Assembly: GCA_001244265.2 (NCBI GenBank) | Contig: CDLV01000004.1 | Location: 1,612,001 to 1,676,000, forward strand | Reading direction: 5' to 3' | Length of the DNA stretch: 64,000 bases | From: Microbotryum violaceum | Taxonomy: Eukaryota | Shown: in pieces, positions 1 to 64,000 of the stretch | How positions within the stretch are numbered: position 1 is the stretch's first letter | How the letters are laid out: each line of letters begins with the position of its first letter | Notes under the pieces: model-generated | Seen by the model: the letters and a program-made list of their open reading frames with translations, nothing else | Told to the model about the DNA's origin: nothing | Database searches by the model: none | Program-made: the position numbers and the translations under genes

Positions 1-1858
<1,858 letters not shown>

Positions 1859-4800
1859 CGGACGCTATGATTTGTACAATGTCTCAGCGCGGCAGCTTGC
1901 GTGGGTCCCGAAAGTGAAACATTGATGGTACCGTAAGTTTGGCGCTTCTTGCGCAAGATGCAAAACCGAGCGACACCATAGCCAGGAACAGCAAGGAATT
2001 GTAGTCGAGCCTACGGGTCATTGCGGCGCAGAGCATGAAAGCGACTGGTTTGAACTCTAGCGGTTTTGCCTGTTTGCGTGCTTTGCGCCGTGATTTGAGG
2101 CCTCCAATTTTGAAAGCGGTAGTGGACAAAGGCGGAAAGGGTGTTTTCCATGGGAATGTAGAGCAGTGCTTGCCCTTTACTGCGGTAGTAGTCAATAAAG
2201 AAGACCCATTGTTGCAGAGCTCGAGTGTATGCCTCCTGGCTGGGTTCTGGGTTCGAGCACAAGGACGGCGGTTTTGTCGCGCAGGCGACAGAGTTTGTTG
2301 AAGGGGAGCATCGGCTATGCCTTACAGGCCGGCTCCATGAGGGGACGGGGTGCAAATATAGACTGACCTTCCATCCCCTCGTCTGACTGCGGTCATAATG
2401 CTGTCCCCTCTAGCTCTGGGATGAAGGGGTCGAACTGAGTGAATGGGCGGAAGCGCTGACGGAGCTGATCAATGTGAAGCCAGGAGAGGTTGTCTGCCAA
2501 TGTGTTGTCCTTTCCGTGTACATGGATGACCTTGAGATTGAATTGCGGTTGACAAGCCAGCACATAGGCTCGGAGGGTGAGCATCCTTAAGGGCATAACG
2601 TCGCCGTTGCGAGCTGCACCGGAGTCGATTGCGTATACTATTGGAGCCAAGTCGGTCCTGACGAGAACTCGGGAGAGAGGTTGGAAAGGACCGCTCGGAT
2701 TGGTGACAATGGACAGGGCAAGGATGACAGTCAAAGTTTCTGCAAACTGTATGCATTGGAATGTACGCTCCGGCCTGCAGTAGTAGTGGTGCACTAGTCC
2801 TTTCCATTCCAGCCAAAAGCTCAAGCCCGCTCTGTTACCTCCAGCGTTATTGAGGCAGGCGTCGGTGTAGATGACAACATCGGCGTCTTTGAGGCCCCAC
2901 CTCGTCAGACTGGGGGCACCAAGATGGAGCAACGGGGACCCAACCAATAGTGTGGCCATAGTCGCTAGCACCGTTGCCACTTCGGAGTTGAGTGGGACAC
3001 CTGCGTTGGACCGTTTCTTTCTGGCAATCTTGTTGTATAGCGGTGTGAGATGCGGATGGGCTTGAGGCGCAACGTTCAGCGCCCAGCTTAGCCAACCCGT
3101 CATTTGTCGCCAGCGTCGGAGGGACGGATGGGGGCTCGGCTCGAGAGAAAGGCGTCAATTTCAAGAACCAAGTCAGAAATCGCCTTGTCCTGGAGTGACA
3201 CCGAGAAGGCATCGAGGTCGCAGAGGATGCCCATGATGGTGATGCATCTACCGTGCGGAGCTTTTTCTGGCGAAGGGTATCCCTAGACGTGCCCACAGCG
3301 CTGCCATCGCTGCTTGTTGGGTCGGGATCTTGTGCATCTCACCATTATGTACGAAAGGGACCTTTGTACCCGACAGGTCGACTCCAAACGCGTCGTCCAT
3401 ATATGCTAGTGGATGCTCAATGCCGTATGCGTGGTGGGCCGCCCACATGAGGAGTGACATGAACCTTGTCCAGAGGAAGGGCATTGCTCGGCACCCAAAC
3501 ACCGCCCCCCCCCCCCCCCCCCCCCCCCATTCAGTGTGGTACCACATATGTATACTGCCATCGGGAAGTCGCCGCTTGATTGCGATGCCTTGACGCGCCT
3601 GCCAACGCTTTGACATCACCAAGATTTAGAATGCCGACAAAACGTCGAGTTTCCACAGGGATGAGGCATCCGTGAGAAGTTGCGAAGAGAGTTGATGCCA
3701 GCGGAGCAAATGAATGAAATCAATGATAGTATCGTACATTGTCGGGCAATCGGAGCGCTGGATGCCGTCGTTGAGGCCTGAGGAGGAGTGGTCTGCCACC
3801 ACTCGCATCCTATGGTTGGCCAATTCGACCACAAAGACCGAATTATACGTGACCCCAGGTAGGGGGAACGCGGATCCCGAAGAGAGCCATCGCTTTTTGA
3901 TTTCGTTGTCGATCATTGTCTGAATGAATTCGCGATGTTTTTCATTCTTGGGGAATCGCACCATTGTTGGGTCGTCGCCGCAAGCATCGCTGCCATCATG
4001 CTGCGGTTCGAAGCCGTCTGAACGAAAAGCGGAGAGGAAGGATGCGACCAGGGCCGTGTCTGGGTGCTCTGCCAGAAGCACACCCAAGTACCGGTCGTTG
4101 ATAGTTTGAGTGAACTCGAAATGCGAGGGGTAGAGTTTTGGGTGCACTCAATAATCTTGAGTTGTTTGTCTGAGAAGCTCGCACAAGGAAGGGGTCCGGG
4201 GAGCCAGCCCGTGGATGACGTAGAGGAGAGGAGGGGAGTCGTAGGATGGTCCCTGGATGGAGATTTGAAGTGGAATTGTCTCCCAAGAGATGAGATAGTG
4301 AGGGATGGGTTGGAGAGCCGTCGCTGGCCATGGAAGCGATGGGCTCCGGCGACTCGTCCGGCGAATTGTTTCCATCATGGAGGAAATTACTGTCAAGAGG
4401 CAGAATGAGCCAATAATCCGGCCGCTGCCGCGGCGAGTCGAGCTCCGGACTTGAGATGTCGATGCGGGCAGACAGAACTATAAGCTCTGTGTTCGCCTTT
4501 GCAAGCTGAGCAGACATGCCAATAAGGAAACTTTGTCGCATCATGATCCTGGCCATTGTTGTACCGCCTACAAGTACTCTTCCTCTTTCCAGCCAAAGAC
4601 AAGTTAGAGTGCGATGGGGTCGAGGGGCCATGGTGCACCGCGGGCGGACCTGCAAGGCCCGAGGCCTTTTGCCCGGGAGCCGGAAGAAGGTGATGGAATT
4701 TTGGGGCTTAGCTGGATAGCTTGCGAGGCGAGAGCACGAAGGCAATAGCACCGAAGGGTCAGAGATGGCCAACGCTCGGTTTCTTGCCGTAGAAGATCTC

Positions 4801-5030
4801 AAAGATGGTTTTCTTCTTGAAGCAAGGATGCTGCATGCGATTGGTGATGAAAATTGCCATATCTAGAGCATAGGTCCAGTAAGAGCCTGGAAGTCCGGCA
4901 TCCTTGAGCATTGCCCGCACCATAGCAAAGAGCGAACCTCCTTCCTAATCCAGCCATCCACCTGGCCTCAGCCAACCCTCAGCTGTGCGCCCACACTCCA
5001 GCCTAAGCACCCGCGCAACTAGCTTCCGCC
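1859..5030 (-). mobile_element. Degenerate Ngaro/DIRS tyrosine-recombinase retrotransposon (gag Zn finger, RT, RNase H, N-terminal part of YR)
   Basis: CRRYN..HVCSACKGEH (4393-4638); RT WKLDVLSAF, FGCR and YMDD (3248-4147); RNase H IYTDAC..E..RTD..NTLAD (2393-3103); YR-like FLAMVSLGFASCARSAKL (1884-2355); stops and frameshifts throughout. Confidence 0.85.
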
Positions 5031-5038
5031 TGCATCAA

Positions 5039-5545
5039 TCATACAACACTCCCACATGCTAAGGAAGCTAGAGACACCATACCAAGTCCATCGCAATGCT
5101 TGAGAAACTTTGCTCTGGGTAAAGCCTTGGTGAGGACGTCGGCTGTGTTGAGATCTGTCGGACAGTACTCGAGTAGAATACTGCCAACCGCAATCCTTTT
5201 GCGAACGTAGAAATGGTGGACGTTCCAATGCTTGATACAACCACAATGAGCAGGGTTGCGTGCGATAGAGATGCACGCCTTGTTGTCCTCATGGATCAAA
5301 GTAGCAGAACCTTGAGGGATGCGAAATTCCGCAGCCAATTGACGGAGCCCAATGGCCTCCTTAGCTGCAGCAGAAGCTGCGAGAGTCTCGGCCTCGGTAG
5401 TCGAAGTCGCGACGATCGATTGTTGTTTCGATTGCCAGCTGATTACAGCACCAGCAAGAATGACGGCGTAGGCTCCCACAGACTTGGCGTTTTCCCAGTC
5501 GTTGGCCCATGAGGCATCGGAGTAAACCTCAAAGGTAGTAGAGCT
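5039..5545 (-). mobile_element. Ty1/copia RNase H 3' fragment
   Basis: [41 protein letters not shown]. Confidence 0.9.
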
Positions 5546-5559
5546 GACAAGCCAAGCTA

Positions 5560-7964
5560 AGCAGTCAGGCTTTGCGATGAGACGCGGTACCTTCCCATGC
5601 AATAACTGCAAGATGCCGTCGGTGACCAAACCCAACGGCGCCGGCTACTACATGATCAAAGACGGCCAAGCAACATACAGAGGAGATTGCTGCGTGGGCA
5701 GGAAGAAAGCTGCAGAAGAGGACACCAGTGAAGATGATGGCGGCAACAACAGTGACGGGGACGGGGATGGAGACGGCGATGAGCGACCTTGAAAAAGGCG
5801 AAAGGTCGTGCCCCCATTGACCGTGCGCAAACAAGTCAACGCCCATTGAGCGATCAGGGGCTACTACCCGTAGAATGGTGCTCCCCGTCCCAGGCCCAGA
5901 ACCCTGGCGCGATACAAGGCACAAATTTCGAAAGCTTTCAACCCGACGCTCAGCAAACGAGTGAGCAAGAAGGTGCGCACACAATTCGGCATCTCAGCGA
6001 TTCCACTCGCCGCCAAATTGACACTGTTCGACGTGCCCTGGTCCTTCCCAATCGACATTGCACACCTGCTGGGGAACAACATTCCCGCTCTACTGTGGAA
6101 GTCACTGTCTGCTGGAGATCCGTAAAAGATGGCACTCGCATCCTCTCCACCGCTGCGGCTTTGCTCGAAGGTGGCCAGTTGACGACGCCAGGCGCATTCG
6201 GAACCTACCTGCGAAACCCTCAAGAGAAGGCCAACGCGTGCTACAAGATTCACGATGGTTGGAATTTGAGTTGAATGGATCCGTCGCCGTCCTCCGAGAC
6301 GCCGGCATGCCCAACAAGTACGTTGCACACTGGGCTGACTTTGTCAGGCTTGTGCTTGACCGCAGCCCCGCCAGCATTGAACGCATCCAAACCATCGACG
6401 GCTCGCTAACCGGTTCGTACAGGAGCAAGAGCGTCTGTATGTCGGATTCAGCGGGAACCGGGTCGAAGCGATGCCCTTGGCCATTCACAAACTTCACCAC
6501 CTGGGAATGGATCAAGCGGGTCGGTAACCTCAGCCTTGTGTCGCAGTTGCAGCTCGAGCGAGTCATTGGCTACTGCAAGAAGGACGCGACTTCGAAAGTG
6601 AGCCCGTGCATCAGCTTGATGAAGAAGGCAAATCCCCAGAGCAGCGGGGAGCTGCTCGGGATGCCTGCGACTGACCGTGACTGGGTGTTTGCCTTCGACA
6701 CCGCTTCACAGACCATCATACACGAACAGCAGAAGTGCTGGGCGGACAACGATCCCGAGTTCGCCGCACTTGTGCTAGCGCTTTTGCCCGAACCGTCGCT
6801 GCCCGAGCCAGGACGGGTCTTGACGCTCTTCTCGCCGGTCAAGACTCGAGCCAGCGAGGACTGGCACCGAGAGTGCGAAGCTTGGATGAAGGCGTTTGAG
6901 GACGGCAAAATAAGAGGGTTGGTCGGAAGCATCGAAGACGAAGTTGTTTACTGGGATCACTACGGTTGTGCCACGCTCAGTAATGCCAAGCGAAACTACT
7001 TGTCAACGACGAGGCGCAAAGGTGAAGACGACAACGACCGGCGGCAGGTGTCTCACTTTGTGATGACATTGTTCAATTTGACGGGAGCTCAAACTCGTAA
7101 AGCGATGTACACGATTGGTCGAGCCATGTCAATTGTACGGGTGCCGCCCCATGTCGAACTCAAGCAACTCAAGGTCGGGCGTTCACGTCTTGCCGTTGTT
7201 GCCGAACTATACCCGCCGGCGCGACTGTTGTACAAGTCGATGCCGTTCGTTCGCACGGAGCCCATGACACCAGCCGTGATGCCGATCGAGGCCGTGAACA
7301 AGCTAGTCGGTGCGTACTACTCGATCAAGGACCCACGCATGTACGTGTTTGAGGACATATTTGATAACAACGGATCCACCATGGTGAGCGTTTTCGAGCG
7401 CTAGTTCTGCAAAAGTAGATTTGAGCATCAGATTGGACATGCCCCCCATCCCCCATCCCACATCTATGTCCATCATCCATGCCCCATCCTGTACCACTCA
7501 CTTTGAGTCGAGAGTATTGTGTACACGAGAGCATAGCACCGGGTGGAGGCAAAGAGAGCAAGGTGCTAGTTGTCTGACTCGTGCTCAACTCTGGCTCGCC
7601 TCGGGCGCATGTCTGTTCAGCTTTAGCGGTGCTAAAAATCACTATGCAAGTGGCTTTTGGAGAGTTGAAATGGTGTGAACCACTCTCCGACTTGGGGCTG
7701 AAAGCGCCCGACTCCCAATGGCTCACCAACGAGTTCACAACCGACTAGTAGTCAACTCCCGGCTGACTCCCCGCAGACTACGGTCTTGACTTGCCCCCGA
7801 CTCGCCCGACAGCTGCCCGACTAAGCACCGATTTGGCAGCGACTCCCGGGACTGCTAGCCAATCCCGACTCGCGCCCGACTAACCGTTCCTTAGAGCCTC
7901 ACCGCAGGCGGGTGGGCTAGCGGGCGCGTGCAACGCCCGAGGTGCCCCTGTCGAGCTGAGAGTG
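5560..7964 (+). mobile_element. CMC/CACTA (En/Spm-like) DNA transposon remnant: frameshifted C-terminal transposase and subterminal repeats
   Basis: GTFPCNNC; frame outside the ORF track reads FGISAIPL..FDVPWSFPIDIAHLLGNNIP (about 5985-6085); TPGAFG..YKIHD; KYVAHWADFV; coding ends 7404; many CCGACT-like repeats at 7741-7882; possible CACTC terminus at 7964. Confidence 0.65.
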
Positions 7965-7973
7965 GACTCTTCA

Positions 7974-8271
7974 CAGTCGTGACTTTCTGTATACTCTCCC
8001 CCTTCTTTCTCTAGGCGCTCTTGCCTGGTTTTTGAGTATCTTTGCTCCCGCTCTTGGGACGTGAAGCGGCAGCAGTACTCACCACCCGTTGGAGTCCGCG
8101 TTAGGTGCTCGGCGGGTTTTGATCTGCGCAGCGCTCTTTGCGCACAGGGGTTTGACTTTCACCCAACTGCTTGCCGTCGTTGCTTTATAACATCCCTTAG
8201 CTCTTTTTGTAGCGGTCCCAGCCAACCCGAAGGATAGCAATTTATGAGCCCCAGTAAAAAAAAAAAAAAAA
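7974..8271 (+). mobile_element. 5'-truncated poly(A)-tailed retroposon (LINE 3' UTR or SINE-like)
   Basis: Ends in a poly(A) tract; highly similar to the reverse complement of 39304-39602. Confidence 0.8.
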
Positions 8272-9360
8272 CCTTCGAGTATTGCTGTCAGGACACGCTG
8301 TGATCCTTACACCTTCCAGCCGACGCCGACTCCGAGCTCGTTGCCGACAAGTACTACGCCACCATCTTTCTGTTGAATTGCATTCTGCCTATCCTTTGAA
8401 CACTCCCACTCGGACCGCCGTTTGACGGACTTGCTCACCTTTTGCCTCGGGTGCCTCTTCCCCTCGGGCATCTTTTGTCCTCGCAGCTAAGCCGCCCCCT
8501 TACTCTCGTGACCAAGCCGCCCCCTTGTCTTTGCCCAAGCCGCCGCCCAGTCTTTCGCCTCGGCGCCTTTGCCTCCGCGGCCAAGCCGGCCCCCCCCAGT
8601 CCTTTGCCCCAGCGCCTTCGCCTGTACTCCCCAATAACCCCCCGATATTTTTGTTCAGATTTTTCTGGCGGACTACATGTGCTTTAGCGCAATACAGTCT
8701 TGAAATGAAGATCTCTCTCTCTCTCTCTCCGCGGTCAAGCCGCCCCCTTGTTCGCCGCCCCCGCGCCAGCCTGTTCAACTCACGCTTGCGCACCGCCGCC
8801 TCCACATCAGGACTCAGTTGATCCGCCCTCCAGTCTTGCCAAGCCAATGCCTCCGCCTAATCACCTCCAACTTGCCGCCGCCGTCCTCATGTTCCATCGG
8901 CCATCCAGAGTATCGCCCATGCACGATGCCCGCCGTTTGCAACCTGGACTCGTCACTACGGACTCCCTTGCTTACCAACACTCGACATTGTGGATATGTT
9001 TCCCTTGTGCCTGTCGTCCAACACGACTCCTCCTAGATGGTCTGCTTGGAGTTCAGCCTTGAAGCTTCGCGGCAAGCCCGCCCAATCTGCAGTAGATCCT
9101 TTGCACGTGCCTTTGCTAGAACCTTGTCCAACTCGCGCCCTCCTGTGCCTTTCTTCCTTTTCTCTACCGCTTCCCGACATTAGCTAGATTGCTGATCTTT
9201 GGTAGAGAACAGATTGTCCAGCCGCACCGTGTCCGTGCCGCCTCACAACTTCTTCCCCTGGCCCGTCCGTCGCACACTGCAGCCACGTCAACGCTCCACC
9301 AGTAGCCCAAGCGGTTGCTACTCCCAAGTCCGAACCCTCTTCGGCTTCCACTCAACAGGT

Positions 9361-10195
9361 TGTTGCGCACGCCCACTAGCCCGCCCCCCTGCGGAGAGGA
9401 CTTAGACGCGCGCAACTGCCTTGGCGCCCTGGCGCCTGCGGATTTGGGCGCGCGCCCGCTAGCCCGCCCCCCTGCGGTGGGGACTTAGACGCGCGCGACT
9501 GCCTCAGCGCGCCAGCAATTTCACCCGCGCCTGGGCCTATCCCAGCGCGGGTCCCCTTTCTGTTTCTTAGCTTCCTTCTCATCACTTCTGTTTGACTCTC
9601 AACCTCTCCTGACAGTAGTGGTGATAGTCTTATAGGTACGCTGAAATATAGGTTATTAGCCCACAAGCCACCAACTGGCATGGCCACAACACCACCCCTC
9701 GCAACGGGTACCAACCCAACAATTCCCGCCAAACAGCTCACGGCATTTACGTTGCTGCTGTCGGGTCTCACCCTGCCGCTTCTGGCACTGCCACACCTGC
9801 CACATCAACTGGCACCACTTGCACTGCCTTCCCCAAGCACGCACACTTGGATGGGCCAAAGACATTTGCAAACTGGACACGCCAGCTTTGCCTGTGCCTA
9901 GCGGACAACATCCGCTTGTACGTCCTTGACGGTACCGTACCCAACGACTGGACACCTTCGCAACGCTCTGCCTGCGATGTCGTGGCCCGCGAGATCCTTG
10001 TGAACTTGATCGACTCGGCCGAAGTTATAAGACAATCACCACTACTGTCAGGGAAGGTTGAGCGTCAAACAGAAGTGATGAGAAGGAAGCTAAGAAACAG
10101 GAAAGGGGGGCCGCGCTGGGATAGGCCCAGGCGCGGGTGAAATTGCTGGCGCGCTGAGGCAGTCGCGCGCGTCTAAGTCCCCACCGCAGGGGGCT
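9361..10195 (+). mobile_element. Copia 5' LTR (9361-9650), PBS-like GGTTATTAGCCC, gag start, then an inverted partial copy of the same LTR (10026-10195)
   Basis: TGTTG start; PBS resembles those of the other copia elements here; gag-like LDGPKTFANW; about 165-bp inverted repeat. Confidence 0.7.
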
Positions 10196-10669
10196 ACCTC
10201 CGCCGAGACCGCACTAAGTGCTTCAATTTTCACTGACACTCGTGCTACGCCTCGCAAAGGTACGCTATCACACTACGCAAAGCCCATGTCAATAGTTGCA
10301 CGTCACTATATACAATCTTTGCTACGCCTCGCAAAGACCTCTGTTTTGAGCTTCCCGCCCGCCTTCCCTTGTTCACCTATCCTCTCTTTTTTTCCACTTT
10401 TCCTTTTTTTCCTAAAAAAAAAACACAGACTGTGCTTGTTAGTTACAACCCAGTTTACTGCAACTCTGATTTGACTTCGCCTAAAAATAGCTCACGCGTG
10501 CAAGCGGCTTTTAGGAGAGTTGAATGGTCTGTCGCTGGCCGACCATGCTGAATCAGCGCTAGCTAGTTTCGGAGACGCGCTAGACCGAGAGCTGCCTATG
10601 ACGTCACGCCACGTGGTTTGTCTTTTGTTCTTTGACGTTCTTTGTCTGACGTGACTGATTCATTTGGTA

Positions 10670-11830
10670 GTACTATAGGTTCGGCGGCGCGGCGCACTCC
10701 GCGCGCCACCTCACATTGAGAATCAGCAGTTCTGTTACTTTATTGCAGATGGCTGCGGTTCTACGCTGCTTTCATCTATGCGCAATCAATTTGCCCTGAT
10801 CTCCTGGAGGTGGACTGATTCGTCGTGATTTGGCAAAGGGGAGGGTCGGGCAGAGAACTGTGCGGGACCGGAACGGAACGCTCTCGCTCAAGCCCGTTGA
10901 CGACGTCTTTGCTGACCTTGAGACCTTCGAGAGATCGTAGCGTTCACAGGTGGTGGATCCGTTGGAGGAAGTTGATCCTCCGGCAGTGGACGCAGTGCAA
11001 TCGGTGACTGTGCGGCGACATCCACCGTGACGAAGGCGTCCGAATCCGCGCTGTAGAAGGTTTGAGCGTCACCCGGCAGCAGGTTGAGCACCATGTCGTT
11101 TGGTGTGATCCACCTGCGAATTTTTGGGCGTCAATTTTGCTCGCTCTCGGAAGTACTCGAGTTTTTCGCCTATCGACATATTGTCCAGTGCGAGGGCGGG
11201 GACGGGATAGACGTGTCTGATCAACCCGGAGCTGTTCCTCGTGGTCGCCGGCAGGAGAAGCTCACGTGGGAACGCGATAGTCTTCTGTTTCGTTCGCCGA
11301 CCCGTATCCAACTACGAAGAGCCAATCTGCAAAGGGCTGTGCCTTTGCCTGTTCCGTTTCGGTCATGCGGTGTGCAGCGGCCAGAAGCCAGAAGACGCAT
11401 TGTTGGTCTGCGCTCGCACCGTGCCGTTGTTAGTATAGGGTCTAAAGGTAAGGCGAGAACTACTACTTACAGAGAGATCCCCGCAGAAGTCAGCATTCAT
11501 GATGCGAGCATTGACGATTTGTGCAGGCGATGACTTGAGAATAACGGGAAGGCATTGCTTCAGATCCCCTGTGATGTTACAGTCGAACCGGTCAGTTGGT
11601 CATGCTGCCCTGCGTTTTGCTTTTGAAAGTTTCGCACACACCTGCCAACGTGATGGTCACCCCACCGAACCGAGACATTGAGGACCTGCCACGGGATGGT
11701 GAGCCGCAAGTCGCGCGACCAGAGCCTGTTTTCTTGCGTGATTCGTTGCAACTATCAGTATTCTTGCTGTTGTCCATCTGTAGCAATAGCAGTGAAGACT
11801 CACATTTGGTGTGCCGATGACACGGATTCT
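10670..11830 (-). mobile_element. Helitron Pif1-like helicase pseudogene fragment
   Basis: [50 protein letters not shown] hairpin near 10683-10709. Confidence 0.75.
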
Positions 11831-12244
11831 CAACCGTACGAAGTCAATCCTTCCGCTGTCTCACTGACGTTCAATGTTTGTTTTTGGTGTCAGTTTTTCC
11901 GTCATATCTAAGACTGCACAGCCATGTCAAGGGATGACTCATGTATGCGTGTCACCAGCTGGCGGTGAAGAAACAACTCGAGGGTTGACATTCGAAGAGG
12001 ATGTGTTGTAAGGGAATTTCTGCTTGGTAGTTTTCCATTAGCTTCTGAACAACACAGCAAGAGCACAATCCATGAAGTTACTTACTTGAATTCGTAGCTA
12101 TGTTGCATGCAGCCATTTCTTGATTCCGTATTCGTTGCAGAGCTTCCACGGCAACCGCTTCGGATGTCGGAAGCTTGAGGTGGCGACGGGATGAGGTGCG
12201 ATGGGTAAGGTGTGAAGAGCAGGAGGGAGAAAGATGGAGAAGCC

Positions 12245-12645
12245 TGCGCCTCAGTTTGAACCGGACTCATAGAATGTCGCGGAAGGCTGCGGAACATTGT
12301 GGAGTGAAGCCCGAAGCAGAGGGTCACGTGCCCAGCTGCTTTGATGGGAAATGGAACCTCGGCGAACGTGGACGGAACGGTTTGTCGCCACGTGGTTTGT
12401 CTCCCGTTCTCTGACGTTCTTTGACATTGACGTGGTAGACTTTATAGTCGTTGAACGTTTCCTATACATACCAGTTTCTTGCTTCGCGCGCTTCCTTTTA
12501 AAAAAATCAAAGATAAGCAAACCGCGATGCTTTAACAGCATTGTGAAATTTCCTAAACGGTCTGAAACAGCGCTAGCTAGCTGGGACGCTGGACCGAGAG
12601 CTGCTATGACGTCATGCAACGTGGTTTGTCTATGTCTCAGGACGT
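12245..12645. repeat. Helitron-associated repeat block, related copies at about 17826-18190 and 10550-10650
   Basis: Shared GCCTCAGTTTGAACCGGACTCATAGAATGTCG and CAGCGCTAGCTAG...ACGTGGTTTGTC motifs. Confidence 0.75.
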
Positions 12646-12680
12646 TTTTTTTTTTACTACTAGTGCGGTGGCGCGCTTCG

Positions 12681-15600
12681 TATGATGTTAAGCAACGCAC
12701 AGACCTGCTCAAGCAGTGGTAAGTCTCTGATCGACGGACCAAAGGAGACCAGACCAAGAAGTTGCTTGACACACCTGCTCAAGCAGTGGTAAGTCTCTGA
12801 TCGACGGACCAAAGGAGACCAGACCAAGAAGTTGCTTGAGCAGGAGAGAGAGAGGCGCGCAGGACCAGCTAGTTGGGGGCAAGTGCGCGCGTCTGGCCAG
12901 AAGACGGAAGATAGACGGCAAAGGCCGGGTCTAAAGGAGAATAAAGGTAGAGACACAGGGGCCATGATGCTAGAAGGAAATAGGAGAGAATTAAAGTACT
13001 TTGAGAATCTCACACCCCCCGACTTCGAGCATCAGGGAGAGCAGATGCCAAGGCGGCCATGGTGACACGCAAAGAGGTCGCGGGCTAGAGCCTTAGTGAA
13101 AATGTCGGCGGTCATGTCGGCCGTGTTGATGTACTGGACAGCGACATCACCAAGGGCGACCATGTCGCGGACGAAGTGCTCGCGAAGCCGGATGTGGCGG
13201 GTGCGGGCATGGAAAACCGGGTTCCGAGTGAGAGCGTTGGCGCCTTGGTTGTCGCCAAGCACGAGAGTCGGAGCAGAAGAGGGGAGACCCAACTCACCAA
13301 AGAGTTGACGCAGGAAAACGGCTTCCTTGCCGGCATGCGAGAGGGCCAGGTATTCGGCGTCGCAAGTGGAGTCGGCCACGCGAGACTGGAGGCGCGAGGA
13401 CCACGAGATGGCGCCACCAGCATAGAGGAAAGCATAGCCCATGGTCGACTTGGAGGAGAGCACACAGGCACCCCAGTTGCAATCGGAGTAGCCAATTACG
13501 GGAGCAGAGTCGCCGTGGGAATAGCACAGGCCGTGCGAGAGTGTTCCAGCAAGGTAACGGAAAACGTGTTTGATAGCACCCCAGGCAGCTTCGGATGGGG
13601 ACCGGGAGAATCGAGCCAAGTAACCGACAGCGTAGGCCAGATCGGGGCGAGTGCCAGTGGATGCGTACATGAGCGAGCCAACGGCCTGAAGATAGCGGGT
13701 GCGGTCCGCAAATGGGGTAGGGTTGGTCTCAATCTCAAGGTGGAGGTCGGATTTCATCAGGGTGGCAACCGGGTGGGCGTTTGACATGCCAAAACGAGCG
13801 AGGATGTCCTTGAGGTACTGCTCCTGGCTTAGCGTGATCAAGCCATCGGAGGAACGCCGGATTTGGATGCCCAGGACATATTCCGCTTCACCAAGACGCT
13901 TGACACCGTAACATCGTTCAAGGCCCTGGAGGGTGCGCTCAATTTCGGGTAGGGAGGGACCAATCATGAGGAGGTCGTCGACGTAAAGCGCGATGTAGTG
14001 GTGGACGTCCCCAACGGTTTTGACGTAGACGCAGTGGTCGGACTCAGTGGCAATATAACCCAGCCCAAGGAGGGTAGAGTCAATTTCGTCGTTCCAGATG
14101 CGACCAGCCTGGCGTAAGCCGTAGAGGGAACGGTGCAATTGTAGAACTTGACCGGGCAGGGCAATGCCCTCGGGGACACGCATGTACAAAGGCTTGTCGA
14201 GCTTCCCATGAAGATACGCTTTGTCAATGTCAGCCTGGTGAACGTGGTAGCCTCGGGCAGCAGACAGGGCCAGCAGAGCACGAATTGAAGTGAACTTGGC
14301 AACGGGCGCAAAGGTCTCGTCGAAATCGATACCGGACCGTTGGGAATCACCGCGGGCGACAAGGCGGCCTTTGTATGACTTGACCTTCCCGAACTGGTCG
14401 CGTTTGGTGCGGAAAACGAAGCGAGAGCCGATGATTTTGGCGTCGGCGGGGACGAGGGATTGGTCGATGGGCGTGAAAGCGGAGAAATCGCGAGAGAGTG
14501 AGTCAAATTCATCACGAGCCGCAAGACGCCACTCATCTGCCTGTGGTGAAGCCATAGCAGCACGCCAGTGGGGTGGGTCGCGCGCAGGGGCAACAAGCTC
14601 AGCGGGGTCGACGGTAGAAGTGTCCAGAAGGGCGGCAGCGGCGTCCGCAAGGTAGCACACAGGCGCAGGTGAGTGAAGGGCGTCATCAACATCATCGGAG
14701 AACTCCGGGGCAAGGCATAGGGCGGAGAAATCATAGGAGCTGGGCCGGAGTCGAGGAGAGGGACAAGGCGTAGAAAAAGCCGAGTCAGGGCTGCCCTGGT
14801 CAGGGGCGCCGCCTTGGTCAGAGGTGAAGGGTGCGGGCAATGCCTGGTCAGGGACATTACGAGCAAGGGCCGGCGAGCCTTGGTCAGAGGCATCAGGTGC
14901 CGGGATAAGCTGCTCAGCGCGAGGCACAGGGGAGCGGGGGGGACAGGAAGCAACGGCTGGGGGGGGTCAGCCTGGTCAGGGCGTGACGCAACAACATCTG
15001 GGAGAGGGTTGGCCGGAGAGAACAAGGCGGGAGTCGGTGTCGAGGCGGGGAACTCGGATTCACGGAAAAGGACGTTCCGACTGAGGAGCACCTTGCGAGT
15101 AGTCGGATGGAACAGGCGGTAGGCCTTTGAATGGTCGTCGAGACCAACGAAGATGAGCGGTATGGCCTTAGGGTCGAGGGCAGAGCGGGACGTCGAAGGA
15201 AGGCAATGCCAGGCACGGCAGCCGAAGGTGCGAAGGGAGGAAATATCCGGCGCGTAACCATACCAACGAGCGTCGGGAATGTCGCCATTGATGCCGGCAT
15301 GGGGTGTCATGTTCTTGCATCGGACAAAGTACATAGCAGCTTCACCCCAGAGTCGCGAGTCGACACCGGCCGAGTAGGCAAGGGCAAGGATGCCCTCCTT
15401 GATGGTGCGGTTGGGGCGCTCAACCCGGCCGTTCTGCTGGGGCGTGTAAGGTATTGTGAGTTCCCGACGAATACCCTTGCTGCAGCAGAAATCGACGAAA
15501 CTGCGCAGCGTGAATTCACCGCCATTGTCGGAGCGAATGGTCTTTACGCTGTCGCCGGTCGCTCGCTCAACCTCAAGGATCCAATCATGAAGACGCGGGA

Positions 15601-17720
15601 AGGTGTCGCTCTTGCGTGCAAGGAGGATACACCAGTGCTTGCGGGTGTGGTCGTCAACAATCACAAGCATGTAACGATGGCCGCCGAAGCTAACGTGTGG
15701 CATCTGGGCAAGGTCGACATGGATCAGGCCGAGGCGCTGGGAGGCAATCGACGTGGAGCGGGCGAATGGAAGGGCATGCGCTTTGGAAGCGAGACATGCA
15801 TTGCAATGGAAGGTCCTACACTCCTCGTCCGAGTAATCCCACACCACACCAGTAACCATCCCTTTTTGAACGATTTTCTTGAGAAGGAGGACGGGGAGGT
15901 GCGCAAGGCGGTTGTGTAGGGTAAGCAAGGACACGTGGGAGGGCGAAGCGAGCAGAGCGTGGGGCCTACAAGGTGCAGGAGTGAGGTCCAGAGTGTAGAG
16001 GTCATTGGCGATGGCCCGAGCGGTGGCGACAGCGGTACCAGCGGCGTTGCGGATGGTGGCGACGTTGGAACCGAACGAGACCGTGAAACCGAGGCGGTCG
16101 AGGCGTCGAACGGACAACAAGTTGCAAGGCAACGAGGGCACATGAAGAACGTCAGCAACGGCGATGCGACCGGAAGCCGTGTCGAGCGCCACGGAGCCGG
16201 AACCGGTGGATGGTAGGGAGCCCGCAACACCAGCAACGTGCGGTCCCTTGACGGGCTGCAAGTGCGTAAAGAGGCAAACGTCGTTGGCCATATGCCGATT
16301 GGCGCCGGAGTCCAGGAGCCAGGCCCCCTTGTCGAACGGGGAGGAGGCCGAGAGAAAGCAGGCGGAGTAGATCGCAGGTGAGAGGTGCTCGTCGGCGACA
16401 GATGGCGCGGCAGCGGGAGAGGCAGCGGGCTGGGAAGGCTTGCGTTCGCCGGCGGGCTTGTTACTGTTCTCGATGGCACGACGCGCGCGGAAGGAGGCTG
16501 CCCAAGCGGTGTCGGGGCAGTCCCTGAGCCAATGCATCTTGCGACACTTTGGGTTGGGGCATGGGGTTCGAGGAGCGCGGGTGTCGCGAGCGGAGGATCG
16601 AGCAAGCGCCGCGGTGGGAGTGTCGACTGGACGAGCGCGAATGTCGCGTAGGAGGCGATCGAAAATCGCCGAGACAGACGGCAGGGTTGTCGAATCACCC
16701 TGGTCGTTGACGAAGGTCGAGCGCCACGACTCGAGCGATGGCGGTAGCCGGGAGAGGAGGTGCGAGGCGACGAGAGAGTCGACAGTGACCTTCGACGAGG
16801 TGAGCAGACGAAGCTGATTCTCGAAACCGTCACGGAACTGGAGGAACGAGTCCGTGGTGGCGGGGAGCTCCTCGGTGCTGAAGAGCGTGACCACGGCCGG
16901 AAGGAGGTCAACAGCCGAGGTGGCGCCGTAACGAGAACGGAGAGCCTGCCAGATCTTCGGCGCGCCGTCGCTATCGTCGAGGAAGGTCGACAAACCGGGG
17001 AGGACCAAGCGAGGGTCGACAGACGAGCAGAGCGAGGAAAGGGCGTAGTGGTCCCATAACGGGACGAGCGAGGGGGGCCACGAAGTGCATGGCTCACCGC
17101 TCTCCAGGTACCGGAGGACACCGGCCGGCAAACGCGAGCGGACGACAAGGAGCCAATCCTGGTAGCCCGCCGAGTCGCGGAGGAGTTCCGTTGCAGCAAA
17201 CGAGGCTGGCTGCTGCGGCGGACGAGCGACGATAGGGGCGATAGCGGCTTCAAGGGAGGTGCCGGGCTGGGGCGTAGCGCCGGGCGCGGACTTGGGAGGC
17301 ATAGCGGGGCGGCGCGAGCGTGCGAAGAAAAAAAACGAAACGGACGCGAAAGCGACCGTGCTGGTAGATCGTGTGGGCTTATAACCTATGATGTTAAGCA
17401 ACGCACAGACCTGCTCAAGCAGTGGTAAGTCTCTGATCGACGGACCAAAGGAGACCAGACCAAGAAGTTGCTTGACACACCTGCTCAAGCAGTGGTAAGT
17501 CTCTGATCGACGGACCAAAGGAGACCAGACCAAGAAGTTGCTTGAGCAGGAGAGAGAGAGGCGCGCAGGACCAGCTAGTTGGGGGCAAGTGCGCGCGTCT
17601 GGCCAGAAGACGGAAGATAGACGGCAAAGGCCGGGTCTAAAGGAGAATAAAGGTAGAGACACAGGGGCCATGATGCTAGAAGGAAATAGGAGAGAATTAA
17701 AGTACTTTGAGAATCTCACA
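12681..17720 (-). mobile_element. Near-intact 5040-bp Ty1/copia LTR retrotransposon
   Basis: 334-bp LTRs at 12681-13014 and 17387-17720 that look identical by eye; TSD CTTCG on both sides; PBS-like GGTTATAAGCCC; G-rich PPT; gag-PR-IN-RT-RH domain order. Confidence 0.97.
13032..17302 (-). CDS. Copia gag-pol polyprotein with one frameshift near 14930
   Basis: CPNPKCRKMHWLRDC knuckle; WLLDSGA; IRSDNGGEF; LYGLRQA; YVDD; YSDCNW; ADIFTKAL. Confidence 0.92.
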
Positions 17721-18249
17721 CTTCGCACGCCATGACGTCACGCCACGTGGTTTGTCTCGTTCTAGGACGTTCTTTGTCTCGACGGCCTATTTTATTATAT
17801 AGTTTTAAGGATAGATGAACGACTGCGCCTCAGTTTGAACCGGACTCATAGAATGTCGTGGAAGGCCGCGGAACGTCGTGGAGTGAAGCCCAAAGCAGAG
17901 GGTCACGTGCCAGGCTGCTTGGATGGGAAATGGAACCTCGACGAACGTGGACAAAACGGTCTGTTGCCACGTGGTCTGTCTCCCCGTTCTCTGACGTTCT
18001 TTGACGTCGACGTGGTGGACGCCCGAAACAGTCTGCTTCGGGACAGAGAGAGTCACGTGCTATTGAATGGAACCTCGGCGAAGGTAGACGAAGCGGTGTC
18101 GCCGATGCGGAATCAGCGCTAGCTAGTTCTGGGGACGCGCTAGACGAGAGCTGTCTATGATGTCATGCCACGTGGTTTGTCTCTTGTTCCTTAGTCATTT
18201 ATATAGATGAAGTATATGAATGATAAGTTTTAAGGATAGGGGTACCTAA

Positions 18250-20336
18250 TCCCTAATATTCTCTAACAGCCATTGAACTAAAGTGATTAGCGAAAATGGC
18301 TAGTGACTTGTTCAAGCGCGAGCATCGCGAAGCGCCTTTACGAAGCGAAGGCAAACGGGCCCAAAGCCATGCCTGCTGCTGGGCCGGCTGCTCGACTCTC
18401 CTCTTTGTCCCGCTCCGATCAACAGAATCAGCTCCCGCGCACAATGACAACAACTCAACCGATCTTGGTATTGCGACCCGTATAAGCGCCGCCGTACAGC
18501 TTTGTAGAACGGACAGCGTGGTCAGCGCGAGGGCCCGATGGCCGAACCGACGCTGAGCTCGCCCCACCACCACCTCTTCCTGCGCAGAGCAAGTGCACAG
18601 GCCTCGAACCCCGCTCAAACCACTCAAGCGCCACGTTCCCATCCGCGACTACCTCGGCCCCAGATGGCCGTGTGTATCCACTACAAAGCTTGACACTGGG
18701 AGTACGAAAGGTCGAAGTCGACCGGACACTACAGCACGTGCTGTTCGCAGGGCAAGGTGCAGCTACCTCCTCTCTCCGGCCCAATCGCGAGTATTGACAG
18801 CTACTTGAAGGGTCGCATACCGGTCAGTCTCTCTGTCGAACGACATTCGTCTGTAGTAGACCCACATGCTGAACTGTGCAATCCACCTACACAGAAGCTA
18901 AGACATTCCGCGAGAATGCCCTGTCATACAACAACTTGAACGCGCTGTCGTTCACTTCGCTCGCTGCCCACTTTGACCAGACTCGACTAGGCACTCAAGG
19001 ACCCCGCACGTTTCGGATATTTCGACGCCTCTCGGCGCCCTGATTCCTGCCGTCAATCAGCGCCCAACCTTTGCCAAATCATGGCTCATCTGCCCGGCCG
19101 AGGCCACCGACACTCAACTTGGACCCAACGGCGCAGACAGTCGCATACAAAGATCTACTTTGACCAAGCTTGATTCTACGTTGCGTACCGGCAATCGCTT
19201 TGTGAGGGAATTTGCATCGGCCAAAGCTTGCGCAGGTTAGGCCGAAGAGTGGGTCCCGTGCCTCTGCCTACCAGCTGGCCGAGACCGACGCACCCACAAC
19301 CTTCCTACGTCGAGCACCGAAATGGCGATGCTTATCTGCGATTCCGACACCAACACGGGAGATCGTGGACCGCAAGACCTTATTCTCCAGGTGCACGGTG
19401 ATCGATGTCCCGATGGTCGGCCCAAGTACCAAATCGTTAGCTCGCTCCATCCGTCTGCGATGCCTCTCCGTTACCCACTACTCTTCCTCGCAGAGGAAGA
19501 TAGCTTCCACCTCAACATTCCTCTTTGCGCGTTCAATCAAATTGGGCCACTCTTTGCCCAAAGACCGCGACGAGGAGGAAGGGGACGCAGAGAATGGTGA
19601 TGGCGAACGTACGCGTCTTCGGCTCTTTCTCTGATGTTCCATTCTGCCGAAGGCGCAAGCACAGACTGACATTGAACTTTTGAACACCTAGGACGAAGGT
19701 CAAGTAAAGGGGTCGAGGTGGCGAGTCTCGCGTTCACAATTATTTGCGTACTACTTGCATAAATGCGACGAGTACTTCTCAATCCCGCATTGCACCCAAC
19801 GTGCCTTCCTGGCGTTCGTGATGACGGATACTCCCAGGTCAAGACCGATCGACTCAACTTACCTCCAGTTGGATCAAGAAAACCTCCGCCTCACCACGGG
19901 CCAAGGCATCATCAGCTTGACCCCGGATCAAGTTGGATGTTCGGTGATTTTGGGCTCAACGTTCAAGAATAGACCGCGCGAGAACACGCAGCGTTACCAA
20001 GATGCAATGGCGTGCGTCGTAAAATATGGAAAGCCTTTGCTGTTCATCACGGTGACGTCCCCAAATGGCCTGAAATCAAAGCTGCACTGGGGCCGAACGA
20101 CCAAGCAAGCAACCGACCGGAACTCATTGCACGAGCGTTTGAATCCAAGTTGAACCGACTCTGCGACGACAACATTTTTGGCAACAAGCAACGGGCAGGC
20201 TGTTTGTGAATGGAGAACTGTTTCTTTGCTGTACTTCGTAGTGTGCTTATTTAACCTCTGTTCAAATCATGTAGACTGTTCAATTGTGCTGCTATTTGAA
20301 TTGCACCCTCCCGTTAATTTAACGGGTTCCCACTGG
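18250..20336 (+). mobile_element. Internally deleted Helitron (N-terminal Rep region only)
   Basis: A|TC start; YQDAMACVVKYGKPLLFIT; 3' hairpin CCGTTAATTTAACGG then CTGG|T. Confidence 0.85.
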
Positions 20337-20366
20337 TTTTATTATATAGTTTTAAGGATAAGGATA

Positions 20367-23034
20367 CCAGTGGGAACCCGTTAAATTAACGGGAGGATGA
20401 AATTCAAAGAATAGCAGGATAATTGAACAGTCTACATGATATCAGCGCAGAGGTGAAGAAAACACAATACGAAATACAGCAAAGAAACAAAATCCATCCA
20501 TCTTACATTCATTGCCGAAACAGCCTGCATGTCGCTTGTTGCCGGACTTGGCTTCAAACACTCGTGCAATGAGATCCGGACGGTTGCATGCGCTATCGGC
20601 CCCAGTGCAGCCTTGGTTTCCGGTGAGTCGGGCTCGTACGTCATCGTGATGAGCAGCGGAGGCTTTCCATGTTTGACAACGCATGCCATCGCATCCTGGT
20701 ACCGCTGCGTGATGTCGCGATTTGGTACGGGGTCAAACCGTTGATGCCTTGGGTCGTGGTGAGGCGGAGGTTTTCTTGATCCAACTGGAGGTAAGTTGAG
20801 TCGATCGGTCTTGACCTGGGAGTATCCGTCATCACGAACGCCAGGAAGGCACGTTGGGTGCAATGCGGGATTGAGAAGTACTCGTCGCATTTATGCAAGT
20901 AGTACGCAAATAATTGTGAACGCGAGACTCGCCACCTCGACCCCTTTACTTGACCATCGTCCTAGGTGTTCAAAAGTTCAATGTCAGTCTGTGCTTGCGC
21001 CTTCGGCAGAATGGAACATCAGAGAAAGAGCCGAAGACGCGTACGTTCGCCATCACCATCCTCTTCGTCCCCTTCCTCGCCGTCTTCATCCTTATTGTTG
21101 CGGTCTTCGTCCTCCTGTTTGTCTTCTTCATCTGGACCAAGGCCGGCAAGTAGCTCGCGCAATTGGACACCATTGTCGATCTGCTCTCGGTTTCTGGCGA
21201 TTGGCGGCCCGGCTTGGTGGAACCCGCAAAAAGGAATGTTGGGGTGGAAGCCATCTTCCCCTGCAGGAAATAGTAGTGGGTAACGGAGAGTCGCGGACGG
21301 ATGGAGCGAGCTAACGATTTGGTACTTGGGCCGACCATCGGGACATCGATCACCGTGCACCTGGAGAATAAGTTCTTCCGGTCCACGATCTCCCGTGTTG
21401 GTGTGGGAATCGCAGATAAGCATCGCCATTTCCGTGCTCGACGTAGGAAGGTTGTGGGTGCGTCGGTCTTGGCCTGGCGGGAGGCAGAGGCACGGGACCC
21501 ACTCTTTGGCCGTATCCCAACCTGCGCGAGGTTTGGCCGATGCGAACTCCCTCACAAAGTGATTCTTGGTACGCAACATGGACTCGAACTTGGTCAAAGT
21601 AGATCGTTGCATGTGACTGTCTGCGCCGTCGGGTTCAAGTCGAGTGTCGGTGGCCTCGGCCGGGTTGATCAGCCATGTTTGAGCAATGGCTGGGCATTGA
21701 TTCACGGCAGGGATCAGGGCGCCGAGTCGATGGTAGAGGCGACCAAACACGCAAAACACGGGGGGTCCTAGCGTGCCCACTTGAGTTTGGTCCCAGTGGG
21801 CAGCGAGCGAAGTGAATGAAAACGCGTTGTTGTACGACCGAGCGTTCTCGCGGAACGCTTTCGCTTCTGTGTGCGTGGGAAGATTGTCGTGGAAATATCG
21901 TCGCACAGTTCAGCATGTGGGCCTACTGCAGACAGACGTTGTTGGACGGAGCAACTGACCGCTAGCCGAGCCTTCAAGAAGCTGCCGATACTCGAGATTG
22001 GGCTGGGGAGGGGGAGGTAGCCGCACCTTGCCCTGCGAGCAGCACTCGCCGAAGTGTCTGGTCGACTTGGACCTTTCGCACTCCCAGTGCCGAGCCTTGC
22101 AGTGGGTGCACACGGCCGTCTGGGGGCCGAGGTCGTCGCGGATCGAAACGTGGGCTTGAGGGGTTTGAGCGCGATTCGAGCCCGGCGCACTCGCCTTTGC
22201 GGAGGAGGTGGTGGTGGGGCGAGCCCAGCGTCGAGTTGGCCATCGCGCTGACCACGCTGTCCGTTCTGCACAGCTGCACGGCGGGCTCGTATACGTGTCG
22301 CAATGCCAAGATCGGTTGCATTGTTGTCATGACGCGCGGGGGCTGATTCTGTTGATCGGAGCGGGACGAAGAGGAGGGTCGAGCCGCGGGGCGCCCAGCA
22401 GCGAGCGCTCGAGCAGGCCCATGGTAGCCCATGGTACGGCGCTACCCTCGCGCCCAAGACTTGGCGAGGTTGCGATGGCCCTCCCTGAGTCCCTGGCGAC
22501 CTTGGGACCGGGACATAGCAGCGAGGGTTTGTTCTTAAATGAGTGTCACTAAAATTGGATGAGAGTGAGAGGGAGAAAGGAAAGGTTCTTACGTGGTTTG
22601 ATTTGTTGTTCAGCCCCTAATACCGCTGGTCGACTGCCGGAATGACACTGACACCGCCGGCGCACCGCATCACGTGACAAACGCCAGCCCTCGCCTCGCG
22701 CGTCAGGCAGAGCTCTGCTGTAGAAGCAATATCATGCAAAGCCACGCGCTTGCGGTTCATTAAATGCAATATGAGTGGAAGCATTGGTTTATGTGAGCGA
22801 AAAAAAGAAGGAAAATACTGGGAGCGCTGTAGCTTCGTTGGAACGGCGCGGAAACTACAAAAGTCACCACAGCGCTTGTACATGACTTCTGATCGGAACA
22901 TGGACACCACAGGCAGGTGCGGCAGACACAACAGTATGCTGGTACATCCACCACAGGCGGCCCTCCAGGCTGCAACCTAGTTAAAAACAGCGATTTTAGG
23001 TACATTCCTTAACTTACCTTTTTTTATATAGAGA
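20367..23034 (-). mobile_element. Internally deleted Helitron, tail-to-tail with the previous copy
   Basis: CTHCKARHW..ECCSQGKVRLP; FRENARSYNNAFSFTS; LRYPLLFPAGEDGFH; same 3' hairpin and CTGG|T; 5' end TCTCTATATAAAA near 23034. Confidence 0.88.
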
Positions 23035-23521
23035 GGTAGTAAAGGCCAAAAAAGGGCGTTTTTCCGCATGCGCCTCTGGCTGGGCTTTCGGGGGTCCTGG
23101 CTAGCGTAGGCCGAAATAGGGCCGAGGTCGTCCAGGGTCTTCCGGAACCATCACTAGAAACCGACTGACACTCACAGACGCGAGCCGTTATGTGCACACC
23201 CGAATTTTCAATTCCGAAGAGGGGGTTTGACGACATGGTGTTGGAGTGGTGAAGATCGTTTAGGACTTGCAAGTGCATGGAAGAAAGGAAAGAGAGAATC
23301 GGGTTGAACAGCCCTATTCATTCATGCGCGCGGGCAACGTCTACGAGCGCGAGCGCAGTAAACAACAAACATTGCGCTTGGACCGCGCCCGCGTTGGTCA
23401 CGTGCTGTGGCGACGCACTCGACAGACGCCCCTCGAGACCGAAACGCGCGGCCGAATTAGGCGGCAGAAATCGGTCCAGAACTCCCCCGCGAGGACAATA
23501 AAAAGCTGGAGCGTGTGGATA

Positions 23522-25872
23522 AGGACCCCCGAAAGCCCAGCTTGAGGCGCGTAGGTAAAATCCGCCAAAATTCCCGATTTTGGACCTCATTTGTCCACCA
23601 ATTTTTGGATTTTTCGGCCAAAAAGGTCCCAAAAATGTCCAGTCTATCTACGCGCGTCTAAAAATAGCTCTAGAACTGCTTCAAATGCTCTAAAACATCT
23701 TCAAAAATCGCGAAAACGCCGTCCGGACGTTTTTCGCCCGGGCCGAATCGCGGGAGCCCGCGCGCGCGTCAGCCGCTTCAGTTCTGCTTCGCCGAGGGCC
23801 CCTCACCTGCACTTACTGCCTACCTCTTTGACTATGATTTAACGTGGCCATGGTATACATGTAACGTACAGCGAGAGGTAAGATCGATTGCAGTCACTCT
23901 GCGAAGCATTAAGCTAGCTACCGTGAGATGTACGAACCAAGTCCAATCGACAGTTGTTCTTCTCCTATGTTGCTGGCGTCACAACTGACAGGTATCATGC
24001 CTCGTTTCGATACAAAGCAGACAACAGAGCCGATTTTCCAAGGCGTAGCTGACGTGACGTTTCCGTCGATCGACCCAAACGGTGGGTTCTTGGCGAATGC
24101 CGTGTATTGCCTTGCTCGCAATTGCATCCGTATCTGGGCAAGAATGAACATTATTGATGAGCACTCTCCGGGCGATATGTGCACAGCACACAATTGTAGC
24201 TCACTTCTTTACGTCTGTCTTCGATGTACCCTATGTTTTCCGTCTCGTTTGCGGTCGAAAAGCGACTGAAGGTCGCTTGTCCTGTCCAACGAATGGAGCT
24301 CGCAACTCCTGACACGGCTTCGAGACGGGCTGCACCCATTGAATGCACTAAGCCTCGGATGACACTGGAGTGCATTTCACCGTGCTTGGACAATTTTGCT
24401 TTTGATGTGGGATCGGAAACTCGGGAAGTTGAGGTAGTGGCGCCGTGCCTTCCCTTGAGTAGGACAGCTCTGAGATGGAAGCATTGATGTGCCCGACGGT
24501 GCTGGATCAAGCTGTTCAGATCAAGCGCAAGCTGACGAGATTCGTGACGCAGAAGGGATGGGAGCCGAATAATCTGAGCCTGTGAAAGAATGCTAGTTCC
24601 ATTCAGTGTTGCTACACGAAACCAATTGCTTAGATGAACCTACACGACCCGGCAAGCTTTCATTTCACAATGACGTTGAGCAGGAAGTGTTCCTCAGCTT
24701 GAGCATTGGCCTCGTCATAGGCCTGCTGAATGGCAAGCCTAGAATTGGAAGAGATGAGTGATCAGCTCAGAGAAGGTTGGTACAGGTCTCATGGCACTCA
24801 ACTTACGGTGCAGCATCATTGTTAAGGCCAAGAGCAGCTAAAGAGCGAACAGCGTTTTCAACCGACTTCCGCTCTTTCGGGTCCAGCACGACGAGACCTT
24901 TCTCCAAGCCACATTGTCCCTAGGAAAAGCACGAAAAATAATCCCAATCAATCCACGCCATCGAACAGACGAACAATTTGGCTGCTTCCCAACGAAATCG
25001 AGCAGCGTGTGCAAAGACGCGCTACACCCGAGGATCCTTGAGGGGGTATATTGCTCCTCTATGAGCAGTGACGGCAGCACCTCCAGAGCCTTCACGATGA
25101 GATGCTGACTTTTGATGTCGACACCCAGATGAATTTCCATCCACTTTTGGCTGCTGATAACGATCGAACGCATGCGCTCGGCGTAATCTATATGCCGCCA
25201 GATCCTTCGGCACCGAAAGGCAGCCGGTGCCCAGCGATAGCAATTGACCGGTAACCTTGCTCACGCGCCGCAGTAATTGCTCCACGATCCTTGAACTTGT
25301 CCGTCCAAGCATCGAGCGGCCTAGGAAGAGTATCACACTCGAGAGGCTCGTCTGTCGACCATGAAAGCTGTATCTGGGTTATCTGGGTGTCTGCAGTGGG
25401 CTGTCGAAGCGGAAGGCGAGAAGCTCGATATCCGGATCGTCTAGATACATTTCGTCGAAGCTGGCGAAGCGAGAACGTAGGATAATGACGATGATGGCAC
25501 AGACGACGCGACGCGGCGGGGGAGGCAAGAGACGGCGCACTCAGACGAGACGGCGCGTTCAACCAGCCAAGAGGCTTCTAATTGCAGAATCGAACCATTA
25601 GAGCCTTTGTTGTGAATTCGGTACAGGCCAGAGTGTTTCGCGCGCGCTCCGCACGTTCTTGAGGGTCGGCAAACTCTGGCGCACCAAGCCGAATGTGGTT
25701 GAAATGGGTCCAGATTTGTCCACTGGCACCTACGGGCCTAGGACCCCACCCGCACCGGCGCACCCTGATTTGTCCACCCCCGACTACGCGCCTTCGCGAT
25801 TTTGGCCCATCTGAGGCCCACAATTTGTCCAGTCGGGCACTACGCGCCTCAGGCCGGGCTTTCGGGGGTCCT
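23522..25872. mobile_element. Non-autonomous TIR DNA element with 8-bp TSD, carrying a gene-like cargo
   Basis: About 33-bp imperfect TIR AGGACCCCCGAAAGCCCrGCyTGAGGCGCGTAG; TSD TGTGGATA at 23514-23521 and 25873-25880. Confidence 0.88.
23918..25500 (-). pseudogene. Unidentified intron-containing gene or pseudogene inside the TIR element
   Basis: Chain of minus-strand ORFs; GTAAGT...CTAG intron at about 24807-24740; GTGAGC...CCAG intron near 24200-24135; no recognisable domain. Confidence 0.45.
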
Positions 25873-25996
25873 TGTGGATAGCCCGCCGCCTCGCAGACAC
25901 TCTGACACGACTTCCGGATAGACCGCCTCACCTCAAAGCTTGCCATTCTCTGGCCGAGCCACTTCTACGTCAACCCTCCGCCACACCACCAGGGCT

Positions 25997-29323
<3,327 letters not shown>

Positions 29324-29745
29324 AGCGAATCTTGGACTGTCGTGGGTTGCCAGGGAACGTTGTTGGAATGAACATCAAATTGCCGGCTTCCGGCGCTTGC
29401 CGTGTGCGAGGCAGTGGCACTGGGCGAGTTCTGCAGAGACTGTATCGTTGGGCTACGACGATGTCAGGGAAAAACGAGATGCTGGCTGCATTGCATGCGA
29501 GAAGCGTGGGGATGGGCCATGATGTTCCTTTGGAACTTCCAAATCTATAATGGAGAGGCGGTAGGCCATCCACTACCGGTCGAAATGGTGACCCTGGGAA
29601 ATCTGACTGCAGGAACAATGTATATCCGACGGGTGCGGTGTTGTAAGTATGCGGCGCCGGAAAAGATGGAGTACGCGGCACAGAAGGAGGGGGTGGAAGT
29701 GGCATGATGATGGGACAAGGCACCGCGAAGAAGCACTCGCCCAGA

Positions 29746-32700
29746 TTATTGGGTTGCGCGACGAACCATCTGCCGAGATCAAGCGGATGACCCGGTCAGC
29801 AGAAGGGCAAGATAGTGAACCACCGAAAGCACGTCCACTGACCTCCTTAGCCCATTTCGAAACTTTTTTGGTCTCTGAACCACCAAGCTTGGTGCGGCCA
29901 GCCTTGAGCATGTCGGCAACCCAAGGTGAGCTGAGGGCCTCCCTGAGTTGACCCTCCGGAAAGGCTTCGGCGATATCCCCGATAAGCCCAATTGCTGAAC
30001 GTAACAGGGTTTCGGTACGGTCTGGATCAGAGAGGGCCAGATGGACGAAGGCGAAAATTGAATTGAGATATGGGAGGAGTATATCCGACTTGCTAACCGT
30101 CTTGAGACCGCTGACGATGCCGGTATAGGCTTCAAGCAACGCCTCGCGCAAGGTCATCACGTAGTCGATGAGATCGTAATTGCTCTGTAAGATGGTGCGC
30201 AGAGGCAAAGTCCGGTAAGTCTTCATGGCGTAGTCGTCGAAGCGGGCCGCAGCCGGCAGTACTGACCGTGTCTACTTGGACTGTTCCAGCCTGTTGCAGC
30301 ACCGACATCGTTGTTTCAAGGAATGGCTCGAATCCAGGTCCGACCGCCAAGGCAATGTCACCGAAGCAGCTGATGATGGGAGGCTTCACGCTTCGATGCA
30401 GAACCGTGCTCTGTAGATCGGTGAGCAGGAGCTCCATAAAAACTTGACAGTACGGGAGGCTGGCTTCGCCCAGTGCCCGACAGAAGTCGCCGATGAGCCC
30501 AACCGCGATCGAGCACAACTGGTACTCTTCGTGGGAGTTGAGAGCATTGACGAGAAAAGGGAGAAAGGCCTGAAGATAAGGATGGAAGTTTTCATCGAGT
30601 GCAGCCGTGATAGCGCCGATTGCAAGAAAAGCGTCCTCGAGGATTGGGGACTGCTTCCCGGCTGAGCTGACGAGCCGGAGGAGCAGAGTCATCATCCGAT
30701 CGGCAAGAGGCTGAATAGTGCGAGAGAGTCGCCGTGTGACGCTCTGTATGTATGGCGCATTATCCCTAGGTCAGTGGTCTGCGAAAAGACTTGCATGGGA
30801 CGGGTAACGAACCGTGAGAACCGTGCAGATGTTGACCTGAAGTTCGTTGTAGTTGTTCCGGTCATCCGCGCCAACCAATTGGCTCTGTCGAAGAGAAGGT
30901 CGCTTGAGCAGAGAGCGGACTTGTTCTACAGGATGGAGCTTACCTGCAGTGCCAGAAGAGTCTCGGAACGATCAAGCAAAGCAAGCACGAGCTTGGAAAT
31001 CGTAGGTAGGGTGTCTTTTGAGGCGTGCGTTACGAGTGTCGACAAGGCCTCGTAGGCTGAAGTTCGATCACTTGCCTCATTTGTGCTCCTGTGAAGCAAG
31101 CATAAGCAGAAGTTCCCATTCACGGCAAAGGGACAAGCAACTCACTTCTCGGCAAGCCGAAGCAACGCGGAAACGATGCCGTCATAGTATGGACTCATCT
31201 CCGTAGACTCAGCTTGGGCATCGCCCAGTTGTTCCGCTAAGTTCATGATGCTCCAGCAACAATTACTGACGATGCGTGGTGATTCTTCGAGACCGCGGAC
31301 CAAGGCTGTAACCAGCGGTTGCAGTTGGGCATCCAAGTCGATGGTCTTGATTAGTACATCGGTAATTCGTCCGAGCGTCCATGCAGTGGTGTCGCGGACG
31401 TGCATCGAGGGGTCCTGCATCATCTCGATCAGCATCGGAAGGGCTTGCGAAACGAGGGGCATCAGGGTTTTCTCCTCGGGTCCATCCAGAATCGATCCAA
31501 ACGCCATTACCGCGGCTTCCCGCTTGCGCCAATCCGCGTCCTTGATATTCGTCTCAACGAAGGGGATGATGGGGGGCACGATACCATCGCCAACGCATTG
31601 CGCGAGAAGTGCCAAGCAAGTCCCTGCCGCCATGGAGACATTCCACTCGTCCTCGGTCGTATCCTCTTCCTGCTTGAGAAGCAGCTGCAACAAGACGGGC
31701 AGGATTTCTGGTAGCGCAATGCGAGCAAAATGCGACGAGTCACGTTCCGACTGGTCACCATACTCGGCTGCCTCCTCGGCGTCCAGCGCGAGCTCGATCT
31801 CCTCGTCGCAGACGGTCGACCAGAATTCGACGGCTTGCAAAGCCACTTGCTCGTCAGCGTGCTTCATACCCAGTACGGTCAACTGATGGAGTTCGGCTCG
31901 GCGTAGACATTAGTGGCGACCGAGAGGCTTCAGGGGGGACAGCCTGCGGCCAAGGGTACGGGCACTTGACTCACGCCAAAGAGCGCTCGCTCCATGTAGT
32001 GCTTCATATAGTCGTAGTACAGGCTCATGATACGAACGAGACATTCGAATGCGGCAACCTGAACGTCGGACGACGGTGACTGCGTCGCCTCACAGACCAC
32101 TTGCATGATGTAGTTTCGTTCTCCCTATCGGTAACACCGCGAATCACAAAATCACGGATCAGTCACGCCGGAGGCACGAGCCACGTGTAGGTAGAGAGAA
32201 GGCTCGCAACCCACCTCGCGCTCAAAATTCTCTTTGACGAATTCAAGAGAATTGTAAAGGGCGTGGACAGCCGCTAGCTGCACCTCCGGGCTAGCAAATT
32301 GCCGGCGAACGAGGTTATGGAGTCAGAATTCTCGACGTGCATGGCCTGCGAGACTCGGGTCACACACCTTGGCTCTTCCTTTCGAACGCCTTGCACGACC
32401 GCGGTCAGAATCTCATTTGATTGACTCGCCAACAGCTCGGGTTTCTGTGGGTGGACAGTATAAGCGGTCACATTTAGTCAGTTTTCGGCGCGCGTGTCGA
32501 AGGGGGTCAGTCCCGCCAAGCATTGCATCGCCTCTGCCCAGGAGCGCGGGTGCGCATATCGTCACAGACACGTCCCGCTACACGGATGCTTCAGTGAGAC
32601 GTAAGAGATGGCGCCGAAAATGAAATGGCGCCTGGAGCGAGTGCAGGAGGTACCGGGGCCGCGATCTGCTTCCGGAGCGCGGCCAGGGGCTGCCGGACGG

Positions 32701-33221
32701 GGAAAGCTGAAGCGCACCACAGCGCGGGCGCGACTCACGATCGACTCGCAGATGTAACCGATCGCCTGCAGTGTAGCCTGCCGCAGACCTGGGTTGTCAC
32801 CGTTGGCGACGAGCTCGAGCAGCTGCGCGATCAGGGTGGGCCACATGGCCGCGGGCACCTCGATGGCGGCGATGGCGGCCACGACTTGGCCCGCGACGTT
32901 GCGAGCTCCGCGATCGGCCGCGGCGAGGGTCGACAGCACGGCATGCTTGAGCTGGGTACGTGTCGCGGGGTCGAGCGACTTCCAGCGCTGGGCATACTCG
33001 TCGGAGCGGCTCGTGTCGCGCGCCGAGAGCGCGTTCTTGATCGCGAGGCCGGCCGCATTGCGCAGGTGGGAAGGCAAGTTGACGTCCGCCAGCGAGTTGG
33101 ACAGCGAGACGAGATACTGTGTCGGACTCGAGCTGAGGGACTGCGCCAGTTGAACGGTCGCATTCTCGCGTTCCTGCGCATTCGGCGACAAGGTCGCAGC
33201 CAAGAGTGTCGAGGCGTCCAT
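29746..33221 (-). CDS. KAP95: Importin beta-1 (karyopherin beta), multi-exon
   Basis: [81 protein letters not shown]; last exon MVRRATQ then stop. Confidence 0.96.
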
Positions 33222-33225
33222 GGCG

Positions 33226-33287
33226 GAGGCGAGGCGAGGTGAGGCGAGGCGAGGTGAGGCGAGGCGAGGTGAGGCGAGGCGAGGTGA
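33226..33287. repeat. (GAGGY)n pentanucleotide repeat immediately upstream of the KAP95 ATG
   Basis: About 12 GAGGC/GAGGT units. Confidence 0.9.
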
Positions 33288-34537
33288 GCGGCGCCGTGGA
33301 CCGACTAATGAGCGCTAGCGCGGCTTAGTCGTGTTGAGTGGTCGGAGAAGCGCGAGCGCGTGCACCGTGAAAAGGGCAGGCGATGCGGGCGGGCCTTGCT
33401 ATGCGAGGCAAACTGCGCGCAAACAGGCAAACGGCTGCTGACAGTCGACAGGCGCTGCGGCGAAGCAAGTGCTAGGTAAGCAGGTACGATGAGACTAGGG
33501 AGAGAGGGCAAACCGGCGAACGAGGGCAAAGGAGCAATACGCGCCGCGATACAGCTCGATCGAGCAGAGTTGGGAAGAATGCGCCAGTGGTGGGCAGATT
33601 ATTATGAACCGCTTAATCGATGACTAGGTGCTGACTAATCCACCTCCGGTAGTAGTTCCTAATCGTGGGTGAGCTGCCGTTTCGTTTCTGGAAAGTTCGG
33701 GGCGGTACCGGTGCTGGGGGGTGCGCTTGCGCTAACTCGCACGCGCCAAATTGAGTTGGCGCAATTGAGTTAGCGCACTTGAGTTGGCGCAGTCGAGCGC
33801 CCGAGTTAGCGCACTTGAGTTAGCGCACCGCGCCAGATCGGCAGGTCCATTAAGCCAGCAAAAAAAAAAAACCTCTGGCTATATATCTAAGCACACCAAA
33901 AAGTGGCGCGCGCGGCGCCCCTCCCAGCGCCACTCTTAAGCGGCGTACCCATACAGGTTCCCCCCCCCCCCCCCCCCCTGCAACCCGGGTTGCTCGAAGG
34001 CCCGAGGCCAAGGGCACACGGAGGCTTGTGTGGGCTCCAACAGTTTCATCTCATGTACGTGTGTGCTCAAATCAGGTCATTCGTAGTGTGTAATTCGTAT
34101 TTGGAACACTCAGTGTCAATTTTTTCGGTAAACTATCAGCGAGGAGAGGTTCGATTAGGAAACATCATTACTAAAGTGATAAAATGACATTATTGAACGT
34201 GATGGAGTCTCGTGCCCTTTCACCACGCTAACAAACGCAAGCGACACTGAGTGACAACGAGCGACTTGACGCCTCCTTGACGCGCCGCTATCGACCACGT
34301 GCAGTCCTGGTCTTACCCCTTCCTGTCGCCGTTACGCTCTTCGTCATATATCTATACTTGACGCCATCCGACGATCCGATATGTCCAGCCTGTCTGCTCC
34401 CAGCAACGCGTCAGACTTTGCCGCTCCCACCCGTGAGACGCGTCCTCGTGTTTGTGATATGGGTGGTCCTTCTGCTCACCACCGTTCCTCGCTGTTTCTG
34501 CACAGCTGCTTCGGTGCAATCGACCAACAGCGCAGAC

Positions 34538-36196
34538 ATGGGGTCCGTACTGTCTCCAATTACGGTTCAGACCCAACAGAACCACCTTCCTGCGCCCAGC
34601 GGCGCGACTTCCGAATGTGGACGAAGCACACCGCTCGCCTCAAGGCCGACCTCGTCCAACTCAATTGATCAACAAATCAAACAGTTCAGGAAGAGATTCG
34701 AGCTCTCCATGATGCCGTTCGTGCGTTGCCTTCAACTTCGCGAATGTCGTCGTCGTAGAAGCAGCGCCATGTGCTCTATGGCTTGCAACGTCGCCTCGAG
34801 ACAATGAAGTATTGTCTGCATCACGGCGTTCGGGACGACGACCTCGACGCGTACATGCCTCGTGCGATCCGAAGGAATGTCACAAACGACTGGAATGCTT
34901 TCAAGACGAGCCGCTTTTTCCACTGTCTCGTCGAGAAGGACGGACTCGAAGGTGAGCGCGGCGTCTGCCTTTCTAGCTCATCCCGAGATCGTTCATTTTG
35001 GCATTGCAAGACGCTCCTTTACGCTTCTTTGACTCACAAATTGATCACTCTGTACCCCTACAAAGTCTCGAAAGATTTTTCTACGCTAAACACAATTGGA
35101 TTGCGCTACTGGGAAAAAGTCAAAGACTCGCCAGATCTTTATGAACAATGGAAGGAAGCGTGGGCAAGTGAAGCCGAAGCGCGTGAACATGAGCAGACCA
35201 CTCGTCCCTTCAAGCGATGGCGAATCAATCCTGCTGCCATCACCAAACCGAGTCACAAGTACGAAAAGACGATACACGAACTGGTCCGTGACAATTCAGC
35301 TCTTCTCGTTGGGCTCTCCTCAATTCTCATGATCCTCCCGCTGACTTAGATAGCTTGGCACTGAATCAGGTTAATCAGCATGCTGACACCTACGGATTCG
35401 ACGCGTTAGTCATCGTCGGCTCGAACAAGCTCGAGAATAAAAATGATCGTTTCATTGTTTCGACGCTTGGCGGCGCAGCTTTCATGCGGCGCCAAAGCTG
35501 GGGTTCTCAAAAGAACGATGTGCTCGTTAACTTCACGGAATGCATAAATGGCACCCGGTTCAATCAGGAGCGAGACGAGCAATTCAAGATGGAAGGTCTG
35601 TCAGACAAGCTTCAGAACGGACCTTGTGCTCGGCGATAGATTGGTGCTGATTCCAAGAACTGATGAGCAGCTCATCATGGTGATGTTGACAAGGCGTCTC
35701 ACCGAGTGCTCTGCACATGGTATCGCATTATCATTGAAGATTACTATAGTAAGCAATCACTCCACCGCTCTGCGCCCACATTTGGCAGCCCATGACTGAA
35801 GTTTTGTGGCCGTGCAGATCAAGCGCTCCGTCGTCGCCACAACAGAAACGAGTCTATTCAGCCCTACGTGCCTTGCTTACGAGCTACAACCAGGAAACTC
35901 TTGCGAAGGATCCAACCGCTCTTGTTGTCGAGCTCGGAAACGGTCTTCACGAGCGTGATTTCCGCAGTCCTACCAATGGCAAGAAGCCGACCGTTGACAA
36001 TTTGAGAAGAATTATTCCATTGATGCGACAGGGTGGGCTTACGTTTTCGCTCAAAGAGGATATCGGCCAGGTCTCTTTTGACCGCACTCCTGCCGAGAGT
36101 ACTTTGATGAGCGAGCAGTCGGAAACGGAGCCAGAAGACCAAGACACTGGATCTGATTCTTGTTCTGATTCTGATTTGGGAGCTGCAACATTTTGA
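34538..36196 (+). CDS. KDZ cargo gene 1, multi-exon, possible divergent HMG-like protein
   Basis: Spliceable ORF chain; RRNVTNDWNAF and ..IGLRYWEKVK..YEQW; acidic C-terminus. Confidence 0.5.
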
Positions 36197-36299
36197 TTCC
36201 GAATCCGACTACATTTCTGTTGTTCAGTATATTGTTGGTGCGCCTATCGCGCGTTGAGGTAGATTGCCAAACTTTTTGTAGTCGTTGAGGTGATATCAA

Positions 36300-37200
36300 C
36301 CTGTGTGTGGCAAGAGGTATTCAACAAGTTTCCACGCATCTTGACTAGCTTGACTATCCGTCCGTTGATCAATTATGCGACGCATTTTTGATCGCAAGGC
36401 AAATCGCAAAGCAAATAGATTTACCCGCGCTAAACGTTTCAGATTTTACTCCGTAGATTCAGGCAAATAATGGATGTTCAAATAAAGTACTCACTCATCC
36501 TACCGAATGTCAAACTGCAGTTAAGCTCGTCCCAGAGCTTGGGGGGTGACCAACAGCAAAGCACCCAGATTTCTTCGACTACTCCTTCGGACCCCCCGAG
36601 ACGCCGGTGAAGTGACAGCAGAACCTTGTCGAGAATGTCCTTAATAACACGCTTCGCGTAGGGTTCTTCAAACGGCGTGCCCACGGTGAGAAGGAGAGCC
36701 GAGATTATTCGTTGGCGCTGGAACAATAGACATAAAACAGAAGCAGGGAACAAGGTAGTTCACCACTTCTGACCTGCAGACGCAAGATCGCAAGGTGTCC
36801 GAGCTTGCTAGCTGACCACGGTGTTCTAGCTGAGGGCCAGGGAAATACGACGCTGCATTACGCGTAATCAATGCCTTTTCTGCTGAATTGTCAATGGAAG
36901 GGGGCGTAAAGTCGGCATCGATATAGTGGCAGCTTGGTGCTGAGGCGTCAATGACTTCGTAGTAGCAATTCTCGTTGTTGGCCGAGTCGCTTGCATACAA
37001 GCTACAAGCGCTAGCGTTCATAGGTCGCGCTCGCGATCGGTGCCGACTACGTATTGCTTCACGCCCGTCGCCTGGGACAGACAATGTGCCAGGTGGCCAC
37101 TATATCTCGTCTCGTGCAAATACTCGATGATCTTGATCTTTGTGTCCCGCAGACAGAACCGCTGGTTGTAACTTGGTATGAATCGAGTCGCTAAGGGCAT
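36300..37200 (-). CDS. KDZ cargo gene 2, possible PrimPol/AEP-like gene or pseudogene
   Basis: TGVKQYVVGT followed by NCYYEVIDASAPSCHYIDADF; the frame join and 3' end are unresolved. Confidence 0.4.
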
Positions 37201-37354
37201 CGGATCGGCTGTGACGCGACGGTGTCGGTGATGCTGTGAGAGGAGAGAGCGCGCGCTCGGTGACGCTCGGTGACGCGAGGCGCGACGTGTACCCCCGGGG
37301 GTACACAGTGGGACACTTCTCTTTCTCACCCCTAACCCCCACTCCAAGTCCAAC

Positions 37355-38756
37355 ATGGCACCACGCGCCACCGAGGGCGAGCGCGCTTGGCTCGACATCG
37401 ACTCGCATCTCATCCGTGACGAGTCCGGCCAATGGCGTGTCCGTTGTGAACTTTGCAACAAACACTACAAGCTGCCTGGAGGGTACAGGTCACTCGACGG
37501 ACCAACTGTAGCACCGGAACATGCACATGAGGCCAAACGAAACCAAAAAAAAAAAATCATTCGTATACACAAGCGCGCGTTCAATTCGTCTACGGTCGAC
37601 AGTCGGTACAGATGCAACGAGGCGGCGTTTGAGCTGATCGGTACCGACTGTGAGGTCCAAGCAGTGAGTGCTAGACAGCTTTCCCAGGAGATCAGAAACA
37701 AACTATGTGGAATTCGGCTAAACCTTTGTTGATGTACTTATCTGATCTGATTAGGGTTTTGGCCACCTAAAGAAAAGATACCGCCGGCAGTTGCAGGCCA
37801 AGCTTGACATGTTGGAGGCGCCGGGGAAAGCGGACCGTGCGAGGCACGACGAGTGGGCGGCGGAAAGGGCGCGTCGGCTGGTGATGGAACCCAAAGACAT
37901 CATGACTCAAGACCCAATCCCTGAGGGCGTCGAAAATTTTGACTATGAGGTCCGGGAGGAGATCGACTACGTCATGTGGCCTGTTTGGGATGAATGGGCA
38001 GGGTACAAAGCGAATGGACGTCTGCCTCGGAGCCTGTTGACCGTGCTCATTCATTGGAGGAACGTGTTGTTCGATGCATACGATAACCAGAAGCGAAAGA
38101 GAGGTGGAGGGAGCGCGAGAGTTTTGAAGGAGTATAGGACCCGCATCCAAGACTTCGACGATATCCTCGCGCGCATCTTCACCGTCCCCGTCGACATTGC
38201 CGCCGAACATGAGGAATCGCGCCTATTCAGTGAAATCCTTTCACCCCTGTACCAAGAGTGCCAACGCCCCCTCCCTGAGGACGATGTAAGGACCGACGAG
38301 GACCAGGATGGGAGTGACCGTCTTTTAAAATGGATCCAAAAGGCGTACCGCCCTTTTCTGGGGAAACGTGTCCCGGACGATTACCGGGATCAGTTAGAAA
38401 GCGAACATCGCACCTGGCAAGCAGCGCTCAGACCATTTGCAACGACGGTGCTCGTCCACGTTCCCGAACCTCCTAAGCCGCCCACCGATGCGGACCTCGA
38501 GCCCGAAAGGAAGAAGATCTGGGACTCCTGGATTGTTGAGTGTGCCCACATGTGGTTGGCGCTGTCGAGCAAACAGAGGGACGCGTATTGTTGGATGCGC
38601 AAGAAGGGGTCCGGCGGAGAGGGCGCCGCGTCAATCTCGGGGCACGAGAGGAGGACGCGATATCGGAACACAGTTCGGCGACCGGCCAACATTCCGACCA
38701 CGGATCGGCAGCCGGTTCGGAGGCCGAAAGCAACCTCTCCACCCTCTCCGAGCTGA
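37355..38756 (+). CDS. KDZ cargo gene 3: BED-like Zn finger N-terminus and HMG-helix-like C-terminal motif
   Basis: W..VRCELCNKHY; 321-codon open exon 37791-38756; ECAHMWLALSSKQRDAY. Confidence 0.55.
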
Positions 38757-39303
38757 CCAGCCTGAGCGAGCTGGAGCGCGGCCTGGATACTGGGACATGA
38801 GGCACCATGAGTGTCAATTCACCGGTTAGGCGATCACCGTCCCGAATTTTCCGTGAGCGTGTGTAGCTGTCTAGCTTGTATGTTGTGTTAATGGAGATCC
38901 TGCTCTGCAATCATGATTCACCCCGAGGTAAAACGCACTCCGAAGGCGGAAATTCTAGTTCAATCTTAAACCTTAGGGCAGGGCGTAGATACACTACAAC
39001 AGAGTCCTGCGCCTTCGGAAACGAGGAAGCGGCGACGACATGCTTCATCAGTTCTAGGACACTCTTAACAAGCACTGTACAACCGGCGTAGCGGTATGTA
39101 GCCCCCGGAGGTACACATGACCGGTGCCCTCTCCAGCTGTATACTCCCGGGGTTCCACGGCTCAGGCGCGGTCCGTCGCCGACTGCACTACAACAAACTT
39201 CCACGCACCCGTTCAGAGCTCAGGATGTGTCTGCAGTTACTGAATGGAACACCCTCCTGCGACGAAACCGACAAAATATTCGTTTGCTACATCCGACTTG
39301 CAC

Positions 39304-40295
39304 TTTTTTTTTTTTTTTTGACTGGGGCTCATAAATTGCAATCCTTCGGGTTGGCTGGGACCGCTACAAAAAGAGCTAAAGGAGGTTATAAAGCAACGAC
39401 AGCAAGCAGTTGGGTGAAAGTCAAACCCCTGCGCGCAAACAGCGCTGCGCAGATCAAAGCCCGCCGAGCACCTAACGCGGACTCCAACGGGCGGTGAGTA
39501 CTGCTGCCGCTTCACGTCCCAAGAGCGGGAGCAAAGATACTCGAAAACCAGGCAAGAGCGCCTAGAGAAAGAAGGGGGAGAGTATACAGAAAGTCACGAC
39601 TGGGGATACGGAGAACCAGGAATACTAAGACAGAGAGGAGGGGAACACACCCGAGGGGCCAAGGGAGGGGGTCGAAGCCGGAGGTAGAGGTCCCCAGGGA
39701 CTAACAGGCCGCAGCCAAGCCCCAGCTACTCGTCACCCCGACAGCGCCTGATGTCCTCCCTTGGCTGAATCTCGAGTGCTGGCTGTTGAGCCGTCGGGGC
39801 CGAGAGAAAAGCGATCCAGTACAACGAAACGAGCCTCGCCTTGACGCGAGGATATTGACCAGAAACGAGCGACCTTCCTTCCCGAGCCATGCCGTAGATC
39901 TTGACCAACGCGAACGAACGAACCATTCAACGGAATCCAACACACGGCTTAGGAGTAAAAGGAGAAGTGGCTGAAGCGTAGTCAACAACCGAGCAACAGG
40001 AACGAGAAGAGGAAGGGAAGGGAAAAAGGGGGGAAAGGAGAGGGAAAAACTTCACAAAGCCTCCAACGCAAAGACAATCGACCTGGCTTGCCGATCCATC
40101 CAAGAACAAAAAACCGCTACTGCGCAAAGTAGAGAGAGAGAGGGAGAGGTGCGCAGCCTTCCACTGCGCAACAAGTTCCAAGACAGTCAGCTTCTAAAAG
40201 AGGAGTCGACCTCCGAAAAAGAAGGGAGGAAAGTTCTGAAAAGCCCGCAAGGCCAATGCACTTCTCCAGCTGAATCTCCGTTCGAACCACCGAGC
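39304..40295 (-). mobile_element. About 1-kb poly(A)-tailed retroposon inside the KDZ element
   Basis: Poly(T) tract at 39304-39319; 3' 300 bp match 7974-8271; no clear ORF. Confidence 0.7.
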
Positions 40296-40365
40296 AGTAG
40301 CTCAGCGGTCAGAGCAACTCTGATTAATAGAGTGGACCTGAGTTCAATTCTCAGTTCAGCCAAAC
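40296..40365 (+). ncRNA. 5'-truncated copy of the tRNA-like sequence
   Basis: Identical to the reverse complement of 56433-56502. Confidence 0.75.
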
Positions 40366-40395
40366 TTTCTTTTGTTTTCCAATTGACATGTTATT

Positions 40396-40657
40396 GTACT
40401 CCCGGGGCTACGCAAGGCGCAAGCGGAAAGCGCCCGTGTACTCCCGGGGGTACACAAGGCGCAAGCGGGGCCCCCGGGAGTACGCAGGCGCTTTCCCGCT
40501 TGCGCCTTGTGTACCCCCGGGAGTGATCACACCCTGCGCGCCGAATGACTGTGTACCCCCGGGAGTACACAGCTTTGTCGGCGGCACAGGCCGGGTCCCC
40601 CGGGGTTACACTCTTGTCGCGCGCCGACTCTGTGTATGTGTACCCCCGGGAGTACAC
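40396..40657. repeat. Array of about 7 palindromic GTGTACCCCCGGGRGTACAC motifs with a larger inverted repeat
   Basis: Direct reading; related copies at 37287-37306 and 39097-39157. Confidence 0.85.
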
Positions 40658-41182
40658 AGCCCCTACAATGTCCTTGGCCGATGAACCAATATCCCTGCTC
40701 ACTCGACTACATAAACTATCACGTCAACGGAGTAGGTATGCGGTGACGTATTTCATTGATTTTTGCTGACATATTATCGCAAGCACTGTACAACGGAGCC
40801 CCGTTGGACGCGTCTGGACCCAGTTCGGGGTGCTGTTGGAACAGAACAACTACAGCAACACCAATCCTCACCGCCCCCGCCCCCCTCTGGCAATGTTCCC
40901 CAACCTGAACCTGCAAATGTCAGCACCGATGCGCACCAATTCTTAGTTTTCAACTTAGCAGAACCTTCAAGCTTGTCACGTACTGCAGTTCGGTGAGTGT
41001 GGCTGTAGCGACCGGCTCGTGGGATCATGGTCGTCAATGCGTCAACGCCTCATTGAGGCTGACATCCATTTACTTTTGTGCACTAGCGTCCACAATCCAC
41101 CATGTGCGATATGGGCAGCATACAAAAAGCAAAGTCCTTCAATAACAAATAATCTAAAGTCAACAAATGCGCCAAACCATCC

Positions 41183-44100
41183 CTAGCTAGCCCATGGGCT
41201 CGTCGAGAATCTCGAGGTCGTCCGAGTCTTCAACGCTTGTCGAGCCCGACTCTCCGTCGCCCTCCCGAGCTCAGCATCATCTTCTTCCTCGACCTCCTGC
41301 TCCGATAGTGAACCCAAAACTTCTTCCATTCGTCTTTCATACACGTCATCACGGTCTCGCTCGGCATGCTCCGCGGCTGGATCGGGGGTCAGGCCAAGTT
41401 CCCTTCGGAATGCGTCGAGGTCGCTGGTTGTGTGGCGCACGTCCACGGCAGAAGGACCTGATGAGCGGCGGCTCGACTCAGTGACGAGGCTCTGTATTTG
41501 AGTATTATTCAGCGTCGAAAGGCGGCGACCGAAATGACGTGGACTACCGCGCGACCGGCGCAACACCTGTTTCGCCCGTCCGGCAAAAACTCCTCCGATC
41601 AAACCGAATGCAGTGGGCCGCGATTCATGAACTGCGGGTGAACGCGTTCTAAACCAGACAACCGAGAGATCATCGCGTTCGGCGAGCCGATCCAGACGCT
41701 CTTTGAACGAAATCTGCCGGCGTTGAAGCACATGCCACACCGCAGTGCCAACCTCGCCCGCGCCATCAGTTCCGAGAAGTTTCTTAGCCGCTTCGAGCGT
41801 TTCTTCGGGAACTAATAGAAGGGGCGACGTAAGGTACAGCACCAACACAAAGAAAGGGTGTGTCCATCTCACCTCGGTCCTCTGCCCATGCCTGAGATAC
41901 CCTAACAAAGGGGGTGTCCTCATCTTCGAGCCACGCAAGTAGCTGTCGAACCTCAGCTCCGATTCGGAGAATCTCTTCTTCCGCCCTGGCTTTGAGTAAA
42001 ACCGCCTTGATCCCTTTCTGAACATCGGTATCAATCGCCCAAGGCGCAGTGTCGTGTACGAAAAAACCGTCTTGCTAGAAAGCGTCCGTTGGCGACAGAG
42101 TCACAAGCGACTTAATTGTGGTAGCGAGCGGTAAGTTGTCCAGAATCTGGGCCGATTGCTCGGTCGCAGCATTTCGGTAATCCCCGACCGCTTTATTGTA
42201 CATATCGATTGCCACCTTTACTTTCTTGCTGTGCGTCTGTGAGACGCTGACAAGCTTGCTGGCTTCCACTTGACCGATTGTCGCGCCGCTTCGTCCCCGA
42301 CCCATTGAGTCAATTCGTTCTTGACAGCATTGCAATTGGACCGTCGCTTTGTGTAATGCGCGAAGTTTGACTACGCAGTTGCACAAATGCTGGAGATCTA
42401 GGTATGTCATGGGACATCAAACATCAGGTGGCGATACTCATAAAGATAGGACGCGCGCCGCACCTAAAGCTGCAAGCTCCTTCGTGCGATCGTATTCTTG
42501 TTGGTAAGCTCTTAGCTGTTGCTGCAAGCGAGCCTTCGCTTCATCGGAAGCCATTGGATCGAATCTGAACACACAATGCCAAGACACAGTGTCAATTTTA
42601 CGCCCTCGTCCTCCAACGGGGTTTAACGCGCCGAACGTACAGCCTTTCTTCCACGTGGTGTAGCCTCTGTACAATGTTGAAAAGCTCTAATCGCTCCTTG
42701 TCCTCGTTCTCCCGACATTGACCCGCCGTTGTGGCCGCTTGAGCAGCTCGTTGTAAATCCCATTGCGCGAGAAGGTCAGACTCGGACCATATTGCCGAAA
42801 TGTCACTCAGATCAGTTTGTGCCCTTCCAAGCTGATCTTGAGCATTCGACAGTCGTCTGCGGAGCCAACGGCCTAGAATGGACGATGAATGAAGGGACCG
42901 CACGATTAAGTGACGAACACGGCGTGAAAGTGTGGATGGCAGAGCCTACCGAGGCTGTCAACACCGTTCTTGTTCATCAGGTCGATGCGACGCGAGATGT
43001 TGACGCGCCGGTGAGAAGCGCTCGCAGGACGATTGATCGGGATTAGCGATCGGAGCTGACTCCAAACGCGTTCGCATCCCTCCCCATCCGTCAACCCGAA
43101 GTGCTGAATCAGGCGCGGGTTGTACTCAAGCTGGCAGGGCCATTGATGAGCAAAAGCATGAAACACGCTCGTGGCAAACTTCAATCTCGGAAACAGATCG
43201 GGAAGGATACTTCTCTGCAGGCGATCGAAGTACAGTACAGGTCAGCGGCGCCCCAGGGCCAGAAATCTAAGAAACGACGGATCCGCCACTCTTGCTGACC
43301 GATTGCATGTAGCCGTCCAAATTACACGCAACATCATACAGCACTCCAAGTGTATCGTCGGACGGGAGTTGGTTCGAAATATGTTGCAGCAGCGATAAGC
43401 CGTAGTAGCGCCTGCCTCATCAAAAACGAGCGTCAGACCCTGTAAGCGGGTGAGAGGAACTGAGCTGACGAACTTTTCACCTGATTGATACAAGTTGACC
43501 ATCTTCAACGCGATATCGTGACGGCAGACACAGGCAACTAGGCCCGTATCGGACTTGCCCCGCGAGATTTGTGTCGCACCGCCGTTGGCCGCTTTCCATG
43601 AATCAGCACAAGCCTTCAAGACGCAAGAGGAAAGGCGTCAGCGCGTTGAAAGGATCGCAGGGGGCGGCTCGGATCAGCGGACCTTTTCTGACTTCTTGCT
43701 GTCGCCACCATCACAGATCTCCTTCATCGATTCGAGCTCATCTTCGCCGAGGAAGAGGGCTGGCGTCGACTCCTGAGGATCGTATTTGGCTGAGGTGTCG
43801 CGAGAATGTTGGAAGTTGCCTTCCAGAGCGACAAGATGCTGCACTTCGACTCTATGGTGGGCTTGGTTTAGACGCGTCGATCCGTAGCATGCTGGACACT
43901 TATCCGAGAGAGAACCCGCGACACCGAGGACGAGGTCGCCCAATTCTCGCTCGGATGTCGTGAGAGCCCGAAATTCGTCAAGGGCGCGCTGGAGTTGCTT
44001 TCGCAGCTCCTTGTCCTGCGCGAACGATGATAAATATCAGATAATGATCAATAGCAATCATGACAGGGGGTCGAGCTCACGAATTTATGCTGACTCAGGC

Positions 44101-45250
44101 CCGGCCGACTCCATCCAGTTTGGTCATAGAAATGTCGAGCCCGCGAGCTGCTCCATCGACAGGAAACGGCGCAGTGCTCCACCAGGAGTCGAAAAATTGG
44201 AGAAGTCGAAGGGTGAATGCAGAGCGAGGAGCAGCTGCGGTCGATCCGATTAATCCTATCTGAGCAAGGCGCTCGGCGTACGTAAGGCATGGGCTATCGC
44301 TGCTGGATCTCCGACAGAAAGCGATCGGCACCTCGACCACTACTGCATTGATTCAACCATTCGACCTTGTCAGCGCAACGTTCGACAGAGCGACCCAATT
44401 CGCCTGATTCACATACAGCTTATGAGGTCGTACACGTCAAGCCGTAAAGTGAGGGAACTCTTGCATGAACAAGGCGGCGGCACTTCGCTAGCGACCGAAC
44501 CCTGGCACAGCTCCTCGTTCACGTCAATCAAGGGCCGTAGATGACCTTTGACCCCAGCGCAAAACGCGATGTACTGGCGCAGAAGCGCTGGCGGTTCCAA
44601 GCGCCTAAGGCGAGCGTCGTTGAACACGAATTGCTTGTACGTTTCTTGCTTCGACTGACCACGTGTGGCTGATTCGAAACTTTCGACTTGGCGCAGGTCA
44701 GCCAGTGATAATCGCTCGGCGATTGCACTATAGTCAGGCGCGATTGGTATATGGGATGTTCGATCCGGAGAGTATGGGGCTGGATCGAAGTCGTGCTCGA
44801 AGCCACCACCGTACTCGCTGTAACGCTCTTCATCCCAATCCATCCCACTCGAGTTGGCGGCGTCACTCGCGGCTTCGTCGGAATCGGCCTGAATGGGAAG
44901 GGCCATTGGACGCTGAGGAGACGGCGAGCTAGCTTCGCCAAAATCATCGAAGGTTCCTTGCTGGATTTGGCGGGCAGTGTAAGTAACACGGTGCCGGGTT
45001 CCGGGGATGTTGGTGCGGAGTCGGGCGTCCGATCGGAGGCCTTGAGGCCTATAGGAAGGATGCTCCTCAAAGTAGTCCAGACGGACCTTGAAAGGTCTCC
45101 ATCGATGCCTGCCATCGTCGATGTGAATTGCGAAGCTTCGAGATTTAGGAAGGGTGTCTCGATAGTTGATGCTCTGGTTAGAACTGAGGCGGGTCTCACT
45201 TGGCGCTGAGCGGAAGCTAAAAGAGACAGGTCTGCGGGCATACTAGTCAC
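41183..45250 (-). pseudogene. CxC1-type KDZ transposase, multi-exon, with a premature stop
   Basis: CPACYG; LEGNF; DTGLVACVCRHD; SGEK; LYDVAC; VFHAFAHQWPCQ; GLTDGEGCERVWS; PWAIDTDVQKGI..RAEEE; in-frame TAG at 42075-42077. Confidence 0.9.
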
Positions 45251-45484
45251 TAAATGCTCAATCTCATTAGCAAGTTAATCTTGGCCTCGGGCCTCGAGCA
45301 ACCCGGGTTGCAGGGGGGGCAACCTGTATGGGTACGCCGCTTAAGAGTGGCGCTGGGAGGGGCGCCGCGCGCACCACTTTTTGGTGTGCTTAGAAATATA
45401 GCCAGAGGTGCAAAAAACCTCGTGCGCGCACGCGCGATAAGGCAGCTTTTCTGTTTTTTGGCCCGGGGGGAGCTTGGTAGACCG

Positions 45485-45761
45485 TGTGAGATTGACAGCC
45501 TCCTATGTTTCCTTCTCGCATCATGTCTCCTTTTCTCGGTCTTATTTTACCGCCATTTGGCCTGCCTTTCCACACCTTAGCTCTCTTCCTTTCTGGGCTG
45601 GGTCCGTGCACCTGACAAAGGCGGCTGGCCCAGCCGCGCGCTAACCCGAGCCAACTGGCTCCGCGCTCCTCTCTCTCCTGCTCAAGCAACTTCTTGGTCT
45701 GGTCTCCTTGGTCCGTCGATCAGAGCCTTACCACCGCTTGAGCAGTCGCTACAACTCTACA
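45485..45761 (+). mobile_element. Solo LTR related to the 12681-17720 copia
   Basis: TGTGAG...TACA; TSD GACCG on both sides; shares CTCAAGCAACTTCTTGGTCTGGTCTCC. Confidence 0.9.
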
Positions 45762-45847
45762 GACCGATGGTGTACCATTGCTCCCCCCTCCTCGCCCACC
45801 CCGGCACGGTGCACCTCTGGGTGTCCCACGAGCCGTGAAGCGAAAGC

Positions 45848-47158
45848 TTTTTTTTTTATCTAATAGATTTCATTAACAGCATATCTATATTAATGCCTAA
45901 AAATCCTCGGAAAAGACGGAGGGAATGCAGTTAAGCACACTGGCGAGGCCAGTAGTGTGGGACTCGTTGACCTTGGAACAAAATCAACCATACCCACTAA
46001 AACCCCCTTAGGCGGTTACAGCGAAACCAGTCGTCCCTTGGACTCCTGGATGGACGCGCGGAGCTCCTCAAATGCCGTTTCGGCGATCGGCTCCAGAGGA
46101 TCCGACGAAAATCGACGGCGACGAGAGAGCTTCCAGATCGCGTGGAAGAAGAGTAGACGCAGCTCGACGGGTCGGCGTTCCGAGCGAGAAACGACCGGGC
46201 ACACGAACTGAACAAAGTCGGGGTGTGGGATAGGAGTGAGCGCAGACCAGAGGCGGCGGGCAAACGGGCAACCGACCGCAAGGTGTGCCAGGGTCTCCGG
46301 AGCCTCCGACAGGCACATGACACATGCGGTAGATCGATTGTGGAGAGAACGGCTATTCGGAGAAGCGATTTGGCTACCTGGATGAAGTGAACCTAGGGAG
46401 AGGAGGTGGGCCGTGTCTTCGGCGTCCGAATGAACCCTGCGAATCTTGCGTAGCGCCTTCCACCAGGCATTCCAGCGTTGCTCGGGGAGACAGAAAACCC
46501 TCTGATGACCGAGAGGGAGGATAGGAGGGTAGAGGAAGGCTTGGTGGCGTTTGGACGCGTTCCCAAACGAAGACGGAGTCATCACCTCGCCATCGGGTCC
46601 TCGGAAAAGCGTCGGGTTCACCGAGAGTCGGATTCCGTGGCCTGCTGGGAAGTAGAGGACGTGTGTTGCCCACCGCTCCAGATTCGGGCTCTTGGAAAGT
46701 TCGGGGGGTTCAGCGTTGTCACCAAATCCCAGGCTTCGAAAAAGCGGATCCATCGTGGAGGGAGCAGGGCCTTCGTCTTCCTCACTGCGCGTTCCCACTG
46801 TGGAGGAGGGTGGCAAAAGTAGGCCCACCAGATCCAGACCCACGAGCGACGATGTGGGTTGGGGCCTGATTTGGGCAAGGTAAAGGGGGTGCGTTCGTTC
46901 GCCGCCTGAAGGCGAGTGCGGATGTCGAAGAGGTGCCGAATGAAGCAGCCGTCCGGGTCCCGAAGATGAAAGACCCACTTGGCGTGATCGACCGCGAGGC
47001 GCCGAGGTAAGTCAATCAAGCCAAAGCCGCCGTGGTCGAGAGGGGTGCAGAGGCGCAGCCGAGAGACCTTCGGGGTTTCTGAGATCCGTCCGAGGCTCGA
47101 CCGTGGATAGCGATCATGACCGCGTCCTCGATCTCCTTGACGACGCTCTTGGAAGCTT
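45848..47158 (-). mobile_element. 5'-truncated LINE, same family as 61068-64000
   Basis: Poly(T); near-identical to 61068-62380; CVMC..ETLAHLAVGC zinc knuckle. Confidence 0.93.
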
Positions 47159-47395
47159 ATTAGCTAATTGTGGTTAGAGTTATTCTTATAGACAATACCA
47201 ATGTTCCTATACCGATGTTCCCAAGAGTCGAATTCGGAACCGAAATGCGATATAGCTGTTGTACCCAATACCGCCTGCTGACGAGATGGAGGATACAACC
47301 AATGCACAGGTAAGACAGCTGCTGTATTGACCTTCTGCCCCCCCCCCTCCCTCCTAATTTTCTGCTTCTCTTCACTCACTACTTACTACCCCTGT

Positions 47396-47490
47396 TTTTT
47401 TCTCTAATAGCAGCACAATCATAACAATACCTAAAAACCTTGGGAAAGTCGGAGCGAATGCAGTTGAGCACACTGACTAGTAGGCCAGCT
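47396..47490 (-). mobile_element. Short diverged LINE 3'-end remnant (another at about 50305-50357)
   Basis: T-tract plus similarity to the LINE 3' UTR (TAATAG..CCTAAAAA..GAATGCAGTT..GCACACTG). Confidence 0.55.
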
Positions 47491-50400
47491 TCGGAGCTTC
47501 GGATCTCGAAGATGGGAGTTTCCTTTTGCCGAGTCATCTTGGGCCCTACTGGGTCTTAAGGGTATTAATGGTGGGACCAAAAAGCTGACTGGTCACTTGC
47601 TGTGAAATGTATCAGATATAAAAAATGTGGCTCACGGTTCGCTCCCGCACTTTGAAGCTTTGACCTTGGCCTAAGCACGTGCACATCGACGCGTCGACGC
47701 ACACTGGGCGACTAAATGCTCCTCAAATTGAGTTGGACCAGGTTGATGATTGGTCCCACTTCTTGTTTCATGTTCCTGTTCTTGTTGTTCTGCAATGATC
47801 GATTGGAAGCGATCTTACACCTTGTCCAAACACGACCTCATCGCTGTCTCTCGCGCCTTGCATCTTAACCAATGATTATTTTGTGATTGTTCCGCATCTC
47901 GATAGTTGACACAAAGCACACAAGGGGACCACACCGGTAAAATTTCCGGTAGGACGTCTCAGAATTTGGGTGTGTAGCTCATCATTCTCTCGTCACCTGA
48001 TTGTGTCCTATTCTCTGAAGTGCGACTTGACCTCTGACAAACCGCACTTTTCACAATGCATGCATGACCAGGGACTTCTCGCTTGACCCTCAGCTGCGCA
48101 CCCAACGCAGCATCGGACAGTGCAGTAGAAGGCTGTGGGCAAATTAATGGGAAGTGCAATACAGAGGGCGACTGTTAAATCTCAGGTTCTATCTGCCATG
48201 TGGAAACCCGAGTATTCAAGACGATTTTGATCGCAATGTTGACCACCGGTGGATTTTCCCCGCGCCGGGTACCCTGACTCAAAAACCTAGTCACTTTCAG
48301 TGCCACTACAGTACGATCTGGTGATGACCCTCGTTCTTACAAATAAGATTTCAAGCAAACAAAACCGAGGAGACCGATTGAGATACCACCAGAACTGTCA
48401 TCTGCAAATGCTGCGTTGGTCGACAGTAGAAACAGTCGGAGGCCAGCAATAGCTCGCAGGCCACTCGTACTCTAATGCGAGGAGGAATGGTAGAGTACGA
48501 AGAACAACATCGTGATCCTGACTCAATGATGTTCGTTCAGGTGTATACACCCCACTTTTCTGTCCATAGCTAACTCTGAGCTTCTGCCTTTACGATGTAA
48601 CAGTAGTACATGTACCGGTGAGAGCACGCAACGGATCGGCAGAGAGCACATGAAAGGCGCAAGTGTGATTGGCATCAAAGTCACCTGTTTCTCAGCACCG
48701 GGACAGATATCATTGGCGTATTGTCAAACTCATTCCTAGTTATCAAACTAGAATGAGTTCAATCATACACGAACATCCTGTCAGGGGTATTAAGTGCGTC
48801 GTCATGTATCTGAAATGTCGAGAGTCCGATAATGTCGACGCAAACGTACAACTGTCTTAGTGGCTGCGTGGCTTAAAGTGGCCAAGACAACACCATTGAA
48901 AAGCATCGAAAAACAGAGCGAGTATGGGACCAGATTAGCCTTCGTTCGAGTACACATTAGAGTGTAGGGGTAAATGAAGTCTGATAATTAGCAATGTGAT
49001 CTCTGCTGAGATCTCAGGAAGTATCAACAAAGACCTGGCACGGACTTCGGGCATCTGACTGGCCTGACTGCGCACGCATAAACACCAAACGCAATGGCGG
49101 AAATTTGAAAGCGCACTAACTAAGCGCAGCCAAGAAGAATGCCCGCTCTTTTTATCGCCAGTAGCAGAGAGCTTTCCTTCTGGATCTCTAGCTGACCTGT
49201 TAGACCTCCCGCTGTCGGCACTACTGCTGGGCAGTAACCTTTTCAAGCGGGCTAGAGCGCATTTAAGCGGTAGCCAACCCCAGTCAGCGTTGGTTGCCTC
49301 TCGGTCGTATGGTTGCTACTTTGCATTCGCTGCACTTCCGAGGGAAGGGCAATATTGTATGAGATGAAGAGATACTATTCAATGAAAAGGCAAAAGCATG
49401 CGAGCGCTCGCATCATCTGTTTGGATTGTGGCTTTTGGAACAAGAGCCTTCGATTCCAGACCAGCCATTAAAAATTTCCCAAGTTTCGTCATCACTGCCA
49501 TCATCTTCCGCATTGAACTCCCATTCCTCAAGCACAAATGCACCGTTGTCTGTGGCTTCGATAGAGTAATGACTCAAATCGCCGCTCGAATGATCACGAA
49601 TGATAATTCATGTCAAAGTCAACTCCTTCGTTCGTGTTGTCGTCTGTCTCATCAATCGTGTCACCAGGGCTGCGGGCAAACGAAGTCAAATCCGGCAGGC
49701 CATCCGCTGTCGTTTGCTCAGCGTCGTCGGTACACCAAAGCCGAAGCGCCACGCACCCCTCCATCTGTTGTTCGCCCGTGTCATGGGCGCACTGCCACAG
49801 GTAGTAATCAAGGCTCGGGATCGATGGCTCCGATGGAGGGGGTTCCGAGTCGGTCGACGTGTCGGACGCGGCCTCGTTGGGTTGCCGTGAATACTGTGGT
49901 ACTCGGGATCCGGTCGCATCCGCTATTTAATTTTCTCGAGGCTAATAGAAGTCGTAGCGGCGGTAAGTTCTGGACTCGGGCGTCTCGACGACGAGTCATT
50001 CCCGGCGGCCACGATCAGTAAGGCAGCATTTGGAAGGAAGACCGAGCCCGATATGCGCAGGAAGCGGTGAAGGGGAATGAACAGAAAGCAGCGGTTTGAA
50101 CTGCCGGGACGTTTGAGGGGAGTTTTCATCTTATTTTCAGGAAAACTTCCAGGATCCAATACAATTTTTTTTTTGTCTCTCACTTTTTGCGTGTTTCAAG
50201 TCTCGTTTGGCATCGTCTCCAGCCTCCGACCTCAGCGTTTCGTTCTCGAACTCGGTCTCGCTTCTCGATTCTACCCCCACTACAGTCTCTCGTGTCTCTC
50301 GCCTTTTTTATTTATTTGATAGACTTCATTAACAGCATAATTATATTAATACCTAGAACGCCTTGGCGTCTTACAGCTATTAGTCATACCTTAGCCTTTT

Positions 50401-51056
50401 ATTATCATTTCATCTTTGATTGCTATACCATAATGCGAGCAGCGTAGCCGGAGTATTTTATAGACGCCTCGCTCTTCGGGGACAAGACTGGCTCCTTTTC
50501 TCGTTCTCGCACGGGCCATGACCTCATGGCATCTTCTCTTTCTTCTTCGCCCCATTCTCTGGCCCCGTGGTCGCCCCGCTCTCGATGATCGCGTCAGTCG
50601 CCTTCGTCTTCCTCCGTCTTGTGAATTTCTTACGCTTGGTCTTGGTGTCTTTTTTGTCTTTCTCTATTAGGGACGCTGGATTTGCTTGTGGTAGTGGCGA
50701 TGTGTGACGCAGGGAGCCCATGCTTGAAGCGATGCCGATGAGTGCAAGGCGGTGGGGGAGGGTTGAAGCTTGAAGGTGGGGGTGCCAGTGCCATGTGTTG
50801 AGGCAAAGGGCCGGTTAGCATAGGCGAGTTAGCAAGTGCACTACTTAGCCGCTATTCTGCCTCCGAGCGCGGGCCGTGGGAGGGGGGGGAGGGGGATGGT
50901 ATACCATGCGTGTACCAACGTTTTCCTGGGCAAAATTTCAAAAAAGCTGCCTTAACGCGTTGCGCGCGACCTAGTTTTTTTGGCAGGCTTAATTTGATCC
51001 GCATAGGTGCACCGCGCGCGCTTGAGTTGGCGCACTTGAGTTGGCGGACTGAGTTG

Positions 51057-53874
<2,818 letters not shown>

Positions 53875-56432
53875 TTAGTAAAGGGTCAGCGGTCCAGAGG
53901 GACTTGTGGCATTGGGAAGTTGGCGCGCGCGTGGCGCGGCGCCGGATGGAGGCAGATGGCGGTGTGGCGTATTGATTGGACTCAGAGGTGGCTTGCACGC
54001 GGATACTATCCAAGGCTCTGGTCTCGTTCACTCTCTCCTTCTTCTTTAACACACACTTGATATCTATCTCGCCCATTCGCCTGCTACAAGTTGATTGACC
54101 TTGGCGATACTCTATCTCACAATAGGTCATCTATCAACGCCGTGTAGCTACAGCGAATCTTCATTCATTCATTGGTACTCCAAGTCCAAATCCACAACAG
54201 GTTATGAGTTCGACGACTACCACCAATGTATCGAATGAAGGGGACGTCAAGATCACCAAGCTCGGTAAAGATAACTACGAGCTGTGGTCGATCCGAGTCG
54301 ACGCGTTCCTCGAAGGTCGTGGCTACAGCAGTGTACTTCAACACGGAGCCGACCGACCATCGAGTATGGATGTGCAAGCATGGAAGACTCTCCATGGCAT
54401 CGACCCAAGTCTAGAGGAGGGCAAGGTCCCGACTCTAATCACCAAGTGGGATCGTAGTGCGCGCGCAATCGTCATCTCGTGCCTCGACGATTCGAATCTC
54501 AAGATGGTCAAGAGCAAGTCGCTCTCAGCCAGAAACATCTGGGAGAAGTTGAAACAACACCACGAAGGGAACGCCGATCCGTTCAAGATTCGCACGCTAC
54601 TCTACGAGATTTCGAATGCGTCGTACGATGAGGACACCAACCTTGGTGAGTTTCTCCAGGGCATCACGGACAAGGTCGATCAACTCGAAGATCTCGGCCA
54701 AAAGTTCAAGGATGAAGCCATCATCGCGTTTATGCTTCAAGCTCTACCTCCCTCATACGAGATGCTCAAGCAAGCTATAAAGCTCAGCGATAAGTGCTCG
54801 GTTGACTACGCCGTCAATTGACTTACCGACGAGTACAGTGAACGCAAGCTCACTGGCAAGTACGACAAATTACTCAAGAACGCGGGAGCGTTAGCGGTTC
54901 GCGAAGGCACACAAGTCAAGCGTGATCCGAACTGCATTTGTCGTGGTTGCAAGGGAACCGGTCATTACCAAATCGATCCGGAATGTCCCAAGTACGATCC
55001 GAACGCCAAACGCGGTCGTAACAAGAACCACAGCAACAAGAAGAAGAAGCAACATAAGCATTCCAAGGGATCTGCGGATTCGGAGGAGTCGGCTTCTTTT
55101 GCGTTGGTGGTCAAGTCTCTCGAGGAGAGCCATTCGCTTCACATCAACGTCGCAAATAGGGTGTCACAGAACGACCAGAGTGAGATCTGGATCCTGGACA
55201 CCGGTGCGAGTCAGCACTACGTCGGCAACGCAAGTCTGCTTACCAACCGTCAACATGGAAGTCTGAACGTTCAAACCGCAAGCGGTCAGGTAGTACATTG
55301 CGACACGTATGGTACGGTACGGTTCAAGTTGAGAAGCGGGGCCTCGCTCTCACTTTCGAACGTCTACCATCTCCCGGGCGCTCCGGTGAACCTCGTCTCG
55401 ACTCGTGCTTTATACCGATCAGGAGCTAGTTGCGGATGAGAAGATGGCAGGGATGTCATGACGATCAAGATCAAAGGGCTTACCGTAGCAAAGACGCTGA
55501 ACGGTACCGGTTACACCCTCGACTTTACGCGCATTGTCGAGGACCAAGCTCATGTTGCAACTCGTGCGACAGTGGGAGCGCCTTTGATGGAATGGCATTG
55601 TCGCTACGGCCACATCGCCGTGAGCTCACTCAAGGAGCTCGTCAAGTCAGGCGCTGTAGATGGACTAGTTCTCACCGACGAGAAGGTCCACGACTGCGAG
55701 CCCTGCATCAGTTCCAAGTCTCGCGTATCGAAGTTCTCCGAGTCGGTTACTCATGTCACCGACGTCCTTCAACGCGTATTCATGGACATCGGATTCGTCG
55801 CAGAAGATCAAGTCAATTTTCAAGGTCGAAAGGCGTACCTGGCTATTGTAGACCAGTACTCGACTGCGAAGTGGACATTTCCGTTGAAGACCAAGTCGGC
55901 CAAAGAAGTCACTCGCGTATGGATCGCATTTCAACAAGGTGTCAAGAAGATGACTGGTCGCAAAATCAAGCGCGTTTGCACGGACAGTACCCAGCAGCTA
56001 CAAAGAAGCGATGAATAATGTCGAAGCAGACAAGTGGAAGGAAGCTATCCAGGACGAACTCAATGCGATGGATTGTCATCAAGTCCTTGCAGACGCGGAT
56101 CTTCCCCACGGTGCTCGCGCTCTCGGGTTGAAGTGGGTTTTCGCTCGTAAGGAGAACGCTCAAGGAGAAGTCATTCGTTACAAGGCTCGATTGGTCGCAC
56201 AAGGTTTTGCACAGCAATCTGGCATTGACTACAATGAGACTTTCGCTCCTGTTGCTCGCTCTATGACGATTCTCTTTCTCATCGCCATCACTGCATCCCA
56301 AGGACTGTGCCTCAAACAATTCGATTACGACTCAGCGTTTCTGAACGGAACGATGACGGATATGGTCTACATGAAGTATCCCAAGGGTTGGGATCGTCCT
56401 CAGCTTGGCCAAGTCCTTCGTCTTGTCAAATC

Positions 56433-56856
56433 GTTTGGCTGAACTGAGAATTGAACTCAGGTCCACTCTATTAATCAGAGTTGCTCTGACCGCTGAGCTA
56501 CTCAACCAGTGGGAATAGATGAATATGACGGCGCACCCGAGTTACACCGGCGGTGGTTCTACCACACATTGGGAGCCATGGCGGGCGGACTGGTGCACGG
56601 TCACATTGACTGAAGCCTGGCGATGCGCACCAACCGTTGTCTTCTCTCCACGGTTGGATTACACGCTTGTCAGGTACGTACATCTAGCACTACGGCTACT
56701 ATCATATGCAATTAACTGACGGTTGGATTACACGCTCGTCAGTCTCTTATGGATTAGCAGGAAGGCGGCTTTCGGTTATTTGATTAGAAGCGCGGGTTTC
56801 TAATCAAATAACCGAAAGCCGCCTTCCTGCTAATCCTCATTCACAACACGCCAACT
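56433..56856. mobile_element. 424-bp structured insertion in the copia RT
   Basis: Splits [16 protein letters not shown] duplicated at 56428-56432 and 56857-56861. Confidence 0.88.
56436..56507 (-). tRNA. 72-nt tRNA-like cloverleaf with nominal anticodon TTA and non-canonical G32/A33; probably a pseudo-tRNA
   Basis: GGTTGAG TA GCTC AGCGGTCA GAGC A ACTCT GATTAAT AGAGT GGAC CTGAG TTCAATT CTCAG TTCAGCC A; all four stems pair. Confidence 0.7.
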
Positions 56857-58339
56857 AAATCAATGTATGGAACGAAGCAAGCTCCTCGAGAATGGAACTC
56901 GGCAGTCAACAAACTCATGGTCGCTTGTGGTTACTCGCGATCTGACGCCAATTCATGTCTTTATGTCAAGCGTGTCGAGGAGATGTTCATCTACATTACT
57001 CTTTACGTCGATGATGGACTCGCTGCCTCGAACGATCAGACGTTTCTGGATTCGGAGATCCAAGCTTTCAACAAGGTGTACCAACTCAAGCAACTTGGTC
57101 CTGTGAAGGTGTTTCTCGGTCTCGAATTCCTGCGCTCGTCCAAGTTCATCTTCGTGCACCAGTCCAAGTACATCAGGAGCCTTGTCGCTACGTATGGCGG
57201 AGATCACGGATCGAAGCACCCAGCGAAGGTCCCGATGGAGCCCAGGTTGAACATGGAACACTCGGCGGAGCTGTTCGACGACATTGCACTCTACCAGTCA
57301 GCAGTGGGAGCTTTGCAGTATGCTGCGCATCGTGCTCGTCCCGACATCGTCACTTCGGTTTGTGCAGCAGCTTCCAAGGTTTCAGCTCCTACCCAGGCCA
57401 ACTGGATCGCGGTGAAGAGGATCATCCGCTACTTGCAAGGTACCATGGACTGGGGACTCAAGTACAACCTCGAGGGTTCGACTGTGTTCGAACTCTACTC
57501 AGATGCCTCGTGGGGAGACGACATGTTGACTGGCAAGTCGATAGGAGCGTTCGTCTCGATCATGGCAGGCGCAGCAATTTCTTGGCAGACAAAGGAGGCC
57601 ATGTGGCTTCGACGCCTGGCTGCGGATCTCAAGATTCAACAGCCTGGATCTACACTTCTCTGGGAGGACAATCAGGCGGTGATTGTGATCGCACAGAACC
57701 CAGCTCATCATGGTAGGACGAAGCACTACAGTGTGCATCACATCTACATTTGCGAGCGAGTTACGACTGGCGACATTCAAATCAAGTATTGCAAGACAGG
57801 AGCCATGACTGCGGATCTTCTCACCAAGCCGCTCGCTCGCAACTTGTTCAAACTTCATCGTGATGGATTGGGGATGGTATCCCTTGGAGCCTTGACCAGT
57901 GGGAGTGTTGTGGGAAATTAGTAAAGGGTCAGCGGTTCAGAGGGACTTGTGGCATTGGGAAGTTGGCGCGCGCGTGGCGCGGCGCCGGATGGAGGCAGAT
58001 GGCGGTGTGGCGTATTGATTGGACTCAGAGGTGGCTTGCACGCGGATACTATCTAAGGCTCTGGTCTCGTTCACTCTCTCCTTCTTCTTTAACACACACT
58101 CGATATCTATCTCGCCCATTTGCCTGCTACAAGTTGATTGACCTTGGCGATACTCTATCTCACAATAGGTTAGTTGTAGTACATTTAAACACACACTTGA
58201 TATCTATCTTGCCCATTTGCCTGCTACAAGTTGATTGACCTTGGCGATACTCTATCTCACAATAGGTCATCTATCAACGCCGTGTAGCTACAGCGAATCT
58301 TCATTCATTCATTGGTACTCCAAGCCCAAATCCACAACA

Positions 58340-59650
58340 TGAACGAGCGCCAAGCACGGGTCTACAACTTCATATCCCAGTTCGATTTTGTCATCAGACA
58401 TATCGAAGGCGATTGGAACAAACCACCTGACATGTTCTCCCGCCAGTACGAGGATGACAACATCTGCGACTCGTATGAGGACCCAAACCTTGACGATCTC
58501 GACACGGAACATGATCGTGACGATCATTTGCTACTAGGACCAAGGCTGCAGTCTCTGCAGACCGAAACACTCCGACGCAGTAGTCGTCTTGCTCAGCCGA
58601 GACAAACCGAACAAACCAAGACTCCAGCGGTGGAGACAACACCGAAGGGGAAGGTGGCGAAGCCTAAGCCGAAGAAGCTGTCGCGCAAGGAAAAAGCGCT
58701 TGCTGCGCGACTCGAGGAGGAAGGTGGAATCCCCACCGATCAAGCTCTGAATCTTGACCCTCAGCACTGAGACAGGACGTGGCAAGCAGCCACGGAATAC
58801 CTGAACGATCCTTTCTTCAAGAAGATCGTGACCACCGTTGATGATTTCGATCGATATACCCTTAGCGCTGATGGCGCTCTGTGGCAGAATGACGAAATTT
58901 ACGGCGACCGACTGTGCATCGCAGCCGGCACCGTGGACGGACAAAAAGTCTGAGAACTCGTGTTGGAACATGTACACGAGATGATAGTACAAGCTGATAG
59001 CCGAAAGATGCTGGCTCACGCAGCACATCACTACTGGTGGCCTACTATGAGTTCGGATATCGAAGAATATTGCAAGACCTGCGAAGCATGCCAAGTCTCC
59101 AAGACCGGTACTCAAATGCGCAGCGGCAAATTGCACTCGATGCCAATACCGGCAGGTCCACTACAGACGATCGCAGTGGACTTTTAAGGCCCACTGGTGA
59201 AAGCGAAATGGCAAGGAAAGGAAGTTGCTTTCCTGTGCAACTGGATTGACACCTTCTCTGGAGAGGTCATATCCGTGCCTTGCGAACGGACGATTACCGC
59301 GAAGGGATGCGCGGAACTGTTTTTTCAATTTGTGTTCCCTCAGTGGGGAATACCGACACAGATCGTATCTGACCGCGACCCTCGATAGACGTCAGATCTT
59401 TGGCGAGCCTTGTTTGAAGGGCTCGGCACGACGCTACTCCTTAGCACAAGTTTTCATCCGCAAACGAATGGGCGCATCGAACGGATGCACCGAGACCTCA
59501 ACGCGATGATGAGACAGATCGTGAACGAAGAACAGACGAACTGGCCTGATCAACTACCATTTGTGGTACACGCCATCAACTCTACGAAAAGCTCCTCGAC
59601 AGGGTACTCGCCCTACCAGCTGGCTTGAGTTGTAGCACCGAAGAATGTGC
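58340..59650 (+). mobile_element. Degenerate gypsy pol fragment of a different family (RNase H end and integrase)
   Basis: RQARVYNFISQFDF; HYWWPTM..CKTCEACQ; IVSDRDPR; HPQTNGRIERMH; several in-frame stops. Confidence 0.9.
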
Positions 59651-61067
59651 CCGGCTGGGCACGAGCCCCCGACGGCACCATCGCCTGCAACTTACACATG
59701 CGCACCCGAACTTTATGGATTTCCTGTGGCAGGACCCGCCGTATGTCTTCTCTATGGAGATGTTGCAATTTAGGTAAGGCGGTTTTATAGAGCTCCTGTA
59801 AGAGCAAAGCTTTTTTATGGCTGCCTTAGGCGGTCGTTCTAGTATCCGTATGGACATTAGGGTATCAGGCCCGTAGGGGCGCCGGTTTGCGGTAACCCTA
59901 CGCGTGCAGTACAGCTAGCGTAAAAACGGCCTTTGCGGCCGCGGTAAAGATTCAACCCTTATTGCATTCGGCAATGAGACGTAAGTGAGCACTAAAGTGC
60001 ACAAGAGACGGGATCGATAATGTTTTACGTGTACGGAACCTGGAGGTAGGCCATATGGGTTTATTCCACCTGGTGTATGGTAGCATTAGTTTTGTCCCGA
60101 TAGGGAAATTGCGTGTCACTGCATCCGAAAAGTGGCACGTGATGTCGCGAGCGGTCGCTGTTCCGAGCCATATCGATGCAGAGAGTGTATCCCACGGTCG
60201 CTGAAACATTTCAGGGCTCGCGCTTTATAGAGTCCAAAGTCCATTTGTACCATCTGAGGCAGCGAGTCAGTGCCATGAGTCGAGACTGCACCCTCACGCG
60301 GCCAGCTGAAGTCTGCTCAGCAGGCTGGGGTGCGCCGGTGAGAGTCTCGCGCGCGGCGGCCGATCGAAAGTGGCTTGCAGCGCGCGTCGCTTCGGCTGGT
60401 GTCGCGCGTGGCTTCAGGCATCAAACAAGCCTTCCTTGCTTTGCTGATGGGCTCGCTACTTCGTTGTCAGACCTCCGTTTGGCTGAACTTGAGCTCCTTG
60501 TATCCGCGGAGGCACTTGTGCGGCTTGTAGAGGTTCTACCGGCGGCATCTTGCAGGCCGGGCACGCTCCGAAGTGCGGCAAATCTTTGCTCGGCATGTGC
60601 GCACGTGCTGATTATGCGTCCAGCTCGAAGGACGCTTTCAATCGACAAGCTTATCGCGGCTTCACCGGCTCGAGCCAATCATGACCTGAGCAGAGACGCG
60701 AATAAGCAAGTTGCCTCATTAAAGAAATGAACACGAGTGGCCAGCTGAAGGACTGGTGTACTGACTTAAGAATCTCGGAAGATAAACCAAACTTGTTCCT
60801 CCCCCAAGAAGAGGCAATGCAGTGGTAGAAGCCCGTCTTCATCAGCAAAATGGCCACGCGCGCGAACCCGCTTAAGGATTCGCCCGAGATTACGCGCGCT
60901 TGACAGCGCTTAACGGTGCATAAGATGCGCATAAGGACGCATACGCGCATAAGAGCGCTTACGGACCGCTTTGCGTATGCAAACAAAGCGCGCGAGGAGT
61001 CTTAAGCGCGCCGCAAGCGGGCCGTATGCGCCGTAAGAGTCCCTTATCTAGTACACTTAAGCGACAC

Positions 61068-64000
61068 TTTTTTTTTTTTTTTATCTAATAGATTTCATTA
61101 ACAGCATATCTATATTAATGCCTAAAAATCCTCGGAAAAGACGGAGGGAATGCAGTTAAGCACACTGGCGAGGCCAGTAGTGTGGGACTCGTTGACCTTG
61201 GAACAAAATCAACCATACCCACTAAAACCCCCTTAGGCGGTTACAGCGAAACCAGTCGTCCCTTGGACTCCTGGATGGACGCGCGGAGCTCCTCAAATGC
61301 CGTTTCGGCGATCGGCTCCAGAGGATCCGACGAAAATCGACGGCGACGAGAGAGCTTCCAGATCGCGTGGAAGAAGAGTAGACGCAGCTCGACGGGTCGG
61401 CGTTCCGAGCGAGAAACGACCGGGCACACGAACTGAACAAAGTCGGGGTGTGGGATAGGAGTGAGCGCAGACCAGAGGCGGCGGGCAAACGGGCAACCGA
61501 CCGCAAGGTGTGCCAGGGTCTCCGGAGCCTCCGACAGGCACATGACACATGCGGTAGATCGATTGTGGAGAGAACGGCTATTCGGAGAAGCGATTTGGCT
61601 ACCTGGATGAAGTGAACCTAGGGAGAGGAGGTGGGCCGTGTCTTCGGCGTCCGAATGAACCCTGCGAATCTTGCGTAGCGCCTTCCACCAGGCATTCCAG
61701 CGTTGCTCGGGAGACAGAAAACCCTCTGATGACCGAGAGGGAGGATAGGAGGGTAGAGGAAGGCTTGGTGGCGTTTGGACGCGTTCACAAACGAAGACGG
61801 AGTCATCACCTCGCCATCGGGTCCTCGGAAAAGCGTCGGGTTCACCGAGAGTCGGATTCCGTGGCCTGCTGGGAAGTAGAGGACGTGTGTTGCCCACCGC
61901 TCCAGATTCGGGCTCTTGGAAAGTTCGGGGGGTTCAGCGTTGTCACCAAATCCCAGGCTTCGAAAAAGCGGATCCATCGTGGAGGGAGCAGGGCCTTCGT
62001 CTTCCTCACTGCGCGTTCCCACTGTGGAGGAGGGTGGCAAAAGTAGGCCCACCAGATCCAGACCCACGAGCGACGATGTGGGTTGGGGCCTGATTTGGGC
62101 AAGGTAAAGGGGTGCGTTCGTTCGCCGCCTGAAGGCGAGTGCGGATGTCGAAGAGGTGCCGAATGAAGCAGCCGTCCGGGTCCCGAAGATGAAAGACCCA
62201 CTTGGCGTGATCGACCGCGAGGCGCCGAGGTAAGTCAATCAAGCCAAAGCCGCCGTGGTCGAGAGGGGTGCAGAGGCGCAGCCGAGAGACCTTCGGGGTT
62301 TCTGAGATCCGTCCGAGGCTCGACCGTGGATAGCGATCATGACCGCGTCCTCGATCTCCTTGACGACGCTCTTGGAAGCTGGGATGAAACGATTATGGTA
62401 GAGAATCTTCGTGTAGCAGTAGATATTGATTATCGAACATTTCGCTGCGTACGGAAGGTCGTACATTGGGATGGATCGTATCCGGGCGACGGTCGCGGAC
62501 TTGACCTCCTCCCAGCCCGCATCCTCGGCGATGTCCACCCCAACCTGCACTCCCAGGTAACGAAACTGCGAGTCGCTGAGACGCCAGGACCCGAGGTGTG
62601 AAGGGATCGGACGGTCCCTGAATGACCCGAGGGGGTAGAGGAAAGATTTGGCGTTGCTGAGCTTGCTGGCACTTGCCCGCTCGTACAGCTCGATCGCCCG
62701 ATTGAGGTGGTCGAGGTCCGAGGTGTCGTGGAGAGCACAGCAGGCATCGTCGGCAAAGAGAAGTTCTCGTATGGTTGGGAGTCCCGGGCTCGCGATGCCC
62801 TTGACTTGTGACCGCAACTGTACGGCGAAGCCCTCAATTGCGAGAACGAAGAGCGACGGAGCCAGCGGGTCGCCTTGTCGAACTCCCGAGAGGATATCGA
62901 ACGCGGCCGAGAGCCATCCGTTGAGGTAGATTGAGGCGGATTGGTTTGTATAGGTCGCTCGGTACCATTGGCAGGCTTTCGGGCCAAGGCCAACGGCGCT
63001 GAGGACTGCATCGATGTAGGTGTGGGAAAGACGGTCGTAAGCCTTCTCGAAGTCCATCACTGCGAGCAGACCGGACACCGGCTCTGAACCCGGGAGCCCA
63101 GGATCCATGAGACACTGCACCTCGGCGATGTTCGTGCCAATCCAGCGGTTCGGAATGAAACCGCGCTGGGTCGAGCCGATCAGGGTCTCGAGCAGAGGGG
63201 CAAGGCGCTGGTTGTGGGCTTGGGAGATGATGCGTTCATCAGCGTTGATGAGTGATATGGGGCGTTTGTTCACCAGCCGATCCCTCTCGCCGCGCTTGTG
63301 GATGAGGTGGATGTGGGCAGTGTGGCGGGCCGACGTTCGAGAACTGGCGTCGTCGGTGGGGATCGAGTTGATGACGTCGCGGAGGATGGGGCCTGTGGCT
63401 GTCCACGTTGCGCGGTAAAACTCGACCGGGAGACCGTCGGGTCCAGGCGAGGAGTTCGACTTACACGCCTCTTGTGCCTTTGTTATCTCCTCTAGGGGGT
63501 ACGCTCCTTCGAGCTTGTCCGAATCGGCAGGGGATAGGCGAGTCGAGGCGAGACCGTCGATAATCTTCTCCAAGGCGTCGTCATCGATAGCGCGATCCTC
63601 GTAGACCCCTTCGAAGTACTTGCTAGCGGCTCCAAGCATCGAGTCGGGGTCGGAGTGGACGACATTGTCGACCGAGAGGGAAGGGATGAGGTCGGATGCG
63701 CGCACTTTGCGTAGGCGGATGAAGATGGAAGATGGGCCCGCGAGGGAAGGATCAATGCGGGACCGCAGCGCCGCGCCGTAGCGCGAGTGATCTGCCTTCG
63801 CCTCCTCCGATCCTCCACGTCGGAAGCGGGCAAGTGTGCGAGCCAGAGCCTGAAGCTCGGGCAGCAAGTGTTGTTTGGTGGACGTCCAAGCTGCTGATGG
63901 GTCGTCGGGCGTCTGGAGGAGGGCTTCATTGTAGAGGGCCTGGACAGTGGAAGTGAGGTATTCGCAGGTCGCGTCGCCCTCGATCACGTGCAAACCCAAC
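61068..64000 (-). mobile_element. L1/Tx1-like LINE: ORF2 RT, zinc knuckle and poly(A); runs off the window end
   Basis: SPGPDGLP; RPISLIN; DFEKAYD; GVRQGDPLAP; LFADD; RYLGV; frameshifts in the 3' part. Confidence 0.96.

Follow-up and report, generated by a model that had tools for sequence, protein, structure and literature searches.

A KDZ transposon of Microbotryum and its two extra genes

A stretch of 11.5 kb in a genome of Microbotryum, a genus of anther-smut fungi, holds a KDZ transposase together with further genes, which raises the question of whether the whole of it is one transposon and, if so, what these genes are to it. The window that we analysed is 64,000 nt long, and the first-pass annotation had read its positions 33871-45409 as a fully delimited KDZ transposon with three cargo genes, possibly of an undescribed KDZ subfamily. 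Our own reading, to which we give a probability of about 0.8, is that it represents a single copy, now inactivated, of a cut-and-paste DNA transposon that exists in multiple copies and belongs to the KDZ (Kyakuja-Dileera-Zisupton) superfamily. Its features are collected in Table 1.

Table 1. Features of the KDZ element and of its flanks, in window positions.
Feature	Position	Strand	Remarks
Left flank, GC + A11	33858..33870		candidate left target-site duplication copy, A-run expanded
Left TIR	33871..34012	+	core 33871-33967, then C19 tract and 14-bp palindrome GCAACCCGGGTTGC at 33980-33993
Accessory gene 1	34381..36196	+	homologue-guided model 34381-36005, 5 exons
Perfect 20-bp palindrome GTGTACCCCCGGGGGTACAC	37287..37306		ATG of gene 2 follows 49 nt downstream
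Accessory gene 2	37355..38800	+	exons 37355-37663 and 37755-38797; intron 37664-37754
Nested high-copy repeat region	39182..40297		unrelated to the KDZ family; from word depth and joints
5'-truncated tRNA gene copy	40296..40365	+	70 nt, 100% identical to the tRNA gene at 56436-56507
CCCGGG-core palindrome cluster	40395..40664		one-mismatch 20-mer copies at 40436, 40551 and 40638
KDZ transposase gene	41187..45116	-	~10 exons, CxC1 cysteine cluster and KDZ catalytic domain; from Pfam and homologue alignment
Right TIR	45280..45409	-	core 45313-45409; palindrome GCAACCCGGGTTGC at 45298-45311
Right flank, GCAAAAAA	45410..45417		candidate 8-bp target-site duplication

Boundaries and flanks of the element

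The element has sharp ends and measures 11,539 bp. Its terminal inverted repeats (TIRs) have core arms of 97 nt with 97% complementarity, and a second inverted block of 31 nt (33972-34002 and 45289-45319) reaches 94%. By gapped blastn the repeats aligned over 142 columns at 89% (33871-34012 against 45409-45280), the gap corresponding to the C19 tract facing a C7 tract, so that the TIRs total ~140 nt, and the long TIRs of the first-pass annotation are confirmed. Bounding TIRs are a trait of Zisupton, Dileera and the Cryptococcus elements KDZ1-3, and not of Kyakuja.

Both the TIRs and the flanking duplication were read at this single copy. On the left, the sequence runs ...GCCAGC followed by A11 and then ACCTCTGG; on the right, it runs ...CCAGAGGT followed by GCAAAAAA and CCTCGTG. 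The same motif, GC and an A-run, is indeed present on both sides, as the first-pass annotation had noticed, with a left run that is 4-5 A longer (compare A11 with A6 on the right), and the 8-bp duplication is imperfect. The region around the copy is rich in repeats, and the copy stands ~550 bp upstream of a gene for importin-beta.

Looking at public run X1 at a 90% match threshold, we found a contig that joins position 33863 to position 45437 with 24 letters between them and from which the whole 11.5 kb is absent. At this junction 19 of the 24 letters are identical to window positions 45415-45438 and 5 differ, and a single GCAAAA is present. The contig is probably a flank-to-flank allele without the element, although its source may instead be a paralogous site. 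Together with the flanks of the window, it fits an 8-bp duplication of GCAAAAAA whose left A-run would have grown later. The TIR cores, the transposase described below and this contig bear out the view that the transposon is fully delimited.

Coding content and decay of the copy

Pfam scanning of the window exons detected the KDZ profile PF18758 in exons 42906-43241 (E 1.7e-22) and 43242-43637 (E 1.2e-10), and on the homologue P0020 the same profile matched over positions 2-214 of 217 (E 2.8e-54). The CxC1 profile PF18802 was found on the exon ORF 44095-44352 with 29.2 bits (E 1.1e-06; cut-off 26.9). The annotated homologues, whose gene models splice out part of this region, stayed below that cut-off with 19-23 bits. 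The gene thus has both the PF18758 catalytic domain and the N-terminal CxCn cysteine cluster of KDZ elements, in agreement with the initial identification of a CxC1-KDZ transposase, and it shares 1026 of 1082 aligned residues with P0020. Nine intron-removing joints were observed in it, solely in run X17, which we call RNA-like (the RNA status of runs X15-X20, X17 included, being a guess); five of the nine have CT..AC ends, that is, GT..AG on the minus strand.

Three more intron-containing genes had been announced. Two of them, both multi-exon and with annotated homologues, are retained here as accessory gene 1 (34381 to about 36005/36196) and accessory gene 2 (37355-38800), and the third is not. 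Gene 1 is identical to P0078 at 408 of 426 aligned residues. The 3' exons of its models read a low-complexity frame while a 147-aa ORF lies in another frame; this ORF, 35753-36196, may be the true 3' end of the gene. One RNA-like X17 contig covers gene 1 at 35818-36253, and a second spans 34400-34951 with the annotated first intron unspliced, so that the gene model is uncertain. Gene 2 is identical to P0002 at 415 of 450 aligned residues and is likewise covered by X17 contigs. Its protein carries a CxxC...HxH motif at the N terminus, a long helical stretch and a tail rich in Ser, Gly and Glu. The motif is predicted to fold as strand-strand-strand-helix, as a small zinc finger might, though this does not count as evidence for a BED domain.

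We then looked for relatives and domains of the two proteins. A gene 2 profile run with HMMER against 1.84 billion representatives gave nine matches, all from Microbotryum and mostly copies or fragments of the element, and none outside the genus. In the ESM Atlas the gene 2 exon had no usable match, and the clusters nearest to gene 1 were unnamed hypothetical proteins of Basidiomycota (scores 0.91-0.93), which are a lead only. When metagenomes were scanned for the gene 1 alignment, 328 pattern matches came up, 0 of which were confirmed. The first-pass annotation had called the extra genes HMG-like, AEP-like and BED plus HMG-like, labels that found no support in sequence searches: on the full-length homologues P0065 and P0002 no HMG-box, BED or AEP primase match appeared in Pfam at E<=1 (the sole result was FlxA on P0065, E 0.0074, and P0002 gave nothing), no match to these three domains turned up on the window exons at E<=0.1, and among PDB sequences gene 2 had no match and gene 1 three matches at chance level (E 0.36-0.45). 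The AlphaFold2 models, with a mean pLDDT of 40.0 for gene 2 (10-sequence alignment) and 33.4 for gene 1 (13 sequences), were too poor for a fold search. As for TET/JBP, none was seen among the 38 ORF translations of at least 70 aa scanned with Pfam on both strands, unannotated intervals included, where only KDZ matched; here the earlier reading held.

A third cargo gene was sought at 38.9-41.1 kb and rejected, as the only ORFs in this interval are short and without matches, and the rest is taken up by nested repeats, palindromes and a piece of a tRNA gene; for 36.2-41.2 kb, 20 separate ORFs compared with Pfam gave no match. The nested repeat region includes a SINE-like, poly(A)-tailed repeat of ~300 bp on the minus strand (39305-39602, 96.6% to 7974-8271), its word depth in X1 is 7,700-16,000 (compare ~620 for the KDZ core and ~55 for the flank), and joints connect 40297 to 39182 and 40275 to 39182. 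The tRNA fragment scores 31.6 bits against the Rfam tRNA model (positions 6-65). The palindrome cluster contains perfect 30-nt inverted arms (40440-40469 and 40495-40524), and the 20-mer GTGTACCCCCGGGGGTACAC, allowing up to 3 mismatches, occurs four times in the window against 0 expected by chance, all four inside the element. Speculatively, the CCCGGG-core palindromes of both TIRs and of the interior are candidate binding sites.

Judged from its reading frames the copy is apparently defective, with stop codons in the KDZ gene and gene 1 and 1-nt frameshifts in all three genes, while the TIRs are retained. In the transposase gene the ATG stands in the wrong frame (ATGGC instead of the ATGGGC implied by the homologues), frameshifts lie near 44131 and near 41263, and a TAG stop at 42075-42077 replaces a W of the homologues. 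Gene 1 has a frameshift near 34686 and a TAG at 34756-34758 in place of Q, and gene 2 a frameshift near 38638. Only defects away from introns were counted, because the spliced-alignment script ignores split codons and its intron-adjacent "frameshifts" are artefacts; several of its KDZ intron ends also disagree with the X17 joints. No evidence was drawn from the parts of the element that X17 covers thinly (e.g. 33.9-34.35 kb, 36.6-37.06 kb, 38.86-39.3 kb). Shortening of a homopolymer run could explain four of the five 1-nt frameshifts (three in the KDZ gene, including the displaced ATG, and one in gene 2), so that some may reflect faulty assembly instead of true decay. An extra C behind 41263 is present in all contigs of four runs, and an extra A behind 38638 in some contigs of three runs, the latter difference being an A missing beside a G-run.

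Copies across Microbotryum and the place of the extra genes

All homologue matches came from Microbotryum, whether to gene 2 (n=19), to the KDZ C-terminus (n=6) or to gene 1 (n=6). As judged by locus-tag numbering in automatic annotations, the order gene 1, gene 2, KDZ is kept at all 13 gene 2 loci of M. saponariae, which are spread over 11 differently named chromosome pieces: gene 2 has KDZ at a distance of 1-2 locus tags and, in the opposite direction, gene 1 at a distance of 2-3. By the same numbering, gene 2 is paired with KDZ at nine loci of M. silenes-dioicae, 2-3 tags apart, and in M. lychnidis-dioicae MVLG_06261 adjoins MVLG_06262. Between species the accessory genes are 89-97% identical, and in M. 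saponariae gene 2 measures 451 aa in 7 of 12 cases and KDZ 1086 aa in 5 of 13. The higher X1 word depth of the KDZ core relative to the flank is only a rough indication of multiple copies. Further gene tags intervene in the M. saponariae annotation (0-1 from gene 2 to KDZ, 1-2 from gene 1 to gene 2) and may contain something absent from the copy studied here. Rearranged derivatives of the family exist as well, as seen from opposite-strand joints in three DNA runs (38088 with 44552, 34433 with 41760) and by the chimeric proteins P0008-P0015 among the homologues. Taken together, the number of loci (M. saponariae, at least 13; M. silenes-dioicae, at least nine) and the X1 contig without the element point to mobility. 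The conserved gene order that the first-pass annotation had proposed as a check was found, and its suggestion that the extra genes travel with KDZ stands; being multi-copy and collinear, genes 1 and 2 behave neither as single-copy host genes nor as separate nested elements, the two outcomes that had been named beforehand as refuting the reading, and are in all likelihood real components of the family.

By analogy with the KDZ family, an intact relative would encode a transposase of ~1,070-1,110 residues, with a CxC1 zinc-chelating cluster and a DDE-type KDZ core, that would bind the ~140-bp TIRs, cut out all 11.5 kb as a unit and insert it elsewhere, duplicating 8 bp of the target; the parts for this are seen in the present copy, which could at best be moved by proteins from intact copies. 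What genes 1 and 2 would do in such a cycle is less certain. Their fixed order and orientation, their matches in Microbotryum only and the lack of a recognisable domain in sequence searches lead us to favour, at about even odds, family-specific accessory genes that act as cofactors of transposition or of its regulation, and not passengers.

True cargo, meaning host genes captured and spread by the KDZ element that would affect the host or its silencing, for instance by standing in functionally for TET/JBP, without taking part in transposition, is in our view unlikely. In its favour, neither protein has a recognisable DNA-transposition domain, and fungal DNA transposons repeatedly capture genes, TET/JBP among them (Kojima 2025, PMC12730594, in its accessible part); the available text of a Cryptococcus preprint also draws a likeness between Starship cargo and the additional ORFs that KDZ1-3 carry. 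However, no host-like source gene was found by the gene 2 profile, the single divergent paralogue P0072 (34-36% identity over ~165 residues) could be either source or derivative, and a gene set and order that do not vary across 13 of 13 loci in M. saponariae are what core components would show rather than variable cargo, so that "cargo" seems the wrong word.

Still less probable is that the extra genes are nonfunctional, being decaying ORFs or annotation artefacts in a long non-coding spacer. The missing domain matches, the low pLDDT (40 and 33), exon structures that differ among annotated models, the unspliced first intron of gene 1 and its conflicting 3' frames would agree with this, but frames of equal length are open in many copies (as with the 451 aa of gene 2), identity between species is high, a 333-aa exon ORF is still open in the decayed copy and RNA-like contigs cover both genes. 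A composite, in which a simple KDZ transposon of ~41.2-45.4 kb had one TIR copy placed 7 kb off by chance or rearrangement, enclosing unrelated genes at one locus only, is very improbable: the opposite-strand joints and chimeric proteins speak for it, whereas the three-gene order recurs at 13 loci and the X1 contig lacks the entire 11.5 kb and not the KDZ part alone.

Relation to known elements and significance

The closest counterparts of the Microbotryum transposon are in Cryptococcus. The available portions of two preprints (bioRxiv 10.1101/2024.08.15.608186, 10.1101/2025.05.19.654958) describe a C. neoformans KDZ1 of 10,944 bp and KDZ2/KDZ3 of 9.2-10 kb, with TIRs of 236-241, 139 and 169 bp, target-site duplications of 8 bp (4-8 bp being reported for KDZ2/3) and extra ORFs without predicted functional domains, two such protein genes in KDZ1; they assign these elements to the Dileera clade by phylogeny. 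The Microbotryum element resembles them, as they appear there, in size, TIRs, CxC1 plus KDZ transposase and domain-less extra ORFs. TET/JBP goes unmentioned in those portions, as it is missing from the 38 ORFs scanned here. The two differ in host (Tremellomycetes and Microbotryomycetes) and in the basis for mobility, which the same portions present as experimental for KDZ1-3, while it is deduced from sequence in Microbotryum. Gene 2 is without detectable homology to the Cryptococcus KDZ ORFs, its profile finding no Cryptococcus protein. Altogether, the architecture parallels that of KDZ1-3, and the Microbotryum element is best regarded as an extra member of a type already described; to speak of an undescribed KDZ subfamily was to overstate the case.

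In the accessible part of Kojima 2025 (PMC12730594), Dileera is the KDZ lineage tied to TET/JBP in rusts. The CxC1 plus KDZ architecture common to our element and the Dileera-clade Cryptococcus elements, as the preprint portions give it, is a pointer to Dileera by architecture comparison only. The TET-bearing Dileera elements of rusts in that source (e.g. Zisupton-1_PGr of Puccinia graminis) are likewise KDZ, occur in Pucciniomycotina and have 8-bp duplications, but carry a TET/JBP dioxygenase gene, of which our copy has none in 38 ORFs. TET-minus Pucciniomycotina KDZ families in the Kojima 2025 tables or in Repbase could include relatives of the Microbotryum element. The Kyakuja elements of Agaricomycetes, as described there, share a KDZ-superfamily transposase with it and differ in having 7-bp duplications, CA..TG termini and no TIRs, where the Microbotryum element has ~140-bp TIRs and ACCTCTGG termini. 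Published Microbotryum surveys group such elements under "TIR".

TnpA of CACTA/En-Spm and MudrB of MuDR are non-catalytic second proteins of multi-gene DNA transposons. PIF/Harbinger elements also have a second, non-catalytic protein, of the Myb/SANT type (PMC12730594, accessible part). As in Microbotryum, a transposase and one or more family-specific accessory proteins lie in fixed order inside TIRs; these are nevertheless other transposase superfamilies with no sequence relationship, and the accessory role shown there would only be presumed here. A bolder form of our preferred reading can be put forward, doubtful as it is: the two Microbotryum-restricted genes would be obligatory partners of the KDZ transposase, three proteins acting together to move the element, the protein of gene 2, with its resemblance to a zinc finger, would recognise the CCCGGG-core palindromes of both TIRs and of the internal clusters, and the pair would fill the regulatory or anti-silencing place that TET/JBP has in KDZ elements of rusts and mushrooms. 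If this were true, the family would stand apart as a KDZ lineage that has cofactors of its own, and the extra ORFs of Cryptococcus KDZ1-3 would suggest themselves as non-homologous analogues of genes 1 and 2.

By itself the locus is ordinary, a decayed copy. One Microbotryum TIR family now has a name, boundaries and a gene content. In Cryptococcus, large KDZ elements were recently shown to be mobile and to cause drug resistance, according to the available portions of the two preprints. Microbotryum offers a second, independent family, whose set of three genes is strictly conserved and of which M. saponariae has many copies that look intact. With its rearranged derivatives, and with transposase transcripts seen in spliced form in the RNA-like run X17, this family gives a comparative handle on whether KDZ transposition needs accessory proteins.

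Ends and insertion site of the element

An inverted-repeat search of the window placed the TIR core in two arms of 97 nt (33871-33967 and 45313-45409, 97% complementary) and, beyond this core, detected a second inverted block of 31 nt (33972-34002 and 45289-45319, 94%). When the element was compared with the window by gapped blastn, 33871-34012 paired with 45409-45280 over 142 columns at 89%, the sole large difference between the TIRs being a tract of C19 versus C7. Both termini begin ACCTCTGGCTATAT...; the element is bordered on the left by ...TTAAGCCAGC and then eleven A, on the right by GCAAAAAA and then CCTCGTGCGC, and the flanking duplication is imperfect (left A-run versus right GCAAAAAA). 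The limits that the first-pass annotation gave to the element (33871-45409) and its description of the flanks were thus exact, as judged by repeat search and blastn for the TIRs and by the sequence for the flanks. Blastn of the element found no second copy in the window, where only the poly(A)-tailed repeat and the tRNA gene copy of the table recur.

Contigs of four public sequencing runs, three DNA-like (X1, X13 and X15) and one presumed to be RNA (X17), were aligned to the window. One X1 contig links 33863 to 45437 with 24 letters between, 19 of them identical to window 45415-45438. In this empty-site allele the flanks are adjacent, the 11.5 kb is absent and a single GCAAAA is present; the contig was aligned at a threshold of 90%, its sequence across the junction has diverged, and its two sides are of unstated length. 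The allele appears to fit an 8-bp duplication of GCAAAAAA, the left copy of which would since have grown, or been mis-assembled, by 4-5 A.

A minus-strand importin-beta gene, with IBN_N and HEAT matches, has its 5' exon about 550 bp from the element, which lies upstream of it; Copia, Ty3 and zf-RVT fragments are also close by. Outside 26.8-33.3 kb, where this gene and a PAK-like gene (PBD domain) are located, the window is repeat-rich. The sequence adjoining the insertion on its left, 33728-33830, is a minisatellite built of TTGAGTTAGCGCA-like units, with inverted repeats inside it; its X1 word depth is about 1,080, and the motif is therefore repeated elsewhere in the genome. Immediately to the right, a very high-copy repeat (45628-46078, X1 word depth about 20,000) adjoins a minus-strand ORF (46016-47011) with a weak zf-RVT match.

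Coordinates of the element's genes and of repeats inside and around it
Feature	Position	Strand	Remarks
Gene 1	34381-36002, five exons	+	M. saponariae models; 408/426 residues identical to P0078 (Microbotryum homologue)
Gene 2	exon 37355-37663, intron 37664-37754, exon 37755-38797, then TGA	+	415/450 aligned residues identical to P0002 (Microbotryum homologue)
KDZ transposase gene	45116 to 41190, then TAG; ~10 exons	-	P0020 (Microbotryum homologue) alignment, 1026/1082 aligned residues identical
X17 CT..AC joints in KDZ gene	41812-41872, 42565-42640, 43215-43299, 44015-44079, 44340-44416	-	
High-copy block	39182-40297		X1 word depth 7,700-16,000 vs ~620 KDZ core, ~55 left flank
Poly(A)-tailed repeat, ~300 bp	39305-39602	-	96.6% to 8271-7974
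5'-truncated tRNA gene copy inside element	40296-40365	+	70 nt, 100% to 56502-56433
Copia-type gag-pre-integrase/rve/RVT_2 set	13032-17737	-	
Ty3-type integrase	52001-53494	-	
Second RVT_2 fragment	56812-57921	+	

The transposase gene and its two companions

The assignment of a CxC1-KDZ transposase was borne out. Pfam KDZ (PF18758) matched the window exons at 42906-43241 (E 1.7e-22) and 43242-43637 (E 1.2e-10) and the full-length homologue P0020 at E 2.8e-54, and CxC1 matched the ORF 44095-44352 with 29.2 bits (cut-off 26.9). The C-terminal ORF retrieved six proteins of 695-1086 aa, all with PF18758. Nine joints removing 61-85 nt of the gene were found in X17, whose RNA nature is a software guess, and were absent from X1, X13 and X15; five of the nine have CT..AC ends (GT..AG on the minus strand). 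Of the nine introns in the homologue-guided model, eight overlap these joints and two agree with them in position, one exactly and one within a base. X17 being presumed RNA, at least one relative therefore transcribes the minus strand of the KDZ gene region and splices the product, and the automatic models of the gene contain errors.

Three additional genes had been proposed, described as HMG-like, AEP-like and BED plus HMG-like. Two of them, genes 1 and 2 on the plus strand, stood as homologue-guided models; the labels found no support in Pfam or PDB sequence searches. Pfam gave no match to their window exons at E<=0.1 and just a chance-level FlxA to full-length homologues at E<=1, PDB sequence searches with both proteins gave no meaningful match, and a comparison of the gene 1, gene 2 and KDZ proteins revealed no mutual similarity. 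AlphaFold2 mean pLDDT was 40.0 for gene 2 and 33.4 for gene 1, too low for fold-level comparison. Near its N-terminus the gene 2 protein has a CxxC...HxH motif, and its tail is rich in Ser, Gly and Glu; when 1.84 billion representatives were searched with a profile built on ten gene 2 proteins, nine matched, all from Microbotryum. For gene 1, the Atlas returned unnamed Basidiomycota clusters, a lead only, and a metagenome scan found no relatives. The ends of gene 1 are uncertain, because the last two exons of the model use a low-complexity frame while an alternative frame holds a 147-aa ORF (35753-36196), and because one X17 contig crosses the annotated first intron unspliced. Just upstream of and into its annotated start, X1, X13 and X15 contigs skip 89 nt (34300-34388); either this segment is thus missing from many other copies or the window copy gained it.

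The window copy is defective relative to its homologues. In KDZ the ATG is out of frame, 1-nt frameshifts lie near 44131 and 41263, and a TAG (42075-42077) replaces W811; gene 1 has a 1-nt frameshift near 34686 and a TAG (34756-34758) in place of Q, and gene 2 a 1-nt frameshift near 38638. An extra base is present at 41263 in all contigs of all four runs and at 38638 in some, the gene 2 difference being a missing A beside a G-run. Some of the five 1-nt frameshifts may be assembly errors, since a shortened homopolymer could account for four of them, namely the three in KDZ, including the displaced ATG, and that in gene 2. Both stop codons are substitutions.

The third proposed gene, between gene 2 and KDZ, was rejected: the interval is filled with repeats, a tRNA copy and palindromes, and its scanned ORFs gave no Pfam match. 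A Pfam comparison of 38 ORF translations of at least 70 aa, taken from either strand of the element, gave KDZ as the sole match, which agrees with the earlier view that no TET/JBP is visible. The poly(A)-tailed repeat, which looks like a SINE or other short poly(A) retroposon, has a plus-strand copy at 7974-8280; the two are 96-97% alike and end in A16, and X1 word depth is about 16,000 versus about 55 for flanking sequence. The TE table of the 2015 M. lychnidis-dioicae genome paper gives 0 SINE copies. Contigs of three to four runs rejoin 40297 (or 40275) to 39182, going back 1116 or 1094 nt, which suggests that the high-copy block is present elsewhere as tandem or circularly permuted units. 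The full-length tRNA gene (56436-56507, minus strand, Rfam 49.9 bits) has the anticodon loop GAUUAAU, in which the anticodon is UUA, which would read UAA, and position 33 carries A where U is usual. ARAGORN calls it tRNA-Stop; a suppressor-like tRNA, a pseudogene and a tRNA associated with a repeat are possible readings.

A 14-bp palindrome, GCAACCCGGGTTGC, occurs in both TIRs (33980-33993 and 45298-45311). Another of 20 bp, GTGTACCCCCGGGGGTACAC, lies 49 nt upstream of gene 2 and has three one-mismatch copies at 40.4-40.7 kb (four matches versus 0 expected). CCCGGG-core palindromes cluster in the gene 2-KDZ interval, and 11 of the window's 22 CCCGGG occurrences are inside the element. As a speculation, GCAACCCGGGTTGC and GTGTACCCCCGGGGGTACAC are candidate protein-binding sites.

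Gene order across Microbotryum copies

The gene 2 exon ORF 37755-38756 (333 aa) retrieved 19 proteins, all from Microbotryum and 65-97% identical (18 M. silenes-dioicae representatives and one from M. saponariae), and the gene 1 ORF 34759-35349 (196 aa) retrieved six. Judged by the protein-search matches for all three genes, the window comes from an anther-smut fungus, and gene 1, gene 2 and KDZ are each a multi-copy family. By locus tags, all 13 M. saponariae gene 2 loci have the order gene 1, gene 2, KDZ, for example g02732/g02735/g02737 (Chr10-1), g08075/g08077/g08079 (Chr5-2) and g08897/g08895/g08894 (Chr6-3). KDZ is one or two tags from gene 2 and gene 1 two or three tags off on the opposite side, the annotation placing 0-1 and 1-2 extra tags in these respective gaps. 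In M. silenes-dioicae, gene 2 and KDZ are two or three tags apart at nine loci (e.g. C010 g06153/g06155), gene 1 accompanies gene 2 at one locus (C096 g13094/g13096) and KDZ at another (C011 g06231/g06235); in M. lychnidis-dioicae, MVLG_06261 adjoins MVLG_06262. Many M. saponariae copies look intact: gene 2 has 451 aa in 7 of 12 sequences and KDZ 1086 aa in 5 of 13. The extra genes are thus multi-copy and linked to KDZ, rather than single-copy host genes, separate nested elements or genes that other copies lack, the alternatives named in the first-pass annotation.

Opposite-strand joints, 38088 to 44552 and 34433 to 41760, occur in X1, X13 and X15 at depths similar to that of the KDZ core and indicate rearranged derivative families, whose right end would be duplicated in inverted orientation over a long stretch. 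The first joint fits a set of eight proteins from M. silenes-dioicae (P0008-P0015; query cover 50-53%) in which the KDZ N-terminal exon is fused to the C-terminal half of gene 2. A divergent gene 2 paralogue, P0072 (M. saponariae Chr11-1g03253, 540 aa), shows 34-36% identity across about 165 residues (E 2.6e-25), with one copy in each of the two mating-type assemblies; it could be the gene from which gene 2 arose, a copy that was domesticated, or a member of an older family of elements.

Relation to known KDZ elements

The analysis shows an element with TIRs and a CxC1-KDZ transposase, spread in many copies, with an empty site and a constant set of three genes. By analogy with characterised KDZ elements, the element would move by cut-and-paste transposition with an 8-bp duplication. 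Because genes 1 and 2 are invariant, element-restricted and open in many copies, we put the odds at about even that they are accessory factors and not cargo.

Two preprints (bioRxiv 10.1101/2024.08.15.608186 and 10.1101/2025.05.19.654958) describe Cryptococcus KDZ1, of the Dileera clade, as a 10,944-bp element that encodes a CxC1-KDZ transposase and two unknown proteins and has TIRs of 236-241 bp and an 8-bp TSD; KDZ2 and KDZ3 share this plan. According to PMC12730594, rust Dileera elements have 8-bp TSDs and TET/JBP on board, whereas none was found among the 38 ORFs of the Microbotryum element, and Kyakuja elements have 7-bp TSDs and are without TIRs, which the Microbotryum element possesses. 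Microbotryum surveys report elements just as 'TIR', and the articles searched gave no description of a Microbotryum KDZ family. Where an undescribed subfamily had been thought possible, our verdict is that the Microbotryum element adds one more family to the already known KDZ elements with unexplained extra genes. Its value is modest and lies mainly in providing a comparative system for these genes.

What the first reader, a model, noticed from the sequence alone, without database searches (positions are those of the whole stretch)
36300..37200. Possible primase-polymerase (PrimPol/AEP)-like gene carried by a cut-and-paste transposon
Seen: GVKQYVVGT upstream of CYYEVIDASAPSCHYIDADF (about 36908-36968), and later IWVLCCWSPPK. 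Known: eukaryotic PrimPol has a G-x-R-x-Y-L-V segment, then CYEVI..CKLYFDLEF with the metal-binding DxE, then a K-x-S-x-H motif. Inference: a DxD-bearing AEP-like module on a KDZ element. I am not aware of this being described; it could serve gap filling or replication. The SxH motif was not found and one frame join is unresolved, so the gene may be truncated.
Basis: inference. Interest (0 to 1): 0.8.

Follow-up and report, generated by a model that had tools for sequence, protein, structure and literature searches.

The report
Decayed primase-polymerase gene relic in transposon
A large fungal cut-and-paste (KDZ) transposon carries the broken front half of a PrimPol-like primase-polymerase gene; the ancestry is real, but this copy cannot make a working enzyme.

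Summary
They are not chance. The stretch matches 4 of 1.84 billion representative proteins, E 1.9e-43 to 7.9e-23, all from Microbotryum.

One relative, MVLG_06887 (P0004, 350 aa), keeps all three AEP catalytic motifs. Its motif C has the same D-x10-R-x5-K spacing as human PrimPol. The ESM Atlas places it among PrimPol/AEP_C962R clusters (features 0.97; structure TM 0.62). No HMM or PDB sequence search confirms this.

The window copy covers only P0004 residues 1-168 (37237 to 36595). It has a TAG stop at 37100-37102 and several frameshifts. It lacks motifs B and C, and its tail, including IWVLCCWSPPK, is no more like P0004 than shuffled sequence.

The copy lies inside an 11.5 kb element with about 140-nt terminal inverted repeats and a KDZ/CxC1 transposase. 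All 14 other annotated relatives with an AEP part lack motifs B and C; 11 carry the same tail.

Verdict: AEP ancestry and KDZ carriage are supported; a functional primase-polymerase is not. This is a passively propagated pseudogene relic. The lead worth following is the intact paralogue.

The parts
33871..45409 (.). Whole KDZ-type DNA transposon, about 11.5 kb, which contains the finding
   Evidence: Bounded by inverted repeats. KDZ and CxC1 domains lie inside. Size and TIR length resemble Cryptococcus KDZ1-3, which are 9.2-11 kb with 139-241 bp TIRs (PMC12810828 passages).
33871..34012 (.). Left terminal inverted repeat
   Evidence: arms 33871-33967 / 45313-45409 are 97 nt and 97% complementary, with a further 31-nt arm; 142 aligned columns at 89%.
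45280..45409 (.). Right terminal inverted repeat
36478..37237 (-). Relic of a PrimPol-like AEP gene: N-terminal part plus a non-homologous tail
   Evidence: tblastn of P0004 aligns residues 1-125 to 37237-36824 (56% identity, 77 of 138 columns) and residues 128-168 to 36717-36595 (63%, 26 of 41), joint E 9e-47. Nothing aligns beyond residue 168.
37100..37102 (-). In-frame TAG stop in the ancestral AEP frame
   Evidence: P0004 and P0005 have Y at this position.
36985..37065 (-). Frame-shifted stretch: GVKQYVVGT (37039-37065) is read in another frame than the flanking AEP sequence, with at least three frame changes
   Evidence: Three-frame translation, DNA read-out and comparison with the uninterrupted P0004 sequence.
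36908..36967 (-). Motif A strand: CYYEVIDASAPSCHYIDADF, with D-A-D at 36911-36919
   Evidence: Among 15 homologues the triplet is D-A-D in 10, D-A-E in 4 and D-V-E in 1.
36718..36763 (-). 46-nt GT..AG intron between the motif A exon and the RQRII exon
   Evidence: The junction V|RQRII is the one used in annotated relatives. Contigs of X1 and X6 cover it unspliced (records 6 and 22).
36595..36717 (-). Last stretch homologous to the intact relative (RQRII...RRLG, P0004 residues 128-168)
36478..36594 (-). Tail with no detectable homology to the AEP. It includes IWVLCCWSPPK (36538-36570) and the stop at 36478-36480
   Evidence: Local alignment to P0004 residues 168-215 scores 14, against a shuffle mean of 15.7; 1503 of 2000 shuffles reach it. 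The same tail is in 11 of 15 relatives.
41183..45242 (-). KDZ transposase gene (CxC1 at 44095-44352, KDZ core at 42906-43637), multi-exon
   Evidence: Eight CT..AC (= GT..AG on the minus strand) joints between 41812 and 44416 in runs X6 and X17. After removing these eight introns the window copy still shows a frame change and two stops, so its intactness is unresolved.
37355..38756 (+). Gene B, divergent from the relic: 103 + 333 codons, open once a 91-nt intron (37664-37754) is removed; no known family
   Evidence: ORFs. Joint 37662->37754 in X6 and X17. No Pfam family at E <= 0.01: exon 1 has one weak match, PF07975 C1_4, E 0.031, 15 bits against a cutoff of 28.9; exon 2 has none at E <= 1. 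No Atlas hit.
34232..36196 (+). Gene A: several + strand ORF pieces with no known family, convergent with the relic
   Evidence: Annotated relatives P0002, P0006, P0009, P0013 and P0018 run from the relic into the antisense of this gene's 3' end, so the adjacency recurs in other copies.
37280..37306 (.). Palindromic GTACCCCCGGGGGTAC-type motif between the relic and gene B. It recurs several times at 40395-40664
   Evidence: I2, I4-I7, D3, D4.

Best explanation
The stretch 37237-36478 (minus strand) is a pseudogene relic of a highly divergent PrimPol-like archaeo-eukaryotic primase (AEP) gene. It is fixed as passenger DNA inside a multi-copy KDZ cut-and-paste transposon of Microbotryum-type anther-smut fungi. 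Shown: only the N-terminal 168 residues of the intact relative are represented, including the template-contacting H-R and the motif A strand. Shown: the ancestral frame is broken by a TAG stop and at least three frame changes. Shown: homology ends after RRLG, and motifs B and C are absent. Shown: the same truncation recurs in many dispersed copies. Inferred: the relic makes no primase or polymerase and has no role in transposition. It is copied passively whenever the element, whose transposase is transcribed and spliced in a related organism, moves. Inferred: the truncation happened once, before the two subfamilies (D-A-D and D-A-E) and the host species diverged. Whether the ancestor was a host gene fragment captured by the element or a complete cargo gene of an ancestral element is open.
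For: Homology to Microbotryum proteins at E 1.9e-43 to 7.9e-23. The intact relative P0004 carries D94/E96, S188/H190 and D258/R269/K275. Its D-x10-R-x5-K spacing equals that of human PrimPol D280/R291/K297, taken from PMC8373064 passages. Atlas: feature score 0.97 with 208 of 256 features shared with a PrimPol-family cluster; structure TM 0.62, 0.60 and 0.59 to PrimPol / AEP_C962R / Herpes_UL52 clusters. Foldseek on a poor AF2 model still ranks six human PrimPol chains as the top six of 350,542 chains, though only at E 0.083-0.19. tblastn of P0004 against all 64 kb finds only residues 1-168, with the stop and frame breaks. The tail is not above chance. The relic lies within the TIRs together with the KDZ and CxC1 domains. 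There are 18 annotated proteins in 6 clusters on many chromosomes or contigs of M. saponariae (12), M. silenes-dioicae (5) and M. lychnidis-dioicae (1). Fifteen of them hold the AEP part; P0004 aside, all 14 lack motifs B and C and 11 carry the same tail.
Against: No profile or sequence search links either the window pieces or P0004 to an AEP family: Pfam at E <= 10, PHROGs, NCBIfam, and PDB by phmmer and hmmsearch all gave nothing relevant. Both AF2 models were poor (pLDDT 33 and 37), so the fold evidence is weak or comes from the Atlas's own model. The motif A core is strikingly well kept among copies and against P0004, which could reflect constraint rather than youth. Gene callers predict open 146-268 aa products from these loci. 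I had no DNA of other copies, so I could make no dN/dS test.
Confidence: 0.8

Rival explanations
1. The truncated ORF (about 150-200 aa, as annotated in relatives) encodes a non-catalytic protein kept by the transposon. It could be a DNA- or template-binding module, or a regulator or dominant-negative derived from the AEP N-terminus.
For: The motif A core and the RQRII...RRLG exon are nearly identical among copies (74-86 of 75-86 aligned residues in the closest relatives). A canonical intron is retained. Eleven of 15 relatives share the same C-terminal tail and stop. Subfamily 2 (P0003, P0005, P0014) keeps the ancestral N-terminal frame open with D-A-E.
Against: The window copy has a stop and frameshifts in the ancestral frame. 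Annotated models use different frames and splice choices for the N-terminus, as expected of ab initio calls on decayed DNA. Copies differ by indels in the tail (P0003/P0005 against P0001). High similarity is expected from recent transposition alone.
Confidence: 0.08
2. One reading: a working DxD primase-polymerase carried by the KDZ element for gap filling or replication.
For: Motif A is present and conserved. The family is AEP-derived. A bacterial PrimPol-type AEP, IEE, is reported to promote IS excision with end-joining polymerase activity (PMC9943667; search listing and abstract start only).
Against: Motifs B and C are absent from the whole window. The ancestral frame has an in-frame stop and frameshifts. 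No close relative has motif B or C.
Confidence: 0.02
3. The relic is not cargo of the KDZ element as such. It belongs to another repeat unit (gene A + relic, or relic + gene B) that is nested in, or recombined with, this KDZ copy.
For: The element is a mosaic. 39305-39602 recurs at 7974-8271 (96.6%) and 40296-40365 at 56433-56502 (100%). Palindromic motifs flank the gene B segment. Summed contig depths differ along the element: 182-519 over the relic against 456-806 over the transposase in X1 (the tool warns that this is not a copy number).
Against: No inverted or direct repeats bracket the relic separately. The relic-to-gene-A adjacency recurs in at least five annotated relatives. A contig of run X6 spans the relic-to-gene-B adjacency, 36850-37662 (record 23). 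This is as expected if the whole left arm moves as one unit.
Confidence: 0.1

Closest known systems
Eukaryotic PrimPol (CCDC111) and the NCLDV/herpesvirus-type AEPs (Pfam PF03121 Herpes_UL52, PF23162 AEP_C962R)
   Same: The intact relative P0004 has motif A (D-x-E), motif B (S-x-H) and motif C (D, then R at +11 and K at +17). The motif C spacing equals that of human PrimPol D280/R291/K297. An H-R pair lies upstream of motif A, as human H46/R47 does. Atlas feature and structure neighbours are PrimPol/AEP_C962R clusters. The top Foldseek ranks are human PrimPol and HSV helicase-primase. The window keeps the H-R pair and motif A.
   Different: There is no Pfam, PDB or other profile hit. The invariant W and conserved Y of the WxxY motif are not kept: P0004 has Y-Q-R-L at the aligned place, which is my own alignment by eye. 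The motif A to B spacing is longer (94 against 53 residues) and the B to C spacing shorter (68 against 111). No UL52-type zinc finger is seen in the partial P0004 or in the window. The window copy lacks motifs B and C and is broken.
KDZ (Kyakuja-Dileera-Zisupton) DNA transposons, e.g. Cryptococcus KDZ1-3 and the TET/JBP-carrying Dileera/Kyakuja families
   Same: It has KDZ and CxC1 transposase domains, a length of about 11.5 kb and TIRs of about 140 nt, against 9.2-11 kb and 139-241 bp in Cryptococcus. It has a multi-exon transposase and carries passenger genes, as the TET/JBP families do (PMC12730594 passages).
   Different: The passenger here is an AEP-derived fragment, not a TET/JBP dioxygenase. 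The words primase, PrimPol and AEP do not occur in the main text of that paper. The target-site duplication is unclear: the candidate is GCAAAAAA, which is low-complexity and offset by an A-run.
Gene-fragment capture by DNA transposons (Pack-MULE / CACTA-type transduplication; named from my own knowledge, not from a call)
   Same: A truncated, frame-broken piece of a cellular-type gene with an intron is carried between TIRs and amplified with the element.
   Different: The donor gene is not identified as a host gene. The only intact relative is itself a partial, single, unannotated model, and it may also be element-borne.
E. coli IS-excision enhancer IEE, a PrimPol-type AEP acting on transposon excision
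   Same: It is a precedent for an AEP whose polymerase and end-joining activity is tied to transposon excision (PMC9943667 and bioRxiv 10.1101/2023.06.07.543989; listing and abstract starts only). It is the functional model for what an intact element-borne AEP could do.
   Different: IEE is bacterial, is not encoded inside the IS it acts on, and is catalytically intact. There is no sequence link to the window.

Membership tests
AEP superfamily, PrimPol-like clade (window copy) | Motif A: two acidic metal ligands (D-x-D/E) on a beta-strand | tested here: met
   D-A-D at 36911-36919. The first D and an acidic third residue occur in 15 of 15 homologues. The strand is predicted at the equivalent place in P0004, but in low-confidence models.
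AEP superfamily, PrimPol-like clade (window copy) | Motif B: S-x-H nucleotide-binding strand | tested here: not met
   Homology to P0004 ends at residue 168, before S188/H190. The tail with IWVLCCWSPPK scores no better than shuffles, 1503 of 2000, and has W and E where S and H would fall.
AEP superfamily, PrimPol-like clade (window copy) | Motif C: third acidic ligand plus downstream R and K | tested here: not met
   tblastn of P0004 against the whole 64 kb at E <= 10 found no credible match to residues 169-350.
AEP superfamily, PrimPol-like clade (window copy) | Uninterrupted reading frame | tested here: not met
   TAG at 37100-37102 and at least three frame changes between 37065 and 36985.
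AEP superfamily, PrimPol-like clade (intact relative P0004) | All three catalytic motifs in order, with PrimPol-like spacing in motif C | tested here: met
   D94/E96, S188/H190 and D258/R269/K275, against human D114/E116, S167/H169 and D280/R291/K297 (PMC8373064 passages).
AEP superfamily, PrimPol-like clade (intact relative P0004) | Significant profile or solved-structure sequence match (PF03121, PF23162, PDB PrimPol) | tested here: not met
   0 Pfam families at E <= 10. 0 PDB sequences by phmmer or by a 4-sequence profile at E <= 10.
AEP superfamily, PrimPol-like clade (intact relative P0004) | AEP fold | tested here: inconclusive
   The structure search on the Atlas's own model (pTM 0.66, pLDDT 0.59) gives TM 0.62, 0.60 and 0.59 to PrimPol/AEP clusters, and the feature score is 0.97. 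My AF2 models reached only pLDDT 33 and 37. Foldseek on the better one gives 0 hits at E <= 0.001, yet its top six are human PrimPol chains (E 0.083-0.19, TM 0.20-0.22).
AEP superfamily, PrimPol-like clade (intact relative P0004) | C-terminal UL52-type zinc finger of eukaryotic PrimPol | tested here: inconclusive
   None is visible in the 350-aa partial model. Searches for longer forms found none: 0 of 7211 candidates.
KDZ DNA transposon | KDZ transposase core and CxC zinc cluster | tested here: met
   PF18758 at E 1.7e-22 and 1.2e-10; PF18802 at E 1.1e-06.
KDZ DNA transposon | Terminal inverted repeats enclosing the genes | tested here: met
   33871-34012 against 45280-45409.
KDZ DNA transposon | Target-site duplication (7-8 bp in described KDZ families) | tested here: inconclusive
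   GCAAAAAA occurs at 33858-33865 and 45410-45417. It is low-complexity, and five extra A lie between it and the left TIR (TSD lengths).
KDZ DNA transposon | Multiple dispersed copies | tested here: met
   Relic-bearing proteins are annotated on many chromosomes or contigs of two species. The stretch or a part of it is held by 20 of 24 listed runs, from 9 studies.

The most novel reading that the evidence does not exclude
Microbotryum KDZ transposons descend from an element that encoded a complete, very divergent PrimPol-like primase-polymerase, of which MVLG_06887 may be a surviving copy. That would be a eukaryotic DDE cut-and-paste transposon with its own AEP, perhaps used to repair or fill the donor or target gaps left by transposition, much as IEE assists IS excision in E. 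coli. The window copy would be a decayed descendant.
Probability: 0.2. Interest if true: 0.7.

Novelty: new member of a known kind. Interest (0 to 1): 0.33.

Why it matters
The relic itself is ordinary: a broken gene fragment carried by a transposon. Two things around it may be worth following. First, Microbotryum holds a PrimPol-like AEP (MVLG_06887) so divergent that Pfam, NCBIfam and PDB sequence searches all miss it, so fungal PrimPol-like genes may be under-counted. Second, every close relative of that gene found here is transposon-borne. This raises the testable question of whether a KDZ element once carried a working primase-polymerase. I found no paper that mentions an AEP or primase on KDZ elements or in Microbotryum transposons. 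Iyer et al. 2014 was not held.

Tried and rejected
- Pfam on nine ORF pieces around the finding: nothing relevant at E <= 1.
- PDB phmmer with the window piece: no PrimPol hit.
- Own-genome searches: no genome is held for this window.
- Earlier findings of this scan: nothing by place, sequence or words.
- Proteins longer than 613 aa related to P0004: 0 of 7211 candidates.
- Relatives of the P0004 C-terminal half (residues 170-350): only P0004 itself, among 496 candidates.
- Metagenome and viral contig scans with alignment A2: 95 and 26 pattern matches, none confirmed.
- PHROGs and NCBIfam on P0004 and P0014: nothing relevant.
- Atlas on gene B: no usable hit.
- Expression: no RNA holder is listed for the stretch.
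- In run X17, which does show spliced transposase forms, the bin 36608-37058 has no cover.
- No joint inside the relic is among the 15 of 48 joints shown. Contigs of X1 and X6 cover the 46-nt intron unspliced. None of these four results says whether the relic is transcribed.
- Splicing the window's transposase gene in silico with the eight read-supported introns did not give one open frame: a frame change and two stops remain. More introns may exist among the joints not shown, so its intactness is unresolved.
- TET/JBP as the identity of the finding was considered, because KDZ elements often carry it. I rejected it because there is no PF12851 hit and the relatives carry AEP motifs.

Full report
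**Observation**

CYYEVIDASAPSCHYIDADF lies at 36908-36967, GVKQYVVGT at 37039-37065 and IWVLCCWSPPK at 36538-36570. They sit in three different reading contexts. GVKQYVVGT is in another frame than the motif A stretch, and the last peptide lies beyond a short intron.

**Is it more than chance?**

The 143-aa frame 36668-37099(-) was searched with phmmer against 1,835,955,588 representative proteins. It gave 4 hits at E <= 0.001: 1.9e-43, 1.4e-29, 3.0e-25 and 7.9e-23.

Cluster look-up shows 18 proteins in 6 clusters, all named from Microbotryum: saponariae 12, silenes-dioicae 5 and lychnidis-dioicae 1. They are annotated on many different chromosomes or contigs. Three of the 18 (56-58 aa) hold only a neighbouring antisense stretch. 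The other 15 hold the AEP-like part.

**What the family is**

None of the window pieces, and none of P0001-P0004, hits any Pfam family. PDB sequence searches also find nothing.

One relative is different from the rest. P0004 is MVLG_06887, a partial 350-aa model that is 61% identical to the window over its best stretch. It reads on through three motifs in order:
- Y-I-D-V-E-F (D94, E96).
- K-L-S-F-H (S188, H190).
- F-D-L-V-P-Y ... L-Y-R-L-G-G-N-S-K (D258, R269, K275).

Passages of PMC8373064 give the human PrimPol residues: metal ligands D114, E116 and D280; motif B S167 and H169; and R291 and K297 contacting the incoming nucleotide. The D-to-R-to-K spacing (11, then 6) is identical in P0004.

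The ESM Atlas holds P0004. Its nearest clusters by language-model features are PrimPol-family and AEP_C962R clusters (0.97, 208 of 256 features; 10 of the 10 best family-bearing hits agree). By its own predicted model (pTM 0.66) the nearest are PrimPol / Herpes_UL52 / AEP_C962R clusters, at TM 0.62, 0.60 and 0.59.

My two AlphaFold runs failed, with pLDDT 33.0 and 37.0. Foldseek on the better one gives no hit at E <= 0.001. Even so, its six top ranks out of 350,542 chains are all human PrimPol (E 0.083-0.19, TM 0.20-0.22), with HSV helicase-primase entries below them.

I take P0004 to be a very divergent PrimPol-like AEP, with about 90% confidence. This rests on motifs and model-based similarity, not on a significant E-value.

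**What the window copy is**

tblastn of P0004 against the whole window aligns residues 1-125 to 37237-36824 and residues 128-168 to 36717-36595 (joint E 9e-47). Nothing credible aligns beyond residue 168. Four defects or features stand out:
- In the ancestral frame a TAG sits at 37100-37102, where P0004 and P0005 have tyrosine.
- Between 37065 and 36985 the reading passes through at least three frame changes caused by small insertions and deletions.
- The second join is a canonical 46-nt GT..AG intron at 36718-36763, with the same V|RQRII junction as in annotated relatives.
- After RRLG the sequence continues for 38 codons to a stop at 36478-36480.

This tail, which holds IWVLCCWSPPK, aligns to the motif B region of P0004 with a score of 14. 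The shuffle mean is 15.7, and 1503 of 2000 shuffles reach the observed score. It therefore cannot be called a decayed K-x-S-x-H.

Motifs B and C are thus absent. Motif A survives as D-A-D. Among the 15 homologues the triplet is D-A-D in 10, D-A-E in 4 and D-V-E in 1.

**Context**

The relic lies inside an 11.5 kb unit bounded by inverted repeats at 33871-34012 and 45280-45409. On the minus strand at 41183-45242 the unit carries a KDZ transposase: PF18758 at E 1.7e-22 and 1.2e-10, and CxC1 at E 1.1e-06.

Size and TIR length match the mobile Cryptococcus KDZ1-3 elements (PMC12810828 passages). A possible 8-bp duplication, GCAAAAAA, flanks the unit, but it is low-complexity.

Contigs of two runs of a related organism (X6, X17) carry eight GT..AG-type joints in the transposase gene and one in the divergent + strand gene B, so those genes are spliced there. 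With its 91-nt intron removed, gene B (37355-38756) is open for 436 codons. It has no known family.

The interior is a mosaic that includes pieces of other repeats.

Five annotated relatives (P0002, P0006, P0009, P0013, P0018) run from the relic into the antisense of gene A. A contig of X6 spans the relic and the first exon of gene B. The neighbourhood of the relic is therefore the same in other copies.

**Explanation**

The best reading is a truncated AEP pseudogene that travels passively with a KDZ transposon family. P0004 aside, all 14 relatives lack motifs B and C, and 11 end in the same tail as the window. The truncation therefore predates the split into the D-A-D and D-A-E subfamilies. 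The window copy has decayed further, with a stop and frameshifts. It cannot prime or extend DNA.

Rivals:
- A retained non-catalytic product (0.08).
- A working enzyme (0.02).
- Membership of a nested unit rather than of the KDZ element itself (0.10).

**Comparison and novelty**

Membership of the AEP superfamily is met for motif A only in the window, and for all three motifs in P0004. Profile-level membership was tested and not met for either.

KDZ elements are known to carry TET/JBP genes. The main text of PMC12730594 does not mention primase, PrimPol or AEP. My literature searches found no AEP on KDZ elements or in Microbotryum transposons. Supplements were closed, and Iyer et al. 2014 was not held, so what I know of that paper is recalled.

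The closest functional precedent for an AEP tied to transposon excision is bacterial IEE, seen here only as a listing and abstract starts.

**Verdict**

The object in this window is a pseudogene relic of modest interest. The intact paralogue, and the question of whether it is element-borne, is the lead worth following.

Noticed in passing
P0004 (MVLG_06887, not in the window): A 350-aa partial Microbotryum protein with all three AEP catalytic motifs is invisible to Pfam, NCBIfam, PHROGs and PDB sequence searches. Its C-terminal half has no other relative among the candidates searched.
   Followed up: partly
window 37280-37306 and 40395-40664: A palindromic GTACCCCCGGGGGTAC-type motif occurs once between the relic and gene B, and at least six times in a 270-nt cluster upstream of the transposase region. 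These could be binding sites or the ends of a nested unit.
   Followed up: no
window 39182-40365: This segment is made of other repeats. 39305-39602 recurs at 7974-8271 (96.6%) and 40296-40365 at 56433-56502 (100%). Summed contig depth here is about 5,500-5,900 in X1, against 37 on the unique flank, and a joint 40297->39182 goes back 1116 nt.
   Followed up: partly
window 33821-33863 joined to 45438-45848: Contigs of a related organism join across the whole element: X17 33863->45438 with 23 other letters, and X6 33821->45848 with TT (table 5c). These may be empty-site or rearranged alleles. The joints are not precise at the TIR ends.
   Followed up: no
window 41812-44416 (minus strand): Eight GT..AG introns of 61-85 nt in the KDZ transposase gene are supported by joints in runs X6 and X17. 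The window copy still has a frame change and two stops after their removal.
   Followed up: partly
window 42847-42891: A 43-nt skip (GA..AT ends, not intron-like) is seen in contigs of X1, X6 and X16, including runs listed as DNA. It looks like an indel polymorphism among transposase copies.
   Followed up: no
window 13032-17737 (-), 52001-53494 (-), 56812-57921 (+), 62239-63999 (-): Retrotransposon genes are present: a copia-type pol (RVT_2, rve, gag_pre-integrase), an integrase with H2C2 finger, an RVT_2 fragment and an RVT_1. The window is transposon-rich.
   Followed up: no
window 26784-28205 (+): An ORF with a P21-Rho-binding domain (E 4.2e-25) and a weak PH domain match. It is probably the N-terminal part of a PAK-type kinase host gene.
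   Followed up: no
window 33211-33300: Five tandem copies of a 15-nt unit (GAGGCGAGGCGAGGT) lie just left of the element, within overlapping long ORFs at 32562-33324.
   Followed up: no

Follow-up and report, generated by a model that had tools for sequence, protein, structure and literature searches.

The window, by which we mean the whole 64-kb stretch of DNA analysed here, contains a Ty1/copia element on the plus strand at 53864–58339. This element carries gag, Pol_BBD and RVT_2 domains and is bounded by LTRs at about 53864–54199 and 57907–58339, which start with TGTTGTGGG and end with CCACAACA and of which the compared pieces are 98.1% and 97.4% identical. The gag and Pol_BBD domains lie in the upstream open reading frames (ORFs), and RVT_2 is the copia-type reverse transcriptase domain. 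One reading frame of the element is broken by a non-coding insert of 424 bp at 56433–56856, with positions 7–117 of the Pfam RVT_2 profile in the ORF ending at 56432 and positions 118–230 in the ORF starting at 56857. The host copia is inactivated by this insert.

The pentamer AAATC was read directly on both sides of the insert, at 56428–56432 and at 56857–56861, as a perfect 5-bp target-site duplication (TSD). With slashes marking the junctions, the sequence reads ...gtcAAATC/gtttggc...gccaact/AAATCaatg, and in a longer context ...cgtcttgtcAAATC/gtttggctgaac at the left and cacgccaact/AAATCaatgtatgg at the right. Helitrons, which make no TSD and have different ends, and DIRS or Ngaro elements, which likewise make none, were rejected as candidates.

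The insert's words were sampled in public runs, of which 24 are listed, from 9 studies and with organisms coded A–G. Some of the sampled words were present in 20 of these 24 runs and half or more of them in 6, the highest fraction being 0.59. Contigs of four public runs (X1, X2, X6 and X15) were placed on the 1,024 bp at 56133–57156. Among the contig pieces listed, position 56427 was joined to 56857 in X2 and X6 (two of the four runs); the joint skips 429 bases, with 5 ambiguous letters, and leaves a single AAATC in a copia that is free of the insert. A diverged copia copy in the listed pieces of X15 is also free of it. None of the contig pieces listed for the four runs bridged a junction between copia and insert. 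Within the window itself, no paralogous copia was similar enough at the DNA level to serve as an empty site, and no further full copy of the 424-bp unit was found. The first-pass annotation had proposed a clean insertion with a 5-bp duplication, and this is borne out by AAATC on both sides, by the splitting of RVT_2 at one profile position and by the empty sites in X2 and X6. From the duplication, the interrupted RVT_2 domain and the 97–98% identity of the LTRs, it follows that the insert entered a fairly young copia cleanly and that the arrangement is not due to chance.

Several other mobile elements are present in the window. A second, young copia has LTRs at 12681–13015 and 17387–17721 that are 100% identical, and a perfect 5-bp TSD, CTTCG. 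Its LTR ends in ...CATCATA, with the primer site GGTTATAAGCCC directly behind it, which shows that CA is not obligatory as the end of an integrated LTR in this genome. In all copia and gypsy elements of the window, the first letters are TG, and a G-rich polypurine tract (PPT) precedes them. Poly(A)-tailed retroposons are found at 45848–47157 and 61073–62380, which are 99.8% identical, and at 7974–8271 and 39305–39602; no similarity was found between the insert and these retroposons or the LINE-like 3' ends of the window. A KDZ transposase and a gypsy integrase are also present. An importin-beta fragment in the window shows 97–98% identity to proteins that their sources name as Microbotryum and about 82% to those of the next relatives, other Microbotryomycetes, in line with the origin of the window from a Microbotryum species. 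The genome of M. lychnidis-dioicae is given as 25.2 Mb with 55.4% GC and many copia elements, and its census of transposable elements (Table 2) lists 392 LINE copies, 0 SINE copies and 1,942 'unknown' copies (PMC4469406, in the part used here). The KDZ transposase, the gypsy integrase and the second copia of the window agree with the picture drawn in that part of the paper.

The tRNA-derived cloverleaf

ARAGORN called a single gene in the whole window, tRNA-Stop(tta) at 56435–56508 on the minus strand, which is a tRNA-derived cloverleaf of 72–74 nt with anticodon TTA. The Rfam tRNA model (RF00005) scored it at 49.9 bits, compared with a gathering score of 29 (E = 2.2e-9, model positions 1–71). 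A complete cloverleaf at one end of the insert had been noticed before, and both programs agree with it; its strand is corrected to minus, so that it lies at the 3' end in the tRNA sense. Read in that sense, the cloverleaf makes up the last 75 nt of the insert, followed by AAC (56435–56433) and then by the duplicated target.

The cloverleaf is complete, but its anticodon loop, GAUUAAU (given earlier, correctly, as GATTAAT), reads G32-A33-U-U-A-A37-U38. Working tRNAs have a pyrimidine at position 32, a near-universal U33 and, in the canonical 7-nt loop, a purine at 37, and the TTA cloverleaf has G32 and A33 instead of this canonical loop. The previous argument that A33 counts against a working ochre suppressor thus holds, and G32 adds to it. 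By eye, a box A-like TAGCT...CGG in the cloverleaf matches the motif TRGCY...YGG quoted in PMC10886601, and a box B-like AGTTC agrees with the GGTTC motif of that paper at 4 of 5 positions.

A working ochre-suppressor tRNA gene carried on a mobile element is the reading that these features would suggest at first sight, and to which we give a negligible probability. The complete cloverleaf with anticodon TTA, the box A/B-like motifs and the T-rich tract found downstream in other copies all fit such a gene. Against it stand the replacement of pyrimidine-32 and U33 by G32 and A33, the absence of the T-rich tract from the copia-borne copy, and the precedent of the rust fungi, in which the predicted suppressors all come from the LTRs of Helenus elements and were judged to be non-functional (PMC10886601, in the part used here). 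The tRNA-like module is a relic of a tRNA borne by a transposable element, with Pol III box A/B-like motifs and a ruined anticodon loop, and is no suppressor.

The first-pass annotation had also taken the T-loop TTCAATT as organelle-like and had considered a mitochondrial or plasmid origin. The T-loop in fact agrees with the general tRNA model, and neither of ARAGORN's two mitochondrial modes called a gene at the insert. A transfer of mitochondrial DNA (NUMT), or of part of a mitochondrial plasmid, into the nucleus together with an organellar tRNA would account for the impression given by the T-loop and for the unusual anticodon loop, and for nothing else; we consider it very improbable. The GC content is 0.46 for the tRNA part and 0.50 for the insert, close to the 0.55 of the window, and the general tRNA model gives the cloverleaf its 49.9 bits where the mitochondrial modes are empty. 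A clean 5-bp TSD is unexpected from end joining. The insert is moreover multi-copy with many alternative junctions, and pieces of it lie within contigs of 7,007 and 12,576 nt at an equal depth of about 61, which is a nuclear depth. There was also no match in PLSDB, a weak test because these RefSeq/GenBank plasmid records are unlikely to include fungal organelle plasmids. The organellar origin proposed earlier is accordingly not supported.

Internal modules and termini of the insert

The part of the insert adjoining the cloverleaf, from 56509 to the breakpoint at 56611 (56509–56610), runs on from the tRNA-like part without a break in other genomes, as seen in contigs of X1 (record 2, 56433–56553), X15 (record 10, 56433–56611) and X6 (record 24, 56470–56611). 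The module that follows, 56611–56750, is inverted in other copies of the family; within it lie a small palindrome and a 24-nt direct repeat, whose units at 56650–56673 and 56719–56742 are identical at 23 of 24 positions. A perfect hairpin at 56751–56836, recovered both by repeat search and by folding, has 39-nt arms (56751–56789 and 56798–56836) that are 100% complementary and an 8-nt loop. The right terminal 20 nt, at 56837–56856, were read directly and end in ...CACAACACGCCAACT. No strand is assigned to any of these four parts. The hairpin and the direct repeat correspond to the hairpins and the repeated sequence noticed earlier. Both strands of the insert fold far better than shuffled sequences (z –10 and –12), mainly owing to the hairpin. 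An identity of 56744–56843 as a miRNA was rejected; the Rfam matches all lie far below the gathering score and reflect the long hairpin only.

The termini of the insert are GT...CT. Similarity between the two ends is limited to the inverted pentamer TTGGC/GCCAA, placed 2 nt inside each end, and an A-run is absent from either end, in agreement with the earlier description of weak terminal similarity and no poly(A).

Such ends, GTTTGGC and GCCAACT, might belong to a MITE-like cut-and-paste DNA transposon moved by a transposase that makes 5-bp duplications. The unit is small, has no coding capacity, contains a very strong internal hairpin and has an inverted pentamer near both ends, and DNA transposons are represented in the window by the KDZ transposase. 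We nevertheless regard this origin as quite improbable. The inversion covers 5 nt only and is offset by 2 nt, and terminal inverted repeats of about 10 nt or more at the exact ends are not present. The flanks of other copies, described below, are conserved, and a purine tract adjoins one end in all five of the flanks listed. We know of no fungal superfamily that combines 5-bp TSDs with ends of this kind.

A second copy and relatives in other genomes

A second copy of the tRNA-like module was found on the plus strand at 40296–40365, identical at 70/70 positions to positions 1–70 of the insert. It scores 31.6 bits with the Rfam tRNA model (model positions 6–65) and lacks the 5' acceptor strand. 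The sequence upstream of it is unrelated to the insert, so that only the tRNA module is common to both, and downstream it continues with TTTCTTTTGTTTTCCAATTG. The tRNA-like end of this copy is adjoined at 40366–40385 by the polypurine tract CAATTGGAAAACAAAAGAAA on the minus strand, which on the tRNA-sense strand is a T-rich trailer resembling a Pol III terminator. No TSD was found around the copy at 40296–40365, nor for the poly(A) repeat that adjoins it.

In the contigs of other genomes, among the pieces listed, sequences of the family break or branch at 56433/56435, at about 56503–56510, and at 56611, 56750, 56791 and 56856. Positions 56611 and 56791 are joined on opposite strands in three of the four runs, with loose ends at 56611 and 56750; these variants with the inverted 56611 joint have the right hairpin arm only, the left arm being missing. 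The sequences continuing at 56750 differ among contigs (agreement 0.5–0.7), and loose ends behind 56856 occur in three of the four runs. From X2, 93 contigs were placed on the 1,024-bp stretch, and the summed word depth over the insert was 239–7,070, compared with a depth of about 61 in the pair of long contigs (of 7,007 and 12,576 nt) that carry pieces of it; summed word depth is not a copy number and serves as a rough indicator of module repetition. Metagenome contigs scanned for exact patterns contained neither a 30-mer of the tRNA-like part nor the 24-nt direct repeat, the latter searched with one degenerate letter. The family to which the insert belongs is multi-copy and modular and is present in several related organisms, and the non-coding mobile repeat with a terminal tRNA-like cloverleaf that the first-pass annotation had recognised is real.

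The flanks of these copies were compared at both ends. To the left of 56433/56435, all four listed consensuses, representing 8 contigs of runs X1, X6 and X15, end in ...GGARAACAAARGAAR. Together with the second window copy, where the tract is on the minus strand, a purine tract thus directly adjoins the 56433 end in five of five flanks. The conservation is short, as three of these left flanks become unrelated beyond about 19 nt from 56433. Within the window, the only match to the flank motifs of the other genomes' copies was the purine tract of the second copy. To the right of 56856, the flanks listed for X1, X6 and X15 are mutually related though not well conserved (about 20 of 30 positions between X6 and X15), and the three 30-nt flanks have no common block of 10 nt or more directly after 56856. 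At its end, 21 nt away from the unit, the X6 flank has the 9-mer TATAAGCCC, which the other two flanks lack. The window has a single occurrence of this 9-mer, which lies within the young copia's primer-binding site; 9 of 100 shuffles also gave a match. The mobility of the element, for which copies with the same ends had earlier been named as the check, is therefore supported in one respect, since other copies do break at 56433 and 56856, and left in doubt in another, since their flanks are mutually related and not random.

The same flanks bear on whether the unit moved as a retroposon in the sense of its tRNA, that is, along the minus strand of the window, with an RNA running from AGTTGGCG... 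into the tRNA-like 3' end, which was the main idea of the first-pass annotation. The unit would then be a 3'-tRNA-terminated SINE-like element or the retrocopy of a chimeric transcript, with a 3' end set by tRNA-type processing or by a downstream T-run, and its cDNA would owe its insertion to a LINE or to a copia integrase acting on foreign cDNA. The unit stops 3 nt past the discriminator base, and in the source-like copies the T-rich TTTCTTTTGTTTTCC follows, as behind a Pol III gene. The second window copy consists of the 3' 70 nt and the tract only and resembles a 5'-truncated copy; the box A/B-like motifs are retained; and the poly(A) retroposon pair with 99.8% identity indicates recent retroposition in this genome. 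We still consider this origin unlikely. With the tRNA part at the 3' side and no 5' head, an internal Pol III promoter yields an RNA of roughly 75 nt only. A tail, whether A-rich or LINE-like, is missing, the LINE-like 3' ends of the window show no similarity to the unit, and the flanks of the other copies are conserved at both ends, not random. The second copy has no TSD that could be found, the 5-bp TSD of the insert has the same length as that of the local copia, and the inverted end pentamers are left without a role.

A possible solo LTR and its likeness to known elements

The leading reading, which in our judgement stands about evenly between right and wrong, is that an LTR retrotransposon family left the insert behind as a solo LTR or as an entire terminal-repeat unit; the outer (U3) edge of the family's LTR would carry a decayed tRNA gene. 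The cDNA of the element would have been put into the reverse-transcriptase region of the resident copia by an LTR-retrotransposon integrase; the 5-bp duplication is observed, and the enzyme is deduced from it. Recombination between two LTRs would later have left the single one. In full elements, the polypurine tract GGARAACAAARGAAR would precede the unit and stop exactly at its start: this is the arrangement observed in the flanks, to which we attribute the role of a PPT, and the boundary between tract and unit is as expected of plus-strand priming at a PPT/U3 boundary. The plus orientation, which is deduced from the tract before this end in other copies, would place the tRNA-like module antisense, its T-rich trailer being the complement of the polypurine tract. 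The family would have evolved by the shuffling of modules, as suggested by the inverted segment, the duplicated hairpin arm and the tRNA module found in another context.

The reading as a solo LTR in plus orientation rests on the purine tract at the start of the unit, on the 5-bp duplication shared with the local copia and on the existence of known tRNA-bearing LTRs. The 5-bp TSD is the signature of the local integrase, AAATC at the insert and CTTCG at the young copia, and TTGGC/GCCAA are short inverted termini, which count in favour of an LTR. The related right flanks fit an internal leader rather than random targets. The clean insertion with its empty sites, the multi-copy status and the lack of an A-tail also count in favour of an LTR. 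The match of TATAAGCCC to the primer site of the young copia is a small further hint that points to an LTR; if this 9-mer is the primer-binding site (PBS), the LTR should reach beyond the end of the insert, given the distance of 21 nt.

Other observations stand against a solo LTR. Neither the window nor the contig pieces listed, which are short, contained a copy having two LTRs, a PBS and a PPT. The termini are GT...CT instead of TG...CA, and the tract is A-rich, in contrast to the G-rich PPTs of the copia and gypsy elements in the window. The conserved left flank extends over only about 19 nt among three copies, and the purine tract can be read equally well as the Pol III terminator of the tRNA-like gene. 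The second window copy has the tRNA module but no other part of the unit. Two further mechanisms were rejected: a primer-tRNA read-through copy (of plus- or minus-strand strong-stop DNA) would set the tRNA 3' end at U5 and not at the PPT/U3 side, and a self-priming (Tf1-like) primer site showed no complementarity by eye.

The unit could also represent an RNA that ends in a tRNA-like structure, an undescribed kind of retroposon, whose 3' end would arise by tRNA-type processing just before the Pol III T-run and whose cDNA would be inserted by the copia integrase, giving the 5-bp TSD. In a milder version, the PPT/U3 boundary of an LTR family would be built from an antisense tRNA gene and its terminator, the tract acting as both Pol III terminator and plus-strand primer. 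We regard this pair of proposals as rather improbable.

The solo-LTR reading can be compared with ordinary solo LTRs of copia and gypsy elements in the same window. The insert resembles them in its 5-bp TSD, its length of a few hundred bp and its short inverted termini; unlike it, they begin with TG behind a G-rich PPT and are free of any tRNA-like module. The earlier statement that the insert fits no standard SINE, MITE or LTR layout remains apt for SINEs and MITEs, and was too strong for LTRs in view of the TSD, the polypurine tract and the precedent of Helenus (PMC10886601, in the part used here). With SINEs of the SINE2 type the insert shares the form of a short non-coding repeat with a tRNA-derived module and Pol III boxes. 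SINEs, however, have a 5' tRNA head, whereas the tRNA part of the insert is 3'-terminal in its own sense, and they have an A-rich or LINE-related tail that the insert lacks; the other copies of the family, moreover, have related flanks at both ends. A TSD was seen at one copy, the insert.

The closest parallel is offered by Helenus (TRIMp3), terminal-repeat retrotransposons in miniature whose LTRs contain tRNA-derived sequence and which occur in rust fungi and a few Agaricomycetes (Kojima 2024, PMC10886601; this and the following statements on Helenus and Cassandra draw on a part of that paper). Fungal Helenus elements have 5-bp TSDs, solo LTRs with 5-bp TSDs are common among them, and copia elements are their likely helpers; tRNA finders report the tRNA-like parts as suppressor tRNAs. 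The paper covers 113 fungal families, reports a maximum LTR length of 323 bp and, in that part, gives Helenus as absent from Microbotryum. Like Helenus LTRs, the insert is a repeat unit that contains a tRNA-derived cloverleaf with box A/B-like motifs, and it is a solo unit with a 5-bp TSD. Its host is a Basidiomycete (Pucciniomycotina) with a copia-rich genome, in which copia elements have primer sites of the anticodon-loop type. Its relic, too, receives a suppressor call from a tRNA finder.

The insert also differs from Helenus. The defining idea of TRIMp3, a sense tRNA-like part acting as Pol III promoter, does not apply to the insert, whose tRNA-like part lies at the very edge and, by the orientation of the purine tract, is antisense, which leaves it no role as Pol III promoter for the element. 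In the opposite orientation of the insert, a T-run follows directly after the tRNA-like part, and nothing complementary to a tRNA follows after the unit. The unit measures 424 bp compared with 323 bp or less for Helenus LTRs, it begins with GT and ends with CT, and a primer-binding site next to it was not seen. For the insert's family, the window and the listed contig pieces yielded no full element having two LTRs, a PBS and a PPT; the comparison extends to Helenus as described in the part of the paper used here. Given the ends, the tract, the flanks, the size and the antisense module, we hold the solo-LTR reading at about even confidence and do not file the insert as a member of Helenus.

Cassandra, a plant TRIM, provides a second precedent, with a 5S-rRNA gene in its LTR in sense orientation that serves as promoter and terminator (PMC10886601). 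Here, too, a non-autonomous LTR retrotransposon has taken a small-RNA gene into its LTR; in contrast to the insert, this gene is 5S and not a tRNA, it is in sense orientation, and the host is a plant. In the literature on Microbotryum covering SINEs, TRIMs, tRNAs or Helenus/TRIMp3, no description of the insert's family was found, in a search that covered the papers themselves; the parts of PMC4469406 and PMC10502011 that were covered likewise contained none.

The false 'suppressor tRNA' call at this locus is accounted for by the relic, and tRNA finders will flag the family in anther-smut genomes. The family probably belongs to the large 'unknown' fraction of transposable elements in these genomes. 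If it is confirmed as a tRNA-bearing LTR, the capture of small-RNA genes known from Helenus and Cassandra would be extended to Microbotryum, a genus reported without Helenus in the part of PMC10886601 used here, and the layout would be different, the tRNA module being terminal and antisense. Speculatively, having a Pol III unit at its edge could allow an LTR to influence nearby chromatin or the targeting of integration. The insert marks a recent transposition, nested as it is in a copia with 97–98% identical LTRs and missing from the copia copies of three other runs, in genomes whose transposable-element dynamics have been studied in connection with the degeneration of mating-type chromosomes.

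LTR retrotransposons of the window

The Ty1/copia element that is split by the 424-bp tRNA-bearing insert (the host copia, 53864-58339, + strand) has a 3′ gypsy fragment immediately upstream (51650-53494, − strand), which encodes an integrase zinc finger and core domain and in which a PPT ending in ...CCCGGGGG is followed by an LTR beginning TGATGTC. In the host copia, a tandem duplication with a period of 97 bp occupies 58088-58267 of the 3′ LTR (copies 58088-58170 and 58185-58267, 96% identity) and is absent from the 5′ LTR.

A young copia was found on the minus strand at 12681-17721. Its 335-bp LTRs are 100% identical, with termini of the form TG...TA instead of TG...CA, and the element is flanked by a perfect 5-bp TSD (CTTCG). 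The primer site GGTTATAAGCCC directly adjoins the LTR, and this copia has a G-rich PPT.

Probable DNA-transposon remains, palindromes and an inverted repeat

Fragments of a KDZ (Kyakuja-Dileera-Zisupton) transposase were identified at 42906-43637 (− strand), and long ORFs that belong to no known family lie on the same strand (41183-45274); together, these are probably a single decayed DNA transposon. Short palindromic repeats based on TGTACCCCCGGGAGTACACA, including perfect inverted arms of 30 nt, are clustered at 40395-40670, and also occur at 39104-39161. The cluster, which may represent subterminal repeats of a DNA transposon, directly adjoins the second copy of the insert's tRNA-like module (40296-40365). 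Separately, a 1.2-kb inverted repeat occupies 18375-19548 and 21206-22402 (82% identity).

Poly(A)-tailed and LINE-like repeats

A poly(A)-tailed repeat of ~298 bp is present at 7974-8271 (+) and 39305-39602 (−), with 96.6% identity and an identical start base in both copies; no TSD was found at the second copy. This repeat could be a short retroposon; for the genus Microbotryum, the published TE census (M. lychnidis-dioicae, PMC4469406) records no SINEs.

A direct repeat of 1,310 bp is found at 45848-47157 and 61073-62380, with 99.8% identity between the copies. Each copy opens on the plus strand with a T-run, corresponding to a minus-strand poly(A) tail, and an ORF within the repeat gives a weak zf-RVT match (22.9 bits, under the cut-off). 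The pair looks like a 5′-truncated LINE-like retroposon that has been active recently.
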